Source: a virus. From it: a stretch of 64,000 nt of DNA. The position numbers and the translations under genes were made by a program. The stretch lies in IMG/VR virus record IMGVR_UViG_3300045988_148533, positions 32,001 to 96,000 of that record. One strand, written 5' to 3'. Each line of letters opens with the position of its first letter. Position 1 is the stretch's first letter. This document shows positions 1 to 64,000 of the stretch, one piece after another. Below the pieces are notes generated by a model that saw only the letters and a program-made list of their open reading frames with translations, did not search any database and was not told the origin of the DNA.

Positions 1-727
1 TCACCTTGGAAGACATCGGACACTCCTCCAGACGTACCTTGGTGTATTTCTCACCGGAACGCTTCATTTCCTCATCGGCTTCCTTGGAAGCCTTTGCGGC
101 CTCTTCCTTCTTCTCGCGTTCCCTTTCGGCACGCATTCTTTCGGCCATCTCGTTCTTAATAGAATTCAGCAGTGCCACTTCGCGACAGCCCTGCTGTAAT
201 TCCTCAATGGAATCACTGTCCTTGGCAATTCTAATATTCTCCCTGGGGATTTCCATTAGCTCTAACAATACCTTGTCAGGCGTCTTCCTCAAGGCACCCA
301 GAACAACAGCACCCTTCTCATTGTAGAGATTCAGAATCTGAGTGGCCGTACCCCTGCCAGCCAGCACGTCCTCATCAGAAGACTGCTTCTGCCTTTCCCT
401 TATTTTCCTATTTTCAGCATAAATGCTTTCCACAAAGGCACGAGCCTTATCCCAGTCAACTCCGGCTTCTCTTACAGCACTTTCGGTAAAGGCACTGACG
501 TCAGGCTTTTCACCCTTACTTCTCTTTACAAGATGCTTCAGTTCAGGAAAGCGTGCTATTACCGCCTCCACAGGGTCAATTAGCCCATCATCCTTAACGA
601 ACTTGCTGGAGTCAAAGGGCTGTTTCTGTTGACTTTCTTTATCCACACTGGGTCGGCCATATTCCTGACCGACCCTGTGTAGCCGCCTGTTTTCTGAATT
701 ATCCTTATACCTACCGTGTGATGCCAT
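1..727 (-). CDS. hypothetical protein, C-terminus outside window; N-terminus carries the ENRRLHRVGQ motif
   Basis: Own minus-strand translation: ATG at 727-725, then MASHGRYKDNSENRRLHRVGQEYGRPSVDKE..., open to position 1. Absent from the ORF track because it runs off the edge. The upstream gene stops at 729. Confidence 0.6.
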   Translation of the reverse strand, partial: MASHGRYKDNSENRRLHRVGQEYGRPSVDKESQQKQPFDSSKFVKDDGLIDPVEAVIARFPELKHLVKRSKGEKPDVSAFTESAVREAGVDWDKARAFVESIYAENRKIRERQKQSSDEDVLAGRGTATQILNLYNEKGAVVLGALRKTPDKVLLELMEIPRENIRIAKDSDSIEELQQGCREVALLNSIKNEMAERMRAEREREKKEEAAKASKEADEEMKRSGEKYTKVRLEECPMSSKV

Positions 728-728
728 A

Positions 729-1613
729 TCAGCCGATAATTTTATTTATCCTTTCCTTAAATTCCTCTCTCTTTGCAGGGTCAACTTCCTTATACAGCTT
801 CGAAAGCAAGTCTATGGACTCATCAATTTTCCTAATTTCCTCATCACTTGCCACACCATCACTCTGCTTCCCAGGATAGGGAATGTCATCTTCAGGTTCA
901 ACACCCACTTCCTCAAGACAGCTGTCAATAATATCCTTAGGGAGCTTGAGAGCTATCTCAAATTTCTTCGCCATAGCCTCATCCTCATCCATCTCACTGA
1001 GCTTTTCCAGTGCCTCAGTGCCGAAGTTGTCCTCAATGGCTATATCCCATGCCCCCTCATCATCCACAGTACGCATGGAATCCCATATTTTCTGCTTCTC
1101 TTCAGAAGAAAAACTATTTTCACCCCTCTTTTTCTCACCACCTTCCTCATCCGTACCACCTTTCTTTCCACCGTATTCCTGTCCAACACGATGCTTTCTA
1201 CGATTTTCAGCATTGTCAACATAACGACCCTTGACAATGTCAATTAGGGACTTGGCAAGCTCATCAGAGGGTTCATAAGGCTTGCCGACACGATTCAGCT
1301 TCCTATTTTCAGGAGTGTCAGCATACGTGCCTTTCAAGGACTTCATGATGGAACCGTCCTCAGCTCTGTCAAAATTCACCTGTGACTTGCGGAAGTAGCG
1401 TACCACCTCACTGCCTGCCTCATCAATGCAGACGGCCTTCTGTAGAAAGGCTATATCGGTTGCAAACTCGTTCTTTTCTGCCTGACTGAGTTCGTTTTTT
1501 ATTGACTTCTGAAGACCCTCCCTGTAATAGGAAGCTATTTCCTCAGCAGTAAATACCTCATAGCCGTTATCAGCGGCTGTTTTTTCAAATGTTGATAGTA
1601 AAATCTTCTTCAT
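729..1613 (-). CDS. hypothetical acidic protein with two copies of the (Y)xDxxENR+xxRVGxxY motif
   Basis: 294-aa ORF. Motif copies are YADTPENRKLNRVGKPYEP (nt 1275-1325) and YVDNAENRRKHRVGQEYGG (nt 1173-1223). A promoter-like box lies upstream. Confidence 0.7.
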   Translation of the reverse strand: MKKILLSTFEKTAADNGYEVFTAEEIASYYREGLQKSIKNELSQAEKNEFATDIAFLQKAVCIDEAGSEVVRYFRKSQVNFDRAEDGSIMKSLKGTYADTPENRKLNRVGKPYEPSDELAKSLIDIVKGRYVDNAENRRKHRVGQEYGGKKGGTDEEGGEKKRGENSFSSEEKQKIWDSMRTVDDEGAWDIAIEDNFGTEALEKLSEMDEDEAMAKKFEIALKLPKDIIDSCLEEVGVEPEDDIPYPGKQSDGVASDEEIRKIDESIDLLSKLYKEVDPAKREEFKERINKIIG

Positions 1614-1632
1614 GATAAAATTGCATTTTGAG

Positions 1633-1665
1633 CAAAAGTAGTCCCTAAATAGGACTTATCCAAAT
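1633..1665 (-). promoter_or_regulatory. Bacteroidota-type promoter for 729..1613 (-7 TACTTTTG, -33 TTTGG)
   Basis: The reverse complement of 1633-1640 is TACTTTTG (TAnnTTTG). A TTTGG lies about 21 nt upstream (reverse complement of 1661-1665). The ATG is at 1613. Confidence 0.5.
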
Positions 1666-1971
1666 TTGGATTTAACATAGGGAGCCAAAGGCTGCACCGA
1701 AGTGCAGCCACGCTCCAAACACTAACTTTGATGATAGAATTTTGAAAGAACTTATATCTGAAAATCAATAACGACATATTAACGCACATTAGGAAGCCTC
1801 ATCACTCCTAACAGGTAAAGGTCTCGTCAGAGACATCTCTATGGGCGAAGTCCACCGCCTAAGTCGGTGGCGAAGCCCCCTCTGAACCCGAGCGTTAGCG
1901 AGGATGGGTAATCTGGTTTACAGCGAGTTATGTTGTAACTGATTGTTTTACAGGCAGTTTTGTTTTCGGGA

Positions 1972-2024
1972 CTCTATTTATACTTCTATTTAACCTCTAT
2001 TTATACTTCTATTTAACCTCTATT
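1972..2024. repeat. AT-rich 23-bp tandem repeat (2.3 copies), candidate DNA-unwinding element of the origin
   Basis: CTCTATTTATACTTCTATTTAAC occurs at 1972-1994 and 1995-2017, with a partial third copy at 2018-2024. Each unit contains two TCTATTTA sub-repeats. Confidence 0.75.
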
Positions 2025-2068
2025 ATGCGCGTGCGCGCGAGGCAAACTGCTGTAATACGACGCTGCTA

Positions 2069-2100
2069 AAATATTTGCCCCCTTAAGGGGGCAAATATTT
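2069..2100. repeat. perfect 32-bp palindrome AAATATTTGCCCCCTT/AAGGGGGCAAATATTT
   Basis: Read directly. The arms 2069-2084 and 2085-2100 are exact reverse complements. It could form a hairpin/cruciform or act as an operator or bidirectional terminator. Confidence 0.85.
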
Positions 2101-2148
2101 CCATATTGTGTAGTTATGCAAATTTTATTGCACGACAAAAAAACCATT

Positions 2149-2229
2149 ACCGAGGGTGAAAAACCACACTACCGAGGGTGAAAAACCACACTACCGAGGG
2201 TGAAAAACCACACTACCGAGGGTGAAAGG
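2149..2229 (+). repeat. iterons: four direct copies of ACCGAGGGTGAAA spaced by exactly 22 bp
   Basis: ACCGAGGGTGAAAAACCACACT occurs at 2149-2170, 2171-2192 and 2193-2214, with a truncated fourth copy at 2215-2229. They lie immediately upstream of the rep-like gene. Confidence 0.85.
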
Positions 2230-2242
2230 TTAAAAATTAACA

Positions 2243-2274
2243 TTTGTGTATTTAAATATTTTTATTTTACTTTG
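2243..2274 (+). promoter_or_regulatory. possible promoter of the rep-like gene (TTTG, 20 nt, TTACTTTG)
   Basis: TTTG sits at 2243-2246 and an imperfect -7 box TTACTTTG at 2267-2274. The ATG is at 2297 and the iterons abut the promoter, the layout typical of autoregulated rep genes. Confidence 0.4.
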
Positions 2275-2296
2275 CAAAAATTTAAATATTATCATC

Positions 2297-3046
2297 ATGA
2301 ATAATAAGGAAAAGAAGGTGGCTGTTGCCACTAAAGAATCAATTGGTGACATTGTTGATTACACTGTAAGGCAGAAGCGGTGCTGGGCCTTAATCGTAAG
2401 AGAGGTGAATAAATTTCTACCTAAGAATTTCTGGGAAATATGGCAGGAAGGGGACTTGGAAACAATTGAAAAGCTGCTACCGCTGAATAAATTTCATGAA
2501 TTTGAAATGGAAATAAAAGCCTCAGAAATATCCACAAGAAGTTCTATTGTTCCGACACTCGAAAAGCTACATAATACCGTTGTAAAGATTAGAGACAGAA
2601 AAGACTTGGAAGTCTTTAGCATTATTCATTCCTATGGCGTTGTAAACAACAGGTATTATATTCGCATAACTCCTCGTGTCATCATGTGGATTATAGGTGT
2701 AAGTAGGAGAAGACTTTTCACAGCCTTTCATTTGGAATCCTTTCTAAGGCTTTCCACAACATCCGCCATGAATCTATACCTGTATATAAGCGCAAACTAC
2801 AATAAAACTGAAGCTTCTCAGAAGGGAACATGGTCGGATACACTGGAAAATGTAAAAAAAGAAATGGGTATCACAAAAGATATAGATAATTACCGTTTTA
2901 TAAATGACTATCTCAAGCCTGCTGCTGCCGAATTAATCCTAAAGAATACCCACCTGAAAGTCAGGTATGAAGCACAAAAGGAAGAAGTTCCTGCCATGAA
3001 TAGACGTAAGGCATGGGACAGGATATTATTTATGATTGAAAAATAG
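2297..3046 (+). CDS. plasmid-type replication initiator (Rep_3/RepB-like winged-helix protein)
   Basis: The segment FTAFHLESFLRLSTTSAMNLYLYISANY...GTWSDTLENVKKEMGITKDIDNYRFINDYLKPAAAELI follows the Rep_3 pattern (F..f.l.....L.s.ya..LY..l......l.eLr..lg....Y..f.df...vl.pa..El). The gene sits directly after the iterons. I chose the ATG at 2297 (MNNKEKK), not the GTG at 2246. Confidence 0.6.
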   Translation: MNNKEKKVAVATKESIGDIVDYTVRQKRCWALIVREVNKFLPKNFWEIWQEGDLETIEKLLPLNKFHEFEMEIKASEISTRSSIVPTLEKLHNTVVKIRDRKDLEVFSIIHSYGVVNNRYYIRITPRVIMWIIGVSRRRLFTAFHLESFLRLSTTSAMNLYLYISANYNKTEASQKGTWSDTLENVKKEMGITKDIDNYRFINDYLKPAAAELILKNTHLKVRYEAQKEEVPAMNRRKAWDRILFMIEK

Positions 3047-3083
3047 GTTCACCGAATGCGTTAATTAACAAAAGAAAAATTAC

Positions 3084-3614
3084 ATGGGACTATACCGAAC
3101 ACAGTCATCAGCGGTTGAGAGCTCGTCACAGGAGCTGTGGGCACTTCGTCAGCGAGTGTCCATGCTCGAGAAGGAACTGCGTGACCGTGACGCTGAGCTG
3201 AATGCGCGCTGTGAGCATGAAAGAGAGCTCATGAACAGGATACACTCTCTGGAGGATGAGCTTGCTGAGCTCCAGCCTAAGAATAAGGTGGGAACACCTA
3301 AGAAATACGTTCAGGAGGCCGTGTCCACGGCTGACCTCCTGTATCCTAAGCTGGACTTCGGCTCTGGAGACCCTGTGGTGGACGCTGACTGGGAGGACTT
3401 CATGACGGTGCAGATTAGGGACTATGTCGAGCCGAACACCATTCTGAACATCATACTGTACCGAGACGTCACCGACAGAGTGTGGCGTGACCTCGGAGAC
3501 AGCTTCAACATCTGCATCCCATACCCTCTAACCAGAAGCAGACTGAAAAACATCGGTATAATAAGTTACAGTCCTACCACTGAGCAGGACTTAAATAATT
3601 TCGAGGATAACTAA
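3084..3614 (+). CDS. hypothetical protein with N-terminal coiled-coil
   Basis: 176-aa ORF with heptad-like LRQRVSMLEKELRDRDAELNARCEHERELMNRIHSLEDELAELQ. Confidence 0.55.
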   Translation: MGLYRTQSSAVESSSQELWALRQRVSMLEKELRDRDAELNARCEHERELMNRIHSLEDELAELQPKNKVGTPKKYVQEAVSTADLLYPKLDFGSGDPVVDADWEDFMTVQIRDYVEPNTILNIILYRDVTDRVWRDLGDSFNICIPYPLTRSRLKNIGIISYSPTTEQDLNNFEDN

Positions 3615-3631
3615 TAAAAACAGTAAGATTC

Positions 3632-3895
3632 ATGAAAATGTCAATCAAATGGCTTGTGTACTGCCTCATCGGGCTGTGCATAGCAGCGTTCTTCGGTATT
3701 GCACTGAGAATGCAGTTCACCGTCATGGCTCCAATCGCTATTGCAGCCATCATTGTTCTTGGAATAGAACACATGAGAAACGTCACTCCTAAGCCGACTT
3801 TCAAGTCAGCGTTCCTCAATGGAGCACTGCCTGTGCTGTTGGGCGGTCTGTACATTCAGCTGTGTCTAATTCTTGAGATATGGTGGAACGTGTGA
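3632..3895 (+). CDS. small membrane protein (about 3 TM segments; holin-like topology)
   Basis: 87 aa with hydrophobic stretches WLVYCLIGLCIAAFFGIAL, VMAPIAIAAIIVLGI and ALPVLLGGLYIQLCLIL. Confidence 0.5.
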   Translation: MKMSIKWLVYCLIGLCIAAFFGIALRMQFTVMAPIAIAAIIVLGIEHMRNVTPKPTFKSAFLNGALPVLLGGLYIQLCLILEIWWNV

Positions 3896-4206
3896 GACTT
3901 CTGCTGTGCGTCATAATAGCGTCAATAACGCTGTATGTCGCTGGATGTGGTACAGTGCCTCGGGTGCTGTACCACAGTTCCACCACGACGACCCCTGTGA
4001 CCGTTATTGACAGCCTGAACAGCATACACGGCACTCACTTCAACGAGTGGTGGAGGGGCTGGGACAGTCAGAGCTTCATAGCGAATGACTCCACCCTTGT
4101 CACTTCCTATGTGGCCACTGAACGTCATGCCGATACGCTGTACGTCATTACTGTCGTGCATACCTTCAATGATACACTTGTAACAGTTCGCTTTAGAAGA
4201 GAATAA
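3880..4206 (+). CDS. putative lipoprotein
   Basis: N-terminus MVERVRLLLCVIIASITLYVAGC has an h-region plus a lipobox-like VAGC. It overlaps the upstream ORF by 16 nt. Confidence 0.55.
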   Translation: MVERVRLLLCVIIASITLYVAGCGTVPRVLYHSSTTTTPVTVIDSLNSIHGTHFNEWWRGWDSQSFIANDSTLVTSYVATERHADTLYVITVVHTFNDTLVTVRFRRE

Positions 4207-4211
4207 CAGCC

Positions 4212-4805
4212 ATGCTTTCAACCGGATATATAAATACACCCAAGGAAATATATGAACGTCAGTCCATCCTCGAACCTACGGACAGTGCGCTGCCTGAAAG
4301 GTATCTACTCAAGAATCTGCTGCCTGTACAGAATCAGGGAAATCTGCCTGCCTGTGTGGGATATGTCATCAACGAAATGTATCAATACAGGCTTCAACTG
4401 GACGGTCTAAGTGATGCAGCACGTATAACACCGGAATACATCTATCGCAGCCGTTCCAATAGAGAGGTGGACGGTATGAATCCAGTGGATGGATTTACAA
4501 TTCTAAGGGAATCCATTTCAGATTCATTCAAACTGCATTGGGCACGACTGTCCACGGCTGCAATAAAAGAAGCCGTGATGGGGTTAGGCCCTGTGATGCT
4601 GTGCATGGCCTGTCACAGTTACAGTAAAGAATTCTGGAAAGGGGGTGGTCTTCTCGGAGGTCATGCCGTGTCCATTGTCGGGTGGAATGGCGGTAGATTC
4701 ATCCTTAAGAACTCATGGGGCACGGAATGGGCCGACGGTGGGTACACCGAGATTCTTCTTCCTGAGATTAACTCCTATGGACAGGAAATGTGGGTTCTCA
4801 TATAA
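4212..4805 (+). CDS. papain-like (C1 family) cysteine peptidase
   Basis: QGNLPACVGYV supplies the Gln and nucleophile Cys. GGHAVSIVGWNG...ILKNSWGTEWADGGY supplies His, Asn and the NSWG signature of papain-fold peptidases. Confidence 0.75.
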   Translation: MLSTGYINTPKEIYERQSILEPTDSALPERYLLKNLLPVQNQGNLPACVGYVINEMYQYRLQLDGLSDAARITPEYIYRSRSNREVDGMNPVDGFTILRESISDSFKLHWARLSTAAIKEAVMGLGPVMLCMACHSYSKEFWKGGGLLGGHAVSIVGWNGGRFILKNSWGTEWADGGYTEILLPEINSYGQEMWVLI

Positions 4806-4812
4806 AAATTCA

Positions 4813-4835
4813 GGAGGGGTGAAGCACACCCCTCC
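4813..4835. terminator. bidirectional hairpin terminator between convergent genes
   Basis: GGAGGGGTG-aagca-CACCCCTCC gives a 9-bp GC-rich stem, flanked by A/T runs on both sides. Confidence 0.65.
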
Positions 4836-4861
4836 ATTCCTATAAAATCATGTCGTGTGCA

Positions 4862-5755
4862 TCAGTAGCAGTTCACAGTCTGACTGCCGTTCTGCAGGGT
4901 GAACGGCCCATATACCCTTCCACCTGCTCCAGGTGCTGTCCACGACTCTGATGACTGAGTAAATCTTATGTAGAAAGTGCCACCCACCATGATGTTGTCC
5001 TGTGTGACCATACTCTGTGACTGACTGAAGTCATAGCCCGACAGAGTGCCTGCCCACTGTTTGATAAAGTTGTTACCCGACTTAGTCATGCCTGTAAATA
5101 GACTCTGGGCTGCTCCCGGAACGCTGTTGTCCGTGCCTATGTATGCTGCATACCATACAGCACCGCCTGTATTGGCTGTAAGGGTATAGCCTGGAGTCAC
5201 TGAGTTGGCCTTCTGGCCGAAGGTGAACCCAACCGTGGAGCCTGTCACCTTATTTGTAAAATAGTATTTGCAGGTTCTTGCAACTGTTCTACCGTTACGT
5301 GTCCATGAAATGCCTGTACTAAACTGTTTCAGAGCAGCAGTATATGTCATATTAGCGGAATCTGTCTCGTCAAATGTCACGAACGGCAGAACAGTTGCAC
5401 CTCCACTGCCTGAATTTGAGCTGATGGTAAAGTGTGCTGCGACATCCTGTGCATTGCCTCCATTTATGTACTTCTTCATGGTTGAAGCAATACATACCAT
5501 AACACTTCCGCCTGCCGCATCCAGTTCACTCATGTCCGGTCCAGGAACCACTGCTGAAAAAATGTTTACGGAGTAGTGACCGTATGTCACTGTGCCTGCG
5601 GCTTGACTTATTGATACGGTTCGGGTCAGACCGCCACCGCTGACGGTGATGGAGGTACTGCGAGAATTCTCAGTGTTATTCTGTGAAGCGGAACAGGTAA
5701 CAGTACCGTTACCGGAACCGCTGTCTGGGGTCGCTGTTATGAAACTTTTCTGCAT
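4862..5755 (-). CDS. BACON/Ig-like N-terminal domain protein, currently expressed variant (V1) of the invertible cassette locus; likely virion surface or receptor-binding protein
   Basis: The N-terminus TPDSGSGNGTVTCSASQNNTENSRSTSITVSGGGLTRTVSISQAAG resembles a BACON domain. The junction QAAGTVTYG is encoded by the 18-nt repeat. The C-terminal end YIRF...RVYGPFTLQNGSQT is shared with cassettes V2 and V3. Confidence 0.75.
   Translation of the reverse strand: MQKSFITATPDSGSGNGTVTCSASQNNTENSRSTSITVSGGGLTRTVSISQAAGTVTYGHYSVNIFSAVVPGPDMSELDAAGGSVMVCIASTMKKYINGGNAQDVAAHFTISSNSGSGGATVLPFVTFDETDSANMTYTAALKQFSTGISWTRNGRTVARTCKYYFTNKVTGSTVGFTFGQKANSVTPGYTLTANTGGAVWYAAYIGTDNSVPGAAQSLFTGMTKSGNNFIKQWAGTLSGYDFSQSQSMVTQDNIMVGGTFYIRFTQSSESWTAPGAGGRVYGPFTLQNGSQTVNCY
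5580..5604 (-). repeat. candidate recombination site A (inside V1 gene, minus orientation)
   Basis: The reverse complement is AAGCCGCAGGCACAGTGACATACGG. The 18-nt core AGCCGCAGGCACAGTGAC (5586-5603) is identical to 5972-5989 and 7195-7212. Confidence 0.8.
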
Positions 5756-5787
5756 AATCGTACGATTTTAGAATTTTATTAATAACG

Positions 5788-5795
5788 CAAAGTTA
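5788..5795 (-). promoter_or_regulatory. -7 box-like TAACTTTG upstream of the BACON-domain gene, inside the putative invertible segment
   Basis: The reverse complement of 5788-5795 is TAACTTTG, 32 nt before the ATG at 5755. No well-spaced -33 element was seen. Confidence 0.35.
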
Positions 5796-5970
5796 GAGGT
5801 TTGCATCGCAAAATAAAACTTACGGTTCAATTCACAGACGAAATGAGTCAAAATACGTCATTATACGGATTTAATTTTCATTTCCATATACATATATCAT
5901 TTATGGTGCGTAAATCCACGTATGAGCTGATTATGCACGACAGAATCCACCTATTGACATCCTTCTCCAG

Positions 5971-5995
5971 AAGCCGCAGGCACAGTGACGTATGG
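5971..5995 (+). repeat. candidate recombination site B (plus orientation, inverted relative to A)
   Basis: AAGCCGCAGGCACAGTGACGTATGG matches site A at 23 of 25 positions. Confidence 0.8.
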
Positions 5996-6674
5996 AGACT
6001 ATCAGTGTACCAACGGCAGCAGCAGTTCATGGGTGATTGACTCAGAAGGTGAAACTATCCGAGTTATTGCCAACAGCAGTAGGATAAAATACATCAACGG
6101 CAGCAGTGTCGGCCGAGAGGCGGTAAGGCCCTCGGCCAGCTTCACCTCTGGCAGTAGCATAGGAACGATTACAGTCGGTGGGCCTACGAGTGGAACCTAT
6201 GCCTACACGATTACTGTCGTGTTTGGATTCAACCCCAGTACTTCCAATCGCAACTGGGGGATAACCGTAAGCAATAGTGGAGCATCCTTCACTTTTAGCG
6301 GTTATCAGTCTCCTAAGGCAAAGTCTGGAACCATCACTTTGAACGCAGGCAGTCAGTCGTGGGTATTTGTGGGCCTGTTTGCCACGAACACAGTTGTGTC
6401 AGCCCTGCCGAGTACCTTTAACAGCCTCACACGTGATTCCGGCAGCAATACATATACCGTCAACTGGACTACAAGTATACAGGTGAATACTTATGTAGGA
6501 ACAACCGCCCATGTCACGGTAGGAAATAACTACTATGTTCGCGTCAGTCAGACTGTGAATGCATGGAATCCCACAAACAGAGTATATGGGCCTTTCGTCC
6601 TAACGGAGGGCTCTAAGACTGAAAATATATCAGGAATACCCATAGGAGGTGGAGGGATTACTCCAGTAGGTTAG
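5985..6674 (+). CDS. silent alternative C-terminal cassette V2 (no ATG, no promoter of its own)
   Basis: The frame opens only 9 codons upstream (TGA at 5955-5957) and reads EAAGTVTYGDY... through the repeat. The only start is the GTG inside the repeat. The C-terminus YYVRVSQTVNAWNPTNRVYGPFVLTEGSKT is paralogous to V1. Confidence 0.6.
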   Translation: MTYGDYQCTNGSSSSWVIDSEGETIRVIANSSRIKYINGSSVGREAVRPSASFTSGSSIGTITVGGPTSGTYAYTITVVFGFNPSTSNRNWGITVSNSGASFTFSGYQSPKAKSGTITLNAGSQSWVFVGLFATNTVVSALPSTFNSLTRDSGSNTYTVNWTTSIQVNTYVGTTAHVTVGNNYYVRVSQTVNAWNPTNRVYGPFVLTEGSKTENISGIPIGGGGITPVG

Positions 6675-7150
6675 ACTATCCTAATGTCAAACTCTCTGCT
6701 CGTCACCCTGCAGAAGTCTCCCGAGGGGGTGAGGCACCACACCTCGGTACGGTCGTCAAAATAGGAGGCGGTGAGCAGTGGCAGCATAATGGAATTGTCC
6801 ACATTCAGAAGCCCCACCTGAGACCCCTCTGGAGACATTACGACAGGAATTACACTTACATCCGCATAGCCTCCACAGCCGAAAGTGCCTTGCAGGGTAT
6901 GTCTCTTTACTGAGATAACAACCCTTTCCAGCTCCGTGGCCCTCTTGCGCTTTTCCCTGAGATAGACGGTAAGCAGCTCATTCTCAGTTATCCTTGTCTG
7001 TGTGCCGAACTTACGTGTATGGATGTTACGCAGGAGCTGTCTCTCATAGGAGTTCAGCTCCTGAAAGTCCTTCTCAAGGACTCTTATAATACTATCGTCC
7101 GTAAGGGCAGATGGATTAGCCCAACCCTGTTTCTTCTTAGTCTTCTTCAT
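6671..7150 (-). CDS. hypothetical protein located between cassettes V2 and V3
   Basis: 159-aa ORF starting MKKTKKKQGW. No recognisable motif and no recombinase signature. Confidence 0.5.
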   Translation of the reverse strand: MKKTKKKQGWANPSALTDDSIIRVLEKDFQELNSYERQLLRNIHTRKFGTQTRITENELLTVYLREKRKRATELERVVISVKRHTLQGTFGCGGYADVSVIPVVMSPEGSQVGLLNVDNSIMLPLLTASYFDDRTEVWCLTPSGDFCRVTSREFDIRIV

Positions 7151-7193
7151 AGTGTAAAAATAACGAATTCCATCCTATGCCATCCTCATTCTT

Positions 7194-7218
7194 GAGCCGC
7201 AGGCACAGTGACGTATGA
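7194..7218 (+). repeat. candidate recombination site C (plus orientation)
   Basis: GAGCCGCAGGCACAGTGACGTATGA carries the identical 18-nt core at 7195-7212. An in-frame TGA sits at 7193-7195, immediately upstream. Confidence 0.8.
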
Positions 7219-7957
7219 GTACTATTTTGATGAGGGTGAAATTCAATATGTAGTTCCATATTATTTTTCCAGTGTTGGAACTACTGCTGAAAGCCCTCTA
7301 AATGCACAGACAGGGCTCATTATGATAAACAGGGTAAAATTTGGAAACTGCAAAGTCATTAATATTGATGGTTCATTGAATAGAACTGTTGGTGTTGGAT
7401 ATTCACTGGAAAATGAAAGCATAGAAGGGTTCTTCAATGTCGGAGATGCAGGATTAGGTGGTCAGCTTCCGAATGGCTATGATGCTTATAAACTCACTGT
7501 AAGCCCCAATCCTGGAACTGCCACAAGACAGAGCAGCTTTGCTTTTGTAACAAATAGATACAGTGGGGATAAAACATCTACGCCTCTGGCAAAACTTTAT
7601 ATATCAGTACGTCAGTGCGGTACGGATGAATATCTTTTGGTTTTTGATGTTTCTAAAAAGAGCAATGTAAAGGGCCTGTGGCTGTTTGCTTCATCAAGTA
7701 TGCCCACAGGCACACCCACATCACAGAATTATTTTATGCCTGACAATCGTATTCCAGTGGATTATGTGACTTGGCATGGAGGTTCATTTGGGAATCTAAA
7801 AGTGAATGCTCTGAGCGGTTCAGCTGCTGGAACTACTGTTGCAGTTGGTTCTACTGTCTATTATAGAGTTTTATATGATGATGACAGTATGTGGGCACAG
7901 TCAGTTCTAAAAAGTTTCACACTGCTTAATTCTGACCAAAAAATAACGCTGCTTTAA
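7208..7957 (+). CDS. silent alternative C-terminal cassette V3
   Basis: It begins with the GTG inside the repeat (MTYEYY), just after a stop codon. The C-terminal end GSTVYYRV...SFTLLNSDQKITLL resembles V1 and V2. The sequence is visibly more A+T-rich than V1 and V2. Confidence 0.55.
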   Translation: MTYEYYFDEGEIQYVVPYYFSSVGTTAESPLNAQTGLIMINRVKFGNCKVINIDGSLNRTVGVGYSLENESIEGFFNVGDAGLGGQLPNGYDAYKLTVSPNPGTATRQSSFAFVTNRYSGDKTSTPLAKLYISVRQCGTDEYLLVFDVSKKSNVKGLWLFASSSMPTGTPTSQNYFMPDNRIPVDYVTWHGGSFGNLKVNALSGSAAGTTVAVGSTVYYRVLYDDDSMWAQSVLKSFTLLNSDQKITLL

Positions 7958-7961
7958 GCAT

Positions 7962-8429
7962 TCATGGAATCTGCTTTATTTTACACCGAACTGGTCCAGC
8001 TGTAAAGCCGTTCACCTTTATGTAGTTAGTGTTATTGAGCACCCACACGAGAGCCATATAGAGTGCGTCTATGAAGCATATTCCGTGAATGCTTATTAAT
8101 TCACTTGGGAAGTCCATGCTGCTGTTCAGGAACTCCATGTAGTCATAGGAGACTATATGCTCGGGGTATGATATATTTAGGAAGTACTGATGCTGCCTTT
8201 TATTGTACTCACCGACTATTTCCTGTGGAAGCAGTCTCAGGAGGTCATGAACGGTGAAGACAGGCTCGACGTGGAAGCTGAGCAGCGGTACAAGGTTGCT
8301 TTCATATATGCCGATGACTGGACTGCCTCCGCTGCCTGTACGTATGTAGAGGAGAGCCTCCCTCTTGATGTCAATACCCAGAGACTTCAGCATAAGCATC
8401 TGCTCGGGCTGTAAGTACCATTTTTCCAT
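7962..8429 (-). CDS. hypothetical protein
   Basis: 155-aa ORF in operon-like spacing with its neighbours. Confidence 0.6.
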   Translation of the reverse strand: MEKWYLQPEQMLMLKSLGIDIKREALLYIRTGSGGSPVIGIYESNLVPLLSFHVEPVFTVHDLLRLLPQEIVGEYNKRQHQYFLNISYPEHIVSYDYMEFLNSSMDFPSELISIHGICFIDALYMALVWVLNNTNYIKVNGFTAGPVRCKIKQIP

Positions 8430-8436
8430 ATTAATT

Positions 8437-8697
8437 CTATTTTACTGTAAGTGGATAGTTGTCATATATTGAAGTCCAGAATCTGCGAACGTTGGCGCAT
8501 TTTGTGCCAAATGACTCCTTCACCCACAGTTCCGTTCTGAAGTACGTACCCTCCCTTACTGTCGAGTTCCACAGCCTGAGATGAATGGCTTCGGGAGTAA
8601 TGAACCCCACTTCCTTGCCATCACATATAATCTGTGCATAGGGTGTAGGCTTCGTGGAGCCGTAGCGAACCGTCGTTCTGATTATTTCCACTGTCAT
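8437..8697 (-). CDS. hypothetical protein
   Basis: 86-aa ORF. Its start overlaps the upstream stop by 4 nt. Confidence 0.55.
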   Translation of the reverse strand: MTVEIIRTTVRYGSTKPTPYAQIICDGKEVGFITPEAIHLRLWNSTVREGTYFRTELWVKESFGTKCANVRRFWTSIYDNYPLTVK

Positions 8698-9419
8698 TTC
8701 TCAAACTTCTTACGTAACTGTTCATACTGTCTGCGCTCGGCTTTCTCCTGTGCGGCTGCAATGCGAGCCGCCTCTTCCTCCTTGTATTTCAGGTATTCCT
8801 GATGCTTCTGCGCAACATAGGAAATATGCTCCTCAGGGTGGAGGAGAAGTCTGAATGGAACCTGCACCCACTCAATGTCCTCATCAGTTTCGTAGAACAG
8901 CTTCACATCCCCACCTATGGTGCTACCCATACCCAGATACCCCTCGTAGAAGTGGATGAGGCCGACGTGGTACATCCTGTCCAGAAGCTTCTGAGCACTG
9001 TTCTCGAGCGTGCGCAGCATAGTCGCAGGCAGCATCATTTTCTCAGTAGTACTCTTCTCATTCTTATTAGCCCCATATTCAACGGTAAGAATGCTTGACT
9101 TACGCATAATGTCCTCATAGGAATGGATGCTGTCGTCACCTGTAAACTGCTTTGTCATGCGCATCCACTCCGGATTCAGCACAAATCTGTTGATACCGTT
9201 GAGGGCTGCGACAGGATAGTAGGCAATATGTGGGTCAATGCGCTCATCATTGGGCTTTAGAATGCCAGCCCAGTGGAATGTCCACCGCTGACCCTGCCTG
9301 TCCACTATAAGACCCCTTTTGGGCTGTGATGCTGCCACGTCCACGAGGCCACTGAACCACCGCTGAACAAAGTCCAGATGGGCGGTTACGTTGATTGGTG
9401 ATTTAGGTGATATTGTCAT
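8694..9419 (-). CDS. hypothetical protein with Lys/Glu-rich C-terminal helix
   Basis: 241-aa ORF. Confidence 0.65.
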   Translation of the reverse strand: MTISPKSPINVTAHLDFVQRWFSGLVDVAASQPKRGLIVDRQGQRWTFHWAGILKPNDERIDPHIAYYPVAALNGINRFVLNPEWMRMTKQFTGDDSIHSYEDIMRKSSILTVEYGANKNEKSTTEKMMLPATMLRTLENSAQKLLDRMYHVGLIHFYEGYLGMGSTIGGDVKLFYETDEDIEWVQVPFRLLLHPEEHISYVAQKHQEYLKYKEEEAARIAAAQEKAERRQYEQLRKKFEK

Positions 9420-9420
9420 T

Positions 9421-9675
9421 TTAGTACATTCTACTTGATATTGATAATAAATCGCTCATTTCATCGGTATTGGAAACAAAATCAACCGTTTCCCAAAGCA
9501 CCGTTCCCTTGACGAATTTCCTGAGTGTAGCATTAACTTTATCAGTTAATTTCACGTCAAAAATGTCATTCTTGGAAATTACGATGGTTCTGCCTGACGG
9601 TGACTTTACCTTTAGACAGGCTTTTTCCAGACTGTCCATCCAGCGGTTTTCTACTTTTAGTGTAACTGTTCTCAT
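9421..9675 (-). CDS. hypothetical protein (start moved to internal ATG)
   Basis: The conserved promoter box at 9701-9708 lies inside the longer ORF, so MRTVTLKVENRW (ATG at 9675) is the likely start. Confidence 0.5.
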   Translation of the reverse strand: MRTVTLKVENRWMDSLEKACLKVKSPSGRTIVISKNDIFDVKLTDKVNATLRKFVKGTVLWETVDFVSNTDEMSDLLSISSRMY

Positions 9676-9700
9676 GACCTTGCGTGTTTTGTTTACGCTG

Positions 9701-9755
9701 CAAATATACGCACATTTCCGGAATATCCATGAACAGTTACTGAGAATTTTCAAAT
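9701..9755 (-). promoter_or_regulatory. member (degenerate upstream half) of the conserved phage promoter family
   Basis: The reverse complement of 9701-9708 is TATATTTG. The upstream CCATGAACAGTTACTGAGAATTTTC resembles the CCAAGAAAAATCTTGAAAATTTC motif. Confidence 0.5.
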
Positions 9756-9917
9756 AGGAGGCTGTCAATGGCGTCATGTGCGGCTTGCAGTTCCTTGTCA
9801 GTCATACCCTTAGCAAGGCGCACTCCGGAGGATTGGCCGCACAGTCCAGCAGATAGCGGTACATTCTACCGAGGCCGTCCACCACTTTTCTGTCAAGTTG
9901 CTCTCTTTCCTCCTTTG

Positions 9918-10130
9918 TCACAGCACACCTCCTATCATCTGCGCAACACTCTCCAGCGTCTGTTCTATCTGCATTGCAATATCCCACAAAGAGGGTATAT
10001 CCACTGCCTCCGCAATGCTGTCAACAGCATCAATGACCTCGGGATACTGCGCGTCAAAGGCAGCATCGGCCTGCGCGAATGCCTCCGAGAATCTGTTTAC
10101 ATTCTCCTCAATCATATCACTTTCCTCCAT
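9918..10130 (-). CDS. small acidic hypothetical protein
   Basis: 70-aa ORF, MEESDMIEENVNRFSEAF... It overlaps the upstream stop by 19 nt. Confidence 0.4.
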   Translation of the reverse strand: MEESDMIEENVNRFSEAFAQADAAFDAQYPEVIDAVDSIAEAVDIPSLWDIAMQIEQTLESVAQMIGGVL

Positions 10131-10588
10131 TTAAGAATCCCCAGTACGACAAGCAGTACCACCGCTCCGAGCAGTATGTACCCTCCATTCATCATTGCTT
10201 TCTGCCAGCCGTTCAGCTGTTTCTCCACCTCCACGGTGTCAACATGGTTGACGTAGATGGTGGTGTCGCGGTACTCCACTCTGTCCTTGTACACAATTTC
10301 TACTTCCGGCTTGTAGGAGGGGTTGGAATACAGCGTATGCGTCAACTTTCCGTTGCTCACCGTAGCCGTGGAAGTGGCTGCACGTATGGTGAGAGTTGAG
10401 GTGGTGTCCGTGGTGACTGTTGAGGTTGAGTCCTGAGGTAGGGTTATCCTCACGGTGTCCCTCACGAGCTTTTCAACTATCTTCGTTTTGATGACCGTGA
10501 CAGTATCCCTCTGCACAGGTATGATTTTCGGCGAGCAGCCCCACAGTAGAGCTGCTGCAATGATGATGGTAGTGATTGATTTTTTCAT
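10112..10588 (-). CDS. lipoprotein with C-terminal transmembrane helix (unimolecular-spanin-like topology)
   Basis: MKKSITTIIIAAALLWGC provides a signal peptide plus lipobox. The C-terminus GGYILLGAVVLLVVLGILKW is a TM segment. Confidence 0.6.
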   Translation of the reverse strand: MKKSITTIIIAAALLWGCSPKIIPVQRDTVTVIKTKIVEKLVRDTVRITLPQDSTSTVTTDTTSTLTIRAATSTATVSNGKLTHTLYSNPSYKPEVEIVYKDRVEYRDTTIYVNHVDTVEVEKQLNGWQKAMMNGGYILLGAVVLLVVLGILKWRKVI

Positions 10589-10992
10589 GTCTTTCTATTC
10601 TTATTATTTCGATTAATAGAGGCAAGTCTGTCGGCCCACTTTTCCGTATAAAAATGGTAGTACCCCTCAGAATGTCTGTCACAGCAGCCTATGACTCCGT
10701 TCAGCCATGCGTGAATGAGCGACGGCAGGCCTATCACAGGCAGATACAGAGGACCGAGGTAGCGACTCTGGAGCACGTGCCCGAACTCATGCCTTACCGT
10801 AAGATTCTGCTTTGTTCCCACTATAATGTATTCTCCGAGGGTTATGCCTCCCGGAAATGTCCTTAGGAAGTAGAATCGTATGCTGCCGAGTCGGTGTCGC
10901 GTCTCACCCTGAAGTACAAGCAGCATGACAAGGGCCATAAGGTTCTGAGGGAGCTGCCATATCCACAGCATAACTGTCTTAAATGTGTTCAT
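10585..10992 (-). CDS. membrane-associated HExxH protein (putative zinc metallopeptidase)
   Basis: Contains HEFGH within VRHEFGHVLQSRYLGPLYL, and hydrophobic N-terminal segments. Confidence 0.5.
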   Translation of the reverse strand: MNTFKTVMLWIWQLPQNLMALVMLLVLQGETRHRLGSIRFYFLRTFPGGITLGEYIIVGTKQNLTVRHEFGHVLQSRYLGPLYLPVIGLPSLIHAWLNGVIGCCDRHSEGYYHFYTEKWADRLASINRNNKNRKT

Positions 10993-11011
10993 TTTAGCGT
11001 CTTATTAGAAA

Positions 11012-11057
11012 GAACGGCACTCCTGCGATATAAGTACATCGGTGGGGAGTGCCGTTC
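11012..11057 (-). terminator. rho-independent-type terminator after 11074..12258
   Basis: A 12-bp perfect stem pairs GAACGGCACTCC (11012-11023) with GGAGTGCCGTTC (11046-11057). It is followed on the minus strand by TTCTTTCT. Confidence 0.7.
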
Positions 11058-11073
11058 CAGATTATGAATGATT

Positions 11074-12258
11074 TTACAGGATTATCGGAATATCCAGAAT
11101 AGCCCCTGTCTCCTTGGAGACCTTGATGACATCCACCTCGTCGAACTGTATGCGGTGGATGTAGCTGCCGAGCAGCTTCGCAACCATTCTGGGGGTGTAG
11201 AAGTCTCTCTCGATGAGGTACGGTGACACGGCCACGAGCTGAGGCATGGACTGCTGCCTTCTACCGTCTGACCCGACGATGGTGTAGGTGTAGGTGACGG
11301 TATAGTAGTATCTGTTTCTGAATGTATGCACGGTGTCATTGAAGTCCATGTCTCCGAAGATGGCCATGGGGGCCTCATTGTATCTGTCCACCGAGAACGC
11401 CAGTCTGGCGTCAGGCATACAGCCCTGCACACAGGCTGAGATGATGCGCCAGCGACTCTTCTCATCACCGAAGGGACGGAAGAACGGCAGATTGCACTCG
11501 TTCTCGAACCATGCCATTAGGGAAACTTCGTCCTCGCTGTCAGCCACAAATACCTCATCCGGAATGTACACGGTATTGTAGAACACGCTGCGAGCCGTCT
11601 TCTCCCCTGTCCTGTCCACCACACCCATAATCTTGACAGGTATCATAATGGGGTCATCAGCACCCCTGAATTCCTTAGTGCTGCCATCATCATCGTCCTC
11701 ATCAGCATGGACGTCAGGTGCATCCTTCTCCACGTCCTTTTCAGGCTCTGGAGATGGAGCGGTGGCGTAGGGATTGTCCTCCCACAGGCGAATGTCATTC
11801 TCAGGGTCAGAGGGGTCTGTCAGCACACTGCCGTCTGACAGCATCACGTCCCACCCCTCTCCGGTGGCCACGGCAGGAACCCACTGTACATCCTTACAGA
11901 GGTTAGCCTTATCATTCACCAGCTTCAGACGTACCCACACCTTCTGATTCCTGGTGAGTCCGACAGGCTTCTCGTCCTTCTTAGGAGCCTGATTCACCGT
12001 CACGATGACACGGCCTCGGCCGTCCACCTCACCCTGACATTCACAGTCTGTGAGGCTCCAGTCCTCAGCCTCCTTCTCACCTATTTTCTCGGCAAGAGAC
12101 TTCTTCATAAGCCTGCACAGTGCGTCGTTCAGGACGTACTGCTCGTGAGACTCCGCCACAATGTTCATTCCAATTTCGGTGCGACCCTGAGCATCAGGCG
12201 TAGCACGCTTGAACGTCGCACGGTACATAAATTTCTTCATTTTGTTATTCTTCTTCAT
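11074..12258 (-). CDS. hypothetical protein with central acidic stretch
   Basis: 394-aa ORF containing HADEDDDDGS. Confidence 0.7.
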   Translation of the reverse strand: MKKNNKMKKFMYRATFKRATPDAQGRTEIGMNIVAESHEQYVLNDALCRLMKKSLAEKIGEKEAEDWSLTDCECQGEVDGRGRVIVTVNQAPKKDEKPVGLTRNQKVWVRLKLVNDKANLCKDVQWVPAVATGEGWDVMLSDGSVLTDPSDPENDIRLWEDNPYATAPSPEPEKDVEKDAPDVHADEDDDDGSTKEFRGADDPIMIPVKIMGVVDRTGEKTARSVFYNTVYIPDEVFVADSEDEVSLMAWFENECNLPFFRPFGDEKSRWRIISACVQGCMPDARLAFSVDRYNEAPMAIFGDMDFNDTVHTFRNRYYYTVTYTYTIVGSDGRRQQSMPQLVAVSPYLIERDFYTPRMVAKLLGSYIHRIQFDEVDVIKVSKETGAILDIPIIL

Positions 12259-12411
12259 CTTTCTGTTGTTTTCTACTGTTATTAACTGTAATTTCGTAGG
12301 AGGGTCTGACAGGCAGACTGCACGTGCCTACAAAGCCCACCTCGTGAGCCGTCACCGATACATTATAGGCAGGAAGCCACGGTGGAGGGCAGCTGTAATT
12401 GGATTCCGCTC

Positions 12412-12801
12412 TCATAGTTCAATCGTGTACACTGGACGCTCATAGTAGCTTATCTTGCCTGTCACAAGCTTCTCCGTTGCAGGGTCAACCGTCTTGAACA
12501 GCAGCGGATGCTCCTGCTCGATGTGCTTCAGCCGTTCGTAGTACAGCTCGAGAGCGTTTAGGAGGGTCACGGTGGCCATCTGGCCCATCTCAGCCTCCTT
12601 TCTGGTGGTGTATGGGCGACTGTGGAGGTAGTGCTTAGTGCCGTCCGCACTTTGCACCACCACAAAGTAGCAGAATTCCTTTCTACTGTCCTCCTCACGA
12701 ACGTCACTCACCTCGGTGATGTCCTGCAGACGCAGTGCTCGTGTTGCAAACTCATGCACACCGCTGTTCACTCCTGTTGAATATCTTACATATACAAGCA
12801 T
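12412..12801 (-). CDS. hypothetical protein
   Basis: 129-aa ORF. Confidence 0.6.
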   Translation of the reverse strand: MLVYVRYSTGVNSGVHEFATRALRLQDITEVSDVREEDSRKEFCYFVVVQSADGTKHYLHSRPYTTRKEAEMGQMATVTLLNALELYYERLKHIEQEHPLLFKTVDPATEKLVTGKISYYERPVYTIEL

Positions 12802-12808
12802 AGTCTCG

Positions 12809-13171
12809 TCATTTTATTCTGTTTATAGTATGTGTCGCCGGAAGATACCGCCAGTCACCCATGTCACCGTGGAACTGATACACCGTCATGGGGTACTGAC
12901 GCATGATGCGTATCACTCTGACTGTTCTACTGTCAGGCTCTCTTACGTACAGAGTGGCGTAGGAGGCCACGTCCCACTCCGGAGACCACACCACGCTGAC
13001 GTCACACCCCATCCACCTGAGGAAGCACACCCACGTAACGACTTCCAGCCACCGCTCGTAGGTGTCACTGAGGAGGGCCTGAGCGTGTGCCTGTGAGGCC
13101 CTGAAGACCCACAGGACACGCCTCAGCGCACCGACTCTGTACTGTGTTCTACTCACCCTTTTCATTCTCAC
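12809..13171 (-). CDS. hypothetical protein
   Basis: 120-aa ORF. It overlaps the upstream gene end by 23 nt. Confidence 0.45.
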   Translation of the reverse strand: MRMKRVSRTQYRVGALRRVLWVFRASQAHAQALLSDTYERWLEVVTWVCFLRWMGCDVSVVWSPEWDVASYATLYVREPDSRTVRVIRIMRQYPMTVYQFHGDMGDWRYLPATHTINRIK

Positions 13172-13928
13172 CGTCCTTATTGTTCTCCTTCACAGGCTCT
13201 ATCGTTATACCGCTGTGAGGAATCACAGCATCAGAGGGTCTCCAGTGCATTGCCACCGGAGCGAACAGCAGCATTCCTGTCTGCTTATTAAGCTCCTCCA
13301 CTCGGGTATTGGCCTGCTCCAGACTGAGATTCACGAGCTTCTTACGGTCACTCCGTCCCTCGGCCGTCTTCAGGGTGGTGGTGTTCACCACTCGGTAGCG
13401 TGGAGTGGGAATGAGTGCATCGTAGAATTCCTCCGGTGTGGCGTAGGGAATGTCGAGTGCCTTGGCCGCCTGACGACCGTCACCGTTGGCTCCTATGTAC
13501 AGGCAGTCGTCGAGGGTGATGGGCTTCGCCTCATTTTCCTGACTGAACCGAGCCACACAGTCCCTTAGGATGCCCTCCAGCATGGCCGTTCCGGGGAAGT
13601 GTCTGTCCTTAATCTCGTCGTTGGAGGGGCTGTACTGTCCTCCGACCCACACGTTGCTACCCACGGTCTCCTGCACGCAGGCGATAATCCATCCGAGCTG
13701 TCCTCCGAACAGATTCTGCTCGTAGGAGGGCTGCCAATATGGAACATTGTCCACTATCATGATGGCGTTGGGGTGTAGTTCCTTGAGGCGGTTCATGAAC
13801 TTGATGTTCATCCTAATGTCCCACAGGGGGCGAGGTGCGAATACCTCCCCACCGTCCAGAGAGGTACACAGTGCCCTGATGTCCACGAAGACCCAGTGGC
13901 GATTGATGTAGTCCTTTGCTGTTATCAT
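13149..13928 (-). CDS. HAD-fold protein, divergent paralogue of the PNK-type 3'-phosphatase with degenerate catalytic motifs
   Basis: WVFVDIRALCTSLDGGEVFAPRPLWDIRMNIKFMNRLKELHPNAIMIVDN aligns with CLFIDLDGTLIVTQSGKPFPRGIWDMKLRYEVLDAIKALQPEFVGIVTN of 16843..17400. Here DxDGT has become DIRAL and the late GD has become GA. Confidence 0.55.
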   Translation of the reverse strand: MITAKDYINRHWVFVDIRALCTSLDGGEVFAPRPLWDIRMNIKFMNRLKELHPNAIMIVDNVPYWQPSYEQNLFGGQLGWIIACVQETVGSNVWVGGQYSPSNDEIKDRHFPGTAMLEGILRDCVARFSQENEAKPITLDDCLYIGANGDGRQAAKALDIPYATPEEFYDALIPTPRYRVVNTTTLKTAEGRSDRKKLVNLSLEQANTRVEELNKQTGMLLFAPVAMHWRPSDAVIPHSGITIEPVKENNKDGENEKGE

Positions 13929-13932
13929 ATTA

Positions 13933-14226
13933 TTATTTCGTTTGGTTATTGTTTGCCGTAGTAACGCATCTGTCCCTCAGTGTCACGACTGTGGTGGCAT
14001 ACCAGAAGTTCCAAGCACCGTCTGGAATTCCTCCTGGAATGCGGTTGCTTAGAGCATCCCACTTGCGACGTACCTCTCTCACAGCGTTGCTGAAGTCCCG
14101 AGGCGTCATGTGCTTCCTGAGGCGTAGGGTGAGTTCTTCCGTGAACACGGACAGCAGATGCTTCTGTCCTCTGGGGTTGTACCCCTGCTGCCAGCCGTAC
14201 TGAGCGACTATTTCCTTTGTTGTCAT
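13933..14226 (-). CDS. hypothetical protein (start at internal ATG, MTTKEIV)
   Basis: The longer ORF would overlap DUF2958 gene 14250..14594. The ATG at 14226 follows that gene's stop. Confidence 0.5.
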   Translation of the reverse strand: MTTKEIVAQYGWQQGYNPRGQKHLLSVFTEELTLRLRKHMTPRDFSNAVREVRRKWDALSNRIPGGIPDGAWNFWYATTVVTLRDRCVTTANNNQTK

Positions 14227-14249
14227 ATCTCTGTTGGATTTTGGAATAA

Positions 14250-14594
14250 CTAACGTATGTAGGAGAGTCCGTCTCTGCGCAGAGCAGCCTCGAGAGGCAT
14301 GGGGTCGAAATAGCGGTCTCTCTCCACAGGCAGACCCCACGGCCCACGCAGGGCCTCCAGCTCCCTGAGACCGAAGTAGCCGTATTCAAAGTCTCTGCCG
14401 TTGAACACGAGGCCGAAGAATCTCCATTCACCGCTTGGGAGTCTATTGCCCTCGGTGACGTACCACGTATAGGAGCTGTCAGGGGTGAAGTACTTCACGA
14501 CAGCCGTGGCCTCTCCACCCTTGCCGTCCTGACTGTACAGGGGGAACCCTGCAAGTACCCTCTCTATCTTCTTTGTCATCAGCTTCATTGCCAT
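14250..14594 (-). CDS. DUF2958-family protein
   Basis: PLYSQDGKGGEATAVVKYFTPDSSYTWYVTEG...FFGLV...EYGYFGLRELEALRGPWGLPVERDRYFDP matches the characteristic DUF2958 pattern as I recall it. Confidence 0.7.
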   Translation of the reverse strand: MAMKLMTKKIERVLAGFPLYSQDGKGGEATAVVKYFTPDSSYTWYVTEGNRLPSGEWRFFGLVFNGRDFEYGYFGLRELEALRGPWGLPVERDRYFDPMPLEAALRRDGLSYIR

Positions 14595-14606
14595 AGTCGT
14601 ACCCTC

Positions 14607-14867
14607 CTATAGATTATTGGTTACATACACCGTGTCATTGTGACGTGTATAATTAATGATGTTTCTTGCAGGAACCACCGTGTTGGTGGCGGTGTCCACG
14701 TCAAAGGTGGAGATTGTTACGGTGTCACCGCTTTCACTTAGGAGTCTCTCCATATTTGCCTGAATGTAGGCTTCGCACTGACCGATGAGGCCTGTAAATA
14801 CATTGCTGCCTGTTGCGTCAAATACGCCGAAGAATGCTGTGTTGACTGTTTTCATGACCATTAACAT
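14607..14867 (-). CDS. hypothetical protein
   Basis: 86-aa ORF preceded by a conserved promoter. Alternative ATGs lie at 14861 and 14855. Confidence 0.55.
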   Translation of the reverse strand: MLMVMKTVNTAFFGVFDATGSNVFTGLIGQCEAYIQANMERLLSESGDTVTISTFDVDTATNTVVPARNIINYTRHNDTVYVTNNL

Positions 14868-14882
14868 TTTGTTTTACGGGTG

Positions 14883-14932
14883 CAAATATAGGGTGAATTG
14901 AGGAATCTACCAAGAAAAATCCTGAAAAAATC
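14883..14932 (-). promoter_or_regulatory. conserved phage promoter (TATATTTG -7 box; CTTGG 20 nt upstream; GATTTTTTCAGGATTTTT upstream element)
   Basis: The reverse complement of 14883-14890 is TATATTTG. ACCAAGAAAAATCCTGAAAAAATC occupies 14909-14932. Confidence 0.7.
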
Positions 14933-15286
14933 AGCGTCCCAACCGCAAATCCCTTCGTATCTGTGACGTGGGAGGGTCAGGACGCCTCATTAATTTTTAA
15001 CCCTATATTATGGAACTGAATGCAGTAACGGTGTCAGGGCAGTATATTCAGAGTCCCCTCATACGTATGGACTACCGTTATGAGAGGACTCCTACTGTGC
15101 GGAGGTGTTGCTACCGCAATGGACATAATGAGTGCATGATGTCACATCTGGAAGGAAGCACTGCCTGTTCTTCACATTTTCCAGCGTTGACTCTGGAGGG
15201 CCTGTGCCCTCGGGTCCGCTGCTGCTCTCCTACCCCTGAGCGTCATGCAGGGTATTAACAGGCGTCACGCATGGTGCATCAGAATA

Positions 15287-15319
15287 GGAGGCAGTGCATC
15301 ATCACGACGAACTGCCTCC
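15287..15319 (-). terminator. hairpin (8-bp stem GGAGGCAG/CTGCCTCC), possible terminator or RNA element
   Basis: Read directly. The loop contains TCATCACGAC, which is shared with the hairpin at 15373-15402. Confidence 0.35.
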
Positions 15320-15372
15320 AGATGAATAAAAACAAGACCGATTGTTATAACAAAGTGGTATATAAACGAGGA

Positions 15373-15402
15373 GTCCCGGATGTCATCACGACAGCTCGGG
15401 AC
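15373..15402 (-). terminator. hairpin downstream of the HU-like gene (GTCCCG/CGGGAC stem)
   Basis: Read directly. The loop contains the same TCATCACGAC decamer. Confidence 0.35.
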
Positions 15403-15438
15403 CCCATGCACAATACAGCACAAAGATGCCTGTGTGTA

Positions 15439-15750
15439 TTAACGCTTCTTGGCGGTCTTCTTCCCCTTGGCCTCAACCTTGGGCTCCTCCTTCACCTTGT
15501 AGGTACGGCTGGACTTGAAGACGAGCCGACGTGTCTCACCGGACATGAACTTCTCCCCTGTCTGAGGGTTCAGCACCTGCCGAGGAGGTGTCACTTTCAA
15601 CTTGAACTTTCCGATAGGAGTGAGCACTTCCTCACCGCCCATCACCACATCGGGAATTACCTCGAAAATACCGTTCAGAATCTCCTCCACGTCCACTTGG
15701 GTACGCTCCAGTTTTGTGGCCACTGCTGCCACGAGTTCACTTTTTCTCAT
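15439..15750 (-). CDS. HU/IHF-family DNA-binding protein with Lys-rich C-terminal tail
   Basis: MRKSELVAAVATKLERTQVDVEEILNGIFEVI...GKFKLKVTPPRQVLNPQTGEKFMSGETRRLVFKSS shows the typical HU fold pattern, including the beta-arm R..NP.TGE. Confidence 0.85.
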   Translation of the reverse strand: MRKSELVAAVATKLERTQVDVEEILNGIFEVIPDVVMGGEEVLTPIGKFKLKVTPPRQVLNPQTGEKFMSGETRRLVFKSSRTYKVKEEPKVEAKGKKTAKKR

Positions 15751-16297
15751 TGCTATTATCTATTTTATTGGTTGTTGGTTGTCTGTCCATGAATCCTATC
15801 AGCCACCTGATGACTGACTGGATGAATGCGTAGTCCTTGACTCTGCGATAGGCGCACTTACGGTCAAGAACGCTCCCGACCACGGCCCACTTCAGCCCCT
15901 CGGAGTCCTGTATGTAGCGGTGACTTATCGCCGATACCGCCCACACGTTGATGAGCGTGCCGCCCCACTTGAAGATGTACGGCTTGTGCTTCCACGTAAC
16001 ACGCTCCATGTATCGCTCAGCGTCTCTCGGATAGGAGGCTCCGGACGTAACGGTGTGAAACACGCTGCCCTGACTCTCCGCCAGAAGCCGGAGTCGGGAC
16101 TCCATGGCGTCGTCGCACACCATCTCTATGTCAATGTCGTGAGGCTGCACCACAGCGTCCAGTCCCAGTCTGGCGAGGGCCAGACTGCCCACCACGCACA
16201 CGTCACAGGGGTGGGCTGAGTCCTGCACGGAGTGCAGAAACTGCTTGAGAGTGTTCAGATAGGGTATGTACCCGTTGAAGTTCATTTTTTCGTTCAT
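15737..16297 (-). CDS. nucleotidyltransferase-fold protein (minimal NTase-like GS...DxD)
   Basis: VVGSLALARLGLDAVVQPHDIDIEMV resembles the G[SG]-x9-12-DxD NTase signature. Confidence 0.45.
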   Translation of the reverse strand: MNEKMNFNGYIPYLNTLKQFLHSVQDSAHPCDVCVVGSLALARLGLDAVVQPHDIDIEMVCDDAMESRLRLLAESQGSVFHTVTSGASYPRDAERYMERVTWKHKPYIFKWGGTLINVWAVSAISHRYIQDSEGLKWAVVGSVLDRKCAYRRVKDYAFIQSVIRWLIGFMDRQPTTNKIDNSNEKK

Positions 16298-16315
16298 TTT
16301 CGGAATATTTTGAGA

Positions 16316-16846
16316 TTATAAACTGCTGTCCTGTATGATTCTCCGGAGACGGTCACTGTATCCCTTTTTGGAGGCATAGGTGCGGTCGAGGAGGGCGAGG
16401 TACTCATCCCTGCTGAGCCCCCTCGCGAACGAGCTCTGCCACAGGGCATAGTCCAGTATGCAGTCCCGGACGGAGGCGTATCGGGCGTGGCCCTCAAGAG
16501 TGCCGACGGCAGTGGTGGGACGAGTGTAGGGAACCTTCATGCCGAGGCAGTTGTGGCCCTCTGTAAACAGGGTGGAGCGGAAGTGACCGCTCTCCTCTAT
16601 GGCCTGAGCCATTACTATGTCAGGGTGGTCCAGACGGAGCTCGAATATAAGGTCATAGACCTGCGTGTAGACGTCCGGCCACTCGGGATGGACGGCAGCG
16701 GTGCTGCCAGTCAGGACGCACTCCACGTCCGTTCTGTGGCCGTTCCGCCACGCCTGCACCCACACGAGGAGTCCTGCAATTAGGAAGACTCCCAGTATCA
16801 CTGCACAGTACGTTATAATGCGCCTGTCGGCTGTCGTGAGTCTCAT
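16316..16846 (-). CDS. membrane-anchored peptidoglycan hydrolase (glucosaminidase/FlgJ-like domain), candidate signal-anchor endolysin
   Basis: The N-terminal TM segment is IITYCAVILGVFLIAGLLVWV. IVMAQAIEESGHFRSTLFTEGHNCLGMK...YASVRDCILDYALW matches the glucosaminidase domain pattern (a.a.lESgwg.S.l....nN.fGiK...f..y.s...s..dy). Confidence 0.7.
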   Translation of the reverse strand: MRLTTADRRIITYCAVILGVFLIAGLLVWVQAWRNGHRTDVECVLTGSTAAVHPEWPDVYTQVYDLIFELRLDHPDIVMAQAIEESGHFRSTLFTEGHNCLGMKVPYTRPTTAVGTLEGHARYASVRDCILDYALWQSSFARGLSRDEYLALLDRTYASKKGYSDRLRRIIQDSSL

Positions 16847-17400
16847 AGTGTGCCCTCCTTTCCTTTAAGTATTCCATACCGCTGAACGAACTCCTCCACG
16901 TCCATGTAGTCGCAGCCGTAGTTCTCAGCCGTGCGTCGGTCACTGTCGCTGAACTGTCCCTCCAGACCGGAAGCGTCTCCCACCATTAGGCACTGCTCCT
17001 TTGTCCACGGCCCGTATCTATTGCCGTTGTCGTCACCGTGTATGCAGTTCAGCCTCTGGAGCATCCCAGTGTTAGGCTTGCGGTCAGTGTGGTTAGGATT
17101 GTTGGTGGCGCACAGAGTATAGTCAGTCAGGACGCCTGTGTACTCCTCCACGGCAGTACAGATGTAGTTAATCTTTATTATGAAGGAGTCAATGTCCACG
17201 TGGCCTGCCTCTATTCCTCCCTGATTCGTCACTATACCCACGAACTCGGGCTGCAGAGCCTTTATGGCGTCAAGAACCTCATAGCGGAGCTTCATGTCCC
17301 ATATTCCCCTTGGAAAGGGCTTTCCGCTCTGTGTGACTATAAGCGTGCCGTCAAGGTCTATGAACAGGCACTTCTTACTTTCTTTTCCGTTTGTTTCCAT
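16843..17400 (-). CDS. HAD-superfamily polynucleotide 3'-phosphatase-like hydrolase
   Basis: FIDLDGTL (motif I), IVTNQGGI (motif II), RKPNTGML (motif III Lys) and MVGDASG (motif IV), arranged as in PNKP and histidinol-phosphatase-type HAD enzymes. Confidence 0.75.
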   Translation of the reverse strand: METNGKESKKCLFIDLDGTLIVTQSGKPFPRGIWDMKLRYEVLDAIKALQPEFVGIVTNQGGIEAGHVDIDSFIIKINYICTAVEEYTGVLTDYTLCATNNPNHTDRKPNTGMLQRLNCIHGDDNGNRYGPWTKEQCLMVGDASGLEGQFSDSDRRTAENYGCDYMDVEEFVQRYGILKGKEGTL

Positions 17401-17578
17401 TTCTATTTACTTTAGGTTTATAACTGTGGATAGGAGTGGACGTCCATCGGGCACAGCCCTCACTCAGCACCGCCTGTGTGTCAGGGCACATATAGTATCG
17501 TGCGCACCTGAAGCACGTGCGAGGTACTGGAGGACGTCCACGCCTGCCTCTGCTATTTCTCTTCTCCGTTTTCATCAT
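17375..17578 (-). CDS. possible small basic Cys-containing protein (low confidence)
   Basis: MMKTEKRNSRGRRGRPPVPRTCFRCARYYMCPDTQAVLSEGC...KRKRK fills an otherwise 150-nt gap, but it overlaps both neighbours by about 26 nt. Confidence 0.3.
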   Translation of the reverse strand: MMKTEKRNSRGRRGRPPVPRTCFRCARYYMCPDTQAVLSEGCARWTSTPIHSYKPKVNRNGNKRKRK

Positions 17579-18062
17579 TAGGTACATTAACCGTGTCAAG
17601 GAGGAGAAACTCCTCGCTGTATATTTCCCACGCTCCACAGGTGTCCTCCACGGTGGACGGCATGGACTGACTCGGTGTCACGAACACAGGTACGTAGTCA
17701 TCGGCCGTTACGCAGAAGAACCCCTCCGGATTCTTGGACGTACTGGCGTACTCCACGACGTTCTTCGGTAGCCATGCAGCTCCCTCAGGAGCCACTATGC
17801 GCACTGCCCTGTCCGTGCAGTGCGTAAGCACACCCACAACCATCCTATTTTCGTGCCATAGACGAACGTAGGCGGATGAACGAGTGTAGGAGTGGAGTGC
17901 AGGTCGGTCGGAGGCCCTCGTTCCCCCTGCGACCCTGTTTTGACGCTCTATGTGGCCGTCATGGATTAGGGTCAGCACAAGGGTGTCCTCCGTGCCGTCG
18001 GACGTGTCAATCTGGACGCTGTACCGCTGTCCCTCGAGAGTTACTATATCTCCGTTTTTCAT
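17553..18062 (-). CDS. hypothetical protein
   Basis: 169-aa ORF. Confidence 0.6.
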   Translation of the reverse strand: MKNGDIVTLEGQRYSVQIDTSDGTEDTLVLTLIHDGHIERQNRVAGGTRASDRPALHSYTRSSAYVRLWHENRMVVGVLTHCTDRAVRIVAPEGAAWLPKNVVEYASTSKNPEGFFCVTADDYVPVFVTPSQSMPSTVEDTCGAWEIYSEEFLLLDTVNVPNDENGEEK

Positions 18063-18080
18063 GGTAGGTATCTCCTATGC

Positions 18081-18629
18081 TTACTTACTCTCCTTTCTGG
18101 CTTCCTTGGCTGCAACTCGGGCTGCATTGGCAGCATCCCTCTGGAGTGCTGCCTGTGCCCTCTTTATCTTGCGGTGGAGACTGGCTATCCTCTTCCTTGT
18201 AGCAGCGTCAGGCTCCTTTATGGCTTCCTTGGCCTCCAGCTCGGCTGTATAGACCTCCAGTCGGTGCTGAGGGTCGCGACCCACACCCTTTGTCTCCTTT
18301 GCTGCTTTGCTCTCCTTCTTGGCTTTCTTTTCCTTAGTAGGTGCAGGGGCTGTTTCAGTCACACCCTCCTCCACTGCATCAGCGACCTCCTCCATAGCTG
18401 CCATTTCCTCCTCACGGACGCTCTCATACAGGCTCACGCACTCCATGTACTTCTTATACATTGCTCCCTTGCCTGCATCGGGAGCACAGGCCTCGAAACT
18501 GGGGTTGATGTTTTCCTGAATGAACGCTACGAACTCGTCCACGGCCTTTCTCAGTGCCTCCTTGTTGACATACTTTAATACGTGCTTTTCGTTGAGGAAC
18601 TTTTCGTTGTAGTTAAATTCTGCTTTCAT
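18081..18629 (-). CDS. hypothetical protein with Lys/Ala/Glu-rich C-terminal half
   Basis: 182-aa ORF preceded by a conserved promoter. Confidence 0.65.
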   Translation of the reverse strand: MKAEFNYNEKFLNEKHVLKYVNKEALRKAVDEFVAFIQENINPSFEACAPDAGKGAMYKKYMECVSLYESVREEEMAAMEEVADAVEEGVTETAPAPTKEKKAKKESKAAKETKGVGRDPQHRLEVYTAELEAKEAIKEPDAATRKRIASLHRKIKRAQAALQRDAANAARVAAKEARKESK

Positions 18630-18674
18630 GGCTTTTAATTTTTAATTGGTTTGACTTGTTTTGTTTTACAGATG

Positions 18675-18724
18675 CAAATATAGGGGAGATAATTCTTTCT
18701 ACCAAGAAAAATCTTGAAAATTTC
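18675..18724 (-). promoter_or_regulatory. conserved phage promoter
   Basis: The reverse complement of 18675-18682 is TATATTTG. ACCAAGAAAAATCTTGAAAATTTC occupies 18701-18724 after a 20-nt spacer. Confidence 0.7.
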
Positions 18725-18733
18725 CCGAACTTT

Positions 18734-19009
18734 CTAATAATCCGCTGTAACTGCACGAAATACCATCTTCTGGCTTTCCTCGGTTATTTCCCTGAGGTTT
18801 TCCACTCCGTACCCCTTTCTGTCACACAGGATGATGTGCTCTCCACGGCTATCCTTCCACGCCTTGAGCGCATACACCGTGCGCCTGTGGAACACCCTCC
18901 TATTTACAACGCTCACAGGCTTATTGAATGGCACGTAGGTGGTGGAGTCAGTAAGTCCTCCTATGGCCTCAACAACGGCCCACCAATAGTCAATTTTTCG
19001 TGTTTCCAT
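18734..19009 (-). CDS. hypothetical protein
   Basis: 91-aa ORF. Confidence 0.55.
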   Translation of the reverse strand: METRKIDYWWAVVEAIGGLTDSTTYVPFNKPVSVVNRRVFHRRTVYALKAWKDSRGEHIILCDRKGYGVENLREITEESQKMVFRAVTADY

Positions 19010-19060
19010 GTCTCTTTTTATTCATAGTAAAACGTCCGTACGGATTCAGCCTTTTCCGTT

Positions 19061-19261
19061 TCAGCCCCAGATTATGTAGTTCAGAAACGGTACTACATTG
19101 TTACACCACCACTCCATGATAACTATCAACAGGGTTAGGAGAAGGGCCACGGTGATGGACACGCTTACCCATCTCCACCCTCTGACATATTTCTCCTTTA
19201 GCTGCCATCTGCCAAACTGACCGCTGTAAAATCTGTCCAGTGCATCGATTATTCGTTCCAT
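19061..19261 (-). CDS. small membrane protein
   Basis: 66 aa with the TM segment WVSVSITVALLLTLLIVIMEWW. Confidence 0.5.
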   Translation of the reverse strand: MERIIDALDRFYSGQFGRWQLKEKYVRGWRWVSVSITVALLLTLLIVIMEWWCNNVVPFLNYIIWG

Positions 19262-19267
19262 ATTGTC

Positions 19268-19504
19268 TCAGTATTTAATTATTCTGTTCTCCCTGTATGT
19301 ATATGTCGTGCGAGCGAGCAGCTCGCCACTGTCGTCGTAAATTTCGCTCAGTACCTTGGTTAGGGTTCTGGGAGTGTTCAGTCGCATCTTGCGCACCGCA
19401 AACACCTCGGCCTCCAGAGCGGACTGGGCCTCCGTGCAGAGGAAAGCCTTAGTTTCCACTCTGTCCTTCTTGAAACTTGTTATAACTACCTTTGCCATGG
19501 CCAC
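19268..19504 (-). CDS. hypothetical protein
   Basis: 78-aa ORF. Confidence 0.55.
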   Translation of the reverse strand: MAMAKVVITSFKKDRVETKAFLCTEAQSALEAEVFAVRKMRLNTPRTLTKVLSEIYDDSGELLARTTYTYRENRIIKY

Positions 19505-19509
19505 CCCTC

Positions 19510-19989
19510 CTATTTTCTGGTTATTTCAAACTGTATCTTAATAATTACCTGTCCACCTGTTCCCTGCCTGCTCTCCATCACTGAGTAGGAATTTATGCTG
19601 ACGGAGGCATTAAATTTTTCAGGAATGACCTTTTCCAGTCTCCTGGCCATCCTGTCAGCCTTGGCACTTGCCCTGCCGTATCCGGACTCGTACTTTATAT
19701 AGGTAAAATCCTCCGCTGTGTCAATATCGTAGGTGAGGAGGGCATGGCTCTGGAAGGAGTCGTTCACGCGGCTCAGTGACACACGTGTGTCAGCACCGCT
19801 GAGATTCAGGTGGAGGGCTGGAAACAGCTTCTCCACGTGTGAGGCTATCTCCACAGCGTCCTCTGTGGCACGCTGCTGAAGCAGCATACAGGCTCTCATT
19901 TCCCGTATCCTAATTTCCATGTCCTCATTTCTGTCGTTAAGTACCTTTGTCAGGCTTTCTCTTGTACTGCTGTTAATTTCTCTTTTCAT
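19510..19989 (-). CDS. hypothetical protein (start at internal ATG, MKREINSS)
   Basis: The promoter box at 20017-20024 lies within the longer ORF. The ATG at 19989 sits 27 nt downstream of the box. Confidence 0.6.
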   Translation of the reverse strand: MKREINSSTRESLTKVLNDRNEDMEIRIREMRACMLLQQRATEDAVEIASHVEKLFPALHLNLSGADTRVSLSRVNDSFQSHALLTYDIDTAEDFTYIKYESGYGRASAKADRMARRLEKVIPEKFNASVSINSYSVMESRQGTGGQVIIKIQFEITRK

Positions 19990-20016
19990 GGCTCGTTTTG
20001 TTATTGATTTACGGTG

Positions 20017-20066
20017 CAAATATAGTCCGATTAATGATATCAACCAAGAAAAATCTTGAAAATTTC
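20017..20066 (-). promoter_or_regulatory. conserved phage promoter
   Basis: The reverse complement of 20017-20024 is TATATTTG. AACCAAGAAAAATCTTGAAAATTTC occupies 20042-20066 after a 20-nt spacer. Confidence 0.7.
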
Positions 20067-20377
20067 AATAATTTCTTGACATCGTCAAAATAAAAAGTTT
20101 CGTTTTGACGAGCCGAGTTTCGTTTTCCGTTTTTCGGGATGGTAACTCTTCCGTTACTTTGCCCTCTCCTCGGCAGTGAACACAGGCGTTCCACGACTCC
20201 GAAACTCTCCGTCTAACCCCCTCAAGAGCGCGTATCACTGCACCGTCAACAAAGTTAGGGGACGATTCTCCGAGTTTTCCGTTCCCAAAACTCTGTACCC
20301 CTGCGTCCATGTGGACAAATTGCGAATTCGTCCAATGGGTGAGTCCGTTTTTCGTCTCTCCATGCCCCTGTACCCTG

Positions 20378-21006
20378 TTCTCCACGTGGAGAATCATACC
20401 CTCCACGCCTGCTTCTCCACACTCTCCATGGTATAACGAAAAGTTATCGTGGAGAGACAAAATTAGGCGTGGAGAAGGCTGTTTTCGGCAATTTTGCGAT
20501 TTCTCCAAAACGGACCCACAGTCACCCTGCGCTTCGGTTGCCCTTAGGGGAAGTAGCGACCGTTTTCGCAAAGTCTCCAGCCATAACATTTTCTTATAGC
20601 TTGGACAACTTTTACACCTATGGACAGCGAAAATAGGAGAAAGTTTCGTTCCGTGACATTTACCCCTGCTGCATGGAGAAACGAACAGTTTCTCCACACC
20701 CATCCTCCATAACTTATAATCCGTAAGTTTTGATGTATGCTTGACTTACAATTTATAACTAAATGAGCCTATGAACTTACAATCTATAAGTTTGTACAGC
20801 GGAAACGAGTTACTATTTGTTACATCGCTGGTTATTAGGGAAAGTTCCTCTCCTCGCTGATATAGTCAGCCTGTCGGTCAAATAAGCGAAAAGGGCCGAG
20901 AACCGATGTAGTTCTCAGCCCACGGCCATGAAATTAACTATACGGATTATAAACGTCTCCACAGGCCCGACACGTACCCTGTGGAGGTATGAGTTGACGA
21001 GTGGAG
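20378..21006. repeat. dispersed array of at least ten CTCCAC/GTGGAG hexamers (five as TTCTCCAC), some forming palindromes or hairpins
   Basis: Exact copies lie at 20380-85, 20386-91, 20401-06, 20415-20, 20449-54, 20469-74, 20692-97, 20957-62, 20981-86 and 21001-06. A 16-bp palindrome TTCTCCACGTGGAGAA sits at 20378-20393. Hairpins lie at 20674-20697 and 20957-20986. Confidence 0.8.
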
Positions 21007-21442
21007 GGAAAGGGTTAGGAGAAGGAGCATATCACTGAAAAACTGACCCCTCTAAAATAATTTTACCGACCCCTCCTGACTCTCCAAAATAATCTTACTA
21101 ACCGCTCTAAACTATCTAAAAACCCCTTTTTCCATGTCCCACTCTTAACACTCAAACCAGCCCATTTCCCTGCTCCCCTCCAAACCATCTACCGCCTCCT
21201 AAGCCCATTTCCTTTCTTTCCATTACCTCCATATATACCCTCAGTGAAGAGTACTGATAGGCAATGGTAGAAGGATGGAGTGGATGGATAGGGTGTGGAT
21301 TCGGGGTAATGGATTAGGGGTCAGAGAAGTAGACTATGATGGAGAACCGACCTGTTCGGTCGGTTCACTATCGGAAAGGGCTCTCTGAAAGGCGTTTATC
21401 AACAATTTCCAGTCAGGAAGGAACGGTTCGCAGTCGAAACTT

Positions 21443-22069
21443 CTAATCCCCCTCCGAAAACCTTATCGAAAACTCACTCACAAGCACTGGGTCTGCTGCT
21501 GCAAGTCTCCTAAACAGACGCTTCGCTCTGTGGCACAGACGATGTGCCTCCCGTTCCTCCATACCGCACATCGCTCCCACCTCATCATACGGCATCTCGT
21601 ACACGTAGTGCAGGCGCAGAACCTTTGCCAGCTCCGCAGGCATCTCATCCAGCACAGCGGATATCCTCCTGCTGTTCTCATTCCTCTCTGCCTCCTCCTC
21701 AGGCGTAACCCCGTCGGGGTCGGGCAGCTGGAACTCCTGCTCATCGTCAGGGTCCCCGACGGGTGCGTCAATGCTTGTAAGGGTCAGCCGCTTCTTCCTT
21801 ACGTAGTCTATGGCGCAGTTGCGTCCTATCCTCACGAGCCATGCGCTGAGCTGATATGTAGGGGTATAGGTGTCGAGCCTGTCAAAGGCCTTTGTGAATG
21901 TCTCCGAAACTATGTCCTCTATTGCAAAGGGGTCAGGCACTCTCTTATATACGTGCCACATCACCATGTTCTTGTATTTCCTGTATATCTTCTGGTAGGC
22001 ACTCTGGTCTCCGCAGAGTGCCCTCTGCACGTAGTAGAAGTCGGTGCGCTTGTTGCTCTCCTGTTTCAT
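21443..22069 (-). CDS. RNA polymerase sigma factor, sigma-70 family (ECF/group 4-like, regions 2 and 4)
   Basis: Region 2 is YQKIYRKYKNMVMWHVYKRV...EDIVSETFTKAFDRLDTY......SAWLVRIGRNCAIDYVRKK. Region 4 is LDEMPAELAKVLRLHYVYEMPYDEVGAMCGMEEREAHRLCHRAKRLFR. Confidence 0.85.
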   Translation of the reverse strand: MKQESNKRTDFYYVQRALCGDQSAYQKIYRKYKNMVMWHVYKRVPDPFAIEDIVSETFTKAFDRLDTYTPTYQLSAWLVRIGRNCAIDYVRKKRLTLTSIDAPVGDPDDEQEFQLPDPDGVTPEEEAERNENSRRISAVLDEMPAELAKVLRLHYVYEMPYDEVGAMCGMEEREAHRLCHRAKRLFRRLAAADPVLVSEFSIRFSEGD

Positions 22070-22092
22070 TTTCCTATATTGTTTTTCTTTGG

Positions 22093-22695
22093 TTATTCAC
22101 TCAACTGCCTGTGCGGATTGCGGTCACGGCTTATCACGTTGCTAAGGGTGCTCACCGCCAGCACCTCAGCCATGTCCGGCTCCTTTCTGTCGGCACTGTC
22201 ATCCCTGTACTTCTCCCACTCAGCATCCTCCTCACAGGGGTACAGGCTGTAACGCGCGATGTAGGCCGACTGGAACAGCTTGCGCAGTCGTCTCCTCTCA
22301 CGCTGGTAGTTATCCCTGTGCCATTCCCACAGATTGTTCAACTCAATATACTCAGCCTCCGTCATGGGGGCCTCAATTATATTGTAGTTGGCATCAGCGG
22401 TGCGGTATATCTTCACCTCATTCAAGTAGCGGGCATTGGCTCCATACAGGCTCGTCCACAGCTGCAAGAACAGCTTTACGACGGTGCTCCTGACGCGCCA
22501 GCTCCGCAGCCGCTTTTCATCGTCAAACATCTCCTCAACGGTTATGCCGTAACGGCTGCACAGGCTCTCAAGCATTCTCTGTGCATTGACCTGCTCACCG
22601 CCCACCCCTCTCAGGGCGAGCTCCCTTAGCTTTGTCAGCTTCACCCTTACTGACTCGGGTATCTCAACAGTGTTAATTTCCATGGCCTTAATCAT
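22093..22695 (-). CDS. hypothetical protein (N-terminal DUF2786-like helix pair?)
   Basis: 200-aa ORF. KLRELALRGVGGEQVNAQRMLESLCSRYGI loosely resembles the DUF2786 pattern. Confidence 0.55.
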   Translation of the reverse strand: MIKAMEINTVEIPESVRVKLTKLRELALRGVGGEQVNAQRMLESLCSRYGITVEEMFDDEKRLRSWRVRSTVVKLFLQLWTSLYGANARYLNEVKIYRTADANYNIIEAPMTEAEYIELNNLWEWHRDNYQRERRRLRKLFQSAYIARYSLYPCEEDAEWEKYRDDSADRKEPDMAEVLAVSTLSNVISRDRNPHRQLSE

Positions 22696-22696
22696 T

Positions 22697-23044
22697 TTAT
22701 TTTGTTATTTCATCAATCTTCTTCATAAAACTGTTATAGGCGTTGTAGAATTCACGTATAACCTCCTGATTCTTGTCATTCTGAGCAATGTTCAAAATAA
22801 TACCTATCTGAAGCATCGCCTTGCGCACCTCACTTGCGTGCTGAGCAAGTTCAACCTTGTCGCCCTGCATCTCATCAATGTAAAAGGCGTTTTCCCTGCT
22901 CTTCTCCAGCATATTCTCCTTACGCCACTTGCGGCAGAAGGTGTCCTTGTCATCAGTGCAGTTCATATATTCCTCATTGATTTGTTCCCACTGTACCTGT
23001 GTGGGGTAGAAATTGGTGCGGTCGGTAAATTCCTTGAGTGTCAT
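22697..23044 (-). CDS. hypothetical protein (start at internal ATG, MTLKEFTD)
   Basis: The promoter box at 23079-23086 lies inside the longer ORF. Confidence 0.55.
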   Translation of the reverse strand: MTLKEFTDRTNFYPTQVQWEQINEEYMNCTDDKDTFCRKWRKENMLEKSRENAFYIDEMQGDKVELAQHASEVRKAMLQIGIILNIAQNDKNQEVIREFYNAYNSFMKKIDEITK

Positions 23045-23078
23045 AGCTTGTTTCCTCCTTTCGTTTTGTTTTACACTG

Positions 23079-23127
23079 CAAATATAGTTACTAATCTGGA
23101 ACCGCAATGAAATTTTCTGAATTTTTC
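23079..23127 (-). promoter_or_regulatory. conserved phage promoter (variant upstream half)
   Basis: The reverse complement of 23079-23086 is TATATTTG. The upstream sequence is ACCGCAATGAAATTTTCTGAATTTTTC. Confidence 0.6.
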
Positions 23128-23281
23128 GTAAAATTTTCGCACAGCCTCTTCCTTGCAGTAATTCTCCTCTGCAGCTTGCAGCAGTACATCTGCCCCACCT
23201 GAGGATTGCTCCAGAACCAGACTCACTCATTGCAGTGAGTGAGTATGTCCTTGGTACTTTTCTGAACGTTCTGGTTCATGG

Positions 23282-23881
23282 CTATCTTCGGTTCATGTAC
23301 TGCAAGTGCTCCTCCATCCAGCTGTTAATCCACCCTCCGGGATTGAGGCGGTGTATCCATCTGCGGTGCAGCGTATATATCTCCTTCAGGTTCTTAGTGT
23401 TTATATCCGGCCATATATCAAAGTATATGGTGTCATAATGCTCGTCCTTGGGCGGCCTGTACTCCAGTATGTCTGCACACACTATTTTTATCGGCAGGTC
23501 GCTTAATTTCGGTCCTACAACGTCTATAACGTCCTGATACTTCTCATACACGGTTATTGACCTAACGTCACCGCTGTCAATCTTTTCCCTGAGTGCGTTG
23601 AGTATCAGCCCAATACCCAGTCCGGCCACCATCACGTCACCGTAGGCGTGCTGCACAAAGGACTGATTGCTGCTGCGTTCCATGTCGGTGTCGCTCATGT
23701 ACAACTGACCGTTCACATATAATTTCACGTACTCTCCGGGGGACACGTTCATTCCCAGACAGCCGTTCAACAGGTTTCCAAAATTATACGCCTCAGCCTC
23801 CTGATTAGAAATGGTGAATCTCTCTATGCGACACAGGCCCTGCTGCTCATTCTGTTTATACAGTTCTGCTACTCCTTCCAT
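23282..23881 (-). CDS. class I SAM-dependent methyltransferase-like protein
   Basis: DVMVAGLGIGLILNAL is a glycine-rich motif I, VYEKYQDVIDV is a motif II acidic residue, and IVCADILEY...YDTIYFDIW is motif IV-like. Confidence 0.55.
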   Translation of the reverse strand: MEGVAELYKQNEQQGLCRIERFTISNQEAEAYNFGNLLNGCLGMNVSPGEYVKLYVNGQLYMSDTDMERSSNQSFVQHAYGDVMVAGLGIGLILNALREKIDSGDVRSITVYEKYQDVIDVVGPKLSDLPIKIVCADILEYRPPKDEHYDTIYFDIWPDINTKNLKEIYTLHRRWIHRLNPGGWINSWMEEHLQYMNRR

Positions 23882-23889
23882 AGTCCCCC

Positions 23890-24216
23890 TTATCTCAACA
23901 GGTTTATAACATGGGAATTGACTGAACTGTTCTCCACTGCAACAATACCGCTGCCACAGCAGTTGAACCAGTAAATGCCGATGTATCCATCACCCTTCCA
24001 CAGGCGATAGCTCGTACTCTTAGTAACCCACACCTCCCCGATGCCGAGGGTGTAGTCCAGATTGTCAGCGGTGCGTGTAGGCTTCTTGAACTTACTGTCG
24101 GGGTTTGTCTCCACACAGTCAGTGTAGGGGTTGATGTCGCTTATTTCCCTTACTACGAGGGCCTCTCCTGCCCTGTTGATGAATGCCTTTAATGTGCTTT
24201 TAGTAATCTTTTTCAT
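23890..24216 (-). CDS. hypothetical protein (start at internal ATG, MKKITKST)
   Basis: The promoter box at 24242-24249 lies inside the longer ORF. Confidence 0.55.
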   Translation of the reverse strand: MKKITKSTLKAFINRAGEALVVREISDINPYTDCVETNPDSKFKKPTRTADNLDYTLGIGEVWVTKSTSYRLWKGDGYIGIYWFNCCGSGIVAVENSSVNSHVINLLR

Positions 24217-24241
24217 GGCTCTTTGTTTTTTGTTTACGATG

Positions 24242-24292
24242 CAAATATAGTCCATGATTTTGTAACCGCCAAGAAAAATCCTGAAATTTTTC
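24242..24292 (-). promoter_or_regulatory. conserved phage promoter
   Basis: The reverse complement of 24242-24249 is TATATTTG. GCCAAGAAAAATCCTGAAATTTTT follows after a 20-nt spacer. Confidence 0.7.
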
Positions 24293-25130
24293 AGGAAAAC
24301 TTCACATAATTTAAAATTGTTGTCTTAATCCCCATAATTTCAACATTTTTCTTTATTCTGGCCATCTTAATGTGCAGCTCATCACCCACCTTATAACCGT
24401 TATCACAATGTGGGTAATTAGCTGTCTTACTACCAAAATCCATCCTAAACTCATTACCCCTGTCATCCACTGCCTTAATCTTACAGGTACAGGCGGATGC
24501 GTATGGACTGTCAAGCAGTTCGTTTTTAACAATCTTAACGGATGTTATTCTTACACGTAAATCAAGAATTTTATCACCCTCAGCACCGATATACTCACTC
24601 CTGCTGTTAGCCTTATTTTTCTCTCTTTTTGCCGTAAAATAGGCCTCCACCTGATTGTCAATATTGGTGAAATTATTTATAATCCTTGCAGAGTTTGTCG
24701 TAAATCTGTTCTTGCTTATGTAAATCAGATAGTTAATGTCCTTTTCAGCTACTTCAGAAATTTTTTCACCCTTGTATTTACCAAACTGAAAAATGTCTCC
24801 ACTATAATCATACTCCACAGTGGCTTCGTCATAAATTCTAAGCACCTTGCCGGAATTACCCATAAAATCCAATGCCTTTTCAACAGCTATATTAAAGTTG
24901 TTGGAAAGAGTGCGTATGTACCTGTATGGATTGTAAAGGGGCATATTTTTAATGTCCTTAGGATAATAGTACCGCCACAGAGTGAACATGGCCAACTTTT
25001 TACCGACTGTTATAAAGAAATAGTCGTTATCGCTGATATTATCGGTTAGGGTTGAATTATACCTGTCAACCATTTCAAGCCCCTTTGTAGTGTCAATTTC
25101 CCTAAAACCCTTAGAAACTGCTGTATTCAT
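24291..25130 (-). CDS. hypothetical protein, A+T-rich gene; contains an FGKYKG...YL motif reminiscent of DUF3820 / Exo X C-terminal-like modules
   Basis: 279-aa ORF containing FQFGKYKGEKISEVAEKDINYLIYI. Its composition is visibly more A+T-rich than the flanks. Confidence 0.6.
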   Translation of the reverse strand: MNTAVSKGFREIDTTKGLEMVDRYNSTLTDNISDNDYFFITVGKKLAMFTLWRYYYPKDIKNMPLYNPYRYIRTLSNNFNIAVEKALDFMGNSGKVLRIYDEATVEYDYSGDIFQFGKYKGEKISEVAEKDINYLIYISKNRFTTNSARIINNFTNIDNQVEAYFTAKREKNKANSRSEYIGAEGDKILDLRVRITSVKIVKNELLDSPYASACTCKIKAVDDRGNEFRMDFGSKTANYPHCDNGYKVGDELHIKMARIKKNVEIMGIKTTILNYVKFS

Positions 25131-25154
25131 ATCATTACGTTTTGTTTACAGGCG

Positions 25155-25204
25155 CAAAATTGGGTTTTTAAGATTGGATATCCAAGAAAAATCTTGAAAA
25201 TTTC
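25155..25204 (-). promoter_or_regulatory. conserved phage promoter (-7 variant CAATTTTG)
   Basis: TCCAAGAAAAATCTTGAAAATTTC occupies 25181-25204, exactly 20 nt from the box at 25155-25162. Confidence 0.65.
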
Positions 25205-25304
25205 AATAAAAATCGTAAGGGCCGACCACTGGTCGACCCCTAACTATGTAAACAAAACGAGTCATGAAAGGAGGAACCTCCTCTTAGACCCTCTATTAAC
25301 GGTG

Positions 25305-25766
25305 CTACTCCGTTCGACTCCGAATCATCCACGCCTCCTTCTCCATCTCCACAAGAGTGTCCTCAAGCAGCGTTCTCGTACCTAAGTCGTCCTCAGGGAG
25401 CTGACCGTGCACCATCTTAATGCCCCCTATCAGCGTCTTCCAGTCAGCGTGTACGGCCACCCATATCTCCTTTCCGGTGGGCACAGGGGCTGTTGCAGGC
25501 ACTTCCTGAATGTGGTTGCGCTCAAGCATTTCTCTCATGCTGCTCACAGGGCGTCCATCCAGAACTCGTATGCGCTCGGCGAGAGCGTCAATGCGGTCAT
25601 ACTCCTTCTCGTAGAGCTCCTGAAGGTAGGCGTGATTGTTTCCGAACATCGTTCCCCTTACATTCCAGTGGTACTGCCACAGCTTCAGGAACATTGTAAA
25701 ACTGTCGGCCAACAGGCCATTGAGCATCACTACCGTTCTGCTCTGATTGCTTTCATTGTTTTCCAT
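25305..25766 (-). CDS. dps: Dps-family ferritin-like protein
   Basis: LNGLLADSFTMFLKLWQYHWNVRGTMFGNNHAYLQELYEKEYDRIDALAERIRVLDG matches the Dps pattern (LN..LA....ly.k...yHWnV.G..F...H..fee.y.e.....D.iAERi..LGg). Confidence 0.8.
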   Translation of the reverse strand: MENNESNQSRTVVMLNGLLADSFTMFLKLWQYHWNVRGTMFGNNHAYLQELYEKEYDRIDALAERIRVLDGRPVSSMREMLERNHIQEVPATAPVPTGKEIWVAVHADWKTLIGGIKMVHGQLPEDDLGTRTLLEDTLVEMEKEAWMIRSRTE

Positions 25767-25768
25767 TT

Positions 25769-27349
25769 TTACTCCTCATTTTTATCGTTGTTACTGTCTT
25801 TCTTACGTGCCTCTCTGCGCTCCTTTCTGCGTGCAGCCACCCTCTCTCTGCGTGCCCTCTCGTCCTCCTGTGCCTTTGCATTCCGCAGTTTTTGCTTCTT
25901 TTCGTTCCTCCTGCGTCGTTCTGCCTCGTCCCTACGTACATTCACCTCGCCTGCCTCCTTCATCGCCTTATGACGAGCAATTGACTCTCCTATCGCCCCC
26001 TTAATACGCATCCCCTTGGGCTGGGGATAATGCTTGTTAAGGGCATAGTCCACCTCGAACTCGTGCTTAGGGTCTGGGCCGTCACTGTCCACAGGTGTAA
26101 GGTCCTGATAGCCTTCCGACTCATCAAGCTCCGTAACATTACGGCTGTCCGGTGTAGTGGGGTTGGCTCGGTGTGTCTCTCTGGCTTTGCTTTCCTTGAG
26201 GCTTCGCAGACGCATTAGAATGTCCTTGCGGTGTGCCTCGGCCTGCTCGGCAGCAGTGGGGTCGGCTTCCTCCACAACCTCCGCAATAGGAGAAAACTCC
26301 TTTATGAATTTCTTGCTGTTCTCCTTTATTTCCTCCCAGTTGTACGTCTTTATAAGCGCAGAGGGCAGGGTTACGCTCGTTTCGTCAAGGACATTGCCGT
26401 TAAATCCGTTCATGCGGCTGTACCAGCTGCTCGCGAGCTGTCCTATCAGCACGGCTGGATTCAGTCCGGCCTTAGCTGCCGTCAGTCCTATCACGAGACT
26501 GTTGATGCTCAGGGTACGCATCACCTCCATGACGTTCGTCTCAGCGTGCAGGGTGGCATTAATGTCTATTCGGCCGTCAATAGTCATCTTTAGGTCATTG
26601 CCCTTCACCTCCTTGCGTGCCTGCTCCAGTATCCTGATTATCAGATTGCAGTAGTCAACATTGCTGCCTCCTGCCGCCTTGTTCTTAATCTCTATGTCCA
26701 CAAGCATCTGGTTCAGCACCTCCAGACGGCCTGTCTCAGTGGCCACCCTGAAGTCCTTACTGTGCAGCACGTACTCCGCTCTACGCTTAGTGATAATATC
26801 ACGATTATCCACATAGAACTTCTTTAGCTCGTCCTCCGGCACCTTAATTCGGTACTCCTTCGCCATCACCTTGGCTACATCAGTAACGGTGTAGAACTTG
26901 CCGAACATCTCCAGTATAGGAGCGGTGTAGTCCACTATGTTTCGGGGCTTTCGACTGTTTATCCCCATTGCCTTATTCAGCGTCAGGACAGCATTCTGAT
27001 ACTCCCTGTCCAGTCTAAGGTACTGCATCCTGAGCGCATTTGCCCGACGCACGGCACTCATGTCACCGCCCTGAGTCTTTATGTAGGCGGTTACGTTCAC
27101 CGTTGTCTGAAAGTCAATCGTAAGCGTGTGTTCCTGCTCCGTTCCGACCTGCACCTGCACCTCTCCATAGCGCACAGGGCTGAGGTCTCTTACCTCCTTG
27201 GCCCACTCCGCAGCTATCCACAGGTCCATGATATCGTCACTTGCATCCACTATGTAGTCGGGAGCCTGCTTACGCAGACGCTCCACGTCCTCCTCGGTTA
27301 TCCTTCTGCTTACGTATCTCTTGGGTTTCTCTTCCTCTGCCATAGTCAT
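25769..27349 (-). CDS. hypothetical protein with strongly basic Arg/Lys/Glu C-terminal tail
   Basis: 526-aa ORF. The C-terminus reads RRDEAERRRRNEKKQKLRNAKAQEDERARRERVAARRKERREARKK. Confidence 0.7.
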   Translation of the reverse strand: MTMAEEEKPKRYVSRRITEEDVERLRKQAPDYIVDASDDIMDLWIAAEWAKEVRDLSPVRYGEVQVQVGTEQEHTLTIDFQTTVNVTAYIKTQGGDMSAVRRANALRMQYLRLDREYQNAVLTLNKAMGINSRKPRNIVDYTAPILEMFGKFYTVTDVAKVMAKEYRIKVPEDELKKFYVDNRDIITKRRAEYVLHSKDFRVATETGRLEVLNQMLVDIEIKNKAAGGSNVDYCNLIIRILEQARKEVKGNDLKMTIDGRIDINATLHAETNVMEVMRTLSINSLVIGLTAAKAGLNPAVLIGQLASSWYSRMNGFNGNVLDETSVTLPSALIKTYNWEEIKENSKKFIKEFSPIAEVVEEADPTAAEQAEAHRKDILMRLRSLKESKARETHRANPTTPDSRNVTELDESEGYQDLTPVDSDGPDPKHEFEVDYALNKHYPQPKGMRIKGAIGESIARHKAMKEAGEVNVRRDEAERRRRNEKKQKLRNAKAQEDERARRERVAARRKERREARKKDSNNDKNEE

Positions 27350-27780
27350 TCAAATGTTATCCCGCTGTACTTTCCACGCAGCACTACACCGCAGCAGTCC
27401 TTCATTTCAAGCACAGCGACATATTTTCCAGTGTTATAGTGTATTCTACCGTACTCAGACAGCACCCCCTCAGCCTCCTCACGACTGTTCGCACGTACAA
27501 TCACCTCCACCGCTGCACCCTTGGGAGAAGTATTCACATAGCCTCGGTAGTATCCGTAGCCGTCCTCCATGTCGGCCAGAGGCAGTCCAGCAACGTCCGT
27601 GAATTTAGTAGGGGTAAAGGAATCAGGGGTGGCGTCAGCATGGGGTATTGCAGTACCCATTTCAGCTGCCATTGACACAAAGCGACCCCACAGTCGGCAG
27701 GCATCCTCAGGGGTGGAGGCCTCAACGTACCACCACCCCTCGGGATTCAAAAATGTATAGAATGTTCTGCTGCTATTCAT
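27346..27780 (-). CDS. hypothetical protein (start at internal ATG, MNSSRTF)
   Basis: The ATG at 27780 overlaps the upstream stop (27773) by 8 nt. Confidence 0.55.
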   Translation of the reverse strand: MNSSRTFYTFLNPEGWWYVEASTPEDACRLWGRFVSMAAEMGTAIPHADATPDSFTPTKFTDVAGLPLADMEDGYGYYRGYVNTSPKGAAVEVIVRANSREEAEGVLSEYGRIHYNTGKYVAVLEMKDCCGVVLRGKYSGITFE

Positions 27781-27994
27781 CGTCCTCAGTTCTTGGTCTC
27801 CGCTTGAACATCGTAACGTCCTCCACACCCACGTACCACCACTCCGTCCTCGTGCCTACCTTCAGTCGTGTGGGAACTTCCTGTCGTGGGGGGTATGTCT
27901 CCAGCACCACTCCGAGAGTATTCTCGGCAAAGTAGTGACCGCTGCCGTTGTGGCGTATGCGAACGATGTCCCCCTTGCGTATTATCTTCTTCAT
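27773..27994 (-). CDS. small hypothetical protein immediately downstream of the chaperonin gene
   Basis: 73-aa ORF, KGDIVRIRHNG...GVVLE, SH3/KOW-like in character. It has no GroES signature. Confidence 0.55.
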   Translation of the reverse strand: MKKIIRKGDIVRIRHNGSGHYFAENTLGVVLETYPPRQEVPTRLKVGTRTEWWYVGVEDVTMFKRRPRTEDDE

Positions 27995-27997
27995 AGG

Positions 27998-29578
27998 TTA
28001 CTTCTTTTCAGGTTCTATCGCTATTGCACAGGACGTTGTCAGAAACTGCATTGTGACGGACACGGCATTTTCAAGGGCCACCCTGAACACCTTTGCAGGG
28101 TCAACGATGTTCTCGTCCTGCTCAAGGGTCTCATAGTTCAACCCCTTGTTCTCCTCGTTCATGGACATAACTATGTCATCCTCCGTAAGGGAGGCGTTCA
28201 CTGCAAGCTGATGCAGTATGCCGTACACGGCCTCCATAACGGAGCGATATCCAGCAGTGAAGCTCTCATTCCAGCCACTGTCAATATTCCTGCGAAGCAG
28301 TCCATACACAAGCAGCTGAATAACACCTCCTCCGGGAACAACCCCCTCAGCCACGGCAGCACGAACGGCTGCAACGGCATCGTCAACCCTGTCCTTGCGC
28401 TCGGCCATCTCAACCTCACTCCTTCCTCCTACCGCAATAGTGGCTGCACCGCCTGTGATGTTGGCTATTCTCTCACGACATTTCTCTTTATCGTAGGTAG
28501 AGGAGGCCGTCTCAGCCAGAGCCTCTATCTCGGCCACGGCCCTGTCAACCCTGTCAGCACTGCCACTACCGCCCACGATATTAGTGGAATTGACATTCAC
28601 GACAACCTTGTCAGCCTCGCCGAGGACGCTCATGTCAATGTTGTCAAGGGTGTACCCAGTGCCACTGCCTACCACGTCTCCTCCGGTGCGTGCAGCAAGG
28701 TCACTGAGCAGGTCTTTCTGCATGGAGCCGTATCCGGGAGCCTTCACGAAGCACGCAGACAGACCGTTCTGCTGCCTTACATTTGCCACGATGAACTGCA
28801 TTACATCGGCACTTGCATCCGGAGCAACAATCAGGAGGGAACGCTTCTCGCTGTACACCGTCTGAACTGTCGGCAGGATAGACTGCACATAGTTTATCGG
28901 CTCACTGCTTAATAGAATGTAGGGGTGATGCAGCACGCACTCCATTCTGTCACTGTTGGTTACAAAGTAGGCATTCGTCAACCCCTTGTTCCACTTAAAT
29001 CCGTTGGTGACTGTAACAGTCACACCCTCATCGCTGCCCTCCTCAACGGTAATAACACCGTAGTCACCGACACGGAACAGGGCCTCAGCCACGGCAGCAG
29101 CAGCCTCCTCATCACCGTTGGTGCTTATAAGTGCAACGCTCCTGACGGCATCCACGTCGTCGCCTGCAAGGGGTCTGGCCATGCGCTTGATTTCCTCGAC
29201 GGCAAGACTGAGGGCCTCCTGCATACCCTTGCGAAACTCCCTAACATTCAGCTTCTCTATCCCCATGGAAATGGCATTTCTAAGAATGCCGTCTGTCAGG
29301 ATTGTGGCCGTAGTCGTTCCGTCTCCGGCATCATCACAGGTTCGGGCTGCTGCGAGCTTCAGCATGGTAGCACCCATTCTCCTAACAGGGTCTTCAGTGT
29401 CGTAGGCACGTGCAACGGTCACACCGTCCTTTGTGACATGGGGTATGCCGTACCCCTTGTCTATTATTACATTGTGGCCGTAAGGGCCGAGAGTTGAGCC
29501 GACCGCCTTGGCGACCTCACTTACACCCTCATACAGGGCTGTAAGTGCCTCTCTGTCAAACAGAATCTTTACATTCAT
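27998..29578 (-). CDS. groL: GroEL/Cpn60-family chaperonin
   Basis: TLGPYGHNVIIDKGYGIPHVTKDGVTVARAYDTEDPVRRMGATMLKLAAARTCDDAGDGTTTATILT is collinear with the canonical GroEL N-terminus, including DGTTTAT. The length is 526 aa. Confidence 0.92.
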   Translation of the reverse strand: MNVKILFDREALTALYEGVSEVAKAVGSTLGPYGHNVIIDKGYGIPHVTKDGVTVARAYDTEDPVRRMGATMLKLAAARTCDDAGDGTTTATILTDGILRNAISMGIEKLNVREFRKGMQEALSLAVEEIKRMARPLAGDDVDAVRSVALISTNGDEEAAAAVAEALFRVGDYGVITVEEGSDEGVTVTVTNGFKWNKGLTNAYFVTNSDRMECVLHHPYILLSSEPINYVQSILPTVQTVYSEKRSLLIVAPDASADVMQFIVANVRQQNGLSACFVKAPGYGSMQKDLLSDLAARTGGDVVGSGTGYTLDNIDMSVLGEADKVVVNVNSTNIVGGSGSADRVDRAVAEIEALAETASSTYDKEKCRERIANITGGAATIAVGGRSEVEMAERKDRVDDAVAAVRAAVAEGVVPGGGVIQLLVYGLLRRNIDSGWNESFTAGYRSVMEAVYGILHQLAVNASLTEDDIVMSMNEENKGLNYETLEQDENIVDPAKVFRVALENAVSVTMQFLTTSCAIAIEPEKK

Positions 29579-29612
29579 GGGCTTTAATGATTTTATAATG
29601 ATGATACAATAA

Positions 29613-29643
29613 ACGTCTCCCCATTTGGTGAACAGGGAGACGT
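29613..29643 (-). terminator. hairpin terminator after the RNR gene
   Basis: ACGTCTCCC (29613-29621) pairs with GGGAGACGT (29635-29643) in a 9-bp stem, just downstream of the stop at 29651. Confidence 0.55.
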
Positions 29644-29650
29644 CACTGCA

Positions 29651-31987
29651 TTATTTCCGCTTAAATTCAATTTCGCAGCTTCCGCCTGTGCAGGCCGAGG
29701 CCACTTCACTGCCTGCCTCCCTGATTGGCTCGTCCCACTTAATGCTGCTGTAATCCACAGCCCTCATTCTACTTAGGACGCACCATCTGTGCAGAGCGTC
29801 CACGTGCTTCAGACAATGACTGGTTTTAACCCTGTCACCTTCCATGTAGCGGTTAGCAAAATTGTTGAAGCGTCGTATCCAGTCCTTGCGCTTGGCTATC
29901 TTGTTGCGCAGATAGTCCAGCACGCAGTTGATGTCACTGAAGGACACACCGTCTATGCTCGCAATAAAGTGTCCATCTGTTATATTCTCCACAACAAAGG
30001 AGGCTATCTCCTCGTTTGTCATTTCAAGCAAGTTCTGCTTGCGCCCGAGGGCCACCTCACACGCCTCCCATATACTGCTGAATACCTCCAGCGCATCGAC
30101 AATCAGTCCGCTGCTTAGAATAGCTCCACTGCCGTATTCAGCAACAAGCTCTTCCTCCGAGAGCACCTCCATGAACGGAGCCTGTGGGTAGTCAAGGTCT
30201 CCAGTTGCAGGCAGGAGGCTGACACCGCTGAAATTGTTCCTGTTTTCCCATAGGAACTCTCTAACGTCACCCCATTCGCCCTCACGAACAACGCACGTAT
30301 TTGAAACATTCATGCTTAGCTTAGGTGTGGCAAGGGTTGAGGGGTGCTCGGGGTTCCTACCGCAGTCTATCCAGTTGCGCTTGGTAAGCAGCACCACGTC
30401 CCTCAGGAACTGAACAGCAGTCAGATTCTTCTTAATAAGCGTATTTTCCGGCAGTGTTACAGGGAAGGATATCACCTTTTCCATCGTGGGGTTCCACACG
30501 CTCGGCTCAACCGCCTCGGGATTCACCCTTTCAAACTCCTGTAGACACTGCTCCGTGTCATTGGCCTGTATATGCCGTATGTAATGTCTGCTGTGTCCTG
30601 GAGTTATACCGCTTAAAGTACCCAACAGCTGACTGCTGTTTCCCGAGGGCTTCACGACTGTGCATCGTGCAGCCGGACTGATGTGCAGCAGCTTGGCCAG
30701 TGTCTCATTCGTCCTGCGCACTATCATCGCACCGTTGCTCTGTATGTCAGGATTCAGCAATATATCTGGGTTCTCACATATACCTGTTATCCCGACTCCT
30801 ATCAGGGCATCTCTCCGTGCTATCCTCTCCGACCATTCGGTGAGCATAGGAGCAAAGTCGGTGTATCCAGCCTGAAGTGTGGCTATAATCGCAGCTGCCT
30901 CACAGGCCAGATAGAAGTCGTTCTCAGTCTTGACCTTGCCACCGTTTATCTCCACTAAGTTGCAGAAGCCCCACCCACTGTGCCATTCACCACTATCATC
31001 CTGATACTTAGGGAATAAGCCTACCTCTGCGCAGGGATTCAGGATAAAATCAGGACTTTCCAGAAATACAAATCCGGGCTCTCCGTATGCCTTTACACTC
31101 TCAAATATCCTGTCAAACTGTTCCTTAGGAGTGTCAGGCAGGATAACAGCGGAATTATTGCAGCGACACAGTTCTGGCATTGTCTCCATCCAATTGCCTG
31201 TCTTGCAGTTAGCCATCTCAGCATCGTCGGCATCGAATAAACTAATCATCGCACTACGACGCACCCCACCGCTGACAACGGCATTGGCACAGATGCACAT
31301 TATATGGTGAACCTCAAAGGGCGTCAGCCTCCTGCCTCTAATTCCTCTCAGAACGGAGAAAATTTTATCCAGTGCTCTTTTCAGAGGTAAGTGTCCGGGA
31401 GCCCTGAAGCCTCCTCTTATATAAGCCCCTTTCGGGCGAATAAGAGAATAATCATAGTCAGGTACACCATAGCCGAAGAAAAAGCTCCTCATCATGGCAT
31501 CCACGGCCTCGGCCCACCCCTCTATTGTATCGGGTATTACAACCTTGCTCCTCTCGGACATATTGAATCCTACTGCAATAGGCAGCTTCTCAACGTGTCG
31601 CTTCTGCACGCTGTATCCAGTGCCTGCACCGCACAGCAGCAGATATGTCAGTTCCTTGAACACCTCCACTCTGTCCGCATAGGTTCCGGCACAGTTATAC
31701 ATTCGTGGGTGCTTCTCAAGCAGCAGCTCGCCTCCGTACTGAAGAGCTCTCTGCGCACCCAGAATTCTCTTTTCCATGTAGGCTGCTCCGGCCAGTGTCA
31801 TGTAATTCTTAAGGTAGGTGATTTCCTTGGGGTCAAGACGCCTGCTGTAATATGCAAGGTGCATATCAAGCACCCTGCGAACAGCCTCCTGCCATGTTTC
31901 CTTTTTTCCAGTGTTCCTGTTGAATTTTGAATACTTGCTTAGGAAGACATACTGTCCTATTTCCCCTCTACTGTCAATTGGCTTCAT
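29651..31987 (-). CDS. nrdJ: class II (adenosylcobalamin-dependent) ribonucleotide reductase
   Basis: 778 aa. NPCAEVGL carries the catalytic Cys loop, and GFCNLVEI and VKPSGNSSQLLG are also present. The C-terminal Cys pair is ACTGGSCE. The layout matches monomeric or class II RNRs. Confidence 0.8.
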   Translation of the reverse strand: MKPIDSRGEIGQYVFLSKYSKFNRNTGKKETWQEAVRRVLDMHLAYYSRRLDPKEITYLKNYMTLAGAAYMEKRILGAQRALQYGGELLLEKHPRMYNCAGTYADRVEVFKELTYLLLCGAGTGYSVQKRHVEKLPIAVGFNMSERSKVVIPDTIEGWAEAVDAMMRSFFFGYGVPDYDYSLIRPKGAYIRGGFRAPGHLPLKRALDKIFSVLRGIRGRRLTPFEVHHIMCICANAVVSGGVRRSAMISLFDADDAEMANCKTGNWMETMPELCRCNNSAVILPDTPKEQFDRIFESVKAYGEPGFVFLESPDFILNPCAEVGLFPKYQDDSGEWHSGWGFCNLVEINGGKVKTENDFYLACEAAAIIATLQAGYTDFAPMLTEWSERIARRDALIGVGITGICENPDILLNPDIQSNGAMIVRRTNETLAKLLHISPAARCTVVKPSGNSSQLLGTLSGITPGHSRHYIRHIQANDTEQCLQEFERVNPEAVEPSVWNPTMEKVISFPVTLPENTLIKKNLTAVQFLRDVVLLTKRNWIDCGRNPEHPSTLATPKLSMNVSNTCVVREGEWGDVREFLWENRNNFSGVSLLPATGDLDYPQAPFMEVLSEEELVAEYGSGAILSSGLIVDALEVFSSIWEACEVALGRKQNLLEMTNEEIASFVVENITDGHFIASIDGVSFSDINCVLDYLRNKIAKRKDWIRRFNNFANRYMEGDRVKTSHCLKHVDALHRWCVLSRMRAVDYSSIKWDEPIREAGSEVASACTGGSCEIEFKRK

Positions 31988-31990
31988 AAA

Positions 31991-32371
31991 TTACTGTTTA
32001 ATTGGTTCATTCTCATCTGCTTCAGCCGTAAGGACACAGCATGGAATCGGCCCACCGAGCGTCAAGGCTATGCCACGCCTCAGCTCATTCTTGCGTATTC
32101 GGCCGTATTTACTGATTAATTCCTCACAGGCGTCTGCAAATATAGCACTTTGCAACTGCAAAAACAACGGCATAGGTCTAAAGGGCTGCTTCTCATACGC
32201 GGCTTTTTGCCGAAGAACGTACTGTGTCTCAAAATGCGTCTCAAGTATCTCTCGTGTAGGGAGAAACCTGCGAATGGCAGTACACCTTTCCGCATTGACA
32301 TACATATACCCCTGATGTCCACAGGGGAGCATGATATACAGCTTTACATGATGCTGCTGTGGCACGGCCAC
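31991..32371 (-). CDS. hypothetical protein
   Basis: 126-aa ORF tightly packed after the helicase gene. Confidence 0.5.
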   Translation of the reverse strand: MAVPQQHHVKLYIMLPCGHQGYMYVNAERCTAIRRFLPTREILETHFETQYVLRQKAAYEKQPFRPMPLFLQLQSAIFADACEELISKYGRIRKNELRRGIALTLGGPIPCCVLTAEADENEPIKQ

Positions 32372-32395
32372 TTTTCTTCTTTACTGCTTTCCATA

Positions 32396-33859
32396 TTATT
32401 TCTGACAATATATTAGATTTTCCTTTGCTCTCGTTATACCCACGAACTTCAAACACTTCTCCGCATACAGCTCCAGTTCCGTGCTTGCATACTTGCTCGG
32501 CAGCAGCTCCGGACACAGAAAGTACACGTTTCTCGCCTCAAGCCCCTTGGATTTGTGTATAGTGCTGAGTATTATTCCAGTATTGTCGGCATTCGCGACA
32601 AATATCTCATGTATCTTGCTGCGCACCGTATCAAGGTCTCCAAAGTAGTCATACAGGTCGAGAAGGATAGCCACCTTCTCATCAGCCTTCTCATACTTCT
32701 CCGTCTTCATGGGGTTCTTCACACCTTTCTTCATCAGCTTGCGTATAATGTCATCAAGCATCCTTTCAAAGTCATAGATGGAGCCAACGCTGTCTATCAT
32801 ACCTACAAGCTCGTCGCCCAGTTCCTTTCCAAGAATCGTGCATTTCTTTCCCTTCTTGATTAACTTCAGAAAAGCCTCCACCAGAGGTGCATTGTTGCGA
32901 CATATAATGTAGTCACCGCCCTCAGCGTTCATGTAGTCACCGTAGGACACAGAACCCTTAATTGCATTGGGGGCTGAGAATATCTCTCCTGGAAACACCT
33001 TTGCAGCCTCATCGACTATGTCCATGGCGCATCGGTAGGTGACGCTCAACGGTAGAACTACTGTATTCGGTGCATTCTGTATCTCGTGCAGGCTGTCCAG
33101 ATTGCTGCCCATAAAGGAGTATATGCTCTGCTTCGCATCCCCGACGGCAACAGTGCGTCCGTGAGGAGTTCGAAGCTTCTTTACAAGAGAATACTGCAAA
33201 GGAGAAATATCCTGACTCTCGTCAAGCATCACTACATTGTAGTGCTTCATGTCGCTGTCCTCCAAATATTTCACTGTATAGTACAGCATATCAGTGTAGT
33301 CCATCGTGAGCTTGCCTGAACATCCTCCGGCAAAGAATCGCTCCATGTCGGCAGTATCCTTCATATACAGCTTGATGGCACGTTCCGCAATATCCTCATT
33401 GACATCCTCACCGTACCTGTCTGCAAGTGCTATAATATCAGGCACATCCGGTGCCACAAGATTAAACCTCATCAGGTCATATATTCGGGATATCTTCATG
33501 CACAGTCCCGGAATTCTCTTAGGGTGGACACCCTTCCAGTCAAGCCCCTTTTCTGCAATGGTAAAGTACTTTGCCTCGTTCACCGCTATGTTGCAGTGAT
33601 ATGCCTTCAAAAAAGAGGACAGGCCGCACGAGTGCAGTGTGCTCGCCTTTACAGTACTCGGCAGGCGACTGGATAGTTCCTCCGCTATTGACTTGTTGAA
33701 CGCCAAGAAGATAGCTCTGCGAGCAGGAGGCGTGGCGTTCGCGAGCTGCACAAGAGTAGTAGTCTTGCCGCTCCCTGCTGTGGCACTCACGAATATGTTC
33801 TTGTTCGTGGTGCGATATGTATCCAGAACTTTCTGTTGGTATTTGTCTAACTTCATCAT
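32396..33859 (-). CDS. UvrD/PcrA-like superfamily 1 DNA helicase
   Basis: Walker A is SATAGSGKTTTL and motif II is MLDESQDISP. VGDAKQSIYSFMGS, TIHKSKGLEARNVY and VGITRAKENL are also present. Confidence 0.85.
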   Translation of the reverse strand: MMKLDKYQQKVLDTYRTTNKNIFVSATAGSGKTTTLVQLANATPPARRAIFLAFNKSIAEELSSRLPSTVKASTLHSCGLSSFLKAYHCNIAVNEAKYFTIAEKGLDWKGVHPKRIPGLCMKISRIYDLMRFNLVAPDVPDIIALADRYGEDVNEDIAERAIKLYMKDTADMERFFAGGCSGKLTMDYTDMLYYTVKYLEDSDMKHYNVVMLDESQDISPLQYSLVKKLRTPHGRTVAVGDAKQSIYSFMGSNLDSLHEIQNAPNTVVLPLSVTYRCAMDIVDEAAKVFPGEIFSAPNAIKGSVSYGDYMNAEGGDYIICRNNAPLVEAFLKLIKKGKKCTILGKELGDELVGMIDSVGSIYDFERMLDDIIRKLMKKGVKNPMKTEKYEKADEKVAILLDLYDYFGDLDTVRSKIHEIFVANADNTGIILSTIHKSKGLEARNVYFLCPELLPSKYASTELELYAEKCLKFVGITRAKENLIYCQK

Positions 33860-33874
33860 GGCCCAATTAACGTA

Positions 33875-34417
33875 TCAAGGCTGCACCCCAAAGGCATCCT
33901 CCCGACTTATTCTTATATTCTCATGCCCATCAGCTATCAAGTCCTCATCATAGAAGTCCTGCTGCCGATAGTCTGCAAGGGCATCCGCACAGGCATTGCC
34001 GTATATAATGTCATCGCACAGGTCAGCACCGTGGCCTCTAACCCATGTCACTCTAAAGTTCACCCCTGCTGTTCGCCTTGTTTCCATAGCAGCCACTATC
34101 CTCTTCCACAGGTCGCTGTTCGCCACACCCTGCCATCCGTTCAGTCTCCACTTGCGAATCCACCCCCTGCGGAAGGCGTTTACAAGGAACTGACTGTCGC
34201 AGTAGATGGTGACATTGCAGGGCAGTGTGCCGTCTATCGCCTCTATTCCCCTCAATAAGGCCATCATTTCCATTCGAGGAGTAGTAGTATTCCACCACCC
34301 ACCATGCATCGCTATAATGCGCCTTTTTGACACAATATAGACACCCCACCCTCCATAGTGATGAGGTTCCTTGGCATTACAGCTGCCGTCAGTAAATATG
34401 CTAATCTCTTGCTTCAT
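33875..34417 (-). CDS. rnhA: ribonuclease H (type I)
   Basis: IFTDGSC...GGWGVYI...TTPRMEMMALLRGIE...IYCDSQFLVN...W....W...VANSDLW...VTWVRGHG...GNACADALA supplies the DEDD catalytic pattern. Confidence 0.85.
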   Translation of the reverse strand: MKQEISIFTDGSCNAKEPHHYGGWGVYIVSKRRIIAMHGGWWNTTTPRMEMMALLRGIEAIDGTLPCNVTIYCDSQFLVNAFRRGWIRKWRLNGWQGVANSDLWKRIVAAMETRRTAGVNFRVTWVRGHGADLCDDIIYGNACADALADYRQQDFYDEDLIADGHENIRISREDAFGVQP

Positions 34418-34592
34418 CAGGTAGTTCCCTAAATTTCAGGTTGTGAATCACTTCCCACCCACCGCATCGCAGTGCGTCTTCAACACTCATGGTGCTGCGT
34501 ACCTGAATTATTTCCTTGACCTGTGTCAACTGGCCCTTTCTACTCCTTGAGCCGAAGAATCTAACCTTGTAGAACTTACTATTATTTTCCAT
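34401..34592 (-). CDS. small hypothetical protein (start at internal ATG, MENNSKF)
   Basis: The longer form overlaps the SNF2 gene by 56 nt. The ATG at 34592 reduces the overlap to 11 nt. Confidence 0.4.
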   Translation of the reverse strand: MENNSKFYKVRFFGSRSRKGQLTQVKEIIQVRSTMSVEDALRCGGWEVIHNLKFRELPDEARD

Positions 34593-36243
34593 GCTTAGAA
34601 CTAAATATTCTGAATAACCTCTCTCTGTCACCCTCAACCCCTCTGTTAATAGTGCTGACGACCTGCTCCTTGTTGTATATTGTCTCCATCATTTCAACAT
34701 CTATCGTTCGGCTGTTCATCAGGTAGGTGACATTGATGCTGCCTTTCTGACCCATGCGCTCAAGTCGGGAGGTTGTCTGCTCCATCTCGGTGGATGTATC
34801 CGGCAGCTCAATGTAGAACAGATTACTGCACACCTCCTGCAGACCGTCAGTGCCTGTGCCTGCTGACTGAATATTAGCAAACAGCAGACGAAATTCTCTA
34901 TTCCTGAACCTATTGACAATATCGTGCTTCTGCTTTGGAGAAATGCCACCCTGTATCACAGGGCTGCTGAATTCATCTGCCAGCACCTGCAACGGCTCTC
35001 GATGCACACCGAAAACAACCAGAGAAACACCTTCATTGGCCTCCAACCACTCCGCTATGTATTTCTTGATAAAATTCAATTTGCCCTTAATGCTTAACTG
35101 CCTAAGTGTGTTTAACATAACAAGATACGGTGCATTAACGGCTCCAGCCACCTTATCCACGTCATTCTCCTGTAAATAGGTAACTACATCACTCTCAGCA
35201 TCAAGGTATTCCACCATATTGCTGATAGGGGTATCAATCACCTGTTCCACGAGAGGAGGCAGTTCATCCAGTACCTCTCTCTTGTTGCGACGAATATACC
35301 CTCCCATAGTCAGCAGCACGTACAGCTCCTCCAAATTGCAGCTGCCGGAACAGTCCATCCCAAACTGCGTTCTGCGTGCGTTGCAGTACCGGAAGTTGAA
35401 TGCCGTCACCGAGCCGAACATCTCATCAAATCTGCGTAGAACCTTATAGGGCATAATCAGCTCTGAAGGTCTGTTCTGAGTAAGCGTACCTGTCAACCCC
35501 CACACGTTCGGAATGCGCCTGCAAATCTGCATAGTGAGCTTTGTCCGGATGGCCTTGCGACTCTTTAGGAAGTGAATCTCGTCTATTATGCAGCTTCCCC
35601 ACATTCGCTTGATAAGTTCCTTAAACTTCACCTTTGGCTTCTCAGTCTTCTCTCGTGCGTACAGGTTGTCATAGTTAATCACAACTACATCAGCAGCCCA
35701 GTCGTTCTGCTTATTACTGCTGTCTATGACACTCACACTCCGGTCGGGCTGCACCCTGCCCCACTCGTCTCTCCAGTTGAACTTCACTGATGCAGGGGTT
35801 ATGACAAGACACGGAAACACGCTTAGGAGCTCAACGGTTATTATCGCCTGCGTCGTCTTACCGAGACCACAGTCATCACCGTTGATACAGTTACCGTGAT
35901 TCACCATATAGGCTATGCCCTCAGCCTGATACAGTCGAGGCATTCTTCTAAGATTAAGTCCGGAGCAGGCCATAAGCACCCCCTCGGCATCAATAATGGG
36001 CTGAGGCTCAGCATATTCAAGAACCCTTCTGGAAGGTGTATAGACACGACCCTCTACGAAATGATTGTCCTCAAGCCACTTGCGCAACGGTGCAACTGTC
36101 GTCAAGGAATATGGAATATACCACTCCCTGTTCTCAGGGTTGTAGGCTGCTCCAGAAAACTTCTTAACCTCTCTGACAAGCTGCTCAGAATAGGAAAATC
36201 CTATATAGTAATAGCCGTCCTCTATGTAGTAGTACCGCTTCAC
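34582..36243 (-). CDS. SNF2-family (superfamily 2) helicase/translocase
   Basis: LYQAEGIAYMVNHG...DDCGLGKTTQAI (motifs I and Ia), DEIHFLKSRK (motif II), LTGTLTQNRPSEL (motif III) and the C-terminal SAGTGTDGLQ (motif V). Confidence 0.85.
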   Translation of the reverse strand: MKRYYYIEDGYYYIGFSYSEQLVREVKKFSGAAYNPENREWYIPYSLTTVAPLRKWLEDNHFVEGRVYTPSRRVLEYAEPQPIIDAEGVLMACSGLNLRRMPRLYQAEGIAYMVNHGNCINGDDCGLGKTTQAIITVELLSVFPCLVITPASVKFNWRDEWGRVQPDRSVSVIDSSNKQNDWAADVVVINYDNLYAREKTEKPKVKFKELIKRMWGSCIIDEIHFLKSRKAIRTKLTMQICRRIPNVWGLTGTLTQNRPSELIMPYKVLRRFDEMFGSVTAFNFRYCNARRTQFGMDCSGSCNLEELYVLLTMGGYIRRNKREVLDELPPLVEQVIDTPISNMVEYLDAESDVVTYLQENDVDKVAGAVNAPYLVMLNTLRQLSIKGKLNFIKKYIAEWLEANEGVSLVVFGVHREPLQVLADEFSSPVIQGGISPKQKHDIVNRFRNREFRLLFANIQSAGTGTDGLQEVCSNLFYIELPDTSTEMEQTTSRLERMGQKGSINVTYLMNSRTIDVEMMETIYNKEQVVSTINRGVEGDRERLFRIFSSKHGK

Positions 36244-38159
36244 ATTCCTATCTCCTTTGCAAAATTTTCCCTTGTTACTATTCTTATGCCGCGCTCCTGA
36301 GCCTTTTTCATCTTGGACGAAGTGCTGTCCATGCTTGCCACGACGAGCACGGTGCAGTCCTTTGTGACGCTTGGTACGACTCTATGCCCCTGTTTCAGCA
36401 GAGAGGCTTCCATGGAGCCGTCACGAAATCCAGTCATACATACCACCATTTGATTCTCAGCCTTAACGGCTTCTTCCTTGGCATCAATGATTACAGTATA
36501 GGGGAATTCGGGGTTATTCCTCATAAAATCATCATAACGCTCGCAACCCGTCAAAAAGGCGTCCACGAATGACTCACCTATGCCGTCTATGTCCAGCAGT
36601 TCCTCAACTGCCTGTTCATACGTTCTTGACGCTGCATATATGCGAGGGTCGCCCGTTTCACACAATATCTTATGTGCTATGTTTTCGGCTATTTTACCGC
36701 CAAAGACATTCAGGGCTGTCATAATACGTGACAGGGGTTGTTCCTTCTGTATTGACGCTGAAATGGCCGAAAAAACATTCATGCCGCGCACCTTTCCAAA
36801 TATCTTCTGCAATGCCGGAATCGTGGCACCGAGAACATCCATTAGGGTAATGTATCCATTGTCATACAGTGTCCCAACTGTCGGCTCACCGAAGCCTTCC
36901 ACACCCAGTGTCTTGAAGAAATACACCATGCCGGAAACGGCTCTCTGCCGACATTCTGGATTATAACATACAAGATTAACACTGTTGTCATCCCACTGCA
37001 TCACCCTGCCACATGACGGACATATCTGCATATCATTCATCTGCTGTGTATAGGAAGGCACGGGCCAGCTCAGTGTGTTCACGTGCTTAGGTATCACATC
37101 GCCTGAACGACAGATTTCTATGAGTGCTCCAGGACACACGCCATTATTGGAGATATAGCGAGCATTATACCCCGTACAGCATGACACTGTAACACCGTTC
37201 ATGACAACAGGTTCAATCACTATAACTGGACTGTAAATGCCGTCCTTGCTTATATTGCCCGTAACTCGCACGACCTTTGCAGTATATATGTCACACCACT
37301 CGGGACGCTTGAACGCCACGGCATAGCGAGGATTACCATTCGGCAGTCTACCCAGCCCCTCTCTGACACCCTGCTCATCAACTTCCAGCACAACCCCATC
37401 AATGGTAAATTCTTGACCCATTTCATGATGGACATTGTCCAAATACCCCTCCAGCCCACTTGCACCCAAATTGAGAAGCAAGTTTACGAGAACACGCCTG
37501 TACGGGGTTGCACCGTCCTTGAACTCACCCTGCATTCTTCGTATTATTTCAGATTTACTGCCTTCAGCGTCAGCACCATAGCGAACGAATTTTACAGCAT
37601 CTATATGCGTATTGCTGAACCCCTTGGGACTGTTAAGTATGCCCGCAACCATATTTCGAGCATTCTTATACCCAGCACCTTTTTCCTGTAATTCAGCAAA
37701 TTTCCTCTTAGGAATAATGGCCTCACCCCACACGTGATGAAAAACACCGGAACCCCAACCACTATCCATCATGGAAAAATGCCTGTCACAGTTCTGCCCC
37801 TCAACACCGTCACCGCGAGTCCACGCTCTATGGTTTACGTCATCAGTGAGCAGACTCACACCGTCATACTTGGGGGTAATGACGACATACTTGCAGCCAG
37901 CCTTCTGCATGGACTGGAGCCATGCAAGGAGCTTGCGACCTGTCTTAATCTTCTCAAGAGAGAACATGGGTACGGGTAGAGGTTCCATTCTTTCGTCAGC
38001 CTTTTCCACTATGCCCGACGCAAAGAATTCATCGTTAGGAGAAGCCTTGCGCAGTTTCTCAACCAATTCATCATATTCATTGTCACTTATGACAGGCTCG
38101 CCTCTGCGATATGCCTCATTGTACCTTACAAGCTGTTCTCTAAGTTCTTCAATTTTCAT
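36240..38159 (-). CDS. ligA: NAD-dependent DNA ligase
   Basis: Begins YNEAYRRGEPVISDNEYD. The adenylation motif is ITPKYDGVS (KxDG). The zinc finger is CPSCGRVMQW...CYNPEC. The C-terminus has a BRCT-like VVCMTGF. Confidence 0.9.
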   Translation of the reverse strand: MKIEELREQLVRYNEAYRRGEPVISDNEYDELVEKLRKASPNDEFFASGIVEKADERMEPLPVPMFSLEKIKTGRKLLAWLQSMQKAGCKYVVITPKYDGVSLLTDDVNHRAWTRGDGVEGQNCDRHFSMMDSGWGSGVFHHVWGEAIIPKRKFAELQEKGAGYKNARNMVAGILNSPKGFSNTHIDAVKFVRYGADAEGSKSEIIRRMQGEFKDGATPYRRVLVNLLLNLGASGLEGYLDNVHHEMGQEFTIDGVVLEVDEQGVREGLGRLPNGNPRYAVAFKRPEWCDIYTAKVVRVTGNISKDGIYSPVIVIEPVVMNGVTVSCCTGYNARYISNNGVCPGALIEICRSGDVIPKHVNTLSWPVPSYTQQMNDMQICPSCGRVMQWDDNSVNLVCYNPECRQRAVSGMVYFFKTLGVEGFGEPTVGTLYDNGYITLMDVLGATIPALQKIFGKVRGMNVFSAISASIQKEQPLSRIMTALNVFGGKIAENIAHKILCETGDPRIYAASRTYEQAVEELLDIDGIGESFVDAFLTGCERYDDFMRNNPEFPYTVIIDAKEEAVKAENQMVVCMTGFRDGSMEASLLKQGHRVVPSVTKDCTVLVVASMDSTSSKMKKAQERGIRIVTRENFAKEIGM

Positions 38160-38161
38160 AT

Positions 38162-38398
38162 CTAAATATTTTTACAGTTCCTAATCTCTGACACCATCCT
38201 TCCCCTTACTCTAACGGTACTCACCATATATAAACAGTTTTCCTCGGCTTCATCCCATACCCAATAAAGGGTGCTCACCCCATTGTATTTCATTATGTCT
38301 CTACTCATACTGCGAGCCATACGAGCTGCCTCACGAGGGGTTGAAGCCTCCACTGGGAAACTTTCACCGCCATTTAGATTAATAATGAATCGTGCCAT
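38162..38398 (-). CDS. hypothetical protein
   Basis: 78-aa ORF preceded by a conserved promoter. Confidence 0.55.
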   Translation of the reverse strand: MARFIINLNGGESFPVEASTPREAARMARSMSRDIMKYNGVSTLYWVWDEAEENCLYMVSTVRVRGRMVSEIRNCKNI

Positions 38399-38424
38399 AA
38401 TGCTTATCGTTTTGTTTTACGATG

Positions 38425-38474
38425 CAAATATGGCACGAATTTTATGAAAAACCAAGAAAAATCCTGAAAACTTC
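38425..38474 (-). promoter_or_regulatory. conserved phage promoter (-7 variant CATATTTG)
   Basis: ACCAAGAAAAATCCTGAAAACTTC occupies 38451-38474, 20 nt from the box at 38425-38432. Confidence 0.65.
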
Positions 38475-38475
38475 A

Positions 38476-39954
38476 TTAATCCACAGGCTGGCCGTCACGC
38501 AGCCATTTATTCGCCTGCATACAGTACATGGCATCTTCATGAGGGTCGTCAGTGTCCACGAGGTCATAGCCCCATCCTTCCCTCTCCTCGGGCGAGGCGG
38601 CCTGAAATCTGCGCTTGAATTCCTTGTCACTTTCATCGGGAACAAAATTCCTGAACGACTTTTCAATTTTTTCTGTCATAACAAAATCCTTTTTATTTAA
38701 AAACTGTTTAAACTTCTCCTTATCAAGAATTGCAGGTTTTTTAGTGGAATCAAAGATTAACTCTGGATTCTTACCTGTATTATCATATAACTTCACATCA
38801 TCAACAATTCCATCATTCAGTAGTCTTATAAATGTTTCAGTGGAACCCTTGTGTGTCTTAATTATTTTATCAAGAGGCACTTTTCTATTTGTTTTCTGTG
38901 CTCTTTCTTGAGCTCTCTTAATTGCTTCCTCAACAGGAATGGTAACATGAACAATCCTTGTTTCATACCCCTTATTTTTAGCTGCTAATATCTGCTTCTT
39001 CACCTTATCATAGTTGGCCAGAGTACCATCCTTAACATAATCATTTTCAGCAGCCTGTATCGCTTCTACTGCTTTTGTGGCAACTTTGCTGCTTTCATCA
39101 TGCAATCGACTGGCAGCACTATCTTTATTCTGTGCATTATAAGCCAAAAAATCAGAATAGTAGGCTTCTGTCTTAATATCATCACTGTCAACAACTACCA
39201 CTTTATTATAAAATCTATCCTTCTGCTTCAGTCCATCCAGAACAGTTGACTTTCCGGACCCTGAACCACCACCTGTAAACACGGCTATCGGCTTCTCAGG
39301 GTTATATCTCGAACTCTTAGCTACATAGGAAGCTACTATTTCACTGTTGAACTGCTGCCTGTTCTCATCGTTGGCATATTCATCCAAAGAAAAAGTGTCA
39401 TAATCAAGACCCTTCTCTTTATATTTCGCATTCTTCTCCTTCAAGTACTCATCAGGCTTCTCACCCCTATAAAACCCCCACCTCTTAAATGTCTGGCCGT
39501 GCTCCGTAACCTTACGATAGCCATAGAACACACCCTTGAATCCAAGAGTGTAATAAATCTCATTTATTGTCTGAAGTGGGTTATGCCTATTGAAATGAAT
39601 CTCATCCATAACCCTGTGAGCACTTGTTACGGAATGGTCACTGAAGCGCACCTTTGCCTCTCTGCCGTTAGCGGACACTGTATAATAAACTGATGCTCCA
39701 TTGGCAGTGCTCTCTCCGGAAGGTCTAATGCTCACACCCCTGAGATTATTGAGGAATTTCTTAGAAGAATCCTTTATCCGTGTAAGCTCAGCACGCTTTC
39801 TGTTTTCCTGCAACATCCATTCCTCTCTTTCAGCCTGTGCTCTTGTCTTATAGGGCTGGCCGACTCGATGCAGTCTGCGATTCTCAGCGTTATCAGCATA
39901 GACACCCTGTCTGGTTCTGGATTTTAATATATGTATGTCAAGTAAACTTTTCAT
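38476..39954 (-). CDS. multidomain protein: N-terminal ENRRLHRVGQ motif plus unknown domain plus Zeta-toxin-like P-loop kinase domain
   Basis: YADNAENRRLHRVGQPY lies at nt 39850-39900. The Walker A is IAVFTGGGSGSGKSTVLDGL, followed by VVVDSDDIK, as in Zeta toxin or AAA-kinase domains. The start was set to the ATG at 39954 because the promoter box at 39963-39970 lies inside the longer ORF. Confidence 0.65.
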   Translation of the reverse strand: MKSLLDIHILKSRTRQGVYADNAENRRLHRVGQPYKTRAQAEREEWMLQENRKRAELTRIKDSSKKFLNNLRGVSIRPSGESTANGASVYYTVSANGREAKVRFSDHSVTSAHRVMDEIHFNRHNPLQTINEIYYTLGFKGVFYGYRKVTEHGQTFKRWGFYRGEKPDEYLKEKNAKYKEKGLDYDTFSLDEYANDENRQQFNSEIVASYVAKSSRYNPEKPIAVFTGGGSGSGKSTVLDGLKQKDRFYNKVVVVDSDDIKTEAYYSDFLAYNAQNKDSAASRLHDESSKVATKAVEAIQAAENDYVKDGTLANYDKVKKQILAAKNKGYETRIVHVTIPVEEAIKRAQERAQKTNRKVPLDKIIKTHKGSTETFIRLLNDGIVDDVKLYDNTGKNPELIFDSTKKPAILDKEKFKQFLNKKDFVMTEKIEKSFRNFVPDESDKEFKRRFQAASPEEREGWGYDLVDTDDPHEDAMYCMQANKWLRDGQPVD

Positions 39955-39962
39955 ATCCGAGG

Positions 39963-40012
39963 CAAATATAGTCAATAATTACGATTACTCCAAGAAAATT
40001 CTCGATTAATCC
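39963..40012 (-). promoter_or_regulatory. conserved phage promoter placed only 8 nt from the ATG (near-leaderless transcript?)
   Basis: The reverse complement of 39963-39970 is TATATTTG. CTCCAAGAAAATTCTCGATTAATC follows after a 20-nt spacer. Confidence 0.55.
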
Positions 40013-40626
40013 GTACTTGTCATATTCTGGTACATTTCTATCTTCATAGCGGAATATATGGCTTCCACATTGGTATATGCTCTGCCGTTGTTCTCACCGT
40101 TAGGATTGTAAATTTCCCCCTCAACGACATTTGCAACCTTTTCCACCCACTTTGGAGAAGTGTATGCTGACAGTTTCTTACCCCTGAAGAAAAAGGCATC
40201 AAACTTGCTATTGCGGTCGTCATGTATGTTCTGGAGCATTCTACGAATCTTCTTTGCCGTAGCCTCTCTGTCCTTGATATGGTTCTCCTCCCGAACTTTC
40301 TTAATAAGACGACACACTTTCTCAATTGAAAGGTCGAATGCTATGCTCGTCACAGTCTTCATCCTAAGCAGCGTCTCGGGCATAAGCCCCTCAGAAATGC
40401 TTGCCAACTGCTCATTCTGACTCTTAGCCTCCTCAAGAAGCTCCATAAGCGTGGACTTCTGAGAATCAAAGGTGCTGTTTATTATCTTCATGAACCACTT
40501 AAAGAGGAACACCCACATGATGGCTGTCAGTACAAGAAAGAATCCGGCAGTGACAGCCAACATACCGAATTCGCTTATATGCCTGCCTGTTTCCAGTGCG
40601 GAGCCGATTACATTTGTTGTATCCAT
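40006..40626 (-). CDS. membrane protein (N-terminal TM segment, cytoplasmic helical domain)
   Basis: 206 aa with FGMLAVTAGFFLVLTAIMWVFLFKWF. Confidence 0.6.
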   Translation of the reverse strand: MDTTNVIGSALETGRHISEFGMLAVTAGFFLVLTAIMWVFLFKWFMKIINSTFDSQKSTLMELLEEAKSQNEQLASISEGLMPETLLRMKTVTSIAFDLSIEKVCRLIKKVREENHIKDREATAKKIRRMLQNIHDDRNSKFDAFFFRGKKLSAYTSPKWVEKVANVVEGEIYNPNGENNGRAYTNVEAIYSAMKIEMYQNMTSTD

Positions 40627-40697
40627 TATATAACTTTTTATTCATTGATTATACAAATGTAACTGGCTCAATGCCCCCTGCAAAGCCTCAGTTCAAA

Positions 40698-41015
40698 TCA
40701 CCTGTTTATATCACACTTTGTAATCCAGTAGTAGTCATCCGTACCGAACTGCATCGTCACCTTAGGGATGGACTGTGTCCTTTCCATAAGCACCTGATTT
40801 GAAAATCCTATCGGGAAATTTGACTCATACTGCTCAACAAGCACGGTTATATCTCTTGCACCGTCCACACGGCTGAACATAACCCTGCCGTCCTTAGGGG
40901 AGAAGCTGTCCACAATAAATGCTCTATAAGCACCCATCAGATTCACAATCAACATTGTAACATCACAGCGCATCGCAATGTTCTTGCACGTATCAAAGAA
41001 ATTACTGTTTATCAT
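40698..41015 (-). CDS. hypothetical protein
   Basis: 105-aa ORF. Confidence 0.55.
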   Translation of the reverse strand: MINSNFFDTCKNIAMRCDVTMLIVNLMGAYRAFIVDSFSPKDGRVMFSRVDGARDITVLVEQYESNFPIGFSNQVLMERTQSIPKVTMQFGTDDYYWITKCDINR

Positions 41016-41343
41016 ATCCTATACCCTTGCTTATCATTCTTTTACGATTCTCATGTATCTCATCCTTATTGATACCCTTCTGGTATCTCTTTAGGAGAAT
41101 TTCATGCTTCTGTGCATCAGACAGCCCACTGAAGCTGTCAACATACACCTGCCCCATCACAAATCCATCAGTGAGCCCATACAGTACTTTCTCACATCCA
41201 CACACAGGACACCTGTTGTTCTTCACAACAGGCCTCATCTCACTGCTTTCCCTGTCCCACTTAAAGGAACCACCCTTAATCTCATTAAGAACGTTATACT
41301 CAGAACATTCCTCATTCTGACAGTACGTGTACCACCTTTTCAT
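41002..41343 (-). CDS. zinc-ribbon protein
   Basis: CQNEEC...x30...CPVCGC forms a four-Cys ribbon. Confidence 0.55.
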   Translation of the reverse strand: MKRWYTYCQNEECSEYNVLNEIKGGSFKWDRESSEMRPVVKNNRCPVCGCEKVLYGLTDGFVMGQVYVDSFSGLSDAQKHEILLKRYQKGINKDEIHENRKRMISKGIGYDKQ

Positions 41344-41840
41344 CTGTAATTCCTCCTTGCATACTCTGCTATCAATAGGCTGTCCGTTAGATTGTCATCA
41401 GGCTTTGTGCATCTTTCACCTCTTCTAAGGTCATGACTGGGAAACAGGCTGCGAGCTGCCATGACGGACATGACTTTCTTGTCCACATTGGGCTTTACGC
41501 CTACATACATCTCCTTCTGCCACTTCTTAGGAGAAATGAGCACGACTGGAAAGCCCACCATGATGAACCCCATCCTGAGGGCATAGCAGATTCCACCGAA
41601 TGTGAACGTTGCACTTGCAGCACTTCCCGGAATTGCATGAACATTCTCTATTGCTACAAGTGTTGATTCCGTGTCCATATTCTCTGCAAGACACAGGATA
41701 AGCTCACTCAGTGCGTGCAGGTCCACCTCATTTTTCTTTGTTGGGATGGGATAATGGGTTATACCACCGTCATCAGTCATGACGGTGATAAACCCCTTCT
41801 TTCCGGGGTCAACCCCTATAATGTTCTTATATCTAATCAT
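41340..41840 (-). CDS. RuvC-like Holliday junction resolvase
   Basis: IIGVDPGKKG carries the first catalytic Asp, VAIENVH the Glu, and the C-terminal DDNLTDSLLIAEYA the Asp pair. The gene is adjacent to the recombination genes. Confidence 0.75.
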   Translation of the reverse strand: MIRYKNIIGVDPGKKGFITVMTDDGGITHYPIPTKKNEVDLHALSELILCLAENMDTESTLVAIENVHAIPGSAASATFTFGGICYALRMGFIMVGFPVVLISPKKWQKEMYVGVKPNVDKKVMSVMAARSLFPSHDLRRGERCTKPDDNLTDSLLIAEYARRNYR

Positions 41841-43839
41841 TTACATTCATTTCTACACGACTGTAACCATCCTCCTTAACAACCGTCATGGTATTGATTC
41901 CAGCACGTATGTTCATAACGTGGCTAATAACGTACACAGGAGATTCTACCTCCTGCAACGATTCAAGCAGCAGTGCAAGGCCAAGAGGGTCTGTACCCTC
42001 AAGAACCTCATCTATCATTAGGAAATGCAGGCCTCCGTATGGATTGGTTGCATTAATCATTTCCTGAAATGCCTGTATAAGTGCCATCTCAATTCTTGCA
42101 CGCTCACCGCCACTGAACGACCAGAAAGACTTATATTCCCCCTCACCATTGATTACAAGAACCGTTATCTCAGACTTCACCTGCCCCTTTGCGTTCACCT
42201 TGAACCCATCGATGGAAAGTCTCAGCTCAGAATGCTGCTTCTGAAGAGAAAGGTTGGCTGCATCCTGAATCAGCTTCAACTGCTCAACGGCCAGAGACAT
42301 CCTGAATTCCTTAAACCGCTGCCCCCACTGCCTCATGTCGCTTATGCAGTTATTCACCTCATCAATCTGTGCCTGCAATTTTTCCTTCTGCTTCTCAGCT
42401 ATTACCAACAGACCCTCAATTTCCTTCTCTCGTGTCTCTATAACGGAATTCTGTGCCTTTTCAAGCTGTACTGCAAGCAGCTCACTTTCCTTGTCATACT
42501 GCTGCATAGCGAGTGTTAGAGAGTCCATCTCCTTTAAATACTGTTCCTTCTCAGCCTCAGCCGTTACAACAGCCCTCTTCAGAGCGGTAATATTTCCCTC
42601 AACCCTGCGTACCTGTTCAAGCGAAAGTTTTTCCTTCCGCCTAAATTCCATGAATTCATCGTTGAATTTCTTCATTCTGGCATTAATATTCTCCTTACGA
42701 GCACTGCATTCAGCCTTTCTGCTCTTAATAGACTCAACGTCCAAATTTGCATCATCAACGGCCCTGTTAATCTCAGCAACGGACATCTCTGAATTAAGCA
42801 CAAATTCATGCTTGCAGTTAGGGCATACTATCCTACTCTCCAAGAGGGAATTCAACTTAGCTATCTTAGTAGTGGCATCATAGTAGGAGGAGGCTATCTG
42901 TCGTTCTTCCTTCTGCACCTTATCCAGTTCACCGCTCATGGCAGTCATATTGCTCTCCACCTTGTTCACCTTCCCCCTCCAGTCGGTGCTGTTCAACTGC
43001 TTCAGCTCCTCAGTGGCAGCATCAATGGCAGCATTCTTCTCATCCATCACCCTGTGCTGCACGGCTATCAGCTGCCTGCATTCCTTAATACGTTCCTTGG
43101 CCCTGTCGTATTTGGCCAGAACGGAGTCAATTTGCCCCTCTATCCCCTCTATAATGGATTGTTTCTCTGCATCAGTGTTACGCTCTCGCTCAGCCTGCAA
43201 CTGCTCACTGTAAGCCTTTATTTGACCCTCAATTCGGTACATTCTTGACGACAGCTCATCAGCCTCAGCCTGCAAGGGCTTCACCTCCTCATTTATCACA
43301 CTATCCGCCTCGTCAAGCCTCTCCACCTTGATGAATCGGTTGATAAGAGCCAGTTTGTCCGTGTTGGAGGCGGTAATAAATGACCTATAATTCTCCTTGT
43401 TCAGAATATAGTAGTTCTTCAAGTCCTCAACGCTTATGCCTACCCATCGAATGATATAGGCATTACCGTCATTTACGGTTGCAAACGACACGGCCTCATC
43501 ATTGATGAACAGTTCCAGACTTGCAGAACCCTTCACCCTTAGAGTGCGGTGTATCGTCAGCGTCTGCTTTCTCATGGGACATTCTATGTAGAGCCATATC
43601 TCAGCTTCTGACTCACCCCACGTTATCAACTCCCTGTCAAGTGTCTGCTTCCTAAGTGCTGATGCAAAGAGGGCATAGGCTATACCAGCCTCCAGAGTGC
43701 TCTTTCCAGAACCATTCGTCTCCTTTGACTCAGGCTCCGAAAGATTCCTACCCTGTACAAGCAGAGGCCCATTCACGAAGGAATGGTCAAGTTCCCTGAA
43801 TGACAGGAAATTCTTCAACTTTATTCTTACAAGTCTCAT
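41833..43839 (-). CDS. sbcC: SbcC/Rad50-family ATPase (gp46-like)
   Basis: The N-terminus is LKNFLSFRE...NGSGKSTLEAGIAYALF (Walker A). A long coiled coil carries the CPNC zinc hook. FSGGERARIEMAL is the signature motif and LMIDEVLEGTD is Walker B. Confidence 0.85.
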   Translation of the reverse strand: MRLVRIKLKNFLSFRELDHSFVNGPLLVQGRNLSEPESKETNGSGKSTLEAGIAYALFASALRKQTLDRELITWGESEAEIWLYIECPMRKQTLTIHRTLRVKGSASLELFINDEAVSFATVNDGNAYIIRWVGISVEDLKNYYILNKENYRSFITASNTDKLALINRFIKVERLDEADSVINEEVKPLQAEADELSSRMYRIEGQIKAYSEQLQAERERNTDAEKQSIIEGIEGQIDSVLAKYDRAKERIKECRQLIAVQHRVMDEKNAAIDAATEELKQLNSTDWRGKVNKVESNMTAMSGELDKVQKEERQIASSYYDATTKIAKLNSLLESRIVCPNCKHEFVLNSEMSVAEINRAVDDANLDVESIKSRKAECSARKENINARMKKFNDEFMEFRRKEKLSLEQVRRVEGNITALKRAVVTAEAEKEQYLKEMDSLTLAMQQYDKESELLAVQLEKAQNSVIETREKEIEGLLVIAEKQKEKLQAQIDEVNNCISDMRQWGQRFKEFRMSLAVEQLKLIQDAANLSLQKQHSELRLSIDGFKVNAKGQVKSEITVLVINGEGEYKSFWSFSGGERARIEMALIQAFQEMINATNPYGGLHFLMIDEVLEGTDPLGLALLLESLQEVESPVYVISHVMNIRAGINTMTVVKEDGYSRVEMNVND

Positions 43840-44795
43840 ATTGTCTGCATTATGGCATCCTCAATTTCGTTGAACAACTTAGGGTCTGCGAGCAGTGTCT
43901 CTCGTGCCTTTTCCAACCCCTGTCCGATGTTTCTGCCCTTGTAGTTGTAAAAACTGCCTTTCTTGTCAATAATCTCCTTTTCACAGCCAATGGCAAGCAG
44001 TTCTCCAGCCCTGTCAATACCCTCACCGAAGCGAATGTCAAATTCCGCCTTGCGGAATGGCGGTGCAACCTTGTTCTTCTCAACCTTGACCTTGATGTGA
44101 TTGGCCACCTCCTCACCCTTGTCACCTATCACACCGCTCTTTGCAATGTCAAGTATCTGTGAGGAATAGAATCCAAGGGCCTTACCTCCAGGAGTTGTCT
44201 TGGGGTTCCCATACACGACACCTATCTTGTCACGATACTGATTAATGAAAAGTACCAACTGACTGTTTCTCTTTATATCACCTATAAGTCCGGGAAGCCA
44301 CGTAGCCATCAAGCGAGCCAGAACACCCATCTTTGCATCACCCACGTCAGCCTCAAGATAGCACTTAGGAAACATAGCAGCAACTGAATCAAGCACTACA
44401 CCGCCAATCTCCTTGGAGCGACACGCCTCACGCATCAGCTCAAAGCACTCCTCTGCCACTCCGGGCTGACTGAGTATGAACTTGTTAGGAGAAATATCCA
44501 CGCCAAGAGCCTCAACATAGTCCATGTCAATAGCATTTTCCCTGTCTATATAGAGTACTGCCTTACCTGTATTTTCCTGAATGCTTCGGCAGGCTGTAAG
44601 GGCCAGTGTCGTCTTTCCGGATGACTCATACCCTCGCAGTTCCACAATTCTTCCAAGCGGATAGCCTCCTCCAAGAGCTATGTCCAGCCCCAGACTGCCT
44701 GAGGATATGAACTCTATGCCCTGTTGATTGTTTCCGGAAACAATTTCCTTTCCGAACTTTTTCTGAAGTAAACTTACAAAATCCTCTACTCCCAT
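43836..44795 (-). CDS. recA: RecA-family recombinase
   Basis: ISSGSLGLDIALGGGYPLGRIVELRGYESSGKTTLAL is collinear with the RecA N-terminal core. FINQYRDKIGVVYGNPKTTPGGKALGFY corresponds to the L2 region. Confidence 0.88.
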   Translation of the reverse strand: MGVEDFVSLLQKKFGKEIVSGNNQQGIEFISSGSLGLDIALGGGYPLGRIVELRGYESSGKTTLALTACRSIQENTGKAVLYIDRENAIDMDYVEALGVDISPNKFILSQPGVAEECFELMREACRSKEIGGVVLDSVAAMFPKCYLEADVGDAKMGVLARLMATWLPGLIGDIKRNSQLVLFINQYRDKIGVVYGNPKTTPGGKALGFYSSQILDIAKSGVIGDKGEEVANHIKVKVEKNKVAPPFRKAEFDIRFGEGIDRAGELLAIGCEKEIIDKKGSFYNYKGRNIGQGLEKARETLLADPKLFNEIEDAIMQTI

Positions 44796-45823
44796 TGCAT
44801 TATCTGATTTAATATTAATAACCCCTCCTCAACATCATACCCCTTATCCTCACAGAACGACTTGAACTTGTCAGCAATATCACCGTCACTCAGCTCTCTG
44901 CACACGGCCTCCTCGGTAACAGTACCGTCAACCTCAACGTCATTATATTTTGTCTTAACGGATATACCCTTATCCGTAAACATCTTCTTATTCACACCCT
45001 TGATGGACTGTTGGTCTCCCTTCAGCGTCACACGCAGATGTACACCCTCCGTTGACTCCTCAGCAACAGCCTTGATGTCCTCACGACTTGCCGTCAGGGT
45101 ATCAATCACTATCTCTCGATAGGGTGTGAAGTCAGACCTCAGGAGGTCAAACGACAGGTCATCATACAGCACGGTGAAGCCCTTGTCCTCATCCTCACCG
45201 AAGTTGTTCTGAATAACACTCGGCAGATGAAACACATTTCTCGCAGGCTGCTGTGCATTGTGATAATGCCCGAGAAATACCCTGTCAAAATCCTTGAACA
45301 TGGACGCCTTGATGCTGCTCTGAACAGTGCTGCCGTCATTGTTGATGGAACCCTCTATTGCCGTATGGCTGAACAGAATACTTCCATTGCCATGACCCAG
45401 ACCCTGTATTGAATTGAAATGTCGTATCCATGTCTCGGTAGCATAGAAAGGAACGAAATACACTGCTACACCCTTAATTAGCACCCCTGTTTCCTTTTCA
45501 TACAGATGGAAATTAGGGTGGTATCGGTAAGGAGTAAGGAAGGATTCATCAGCAGTATAGTCTGTTTTGTCATGATTTCCTGGAATGCAGTGTACGGAAA
45601 GGCCCTGATTGGTATGAATGTCTATAACCGCATCAAAACAGTTCAGCATATCCTGCCTCTGGCTGACACGGCTGTCAAACATATCCCCGAGCCATATCAC
45701 ATCCCGTACTTTCAGCCTTTCCGCCAGAGCCGCCTCCTGACGAGCAACATCGAGAAGCTCAGAGGCATTTGTCTCCTTGAGATGCCAATCCGTACTAATT
45801 ATTGCTATTGGTTTCTTACTCAT
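44786..45823 (-). CDS. sbcD: SbcD/Mre11-family nuclease (gp47-like)
   Basis: The calcineurin-like phosphoesterase motifs are present: STDWH, GDMFD, GNHD and GHYH. The start was set to the ATG at 45823 (MSKKPIAII), because the longer form overlaps the upstream gene. Confidence 0.85.
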   Translation of the reverse strand: MSKKPIAIISTDWHLKETNASELLDVARQEAALAERLKVRDVIWLGDMFDSRVSQRQDMLNCFDAVIDIHTNQGLSVHCIPGNHDKTDYTADESFLTPYRYHPNFHLYEKETGVLIKGVAVYFVPFYATETWIRHFNSIQGLGHGNGSILFSHTAIEGSINNDGSTVQSSIKASMFKDFDRVFLGHYHNAQQPARNVFHLPSVIQNNFGEDEDKGFTVLYDDLSFDLLRSDFTPYREIVIDTLTASREDIKAVAEESTEGVHLRVTLKGDQQSIKGVNKKMFTDKGISVKTKYNDVEVDGTVTEEAVCRELSDGDIADKFKSFCEDKGYDVEEGLLILNQIMQWE

Positions 45824-45884
45824 ATTTTCTTTTTGAAAAAGAGGGGGCTGGTGTGCCCCCTCAGGAATGTATATAGGCAGAAAA

Positions 45885-47270
45885 TTAGGACTTCTTCTGT
45901 CGTGCCTCACGCATCTTACGTATGCGCTCTATTGCACTCATGGCAGAATCACTGCTCTCAGCGGATACACCGTCGGCTTCCTCGGGTTCAGGCTCAGGCT
46001 GAGGCTTAGGCCTTGCAGCAGGCTTCGGCTTAGGCTTTGCCTCCACAGCAGGAGCATCCCAGCCCTCAAGATGAGGTCTGTCATACCCCAAATCCTCCTT
46101 CTTGAGTGCCACAGGGTACAGTTCCTCAACCTCATCAGGTTCCGGCTCATAGTCATACTCGTCACCGTACTGCCGAATGAACTCGGCTATCACAACCTGT
46201 TTCTTCTCCTCAGGTGTAGGTTCAGCAGGCTGAGGGGCTGCTTTCTTCTTCATAAGGGGCTTCTTTGCAGGTGCAGGAGCAGCCTCAGCGGCAGGGTCAG
46301 GGAAAGGCAGATTGTCCTCTCTGTCGGAGGTATCAGCACCACTCTTTTCCTCAACGGCCTTCTGAAGCTCCTCAACCATGTCCAGATACTCCTCATCGGC
46401 GAAAATCTTATACACGTTTTCCTCGTCGAACCGCTTCAACCCCTCAAGTGCGAGATTGAAGTCACGAATGCCGTAGCAGTCCACATACAGCTTCTGAAGC
46501 GAAGGATATGTTTCCAGTTCCTCAAGAATCTTGTCAGGTACGGCATTCTTCTCGAAATAGTCCTCCCATGTCTGACCCATCTTCAAAGGTAGAGCCTTGA
46601 TTGTCTCAACCGTCTTGTTGTTGTCATCCTTGCTCCTATCCCACTGAAGAGGAAAACCAGTGTTAGGGTCGCTGAACATATCTATTGCAGCGGTATCGTT
46701 CTGCGCACACAGGTCAGCGGACTCCTTGTTAAGGGCCTCCATCTGCTTAGGCTTCAGTGAATCCCTGTACACCTTGCCCTCTATGTAGGCATAGTAGACA
46801 TATTCCAGCTGTGGACGGATTCCGGGAACCCACGTACCGTTCTTACCGCCCATCCTATATCCTGTGATAGGATTGAGGAATCTGGAACGTTCATCCTTAT
46901 CCTGAATCTGTTCAGCCTTTTCGTACACCCTCTTAATGTACTCCTCAACTATGTCATAGGGGTAATGGCCGTGCAGGGTGGCCAAGAAAATTTTCTTATT
47001 GACGATTTTCTTACCGATTACATTGCCGTCCTTGTCCTTGTCATCAGCAACGCACTTGAGCATCGTTGTGAGCATCGGCACATAGGGGGAATCTCCTGCA
47101 ACGTGTGCTGGAAGCACTCTCTTAATTGTAATACCGTCTCTGTTTTTCCAAAACGGTGCATAATCACCCTTGTTTCCACCAAAGTATGTGTCATAGGGCT
47201 TCGTCTGTGCCACTGTATCATTCACTGTTGAAAGAGGAGCGGCTCTGTACTTGTTTCTGTCAAATGCCAT
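45885..47270 (-). CDS. hypothetical protein with Pro/Ala/Glu-rich acidic C-terminal region (position compatible with an ssDNA-binding or accessory replication protein; not demonstrated)
   Basis: 461-aa ORF. The C-terminal low-complexity region reads PAAEAAPAPAKKP...PKPKPAARPKPQPEPEPEE. Confidence 0.65.
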   Translation of the reverse strand: MAFDRNKYRAAPLSTVNDTVAQTKPYDTYFGGNKGDYAPFWKNRDGITIKRVLPAHVAGDSPYVPMLTTMLKCVADDKDKDGNVIGKKIVNKKIFLATLHGHYPYDIVEEYIKRVYEKAEQIQDKDERSRFLNPITGYRMGGKNGTWVPGIRPQLEYVYYAYIEGKVYRDSLKPKQMEALNKESADLCAQNDTAAIDMFSDPNTGFPLQWDRSKDDNNKTVETIKALPLKMGQTWEDYFEKNAVPDKILEELETYPSLQKLYVDCYGIRDFNLALEGLKRFDEENVYKIFADEEYLDMVEELQKAVEEKSGADTSDREDNLPFPDPAAEAAPAPAKKPLMKKKAAPQPAEPTPEEKKQVVIAEFIRQYGDEYDYEPEPDEVEELYPVALKKEDLGYDRPHLEGWDAPAVEAKPKPKPAARPKPQPEPEPEEADGVSAESSDSAMSAIERIRKMREARQKKS

Positions 47271-47275
47271 AATTC

Positions 47276-47557
47276 TTATTTCTTTAATAGTTCCTTAATT
47301 TCTCTTGTCAATTCCTTTCTACTTGCAATAATCCTGTCAATAAGTTTCTGTATCGTGTCTGATTCCTCAATGCTTTCTCTATGTGCTATAATATCCAGTG
47401 CCCTATCTAAAGGTACACCCCAACAAACGTTATCCAGCTTGCCGTCCGGATGCTTAGGGGTGACTTTGATTTGATAAACGTCATAGAACCATGTCGACCC
47501 CTCACTCTGCTGTATAAGGTGCTTTTCACCAACAGGTATCAATCTATCTGCTTCCAT
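47276..47557 (-). CDS. hypothetical protein
   Basis: 93-aa ORF. Confidence 0.55.
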   Translation of the reverse strand: MEADRLIPVGEKHLIQQSEGSTWFYDVYQIKVTPKHPDGKLDNVCWGVPLDRALDIIAHRESIEESDTIQKLIDRIIASRKELTREIKELLKK

Positions 47558-47559
47558 GG

Positions 47560-48090
47560 TTAGAACCCTTTCTTAGTTATATAGAAGCTATTCACCTCAC
47601 CCTCAACCAAATCATTGACAAATTCCTGAGGGGTTACAGGCTTCAGCATATTATTCAACTTCTTGCTCTTGTCCTGCACACTCCACTGCAAGCTGTCAAG
47701 CATACTGAAATTCCTCTGTGCATCAATGAACTCCATTGACAAATCCTGATAACCGTCATCAAGAAGCAGGGCCTCATCAAGAGCCTTTTCAGACAGCTTC
47801 ACTTCCTCGCCATCAACAGTAAACTTTCCAGAATTGGCATTAGCCTCTCTGCGCCACACACGCTTCTTCTCAGCCTCGTAGACATCCCTCTCGAGCTTTT
47901 TCTCAGCCATTGTTTTCTCAGCCTCAGCCCTCAGTAGACCTATCTTATTAAGCAGCGCACTGACGGTAACTGCCTCTCCGTAGAGGTTGCTGTAATCGAT
48001 TGCAGTCAGCCTGTCTACATCCACCGTGCCCTCAAAGCCGTCGGTGGAAAGTGTTACAGGCACATTGTTGAAATGTACTAAAATTTCCAT
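47560..48090 (-). CDS. hypothetical protein
   Basis: 176-aa ORF. Confidence 0.6.
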   Translation of the reverse strand: MEILVHFNNVPVTLSTDGFEGTVDVDRLTAIDYSNLYGEAVTVSALLNKIGLLRAEAEKTMAEKKLERDVYEAEKKRVWRREANANSGKFTVDGEEVKLSEKALDEALLLDDGYQDLSMEFIDAQRNFSMLDSLQWSVQDKSKKLNNMLKPVTPQEFVNDLVEGEVNSFYITKKGF

Positions 48091-48105
48091 GATAAAATCT
48101 CCTTT

Positions 48106-50127
48106 TTACATTAACGCAAATATCAGCATTCGTGTTGTCATATCAGCACGAATTATGTTCACACCTTTCTTGCTGTCGTTGGACAGTGAACCATTAATTA
48201 GAATAATGTTGCTCTTAGCCTTTTTCACGAACTCCTGAAGCCTGTCATAATCCCCTCCAAATATCAGGACTTCTATGAACTCATAGTTGCTTTCAAGCGT
48301 CATCTTGCAGAATGTCTTAGGGGCTGTTCTACGACCACCCTTTGTCGTCTTAACCTCAACATCAGCCACATAACCACCCACAACAACCATTCCTTCTCCA
48401 GCCTTGACTTTCCGAGAGGTATCATTGCACTGCTCCACCGTCACATAGGAATACTCATCTGGGAAGCTACCTCTGTTATTCTCATACAGCCTATCATACC
48501 TGAAGAACGCGAACCCAGAAAGCTGCTTCTGCATAAGTCGCCACCACCACCCATCCTCACGATGCACGTATGCACCATTGAGGAGAGGGTCACTGTCATC
48601 AATCTTAATCCTGTTCTTCTCAAAATACCTTCGCAGCAGAGACACCCTTTCCCGTACATCGGTAATGTTCTCTATGCTGTCAAACGCACCGCTCAGAATG
48701 AGGTTCTTAATTACTCGGCTGTTCACTGCCGTACCCTTCCAGTTATGGCGACTGACAAAGTCCTCAATTGACCAGTACTGCCCATTCTCATCTCTCTCCT
48801 TGAGTATCTGGTCAGCAGCCTTGTCGGCTACCTGTTTAACACCCATAATTGACCAATATAAAGACTGTGTCTTAAAGTCTATCACAACATTCTTAGTAGA
48901 GATGTTAATATCCACAGGTTTCACTTCACACACGCCTGTCTTATTAATCTCAGCAATATAGCGTGGATAGTCATCATCCGTAGCATACTTAAAGGCCACA
49001 CTCCAGTACTCAATAGGATAATGAACTTTCAGCCACTGAGATATATACCCTGTAATTGCATAGGCAGCTGCGTGACTCCGATTAAATAGGTAGAGGGATG
49101 CTTTATCAATAGCTTCCCACACACTCTCAGCATAATCATGGCTGACGCCAAAATGCTCCATATAATATGGGGTGAACCTCTCATGATACTGATGCAGTGC
49201 CTCATATTTCTTCTTCACCATCGCCTTACGCACATCATCAGCCTCAACCAATGACAAACCTCCTAAAACCTTACACAACTCCATAACAGACTCCTGATAT
49301 ATCACAAGGCCAAATGTCTTCTCAAGCACTTTTTCAGCACCCACCCAATATTTCACCTTACTCGGGTCTGCCTTACGAATAATATAATCCTCATGGAATC
49401 CATTCTCCATTGCTCCAGGACGATATAGGGAAATGGCAGCTATCAGGTCTTCAATGTTGCGTGGCTGCATCTGCTTACAGTATCCAGTCAACCCTCTACT
49501 GCCAAAGTGGAAATTATCCTCATTCCAGCCGTTGCAGAAATACCTGTACACCTCTCTATCATCAAGAGGTGTGCTGTATATATCCACGTCCACACCCTCA
49601 TTCTCCTTTATTAAGGTAATCATCTCCTGAAACTTATCCAGCTGCTTCACACCCAGAATATCCTGTTTCAAGAATCCAGCACTGTCCATCTCACCACCTT
49701 CCCATTCGCTGACATATTCCTCACCCTGTTTTCTGATTGGAACCCAGTGGAACATATCGTGTTCCTTAGGAAAAATCATCGTAGCACAGGCATGAATGGA
49801 CTGTGCCTTGGGGGCAGGCATAAGCAGCATCACCTCATTCACTATATCAGGGTGCTCTGTCACGAATTTCTTAACATTCTCATCCGCACAGGCTATCTTG
49901 AACAGGTCTTCCGGCTTACGGTCACTAACATCAAATACTTTCATCATCTCATTCACCGTCTGGAATTCCAACCCGTATATTCTGGACATGTCCTTAATGG
50001 CCGCTCGCAGTTGCAGTGCGCTGTACGTACCCACGGAACATACTCTACTCCACCCGTATCGTTCTTCCATATATTTCTTCACCCGAGGTCTATCAACCGA
50101 GGGGAAGTCAACATCGATTTCACTTCG
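48106..50127 (-). CDS. dnaE: DNA polymerase III alpha subunit (DnaE-type), downstream exon: catalytic Asp motif, palm, fingers and C-terminal OB region
   Basis: The track ORF (GTG at 50082) reads MKKYMEERYGWSRVCSVGTYSALQLRAAIKDMSRIYG..., then LYRPGAME and HAAAYA. My upstream translation of the same frame gives GRSEIDVDFPSVDRPRV, which is the PDxDxDF-type catalytic motif. No start codon lies between it and the TAA at 50137-50139. The 5' boundary (about 50125-50127) is inferred. Confidence 0.75.
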   Translation of the reverse strand, partial: RSEIDVDFPSVDRPRVKKYMEERYGWSRVCSVGTYSALQLRAAIKDMSRIYGLEFQTVNEMMKVFDVSDRKPEDLFKIACADENVKKFVTEHPDIVNEVMLLMPAPKAQSIHACATMIFPKEHDMFHWVPIRKQGEEYVSEWEGGEMDSAGFLKQDILGVKQLDKFQEMITLIKENEGVDVDIYSTPLDDREVYRYFCNGWNEDNFHFGSRGLTGYCKQMQPRNIEDLIAAISLYRPGAMENGFHEDYIIRKADPSKVKYWVGAEKVLEKTFGLVIYQESVMELCKVLGGLSLVEADDVRKAMVKKKYEALHQYHERFTPYYMEHFGVSHDYAESVWEAIDKASLYLFNRSHAAAYAITGYISQWLKVHYPIEYWSVAFKYATDDDYPRYIAEINKTGVCEVKPVDINISTKNVVIDFKTQSLYWSIMGVKQVADKAADQILKERDENGQYWSIEDFVSRHNWKGTAVNSRVIKNLILSGAFDSIENITDVRERVSLLRRYFEKNRIKIDDSDPLLNGAYVHREDGWWWRLMQKQLSGFAFFRYDRLYENNRGSFPDEYSYVTVEQCNDTSRKVKAGEGMVVVGGYVADVEVKTTKGGRRTAPKTFCKMTLESNYEFIEVLIFGGDYDRLQEFVKKAKSNIILINGSLSNDSKKGVNIIRADMTTRMLIFALM

Positions 50128-51220
50128 CCCCCACCATTACTGATGGGGGCATAACATCAGGCAGGGATACCGGAACGAATCCCTGCCTGAACTCCTTTTC
50201 AATTTTTACTATTTTCGACATACTTAAAAAATTTACCTATCTGCCCTGAATATAACCCCATTTCCTTCATACCATTAGAATCATACCCCTGTTTCCAAAG
50301 CTGAACCATGCGGTATGCACCATAATATTTGGAGTCACACTCATTTAATATATAACGTTCTATCTCCTTTTGCGTAGACAATTTTCTGTCCGAAATTAAA
50401 TATCTATATTTACGAATTTTCTTCAACCCATACATTCCAAGAAAATCCGCTTCACGCATATAACTGTAAAAATTACATTCCCCTGTCCATAAATCATACA
50501 CCCAACATGATTTCGCCTTCACATTTTTACCGCCCTTGCTTTTACCATTCTCCCTTCTCTTAATGGAAAGATTTTTCTTTTGTTCATCAGTCCATCTACG
50601 ACCATAATTAGGATTGGTCTCACCCTCAAAACGCGGAGGAAGCCCACCTCCCACCATCATATTTAAAACATCTGGTCGAGAAATAAAGGCCTCATCCACA
50701 ATCCTCGCTTCGGACTCTAAAGCATCCTTAATGGAATGAAAATAACAAATAATCCTCTTTTTAAAATTCAAGTACCCATATTGTAGCAATGCTTTTCTAA
50801 ATTTCGTTTCCTTCTCCTTATGACGTTTATATAAAACACCGCTTTTCCTTATTAAACACCCATTCCCTATATAAGTGTCAAATTCCGGGTGTAACCCCTT
50901 ATAAACCCTGACACCAATATAAATATCATTAGTTATTACACACTTGGTTTCGTACAAATAAACCACGCGACGACCACCCAAATCAACGGGTATTTCAGAA
51001 TAATTAATACACTTGCTTAAATAGTCCATAATTCAATAAATTTAAGCAAACACTAAAGTCAAAATCAATAAGCAAGCAATTCGTCATTGACTTTAAAATC
51101 CTTTGCCTTGGCAATTATCTTATTTCCACCCCTGAACAAAACAAGTTCTTTATTTTCATCAAATTCCAAGATTCTGCCATTATCAAGAGTAATTTTAACA
51201 ATATTCTGCTTACGTACATA
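50128..51220 (-). mobile_element. intervening sequence in dnaE (probable group I intron, boundaries +/- about 5 nt) carrying a GIY-YIG homing endonuclease gene
   Basis: The exon 1 frame reads ...LLFERFLNKGRVG and then diverges from DnaE. The exon 2 frame resumes at (G)RSEIDVDF. Candidate splice points follow a U (51221 or 51225) and a G (50128 or 50126). Two strong hairpins lie in the 3' part at 50163-50194 and 50128-50151. Confidence 0.55.
50199..51029 (-). CDS. GIY-YIG homing endonuclease (I-TevI-like)
   Basis: VVYLYETKCVITNDIYIGV is the GIY-x10-YIG element, with conserved Arg and Glu downstream (FRKAL, ESEARIV). The C-terminal part is a basic, NUMOD-like linker region. The gene is A+T-rich. 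Confidence 0.8.
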   Translation of the reverse strand: MDYLSKCINYSEIPVDLGGRRVVYLYETKCVITNDIYIGVRVYKGLHPEFDTYIGNGCLIRKSGVLYKRHKEKETKFRKALLQYGYLNFKKRIICYFHSIKDALESEARIVDEAFISRPDVLNMMVGGGLPPRFEGETNPNYGRRWTDEQKKNLSIKRRENGKSKGGKNVKAKSCWVYDLWTGECNFYSYMREADFLGMYGLKKIRKYRYLISDRKLSTQKEIERYILNECDSKYYGAYRMVQLWKQGYDSNGMKEMGLYSGQIGKFFKYVENSKN

Positions 51221-52675
51221 ACCAACTCGGCCCTTATTCAAGAACCTTTCAAACAGCAGCCCATACTCCAGAGGGTCAAGTTTTGTAATCCCTATAAGAT
51301 AGGAAATAAGACATCCTCCAGCACTGCCCCTACTTATACCTGTCAATATGCCGTTTTCATGACACCAATTGACAATGTCTCGAGTTATTAGGAAGTAGTC
51401 AATTACATTACCGAACTTAATCACGTCTATTTCCCTCTCTAATCGCTCCAATACGACATCTTCACCCCACCTGTCAACCAACTCAGGATGAGCAGCCAGA
51501 CCTTCCTCTATGAGGCCTAAAAACATCTCCTCATTGGTTGTGTACTTAGCAGCCTCATCAGGCTTCATCTCGTACTTAGGAAGATGCCTGTTGGCTGTGT
51601 CTATCGTAAAGTCACACCCATCCGCAATGTCATTCAACAGCTGCATTGACTCGAGAAACAACTCTGCACCCACCTCTTCTTCAGAGAATAACTGCAAGAA
51701 TTCCTCATACACAGCCTCATTTGACTTAAAATACTGATTATCACTTGCATACCCCATTCTGCCTGCAATACGATGCAGCCTATCCGGAATATCCGCATAT
51801 TCAGCATCTATGTACCATGCATCACTAAACACCAGAGGCACAAGATTAGTGTCATAGAAGAATTTCTTAAGGTTCTTCAAGTACCACTCATCATGCCTCT
51901 CATCACTGTAAGCACACGTGTCAAGCTGATAGAAAGCTGTATCAATATTCGCCTTACGAAATTCTTCGTAATCAAGTGTCTTAGGGTCAAGAATAACAGT
52001 AATATCATCATTGTTTCCTACAATTTCCCTAAATCTGTCAAGTGCCACCCACCCTGAATTGACACAGTTAATCTCAGTGTTGATTGTTAAAAGGGTCTGC
52101 CACCCTTCAAAATTTCGGGCATAGACTTTCACTACAAAACGCACATCACTGTCAATGTCATACACGGTACACCCCATCCCGATGATGGGTTTAATGCCGA
52201 ACTTCTGACATTCCATCTGAAATTTTAAAGCCCCTGCAAGAGAATTAACTTCACAGACACCCAGATTCCTTACCCCAAGAAACTTAGCCTTGCGACACCA
52301 ATCCGTGTAAGTACCGCTTCCTGAAAGAATCTCATACTGTCCATGAACCCCCAAAAAAGTGTCCGTAGGAAGAGGAAAGGTACTTTCACCGAGGTATTTC
52401 AGCCTGTTCAACTTGACATCATTCTCCTGCCCCCTGTCCAGCCAGTACCACACCCCTCCGAACCTATACACGTACCTGTCGGCAAGTGTTTCATTATCCT
52501 CATGTGGTTCAGTGTTGTATGGCTTGCCTATAAAGCAAAAGCCGTCATCAAACAGTGAACCGTCATCGGCAGGCACATACAGCTCATACGTCCTGTCCCC
52601 TATTTCCACAACGGCATCAGACACCTCTGTGTAGGCTATACCATTTTCCTTGAGATATGCTATCAGTTCTTCCAT
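51221..52675 (-). CDS. dnaE: DNA polymerase III alpha subunit (DnaE-type), upstream exon: PHP domain and start of palm
   Basis: FLGVHGQYEILSGSGTYTDWCRKAKFLGVRNLGVCEVNSLAGALKF is the PHP domain. ISRGSAGGCLISYLIGITKLDPLEYGLLFERFLN is collinear with the bacterial DnaE RGSAAGSLVAY..GIT..DP....LLFERFLNPER. The ORF reads through to the stop at 51065, but homology ends near 51221. Confidence 0.8.
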
Positions 52676-53319
52676 CTGTACATTTCTACTCTTGCCTGAA
52701 TAATATCCGTAACATCATCACCGTCATGACGGCCTATCCCAATCAGTGACTGAGCCAGACGCTCACTCTCATGATTGTTAATCTCATAAGCATCAGAATG
52801 ATAGTCACACAGTATAATCTGTGCCTCCTTACCTGTTTCAGCTGCTACCCTGAACATCTCCTTAGCTTCATATATGAAGCGTAGGCTCCCGAAGAGTATG
52901 TCACAGTTATCACGCTCAACCTCAGGCATTTTGGCAAACTTAGCAAGTGCTCTGTCCGCTGCCGTTCTCGCCCAGACATCATCGCCTGCAAGATGCTTTA
53001 TCTCTTCACCGACACGCTGCAACAGCTCTCTGCCTGTAACGGATACTGAAGCCAGAGAGCCTCCGCTGCAGAAGTCGTATGGCTTGTGTGGGAGGTAAAC
53101 AGTACTGCGCATCTTCTTCCACATAGCATATTCCTGACTGAGAGTATTCACAGGCATTCTATTACCTGTGATGACGAAATACACGAAATCTCTTATTGCA
53201 TCAGAAAAATCCACCTCTATAACAGAACGACCCTCAATAGCAGCCTTCTGCCTGTAAAGATTGGCGGTGTATGACTTACCACCGCCAATCACACCTATGA
53301 ATCCATAAACCTTACTCAT
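52663..53319 (-). CDS. P-loop nucleotide kinase (dNMP kinase-like)
   Basis: The Walker A is GFIGVIGGGKSYTANLY. Size and context fit a phage deoxynucleotide monophosphate kinase. The start was set to the ATG at 53319. Confidence 0.55.
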   Translation of the reverse strand: MSKVYGFIGVIGGGKSYTANLYRQKAAIEGRSVIEVDFSDAIRDFVYFVITGNRMPVNTLSQEYAMWKKMRSTVYLPHKPYDFCSGGSLASVSVTGRELLQRVGEEIKHLAGDDVWARTAADRALAKFAKMPEVERDNCDILFGSLRFIYEAKEMFRVAAETGKEAQIILCDYHSDAYEINNHESERLAQSLIGIGRHDGDDVTDIIQARVEMYRWKN

Positions 53320-53845
53320 ACATCGAAATATATGCAAGAATACGTGGAAAATCCTTACCGTGCCTGTGAATCAGCTTCATACACGTATCACGTGTCTCAA
53401 GTATTTCCTTACTGCGATTACCATACGTTATCTCCTTGATACAGAAAATCAGCAGTTCAAGATAGTCGCAGCACTTAAACAGCGCATACTGTCTCTCATT
53501 CAATGCAGCCTTGATATTCTCATCAGAATATTTCTCGAGATGAGTGCCCTGTGTCAATTCCTTCTCTATAACAGCCCATGCCCTCTTAGTTTCCTCACTG
53601 AAATTCTTAACAGGATACGTCAGGTCGCCTGTAATGGCTTCCACGGCATCATGCTGAAGCACAATGTCAAACTCGTGCATGGTATATGCCACATCCTCAA
53701 TTGAGGCCCACCACTTGAAAAGAATGGCGGTACGATAGCAGTGCTCCGCTATATTGTAGTGCTGATGGTGAAATGTACCTGTGAATCTTTCCACGTTGGA
53801 CATCCTGTACAGATTCTGTATGTCCTCTATAATATTACGCATCAT
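53312..53845 (-). CDS. HD-domain phosphohydrolase (YfbR-like 5'-deoxynucleotidase)
   Basis: NIAEHCYRTA supplies the first His and LQHDAVEAITGDLTYPVK the HD...E..tGD motif, as in the YfbR family. Confidence 0.7.
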   Translation of the reverse strand: MMRNIIEDIQNLYRMSNVERFTGTFHHQHYNIAEHCYRTAILFKWWASIEDVAYTMHEFDIVLQHDAVEAITGDLTYPVKNFSEETKRAWAVIEKELTQGTHLEKYSDENIKAALNERQYALFKCCDYLELLIFCIKEITYGNRSKEILETRDTCMKLIHRHGKDFPRILAYISMYE

Positions 53846-54942
53846 AGTCCAAACACCTCATTAAGAATAGGGTTCTCAAATCTTTCCTGTGCAACAGGAC
53901 ATCCAAAGTGGTGAACCTTTTCCCACTTCCGAGCAAATACACGTATCCAGTCACGCTCCAGAGCGGACTTCGCCTTTTCAAGAGTATATTCCTTCATGCA
54001 GTCAACACCTTCTCTGAACAGTCTTTCCTGAGTGGCAATGCTAACCATAGCGTCATCAAAGTCAAACAGACTATTGAACGCCTTAGGATAGTAATAGCTG
54101 TGAACAGGGAATTCCTCTCCATAGTACTTATTAGCGACATCCTCAACGAGAGGCACAAAATCCTCATACACGTGCAGATTGTCTGCCTTGTGATAGTACA
54201 CACCCACAGGCACACCCAGAATATTCGCAACATATTCCTGCATTAGGGTGAAGTTGAAAACATTCACTGCACTAAATCCCCATATCAGGTCATTGCTGCG
54301 AATGTCCACATAACAGTTCAGCTTACCGTTCACAATCATAAAGTGAATGGAACGTGTACAGGGTGTATCCTTGGTAGGGAGAACCTGAAGATTCGTGTCA
54401 ACAGGTTTCAGCCTAAACAGAAAGTCATCTGCAATGGGGTTGTGAATTGTGATGCACGCCTCACGAGTGGTTATATCCTCCTTGAACTTTTCCAAGACAA
54501 ATCTAAGCTGGTCAACTCTACCCTTTGCAAGCAGCGGTGACTGCCAATCCTCCATGTACTGATTACCTGTCATTACATCGCTGTCCTTATACTGCATTAC
54601 TCTCTTGAATGAATCATAGGCTCTTATGCGAGGGCCGTATCCAGCTCTCATATACTTGCCGTCATCCGAGAAATTATTCAAATTAGTGACATAGGCAGCA
54701 GGCATTGTCATGCTGTTACTGCCTAATGCAAGCCACAGAGACTCCACCCATCCGAGTGTCCTGTTCCACTTGCGCTCTGGAACAGTAACATATCTCTCAC
54801 ATGGATTGGTTATAGCTATCATCACAGGCTCTGGAAACTCATAGCACCTGTGGCCACGCCTCATCTGTTCAATGCCGTGTTCCTTCAGTTCACGACAGAG
54901 GCGTATAAATGCCTGATTAAGACTGTCAAATTCAAAATACAT
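53842..54942 (-). CDS. thymidylate synthase-fold pyrimidine hydroxymethylase/methylase homologue (enlarged, 366 aa)
   Basis: DTPCTRSIHFMIVNGKLNCYVDIRSNDLIWGFSAVNVFNFTLMQEYVANILGVPVGVYYHKADNLHVYED matches the TS-core pattern PC...fqF.v.dgkL.....RS.D...G.pfNi......l....a...g...G...h..gd.HiY, including the nucleophile Cys. Confidence 0.8.
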   Translation of the reverse strand: MYFEFDSLNQAFIRLCRELKEHGIEQMRRGHRCYEFPEPVMIAITNPCERYVTVPERKWNRTLGWVESLWLALGSNSMTMPAAYVTNLNNFSDDGKYMRAGYGPRIRAYDSFKRVMQYKDSDVMTGNQYMEDWQSPLLAKGRVDQLRFVLEKFKEDITTREACITIHNPIADDFLFRLKPVDTNLQVLPTKDTPCTRSIHFMIVNGKLNCYVDIRSNDLIWGFSAVNVFNFTLMQEYVANILGVPVGVYYHKADNLHVYEDFVPLVEDVANKYYGEEFPVHSYYYPKAFNSLFDFDDAMVSIATQERLFREGVDCMKEYTLEKAKSALERDWIRVFARKWEKVHHFGCPVAQERFENPILNEVFGL

Positions 54943-54944
54943 AA

Positions 54945-55985
54945 CTAAATATTTTTAAGTAATACACTATTTCTATCGGGAAGTTTACATTTACCCCATT
55001 TGGGAGGGAAAACGTACTCCAAGCCACCATGAGGAGAATACATTCTCTTTATCCTCTCCTTGCTACCTGACTTGAAGGTAGCTCCAAGCCCCTTTGCATA
55101 CTTGCTAATCTCACAGAAGCAGTTCTGCAAGTTGGTAAGCGTTGGAACAGGTTCCCACGGCAGAGGATGCCACTCCATGCCTGACTCTCTGCAGAAATCG
55201 TGCATAAGTTCCTCAAAATTACTCTGAAGCCACCTTATTGCACCGACATAGTCATACTTCTTACCGTTAGCACCCTCAAATACCCACCGAATCCCCCTAA
55301 GACTTCCTGGCCCTGTAACCACGAAATCATTCTCTGTAAAGTTGAATATAGAGGAGTAATTAAGGTCTATCGCGTACTGCTGCGCTATGAAATCACCATA
55401 TATGCGCATCGAGCGAAATTCCCTATATAGAGCCTCAAAGGAATCCGCCCTCAAAAAGTCCCACAGCCTGTCATTTCCAAAAATTTCATTCTGAAAAACT
55501 CTGAAATATGCCCTGTGCTTACTCAGCCCCTCCATCCAGCTGTACTCCGGCAGCTGATAGAAATATCCGGTAACAATGTATGCACTGTTGTATATGTTCA
55601 CACCCTCTTCAAGCAGTGTGTCCACATAGTCAGCCATCGCCTCAAGATAAGTACCTGTGTTCACATTATAGCGTATATCCCCGAATTCCTTTTCAAGGAG
55701 CTGCCACGTCTCAATCTTGTTAAAATGCTTGAACAACAGCACTCTAAAGAATATGTCCTCAGGGGTGTACTGCCTGCCATTATACAGAACATTCCGAATA
55801 AGGTACTGACTGACCCTGTCAAGACACCTGTAAACATTCGTAAAGGAATACTCACAGAGTATAGGGTCTGATGTCCACGGCTGCTCATCACCCCTGTACT
55901 TGTGCCAGAAAATATTCATCCGTTCACACATCCAGTACAGCAGCCATGTTAGATTCTCTTTATTCGGGATTATTCTGCTCTGCAT
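54945..55985 (-). CDS. aGPT-Pplase-like protein (alpha-glutamyl/putrescinyl thymine pyrophosphorylase family) - tentative
   Basis: FWHKYRGDEQPWTSDPILCEYSFTNVYRCLDRVSQYL matches my recollection of the W..DPIL..y.FtNvyRelDR signature of this DNA-hypermodification family. It lies between the TS-like gene and the P-loop kinase gene. The start is ambiguous: ATG at 55985 or 55931. Confidence 0.5.
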   Translation of the reverse strand: MQSRIIPNKENLTWLLYWMCERMNIFWHKYRGDEQPWTSDPILCEYSFTNVYRCLDRVSQYLIRNVLYNGRQYTPEDIFFRVLLFKHFNKIETWQLLEKEFGDIRYNVNTGTYLEAMADYVDTLLEEGVNIYNSAYIVTGYFYQLPEYSWMEGLSKHRAYFRVFQNEIFGNDRLWDFLRADSFEALYREFRSMRIYGDFIAQQYAIDLNYSSIFNFTENDFVVTGPGSLRGIRWVFEGANGKKYDYVGAIRWLQSNFEELMHDFCRESGMEWHPLPWEPVPTLTNLQNCFCEISKYAKGLGATFKSGSKERIKRMYSPHGGLEYVFPPKWGKCKLPDRNSVLLKNI

Positions 55986-56700
55986 ACCTATTCTGATTGA
56001 TATAGTTACCCTTATTAACGTATTCTCTAAATTCCCCACAAATTTCGGGAACACCAAAGAATTCAAAGATGCTGCACCCCAAATCCCACACAGGAGAACT
56101 GTACGCTTCCTCCTTAATCACCACATTTGCCCCCTCAGCATTCAGCAGTGCAGCTTCCTCTCGTGACTTAGCAATGTCACTCTCAAAGCCACTTCTCTTG
56201 TGCCACATTGCGTCCCCCTTCGGAGGTTTTCCCGAACGGTACACCACCCTGTCATAGTACTCCTCATGTTCCTTTTCTGTAAAGTCATAGCGCACATATA
56301 GGATGTTCATGAATTCACACACGGCTATAAGTTCCATCGGTCTAAGCCTCCATGAGACTGACGTGCCTGCCCCCTCCAGAAGAACATTCATCCTCTTCAT
56401 GCCTACTTCCTTTAGGAAGTCTGACACACCTGCCGAATTGACAAATCTGCTTGTAACACTGTCCAGCCCCTGCCACCGCCTTACACCTTGATTTTCATAG
56501 AACTTGCCTATCACAATTAAGTTGAATTCCGGAACATATACCCCCACTTCCTTCTCCTTGCCCTCAGAATTGACCCATCTGTACGGCTGAAATTCCACAC
56601 CAATGCTTTCCAGAAAATCAAGAAAGCAGTAAACCCGAGTGGATTTACCGCTTCCAGACGTACCCTTGACAAGGACTATGGTTCCGTAGTCCTTTATCAT
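55960..56700 (-). CDS. P-loop kinase (candidate 5-hydroxymethyl-pyrimidine DNA kinase)
   Basis: The Walker A is IVLVKGTSGSGKSTRVYCF and the Walker B-like element is NVLLEG. Context is the hypermodification cluster. Confidence 0.55.
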   Translation of the reverse strand: MIKDYGTIVLVKGTSGSGKSTRVYCFLDFLESIGVEFQPYRWVNSEGKEKEVGVYVPEFNLIVIGKFYENQGVRRWQGLDSVTSRFVNSAGVSDFLKEVGMKRMNVLLEGAGTSVSWRLRPMELIAVCEFMNILYVRYDFTEKEHEEYYDRVVYRSGKPPKGDAMWHKRSGFESDIAKSREEAALLNAEGANVVIKEEAYSSPVWDLGCSIFEFFGVPEICGEFREYVNKGNYINQNRYAEQNNPE

Positions 56701-56704
56701 GATG

Positions 56705-57295
56705 CTATTTCTTTTTTATGAGTGAAACAGATGTAACACGCTTCTTGACAGGCTTTGCATCGCCAATCTTGACCATGCACTTCTCCTTGCCGTCGCTGCT
56801 GCGATACAGCCTTACAACTTCACCCTTTTCGTCAGTACCGGACAGCATGACATTGCATCCGACTTTCAGTCCGGGATTCTCGGTAGACTCCTCAATGTCC
56901 TCACGCTTTGTAGCCACCTTTTCCTTCTTGGGCTTAGGAGCAGGCTTCGGAGCCATGTTCTTGTCTTTCTTGGTAGGTGACTTGCGCTTTGCCTGCCTCT
57001 CCTCGAATTCCTTCTCAGCCTCCTCAAGACGAGCCTGTTCCTCTTCAGAAATCGGGCTCTCCTCTTCGGGCTGAGGGTCAGGCTCAGGTTCCTTCTTGGA
57101 TTTAGGTGCAGGCTTTTTCTTAGGTGCAGGCTTCGCTGCTTCCGATGCACTTTCGCCGAGTTTCTTGTCCAGAATGGACTGTGCTACTTTCTTTTCAGTT
57201 TCAGAGGATTCCTCGCTTTCTACGATAGCTTGCAGTTCCTCAATGCTTTTCCTGTTGTAGGAAAATTTCAGTGCTAATTCTTTGTTGTTTGCCAT
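56705..57295 (-). CDS. Lys/Glu/Pro-rich protein with small C-terminal beta domain
   Basis: 196-aa ORF with PAPKKKPAPKSKKEPEPDPQPEE... The C-terminal KVGCNVMLSGTDEKGEVVRLY...MVKIGD is SH3/KOW-like. Confidence 0.65.
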   Translation of the reverse strand: MANNKELALKFSYNRKSIEELQAIVESEESSETEKKVAQSILDKKLGESASEAAKPAPKKKPAPKSKKEPEPDPQPEEESPISEEEQARLEEAEKEFEERQAKRKSPTKKDKNMAPKPAPKPKKEKVATKREDIEESTENPGLKVGCNVMLSGTDEKGEVVRLYRSSDGKEKCMVKIGDAKPVKKRVTSVSLIKKK

Positions 57296-57315
57296 AATCG
57301 TTTTTGTTTGTGATG

Positions 57316-57362
57316 CAAAATTAATACTTGTTATTTAATCTACCAAATTTTTCTCTTATTTT
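57316..57362 (-). promoter_or_regulatory. Bacteroidota-type promoter (TAATTTTG -7 box; TTTGG 20 nt upstream)
   Basis: The reverse complement of 57316-57323 is TAATTTTG. The reverse complement of 57343-57347 is TTTGG. The ATG is at 57295. Confidence 0.6.
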
Positions 57363-57799
57363 CCCGTATGACCAAAACCACCCTCACCTCTTTCAGAACT
57401 GTCAAGCATGCTCTCACTGTCAACACTAATCATCGAGACATCATGTGTTTTCACTATCACCATCTGAGCTATTCTGTCATGATTGTGGACAACAAACGGC
57501 TCTTCTCCGTGATTCATCAGGATGACTCCAACTTCTCCACGGTAATCTGCATCAATAGTCCCAGGAGAATTAAGCACAGTAATTCCATGCTTTAAGGCAA
57601 GGCCACTTCGAGGTCTTATCTGGGCCTCAACACCTTCCGGCAGCTGCATCTTGATTCCTGTCGGAATCAATGACCTTTCATGAGGCATTATCATAATATT
57701 CTCATTAAGACAGGCATAAATATCATATCCTGCCGAGAGCCTTGTCTGCTTCATTGGCATGATAGCCCCCTCCTTGAGGTAAATCTTTACTACTTCCAT
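57356..57799 (-). CDS. dut: dUTP diphosphatase (trimeric dUTPase)
   Basis: SAGYDIYA, RSGLALKHGITVLNSPGTIDADYRGEV, RIAQMVI and RGEGGFGHTGK are the five canonical dUTPase motifs. Confidence 0.92.
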   Translation of the reverse strand: MEVVKIYLKEGAIMPMKQTRLSAGYDIYACLNENIMIMPHERSLIPTGIKMQLPEGVEAQIRPRSGLALKHGITVLNSPGTIDADYRGEVGVILMNHGEEPFVVHNHDRIAQMVIVKTHDVSMISVDSESMLDSSERGEGGFGHTGK

Positions 57800-57802
57800 T
57801 TT

Positions 57803-58261
57803 CTATATCAACTTGTAATTATTAATGATTGTCACATCTGTATAATTAACGTCATACGTCTCAGAACCAACCCTTATCCTCAGGGAATCCTTAGCTGGAT
57901 TATTACTTATAACTCTTGCCTCCTGACGATTATACCTGACAACAGTACCTCTGTATAGGAGATACCACTTGTCATAGTTCCCCTGTATTTTTCTCTGACT
58001 ATCATCTTTATACATAAATCGTGGAAGCCCATACGCCTGCCAGAACTCATTCCTAATGAAATTCTCACCATACAGTCTATCAGTGAATATATTAGGAACG
58101 CCCATTCTTGCAGACACTTCCATTATCTTGGTAGCCTTTTTCTCTGCAATGTCCTCCGCAACCTTAGCATACGCAGTATCCCTGTATATCATGGAACGGA
58201 GCTTCTGTGTAAGATACTCCAACTGCAACACATACAGAAATTTCCTCTTTTCTTCTTTCAT
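57803..58261 (-). CDS. hypothetical protein
   Basis: 152-aa ORF. Confidence 0.6.
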   Translation of the reverse strand: MKEEKRKFLYVLQLEYLTQKLRSMIYRDTAYAKVAEDIAEKKATKIMEVSARMGVPNIFTDRLYGENFIRNEFWQAYGLPRFMYKDDSQRKIQGNYDKWYLLYRGTVVRYNRQEARVISNNPAKDSLRIRVGSETYDVNYTDVTIINNYKLI

Positions 58262-58266
58262 ATCAA

Positions 58267-59295
58267 CTAAATATGATTAAGGTAAAAATTCATCGGGTCC
58301 TGAGCATTAGCAAGAACCTCATTCAGCTGACTTACAGTTATATTTCCGGGGTCAACTCCTGGAATATCTATATTAGCGACCCTGACACTTTCAAAGTTTT
58401 TCGACAGCAGCAGGGATGTTTCCTTGCTCTCCTGCACAGTCCCGTAGTCGTACAAAAGTAGTATATTTTTCACTCTCTTATGCTGTAACATATCTATCTG
58501 TCCCCTGCCTATGCTGTTACCGAATGTGAAACAGCATTTAAGCCACTCAATATCTCTTAGACCAAGAATATTCCAAATGTTGACAAAATCAAAAATACCC
58601 TCTACAAGAATAACTGTATCAGTCACACCCTCCTGCAAAAAATCATAGCCCCCCAGTAAGTCCTGAAAGTTATTCTCACTATTGCGATACCTAAGCATCA
58701 AGTCTTCCTTATGTGCCTTGTATGCCTCAAGATTCCTCTTATGCCACTCCTTTGAATACCTACTTCTCGCCCACCACGCAACAGGCACACCATCTATCTT
58801 CATCTTAAAGATAATGTAGTTATTCAGTCGCTTCTCCAAAGCAGAATCTGTGTAGGAGGGTTCAAACTCACGATAGTGTTCCTCTCTAAAACCTCTCTTA
58901 TTTAAATATTCATCATCCGTCAATGGTTTTATACGCAAAGGCAGATTAATCGGCTTTAACGACTTAAAATCCTCCTTAGTTGAAGTATCCTGCATCCATT
59001 CCGACACCTCACCCTGTGCTTCGAGCTTAGGCAGTCTGACATTTGCTGCTGTTTCCCTATAATTGATATGGCACAGGTCTTTTCTACCTATCTTCTGTAA
59101 AAAGTCGTACAGGGAAGTCTTACGTGGACATTTCCAACAGTGAAATGTGGCCACCCCATTTTCATTAAAAATGACACCCCATTTTCCTTTCTTACCGCAG
59201 AAGGGACATTCCATGTTCTTATTTGAAAACCACCCCTGCGACCCGAAAGGTGCAAGATTAAGCTCTGATATTATCTTATTCTTATCAAACCGCAT
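58267..59295 (-). CDS. DNA primase (zinc-binding domain plus TOPRIM)
   Basis: CPFCGKKGKWG...FHCWKCPRK is the zinc ribbon. VILVEGIFDFVNI carries the TOPRIM Glu and LLLYDYG the DxD-like region. The gene is adjacent to the helicase. Confidence 0.8.
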   Translation of the reverse strand: MRFDKNKIISELNLAPFGSQGWFSNKNMECPFCGKKGKWGVIFNENGVATFHCWKCPRKTSLYDFLQKIGRKDLCHINYRETAANVRLPKLEAQGEVSEWMQDTSTKEDFKSLKPINLPLRIKPLTDDEYLNKRGFREEHYREFEPSYTDSALEKRLNNYIIFKMKIDGVPVAWWARSRYSKEWHKRNLEAYKAHKEDLMLRYRNSENNFQDLLGGYDFLQEGVTDTVILVEGIFDFVNIWNILGLRDIEWLKCCFTFGNSIGRGQIDMLQHKRVKNILLLYDYGTVQESKETSLLLSKNFESVRVANIDIPGVDPGNITVSQLNEVLANAQDPMNFYLNHI

Positions 59296-60835
59296 TTCTC
59301 TTCCTGTTGAAGTAATCCTTCAATGACTCCTTGTTTTCCTCCTTGGGAACAACAGCATCCTCACTGCCAAACACTCCTGGAGCAACCTCCTTTATCTGCT
59401 GTGGAGCACTGTCACTCTTACGCCTCTTCGGACGCCTTTCCTCAGCGGTTGTAAGCACCGAAACATCCAGTACGGCTTCCTCCTGTACAGACCGTGTCAT
59501 ATCATAGAAGAAGCCATGCTCATAGTCAGTAGGTATTCTCACTATAATGCCGTTGTTCTTATAATTCCTAAGTTTGTCACAGAATATACGTGCAATGTTC
59601 TTATCACTTTCCTCTATCGTTATGTTACCTGTGAACACAAATGAGAAAGGCTTCACAAGTGTCCTGTCCCCCTCAGTGTTATGCCTTGTAATCACTCTTG
59701 AGGGGTCATTCCATATCTCCATGGGGACATCGCTTGTCTGACAGGCCGTTATCACGACACAGTCATATTTCACGGCTATATCCTTCATCCTCTGGGCATT
59801 CCTCTGCAGCCTGTACTTCAAATAATTAGGGTCATAGTCCAGCTTCTTGGAATCCCCTGTAAGCAGCAGGTCAAGACTGTCAACCGTTATCAGGTCAGGA
59901 TAGTACCCATATTCCTTCTTGTAATCCTCTATGGCCTGCACAAGCTCTCCGAATGTCATGTCAAGCATCTCCTCAGAGGCATACACGTCTATATCACTGT
60001 TTACAGTTGCAGCTCTCTTAATGAGTGCAGCAACTTTCTTACGTGTGCTCTCACTGAGCTCCCCCTTGACAATCTTTGTATATGTCGTCTTAGCAAGCAT
60101 CTGGTCAAACTTGAACACTGCTTCGTCAACACCACCCTCAAGCTGAAAATGCAGGCAGTGATTGTGAGCAATGCTCGTGTTATACCAACAGAAGAATTTC
60201 AAAGCCGTCGACTTACCCACTCCAGAACGCATTATCCACAGTGCTGTATCCTTTCGTGGTATGCCTCCGTCGGTAAGTTCATCCAGCTTAGTAATTCCAA
60301 GAGGCATCTTGCTGCGACGTACCTCATCCTCGGCTCTCATCTGTGCTGCTGTGGTATTCTTATAAAAGTCCCGATACACTCGTGAAAACTTATGTCTGTC
60401 AGTCAAGGAAAAGGCATTCACCTCTCTGATACGCTTTTCCATCAACTGCATTGCCTCCTCAGAACGACCCTCATTGTAAATATCCACAACCTCTCTCTGA
60501 GAAGCTACAAACATCTGTCTCCTGAGAAATATTTCCAGCTGCTCAACCATAGGCTCCACATCCGGAACCTTTAAACTCTTGACTTCCTTAATCTTATCCT
60601 GAATATCCTTATTATTAGGATAAGTCATCTCAACAGTACCAAATGTTGCAAGATTCCCCCCATTGTTCATAGTATCTGCAAGAACTTTCAACATAGCCTT
60701 GCAGGCTCCCATCTCACGAGGGAAATTACTTACGTCAACATTGCTGACGACCATCTGTGCAAACTGCCTGTTCGCAAATGCAAGCCTAAGCAGTTCCTCA
60801 ACGAAATTCGGACTCAACACCGCATCAACAGCCAT
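59285..60835 (-). CDS. DnaB-like replicative DNA helicase
   Basis: GITKLDELTDGGIPRKDTALWIMRSGVGKSTALKFF is the Walker A in RecA-fold context, and LITVDSLDLL is Walker B. The N-terminal helical domain is typical of DnaB and gp4-like helicases. Confidence 0.85.
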   Translation of the reverse strand: MAVDAVLSPNFVEELLRLAFANRQFAQMVVSNVDVSNFPREMGACKAMLKVLADTMNNGGNLATFGTVEMTYPNNKDIQDKIKEVKSLKVPDVEPMVEQLEIFLRRQMFVASQREVVDIYNEGRSEEAMQLMEKRIREVNAFSLTDRHKFSRVYRDFYKNTTAAQMRAEDEVRRSKMPLGITKLDELTDGGIPRKDTALWIMRSGVGKSTALKFFCWYNTSIAHNHCLHFQLEGGVDEAVFKFDQMLAKTTYTKIVKGELSESTRKKVAALIKRAATVNSDIDVYASEEMLDMTFGELVQAIEDYKKEYGYYPDLITVDSLDLLLTGDSKKLDYDPNYLKYRLQRNAQRMKDIAVKYDCVVITACQTSDVPMEIWNDPSRVITRHNTEGDRTLVKPFSFVFTGNITIEESDKNIARIFCDKLRNYKNNGIIVRIPTDYEHGFFYDMTRSVQEEAVLDVSVLTTAEERRPKRRKSDSAPQQIKEVAPGVFGSEDAVVPKEENKESLKDYFNRKRNAV

Positions 60836-60859
60836 ATTGAACCCTCCTTATATCTATAA

Positions 60860-63800
60860 TCATACTGTATCAATTTTAATCTGTACATTACCCTCTCTGA
60901 GGTAATTAATAGCCATATAGGATGATGATAACGTATCATCGTGGCCGCTTATACTCTCCAATGTTCCCTTGTCACTTCTAAAGGCAACGGAATTAAATTC
61001 ACCGAAAAGCATATTTATCTTGTCCCTGTCATCATGATGATACGGTACTTTTATCACACCTCTCTCAAAAAGAGCAGCCAATGACGGCCACCCACTCCGC
61101 AAATCCTTCTTATTGTTAGTGGTTGTAAATCTTATAATATTCTTGACACCACCGTCTATCGCCAGACTACCCAGCACCGACTGGAAGTTATTGTTCTCCA
61201 CCACAACAGCATTCGGCCTGAATATCGTATTCAAAGTGATAATCCTCTGCACCTGTTCATCATACGGCATACCCTTTGCCCTGTATAGATGCAGAAGATA
61301 ATAAATACCCATCCTATCCCTGCCCCACACTGTGAAACAAGTATAGTCAGCACCGACAGCACCGCTTATTCCAAAATCCACTCCAACAGCTACTGCATCC
61401 AGTTTGTAGGGGAAAGACTCTTGATTGTTCACAAGGTGAACATTCTCCATTCCAATTGTGCTTCGCTTTAGAATGTCCCACGGAAATATTGTGCTATCGT
61501 CCGATATCGGCACCACCAGATACTCCCTCGAAAATACCAAGGAGCCTGCGGATTCCCTCTCAGCCATCAACTTCTCGAACGTAAATCTATCCGGAGCCAA
61601 CAACCTACCATCAGGAAAAACAGCAGGGTATTCAAATACCTTGAACTTACCGTCTTTCTTCAAGGAATCATAAAGGTCAGTCGATTGGTACGGGGTATTA
61701 TGAGAAATGATGCCATTTGAAAGAAATGTATGAGTTTTACCCATTGTAAAATCAACCGTTATACTCCTACCCTTTCCAATTGACTTCACCCTCAAAAAAG
61801 TGTACCCTCTTTCGGCATTAGCTTTCAATTCAAATGCTTCCTCACTTACGACTCCAGATGCAGCCACCCATTTTCCAACATTTTGAATATCCCTTAACTT
61901 ATGAATACTCACTTTCTTTTTACCCCACATCTTCAACCTCTCCAAACCAAAAGTTTTTCTATCAGAAATCGTAAGGGGTTTTTGCTTTCTAACAGCCTTA
62001 ATCAATCTACTCTGATACGGTACACGCAACAAGGAAAGACTATTACGGTATTTAAAAGTGTGCCATTTATCACCCTTTCCGGAATTAGGAAATCCAATTT
62101 CCTTCATAAAAAGGTTAATCATCTCTTCACTGTCAATCCTAAGCAGATACCCCATTCTGTTGGACTTAACCCTTTCAGAACTCTGACATTTCTTAACCTT
62201 AACTGAAGACAGTATTCCAAGATTGAGTAGTGCAAACTGTATCTGACGTATTAACTCCATGCTGACAGAAAAACAGCTTATATTTCCATCAATTGAAAAA
62301 CATCCATCACCATCAAAATAACCCGACAAAAACTTTGTAATTTCTCTCTTTCCAGCATGAAATATCTTTTCAGGAATCACCTTAGTATGGCTATACCACC
62401 CCAATTCATATCCCAAAGAAGCCCATAATTCACGCTTATCAGCTTTATAATATCTTAAATGAATTCCATCATAAACACCGTTCACCTCCCTCCATCCTCT
62501 ATCAATTAAATACTGCCTAATACCAGCATTTCTCTTTGCAATAGTTATTCTATCACTGGATAAATGCCCATCGGCAATACTTAATCCTATTTGATACAAT
62601 TCATCATCACTTATATTAAGAGACTCTCCCCATATATTTGCACCCACTTTCATAGCCACAAAATCACCGATACAAATATCTTCAGCCTTCTTCCATTTAT
62701 AACAGCCGTCATCACCACATACCATAATAGGATGAATCATGCTCGTTTCCAGCGTAAACCCTTTTTCCAACTGAATCAACCTTGTCTCCGTTTCACCATT
62801 TATATAATATTTTTCAGCCAGCTCTAATTCCTGACCATTATAAATGAATTTATTGAAAGAATAATACCCCTTAGGACTTGTGAGTGGTACAGGGCAAAGT
62901 TCTCCTATCATACGAATACCCCTATCCGTAAGTACAAATGTATCCGGTGAAACACAACCGTCCACAATGTTATACCCATAAGGTTCCACAATAGGAGAGA
63001 TGGAACCTTTGAAAATATTTTCCAGCTTCTGCCTCTGTTCCAAGGAGTAGATACTACTCTCATCAGGGAGGTCATCACTAACAGCTGCTCCAACGTGCAG
63101 ACCTCGAATAAATCCTCCTGCTCCTCTGAGGTGTAGCTTAGTACCATTCTCACCCTCAACTGACTTCTCTGCCAGAACCGCCTTGCCGTTAGGGTTTATG
63201 ACATGACATAGAATGTCATTAGCCTTTATCTCCTCAACTATCTTATCCACGTGTTCCTTTCCAAGAGTTTCCGTATTGGTTATAATACACGTTTCCTGTC
63301 GATTCTTATTATCAGGGGTATCAGGCTTCATATAGTTTGGTCTGCGATAGCTGTACAGCCTCCACAGCGGGAAGGCGAAGCAGAACTCATAGGAGTTGTG
63401 AACCACTGTACCGTCCTCCAACTGAAATAGATGGTCTCCATCCGTCATGAACCCATAATAGGATTCCTTTCCAATAGGCTCTATAACTATATCCATCTTC
63501 TCCAGTACAGGCGTATCAGGAGAAAACACTCTGTACCCCTTGAACCTCTTACGCCTGAGGGGTGTCAATGAATAATACCTCTCAGCCTCAATCTCGACAT
63601 ATTCCTTCTTCTTAGTGTCAAACAGGCATAGGATGTGTGGTGCGTTTACAGCATACGCCATACCTCCTTCCTGCTCTATACGGTACATATCACTGAATCC
63701 TATGTGCCTCGTCAATACCTTTCTTGGGGTATAGTCTATGCCCATCACCTCCATCCCAGGATATATATCTTCAACATTCTTGACAGTAAAGTCTGCCATC

Positions 63801-64000
63801 AATATTCTCGTGCCTCGAATAAAGCACTTTCCATGAGAACGAGCAGCAAGATAGGCACTGTTCTGATACAGCTGAATCAAATTACCCCACTCAAGATTCC
63901 TCCACCCCTGCCTGAAGTTATTCAAAACTGTCGTCTTGAAATAATTATAGGAATGAATTTTCAGGGTATCATCCATGCTCTCACCGAGCTGCTCGATGTA
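60860..64000 (-). CDS. terL: terminase large subunit precursor containing two inteins; N-terminus may lie beyond the window
   Basis: The exteins are ...AARSHGK|SYEFCFAF... (Walker A GKS restored after splicing), ...YNIVDG|TPYQSTDLY..., and the C-terminal nuclease region VGVDFGISGAVGADYTCFTVWG. The reading frame stays open upstream of the ATG at 63976 to the window edge (YIEQLGES-MDD). Confidence 0.85.
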   Translation of the reverse strand, partial: YIEQLGESMDDTLKIHSYNYFKTTVLNNFRQGWRNLEWGNLIQLYQNSAYLAARSHGKCFIRGTRILMADFTVKNVEDIYPGMEVMGIDYTPRKVLTRHIGFSDMYRIEQEGGMAYAVNAPHILCLFDTKKKEYVEIEAERYYSLTPLRRKRFKGYRVFSPDTPVLEKMDIVIEPIGKESYYGFMTDGDHLFQLEDGTVVHNSYEFCFAFPLWRLYSYRRPNYMKPDTPDNKNRQETCIITNTETLGKEHVDKIVEEIKANDILCHVINPNGKAVLAEKSVEGENGTKLHLRGAGGFIRGLHVGAAVSDDLPDESSIYSLEQRQKLENIFKGSISPIVEPYGYNIVDGCVSPDTFVLTDRGIRMIGELCPVPLTSPKGYYSFNKFIYNGQELELAEKYYINGETETRLIQLEKGFTLETSMIHPIMVCGDDGCYKWKKAEDICIGDFVAMKVGANIWGESLNISDDELYQIGLSIADGHLSSDRITIAKRNAGIRQYLIDRGWREVNGVYDGIHLRYYKADKRELWASLGYELGWYSHTKVIPEKIFHAGKREITKFLSGYFDGDGCFSIDGNISCFSVSMELIRQIQFALLNLGILSSVKVKKCQSSERVKSNRMGYLLRIDSEEMINLFMKEIGFPNSGKGDKWHTFKYRNSLSLLRVPYQSRLIKAVRKQKPLTISDRKTFGLERLKMWGKKKVSIHKLRDIQNVGKWVAASGVVSEEAFELKANAERGYTFLRVKSIGKGRSITVDFTMGKTHTFLSNGIISHNTPYQSTDLYDSLKKDGKFKVFEYPAVFPDGRLLAPDRFTFEKLMAERESAGSLVFSREYLVVPISDDSTIFPWDILKRSTIGMENVHLVNNQESFPYKLDAVAVGVDFGISGAVGADYTCFTVWGRDRMGIYYLLHLYRAKGMPYDEQVQRIITLNTIFRPNAVVVENNNFQSVLGSLAIDGGVKNIIRFTTTNNKKDLRSGWPSLAALFERGVIKVPYHHDDRDKINMLFGEFNSVAFRSDKGTLESISGHDDTLSSSYMAINYLREGNVQIKIDTV
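61697..62956 (-). mobile_element. intein 2 of terL (420 aa) with LAGLIDADG homing endonuclease domain
   Basis: It starts CVSPDTFVLTDRG and ends FLSNGIISHN, followed by Thr. The LAGLIDADG motifs are LYQIGLSIADGHL and KFLSGYFDGDGCF. The region is A+T-rich. Confidence 0.85.
63395..63826 (-). mobile_element. intein 1 of terL (144-aa mini-intein) inserted in the Walker A P-loop
   Basis: It starts CFIRGTRILMADF directly after GK and ends YYGFMTDGDHLFQLEDGTVVHN, followed by Ser. There is no endonuclease domain. Confidence 0.8.

Follow-up and report, generated by a model that had tools for sequence, protein, structure and literature searches.

The systems closest to the locus described here include those of phages SP10, M6 and ViI, associated with alpha-glutamylthymidine, 5-aminoethyl-dU and 5-aminoethoxymethyl-dU, respectively. 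ViI gp243 phosphorylates 5-hmdU in DNA in vitro, and the intermediate seen in the experiments is a monophosphate, 5-PmdU (PMC8989533). Displacement of the phosphate has been demonstrated for the clade-2 AADT, of family PF18724 (M6 gp51, ViI gp247) (PMC8989533), in whose mechanism a Cys attacks C6 (PMC11472151). Another family, PF18723, includes ViI gp160, M6 gp55 and the C-terminus of SP10 gp186; M6 gp55 is dispensable for the transfer step in vitro, in reconstitution with M6 lysate (PMC8989533). A kinase followed by PF18723 is a natural unit, as seen in the fusion of SP10 gp186 and the pair gp54-gp55 of M6.

The window, the whole stretch of 64,000 nucleotides analysed here (positions 32,001 to 96,000 of IMG/VR record IMGVR_UViG_3300045988_148533), comes from a phage with a genome of roughly 100 kb, whose host is probably a gut Bacteroidota. 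Seven open reading frames follow each other on its minus strand (52663-57799, Table 1), with short overlaps or gaps of at most 60 nt between them. The initial annotation had proposed a pyrimidine hypermodification module here. Its gene set stands as claimed, and all the quoted motifs are found in the translations: DTPCT and RSNDLIWG...SAVNVFNF in the thymidylate synthase (TS)-like protein, GTSGSGKST in the kinase, GVIGGGKS in the first protein and PWTSDPILCEYSFTNVYRCLDRV in the fourth. As the same gene order recurs in 25 IMG/VR contigs (protein 4 being 35-70% identical) and five of the seven proteins pass the Pfam gathering scores, the arrangement is not due to chance.

Table 1. Genes of the operon, with the reading frame in the window's list, the adopted coordinates and the main matches.
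Feature	Listed frame	Coordinates (strand)	Length	Matches and features
P-loop protein, putative dNMP kinase	52663-53337	52663..53319 (-)	218 aa from ATG at 53319	
HD-domain phosphohydrolase, YfbR-like	53312-53845	53312..53845 (-)	177 aa	Pfam PF12917, 6.4e-20
Thymidylate-synthase-fold enzyme	53842-54942	53842..54942 (-)	366 aa	Pfam PF00303 (Thymidylat_synt), 1.7e-16
PF18723 protein (HMUDK_hel, 'aGPT-Pplase clade 1', 'Pplase1')	54945-56066	54945..55985 (-), most likely start	346 aa	Pfam PF18723, 1.1e-72, 245 bits; all-alpha
5-hmdU DNA kinase, HMUD2 ('kinase 2') type, P-loop	55960-56700	55960..56700 (-)	246 aa	Pfam PF18747 HMUD2, 5.5e-20, 72 bits (cut-off 25); Walker A GTSGSGKST
K/E/P-rich protein	56705-57295	56705..57295 (-)	196 aa	19% Lys, 16% Glu
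dUTPase	57356-57799	57356..57799 (-)	147 aa	Pfam PF00692, 2e-34; PHROG 135, 5e-57

The dUTPase named in the initial annotation also reaches the NCBIfam dUTP diphosphatase equivalog (186.5 bits vs. a cut-off of 103); it is predicted to supply dUMP and to keep dUTP from the DNA. The HD protein was likewise assigned to the right hydrolase family, at a score under the YfbR equivalog cut-off (39 vs. 122 bits). Its PHROG matches are dATP triphosphohydrolase and dNMP phosphatase families, and M6 gp59, of the same family, is likewise encoded directly behind a TS-like gene. The protein may exclude thymidine nucleotides (dTMP or dTTP). The P-loop protein whose gene follows, also in relatives, had been read as dNMP-kinase-like. 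This holds for its GVIGGGKS motif and for a single match to PHROG 139 ('deoxynucleoside monophosphate kinase', 9.5e-11), but Pfam, NCBIfam and the PDB gave no sequence match; tentatively, we regard it as a probable dNMP kinase with 5-hmdUMP as substrate. The K/E/P-rich protein, with PAPKKK-type repeats and a short globular segment at the C-terminus, matched no family in Pfam, PHROG or PADLOC and is possibly DNA-binding; its gene lies beside the kinase gene in close relatives as well. An equivalence with M6 gp56 (Nmad5) was rejected (phmmer 3.9 bits, low-complexity region only).

Profile searches place proteins 4 and 5 in 5-hmdU families, those for which the initial annotation had proposed to search, and not in unrelated ones. 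Protein 5 is related to ViI gp243 (phmmer, 5e-14), and tblastn matched gp243 (orf00243) in ViI and similarly placed genes in related phages. Very probably, the operon replaces thymine with 5-hydroxymethyluracil and phosphorylates the latter in the DNA. We consider it on balance probable that it forms a minimal module for thymine replacement and DNA-level modification. Before replication, dUTPase would provide dUMP, which the TS-fold enzyme would convert to 5-hydroxymethyl-dUMP; the P-loop protein and a host NDP kinase would raise this to the triphosphate, while the HD hydrolase would remove thymidine nucleotides. DNA would then be built by the Pol III alpha that the phage encodes, with 5-hmdU instead of T. 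On the replicated DNA, the HMUD2 kinase would turn 5-hmdU into 5-phosphomethyl-dU, and the PF18723 protein would flip out the activated base, its invariant Cys attacking C6 with expulsion of the phosphate; a nucleophile or hydride would then add to the exocyclic methylene of the base. Another phage lineage has the same minimal set, in the order HMUD2, dUTPase, HMUD2, PF18723, TS. We saw no dCMP deaminase in the window, which speaks, as does the weak dNMP-kinase match, against this module. Homology alone tells to which family each protein belongs, identifies the Asn specificity residue (see below) and shows the conserved synteny; from these we infer the enzymatic activities, the sequence of steps and, most of all, the PF18723 chemistry.

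When it starts at 55985, the PF18723 gene shares 26 nt with the end of the kinase gene. This start is favoured because the closest homologue (P0001, 346 aa) spans 100% of the query, and because the invariant R22 and near-invariant E21 lie upstream of the gene-caller start at 55919. The residues R22, D56, C291, E292 and K295 are invariant in 156 of 156 family members, the motif Cys291-Glu292...Lys295 being shared across phages and bacteria. With an AF2 model (pLDDT 94.3), Foldseek retrieved SP10 gp186 (2.7e-11), entries named Pplase1 and, more distantly, an AADT-domain protein (E = 0.037, TM 0.45-0.51). The predicted model relates the fold to AADT and HhH glycosylases. In the PDB, however, it matches PaMx11 gp46 only weakly (E = 1.4), and sequence profiles gave no significant link to AADT (hhalign probability <1%). 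The W..DPIL..FTNVYR..DR signature had been taken for that of an aGPT-Pplase: this is correct for clade 1, the Pplase1 family, not for the clade-2 AADT.

The initial annotation had further placed the substituting enzyme in the cluster, acting on a pyrophosphorylated hydroxymethyl group. Both points need correction: the proven transferase is PF18724, and the described intermediate is a monophosphate. The pathway was otherwise largely right, but protein 4 is not the proven amino-acid:DNA transferase. As previously remarked for the cluster, donor-tailoring enzymes are missing. Neither a PF18724 protein nor a known tailoring enzyme was found in the window, ~16 kb of the phage's flanks and more than 100 loci of relatives; for the far part of the phage's tail region (estimated at ~20 kb), the survey covered most of the equivalent stretch, in relatives only. 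As no PF18724 was found in this sequence, both the substitution and the hypermodified base that would follow from it are inferred rather than observed.

An unlikely alternative is that the phage replicates with 5-hmdU, after which kinase and PF18723 protein restore thymine within the DNA chain, the phosphate being lost reductively. The packaged DNA would then carry T, perhaps with some 5-hmdU left over, but no added side group. SP10, PhiW-14, M6 and ViI do turn non-hypermodified 5-hmdU into thymine before packaging (PMC8989533), a step to which no enzyme is assigned in the literature surveyed. PF18723 accompanies AADT in M6 and ViI, yet is not needed for the M6 transfer, and the lack of donor-tailoring genes in the window fits as well. 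Reductive chemistry is feasible for an AADT-type fold, as M6 gp51 with borohydride converts 5-PmdU to thymidine (PMC8989533). However, neither PF18723 nor its neighbours show an evident reductant-binding domain, and the benefit of remaking T is not obvious unless some 5-hmdU stays. Moreover, in some relatives the kinase is replaced by nucleotide-sugar and glycosyltransferase cassettes while PF18723 is retained. This also weighs against the module that we favour, as do bacterial islands that contain PF18723 and the TS-like gene without any HMUD kinase; the PF18723 substrate, therefore, need not be a phosphorylated base.

The constancy of PF18723 beside changing enzymes could also mean that, without catalysing anything itself, it binds DNA or presents the base for the enzymes that act on 5-hmdU, which are the kinase in this phage and glycosyltransferases in relatives. 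The phage would then end up with 5-phosphomethyl-dU at some sites, or with 5-hmdU. The Pfam name, 'helical domain' of 5-hmdU DNA kinase, the kinase fusion in SP10 gp186 and the in vitro dispensability in M6 agree with such a role. We find it somewhat more doubtful, as the fully invariant Cys-Glu...Lys motif is hard to square with pure binding and the SP10 kinase domain is active by itself, without the PF18723 domain (PMC8989533).

The pair of PF18723 and TS-like genes also occurs in bacterial chromosomes, in islands with TIR-like and Nmad2 genes; in some of these, a radical-SAM gene replaces the TS-like gene. These islands carry the same subtype of the pair: their PF18723 protein is ~41% identical to that of the window, and the TS-like proteins share the motif RSNDxxWGxSAVNxFN. 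In seven of nine sampled cases, the PF18723-adjacent TS-like gene aligns with the window protein over its full length (35-40% identity, E 1e-71 to 1e-84), closer than M6 gp58 (29%) or SPO1 gp29 (33%). In E. coli, a defence system that combines domains of TS, dNMP kinase, '5-hmdU kinase' and NMAD type has been validated (PMC13092281), and the pair could act in the phage as in the islands, e.g., in conflict with phages or host, leaving its own genome unmodified. This is improbable. Beside the island pairs there is neither a dUTPase nor an HD hydrolase, HMUD2 kinase or polymerase; in the window, as in SP10 and M6, the pair lies inside a replication module (dUTPase, HD hydrolase, Pol III alpha). 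Of the related contigs whose sequence continues beyond the PF18723 gene, all except one keep the pair. Nothing in the window matched Nmad2, and PADLOC gave no hits there.

The TS-fold enzyme is predicted to be a dUMP 5-hydroxymethylase. The PCT and RSND..WG motifs pointed out earlier are present and the TS catalytic residues are kept, and its sequence groups with the dUMP hydroxymethylases, the top phage match being SPO1 gene 29 (33% identity, 4e-29). That the operon serves ordinary nucleotide metabolism, with a thymidylate synthase, two nucleotide kinases and canonical DNA, could be read from the Thymidylat_synt match and the PHROG label 'guanylate kinase' of protein 5, but it is very improbable: the protein scores far under all NCBIfam ThyA equivalog cut-offs (e.g., 61 vs. 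174.6 bits), a C-terminal extension replaces the TS C-terminus, and its NFSDDG resembles FSDDG of SPO1 and SP10 and YSDDG of M6 rather than EWADENG of E. coli TS; proteins 4 and 5, in addition, score clearly as PF18723 and HMUD2. A cytosine pathway through 5-hydroxymethyl-dCMP, as in T4, is scarcely credible despite the top PDB match, the CMP hydroxymethylase MilA (1.8e-18), as the Asn of SAVNVF, rightly suspected to specify uracil, falls on Asn177 of E. coli TS, a position at which MilA and T4 gp42 (dCMP hydroxymethylase) have Asp, and the adjoining genes fall in 5-hmdU families. The Asn-position motif is conserved in 24 of 24 TS-like proteins scanned (22 related viral contigs and the phage's own).

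Among the known systems, the Bacillus phage SP10 resembles the window in several respects. Its gp188, a dUMP-hydroxymethylase-type TS 33% identical to the window enzyme, lies two genes after gp186 in the gp185-gp188 cluster; no clade-2 transferase was detected (Table 3 of PMC5889632), and the major capsid proteins of the two phages are related (~30% identity). SP10, on the contrary, infects Bacillota, its fused kinase is of HMUD1 type, not a separate overlapping HMUD2 gene, and the large gp185, listed as radical SAM (PMC5889632), has no counterpart found in the window. The gp51-gp59 cluster of the Pseudomonas phage M6 has the window order (gp54 kinase, gp55 PF18723, gp58 TS-like, gp59 HD), with an HMUD1 kinase and, in addition, AADT gp51, PLP decarboxylase gp52, radical-SAM gp53 and Nmad5 gp56, four proteins without a counterpart in the window. 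Among homologues studied by experiment, those nearest to proteins 5 and 4 are gp243 (HMUD2 type) and gp160 of the Salmonella phage ViI, at only about 25-29% identity. ViI genes are scattered and include a second kinase (gp67), AADT gp247 and PLP enzyme gp226 (PMC8989533). The proposed pre-replicative route follows the Bacillus hmU phages: hydroxymethylase, dUTPase, dNMP kinase and thymidine-nucleotide exclusion (PMC8989533). The SPO1-type pathway as described ends at 5-hmdU, with no DNA-level step, and to this the window adds the HMUD2 kinase and PF18723.

The seven consecutive minus-strand genes of the initial annotation are present in the ORF listing: between 52663 and 57799, the reading frames follow each other with gaps of at most 60 nt or overlaps of 4-26 nt. 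All the motifs quoted for them (DTPCT, RSNDLIWG...SAVNVFNF, PWTSDPILCEYSFTNVYRCLDRV, GTSGSGKST and GVIGGGKS) were found in the translations. The dUTPase proposed there scores far above the NCBIfam equivalog cut-off, and the HD protein belongs to the YfbR-like family as claimed. For the first gene, called a dNMP-kinase-like P-loop protein, the P-loop motif GVIGGGKS is present, while the kinase call comes from the single match to PHROG 139; a PDB sequence search with this protein returned nothing. Of the pre-replicative set of the SPO1 type, the dUTPase is present, the HD protein is a candidate for the hydrolase of thymidine nucleotides and the P-loop protein one for the 5-hmdUMP kinase; no dCMP deaminase is among the families listed by the Pfam scan of the window ORFs of at least 70 aa. 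The HD gene follows the gene of the thymidylate synthase (TS)-like enzyme, as gp59 does in phage M6. The K/E/P-rich protein was not assigned to any family by Pfam and PHROG searches, and its equivalence to M6 gp56 (Nmad5) was rejected, the match reaching 3.9 bits over low-complexity sequence. None of the eight proteins submitted to PADLOC was matched.

Features of the module and of its surroundings, with their positions in the window
Feature	Position	Strand	Assignment
Zeta-toxin-like kinase-domain protein, 499 aa	38476-39975		P-loop kinase domain, 1.2e-31
Pol III alpha, second piece, 658 aa	48106-50082		finger and HhH part
ORF between the Pol III alpha pieces, 276 aa	50199-51029		no Pfam family
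Pol III alpha, first piece, 536 aa	51065-52675		PHP and N-terminal part
dNMP kinase candidate	52663-53319	minus	PHROG 139, 9.5e-11; weakest assignment of the module
YfbR-like HD hydrolase	53312-53845	minus	6.4e-20
Thymidylate-synthase-fold enzyme	53842-54942	minus	PF00303, 1.7e-16
PF18723 'HMUDK_hel' protein (protein 4)	54945-55985	minus	PF18723, 1.1e-72
HMUD2 P-loop kinase (protein 5)	55960-56700	minus	PF18747, 72 bits vs. cut-off 25
K/E/P-rich protein	56705-57295	minus	no family assigned
dUTPase	57356-57799	minus	NCBIfam equivalog, 186.5 bits vs. cut-off 103
Protein of 152 aa	57803-58261		no family
Large terminase-like gene	60860-64000		runs off the window end

The 152-aa protein, whose gene is flanked by those of the dUTPase and the primase-like protein, is kept in all related contigs covering the position; it could be part of the module or of the replication genes. 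The same proteins are also encoded on contigs of 69.1, 99.6 and 103.3 kb, and the source phage has a genome of ~100 kb. A megablast search with positions 46000-64000 against 50,697 phage records identified no relative at the DNA level.

The best phage match of the TS-like enzyme is SPO1 gene 29, a classical dUMP hydroxymethylase (33% identity, 4e-29). An alignment with SPO1 gp29, SP10 gp188, M6 gp58, T4 gp42 and E. coli ThyA shows that all the catalytic residues of TS are retained. At the specificity position (TS-N177), the enzyme carries Asn, like TS and the dUMP hydroxymethylases; in T4 gp42, this residue is Asp, and the Asp of MilA, the CMP hydroxymethylase with the closest solved structure, was set at the same position by a pairwise HMMER alignment. 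The Asn of SAVNVFNF, tentatively equated in the initial annotation with the dUMP-specifying residue of TS, does align there. The segment NFSDDG, found as FSDDG in SPO1 and SP10 and as YSDDG in M6, takes the place of EWADENG, the segment of W80 and W83 in E. coli TS; the enzyme also carries a long C-terminal extension. The motif RSNDxxWGxSAVNxFN is identical in all 24 TS-like proteins scanned (22 related viral contigs plus the contig itself). By homology, the enzyme is predicted to be a dUMP hydroxymethylase supplying 5-hmdU.

Protein 5, the second P-loop kinase of the initial annotation, had been marked for a search with profiles of the 5-hmdU DNA kinase (5-HMUDK); of the two families of this kinase, PF18748 and PF18747, it matches PF18747 well above the cut-off. 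The protein is homologous to ViI gp243 (phmmer, 5e-14; also matched by tblastn), one of the kinases shown to add a single phosphate to 5-hmdU in DNA (PMC8989533). The kinase step of a hypermodification pathway is thus probably represented in the module.

A clade 2 enzyme of the aGPT-Pplase group, i.e., an amino-acid:DNA transferase (AADT, PF18724), was not found within the window, its flanks and the loci of relatives searched. Among the families listed by a Pfam scan of the window ORFs of at least 70 aa, there is no PF18724, PLP, radical-SAM or aGPT-Pplase3 protein. Neither the transferases M6 gp51 and ViI gp247, used as phmmer queries, nor an AADT HMM matched any of the window ORFs from all six frames; the HMM also found nothing in more than 100 loci of the family, among them 72 comprising the capsid gene with 10 kb on each side and the 25 module loci. 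The 7 kb and 9 kb past the window ends contain structural genes and no PF18724, and in a close relative, ten ORFs located downstream of its capsid gene are of the structural or homing-endonuclease type. A tail-fibre query, meant for walking further along the genome, matched no relatives. The same holds for donor tailoring within the window: no PLP decarboxylase, radical SAM enzyme, FAD lyase or acetyltransferase is among the Pfam families listed, and phmmer searches with M6 gp52, M6 gp53 and ViI gp226 gave nothing, in agreement with the earlier remark that the cluster lacks a donor-tailoring enzyme. The window also encodes the Zeta-toxin-like kinase-domain protein, 16 kb from the module, and, within the first 24 kb, a PNK3P phosphatase-domain protein (4.5e-19); a part in the modification pathway is conceivable for them, though nothing points to it.

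Protein 4 matches PF18723 with 245 bits (cut-off 25) over profile positions 5-273 of 281; the database gene call for it is 324 aa long, and its 346-aa and 373-aa forms gave no exact database match. The same family covers ViI gp160 (4e-83), M6 gp55 (8e-56) and the C-terminal half of SP10 gp186 (2.4e-44), in which it is fused to an HMUD1 kinase, while M6 gp51 was assigned to PF18724 'ADDT' in the same reference scan. The signature W..DPIL..FTNVYR..DR had been associated with aGPT-Pplase enzymes. This lineage is correct, but the protein falls in clade 1 (PF18723) and not in the clade of proven transferases: displacement of the phosphate by glycine, serine, putrescine or diaminopropane was shown for clade 2 (PMC8989533, PMC13458397, PMC11472151). 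A literature search found no reported activity for PF18723 or clade 1, a family with more than 7,500 homologues.

An AlphaFold model of protein 4, built from 104 homologues, is all-alpha with a pLDDT of 94.3. Among predicted viral structures, Foldseek retrieved SP10 gp186 (2.7e-11), PhiW-14 C9DG43 (9e-7) and further PF18723 proteins, some database structures carrying the name 'Pplase1 ... clade 1', and, more weakly, an AADT-domain protein (E = 0.037, TM 0.45-0.51). In the PDB, the top fold match was the AADT PaMx11 gp46 (8z2m, E = 1.4), followed by OGG-type HhH glycosylases, none of them significant, and a sequence search returned nothing relevant. Protein 4 gave no match to PF18724 at E up to 0.1, and hhalign of PF18723 against AADT, run with a narrow and with a broad alignment, gave a non-significant probability of 0.3-0.6%. 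The model points to a relationship between protein 4 and PF18724 at the fold level only.

In an alignment of 156 PF18723 sequences, spanning phage, bacterial, ViI, M6 and SP10 members, R22, D56, A135, F199, D207, G227, C291, E292 and K295 are invariant, and protein 4 carries every one of them. MAFFT sets its Q287-N288-x-x-C291-E292, of the general form (Q/E)-x-x-x-C-E, opposite the Cys motif of the AADTs in an alignment that has no statistical support; in PaMx11 gp46, the catalytic C247 is preceded by the metal-binding E243 and T244. The correspondence of C291 to the catalytic Cys is suggestive only. The most distant relative (L031:10001-10894, 35% identity) has a Tyr at this otherwise invariant position (ICACFYETDKY). 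There, Pol III alpha directly follows the PF18723 homologue, and the TS-like, HD and dNMP-kinase genes are missing; this homologue might have degenerated or taken on another function.

Homologues of protein 4 are found on 25 IMG/VR contigs, with 35-70% identity. In close relatives, the gene order is DnaB, primase-like, 152-aa protein, dUTPase, K/E/P protein, HMUD2, PF18723, TS-like, HD, dNMP kinase and Pol III alpha. A group of more distant relatives shares PF18723, TS-like and HD but has other genes between dUTPase and PF18723, in place of those for the K/E/P protein and HMUD2 (L024-L028, L031 and L033; e.g., L025:6464-9332). The replacement cassette consists, in most loci, of a fusion protein (~350 aa), a CTP_transf_like protein (~145 aa) and a GT4 glycosyltransferase (~470 aa). 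The N-terminal part of the fusion protein shows a HAD-like motif, read by eye, and its C-terminal half gave weak matches to APH-type kinases. At L027:9136-9993, a TET-associated glycosyltransferase (TAGT; 4.7e-11) takes the place of GT4. Another relative (L034:4376-8004) encodes HMUD2, two unassigned proteins and a weakly aGPT-Pplase3-like protein (E = 0.004), then PF18723, TS-like and HD, and a further lineage has the order HMUD2, dUTPase, HMUD2, PF18723, TS. Because of these gene orders across lineages, PF18723, TS-like and HD can be considered a stable core with varying neighbours. The replaced cassettes suggest that members of a single phage family make different derivatives of 5-hmdU, glycosylated ones or others. 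Pairs of TS and Pplase1 have also been described in pelagiphages (PMC9599517), at times accompanied by a glucosyltransferase and a deoxynucleotidase.

The Pol III alpha gene next to the module is split in the window (48106-52675), the two pieces being separated by the 276-aa ORF; in other lineages, it is one gene of 1138-1141 aa. Several relatives carry GIY-YIG-like ORFs at varied positions of the module, recognized from motifs by eye and, for one ORF of L034, weak profile matches. On the full contig, the large terminase-like gene codes for 1118 aa, and it is interrupted by an intein that has Hint and LAGLIDADG domains.

On the 99.6-kb contig, the major capsid gene (L006:19250-20767) lies upstream of the window, ~17.6-19.1 kb from its position 1. 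Its product shows 36% identity to those of the Bacteroides thetaiotaomicron phages DAC16-23 and SJC03, 33% to that of the Chryseobacterium phage MA9V-3 and ~30% to those of Herelleviridae, SP10 included; IMG/VR contains more than 70 related contigs. These identities indicate an SPO1-like capsid lineage on Bacteroidota. BACON-domain proteins are present in the window and in relatives, and together with the capsid identities they make a Bacteroidota host likely. MA9V-3 was rejected as a cultured stand-in: it carries folE and queE, and tblastn of its first 50 kb gave no match to any module protein.

What the searches show is the family of each protein, the Asn at the specificity position and the conserved gene order; all the activities are inferred, and our best reading of them has two stages. 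Before replication, thymine would give way to 5-hmdU through the dUTPase, the hydroxymethylase and the dNMP kinase, the HD hydrolase excluding thymidine nucleotides. After replication, the HMUD2 kinase would phosphorylate 5-hmdU within the DNA, and the PF18723 protein would process the activated base through its invariant Cys. By analogy with SP10, a real chemical role for PF18723 is plausible, because this phage has the kinase-PF18723 fusion with no clade 2 enzyme detected and its DNA holds both glutamylthymine and thymine. A rival to this reading is the restoration of thymine from 5-hmdU in the polymer. Alternatively, PF18723 could be purely accessory, the end product being 5-phosphomethyl-dU (5-PmdU) or 5-hmdU: in lysates reconstituting the M6 pathway, the transfer step did not require gp55 (PMC8989533), and, on the other side, the Cys-Glu dyad is invariant across the 156 aligned sequences.

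A third rival, that the module serves a conflict function, comes from bacteria. PF18723 proteins ~41% identical to protein 4 were found at 49 bacterial loci, including complete Bacteroidales and Alistipes genomes; the contigs retrieved (L156-L158, L160-L208) belong to Bacteroidales, Prevotella, Alistipes, Chryseobacterium, Flavobacterium, Psychrobacter, Nostoc and others. Most loci combine PF18723 with a TS-like gene, Nmad2 and a TIR-like protein (~162 aa); a subset has a radical-SAM gene instead of the TS-like one. Over its full length, the window enzyme shows 35-40% identity to seven of nine TS-like proteins sampled, and the Asn motif is common to most of the 25 scanned; the window enzyme is closer to them than to those of SPO1 or M6. 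The islands may correspond to a defence system, validated in E. coli in 2026 (PMC13092281), that comprises domains named TS, dNMP kinase, '5-hmdU kinase' and NMAD. With the PF18723 and TS-like pair also present in bacterial chromosomes, phages and their hosts may well rely on one chemistry in their conflict. There is little support for the remaining two rivals, a cytosine pathway and ordinary nucleotide metabolism. The TS-like enzyme scores far below every NCBIfam equivalog cut-off for a canonical ThyA, at best 61 vs. 174.6 and 41 vs. 108.4 bits.

A more far-reaching reading, with the odds rather against it as a whole, is that PF18723 is a DNA base-modifying enzyme that installs an undescribed thymine derivative in this phage, that the phage family swaps cassettes, and that bacteria use the enzyme pair in defence islands. 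The cassettes beside the invariant PF18723/TS-like/HD core would then be the kinase here and, in relatives, nucleotide-sugar synthesis with GT4 or TAGT, or the Pplase3-like protein. The module would extend thymidine hypermodification to an abundant family of uncultured ~100-kb phages of gut Bacteroidota, and a modified thymine in such phages would affect virome analyses based on restriction or native reads. The module would represent a stripped-down form with the hydroxymethylase, one DNA kinase and PF18723; as a natural two-protein system, it would allow the function of PF18723 to be tested directly with 5-hmdU DNA.

A few cultured phages infecting Pseudomonadota or Bacillota are known to hypermodify thymidine, and the type of pathway is not new. 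In M6, ViI, PaMx11 and PhiW-14, it combines a 5-HMUDK with an AADT, whereas in the window, the kinase is present and an AADT was not found. PF18723 accompanies the pathway in SP10, PhiW-14, ViI and M6. What is new compared with these systems is a module with a kinase and clade 1 only, in which the searches revealed neither a transferase nor a tailoring enzyme, in a large family of uncultured phages probably infecting Bacteroidota, as well as the swapping of cassettes around a fixed core and an enzyme pair common to phage and bacterial islands.
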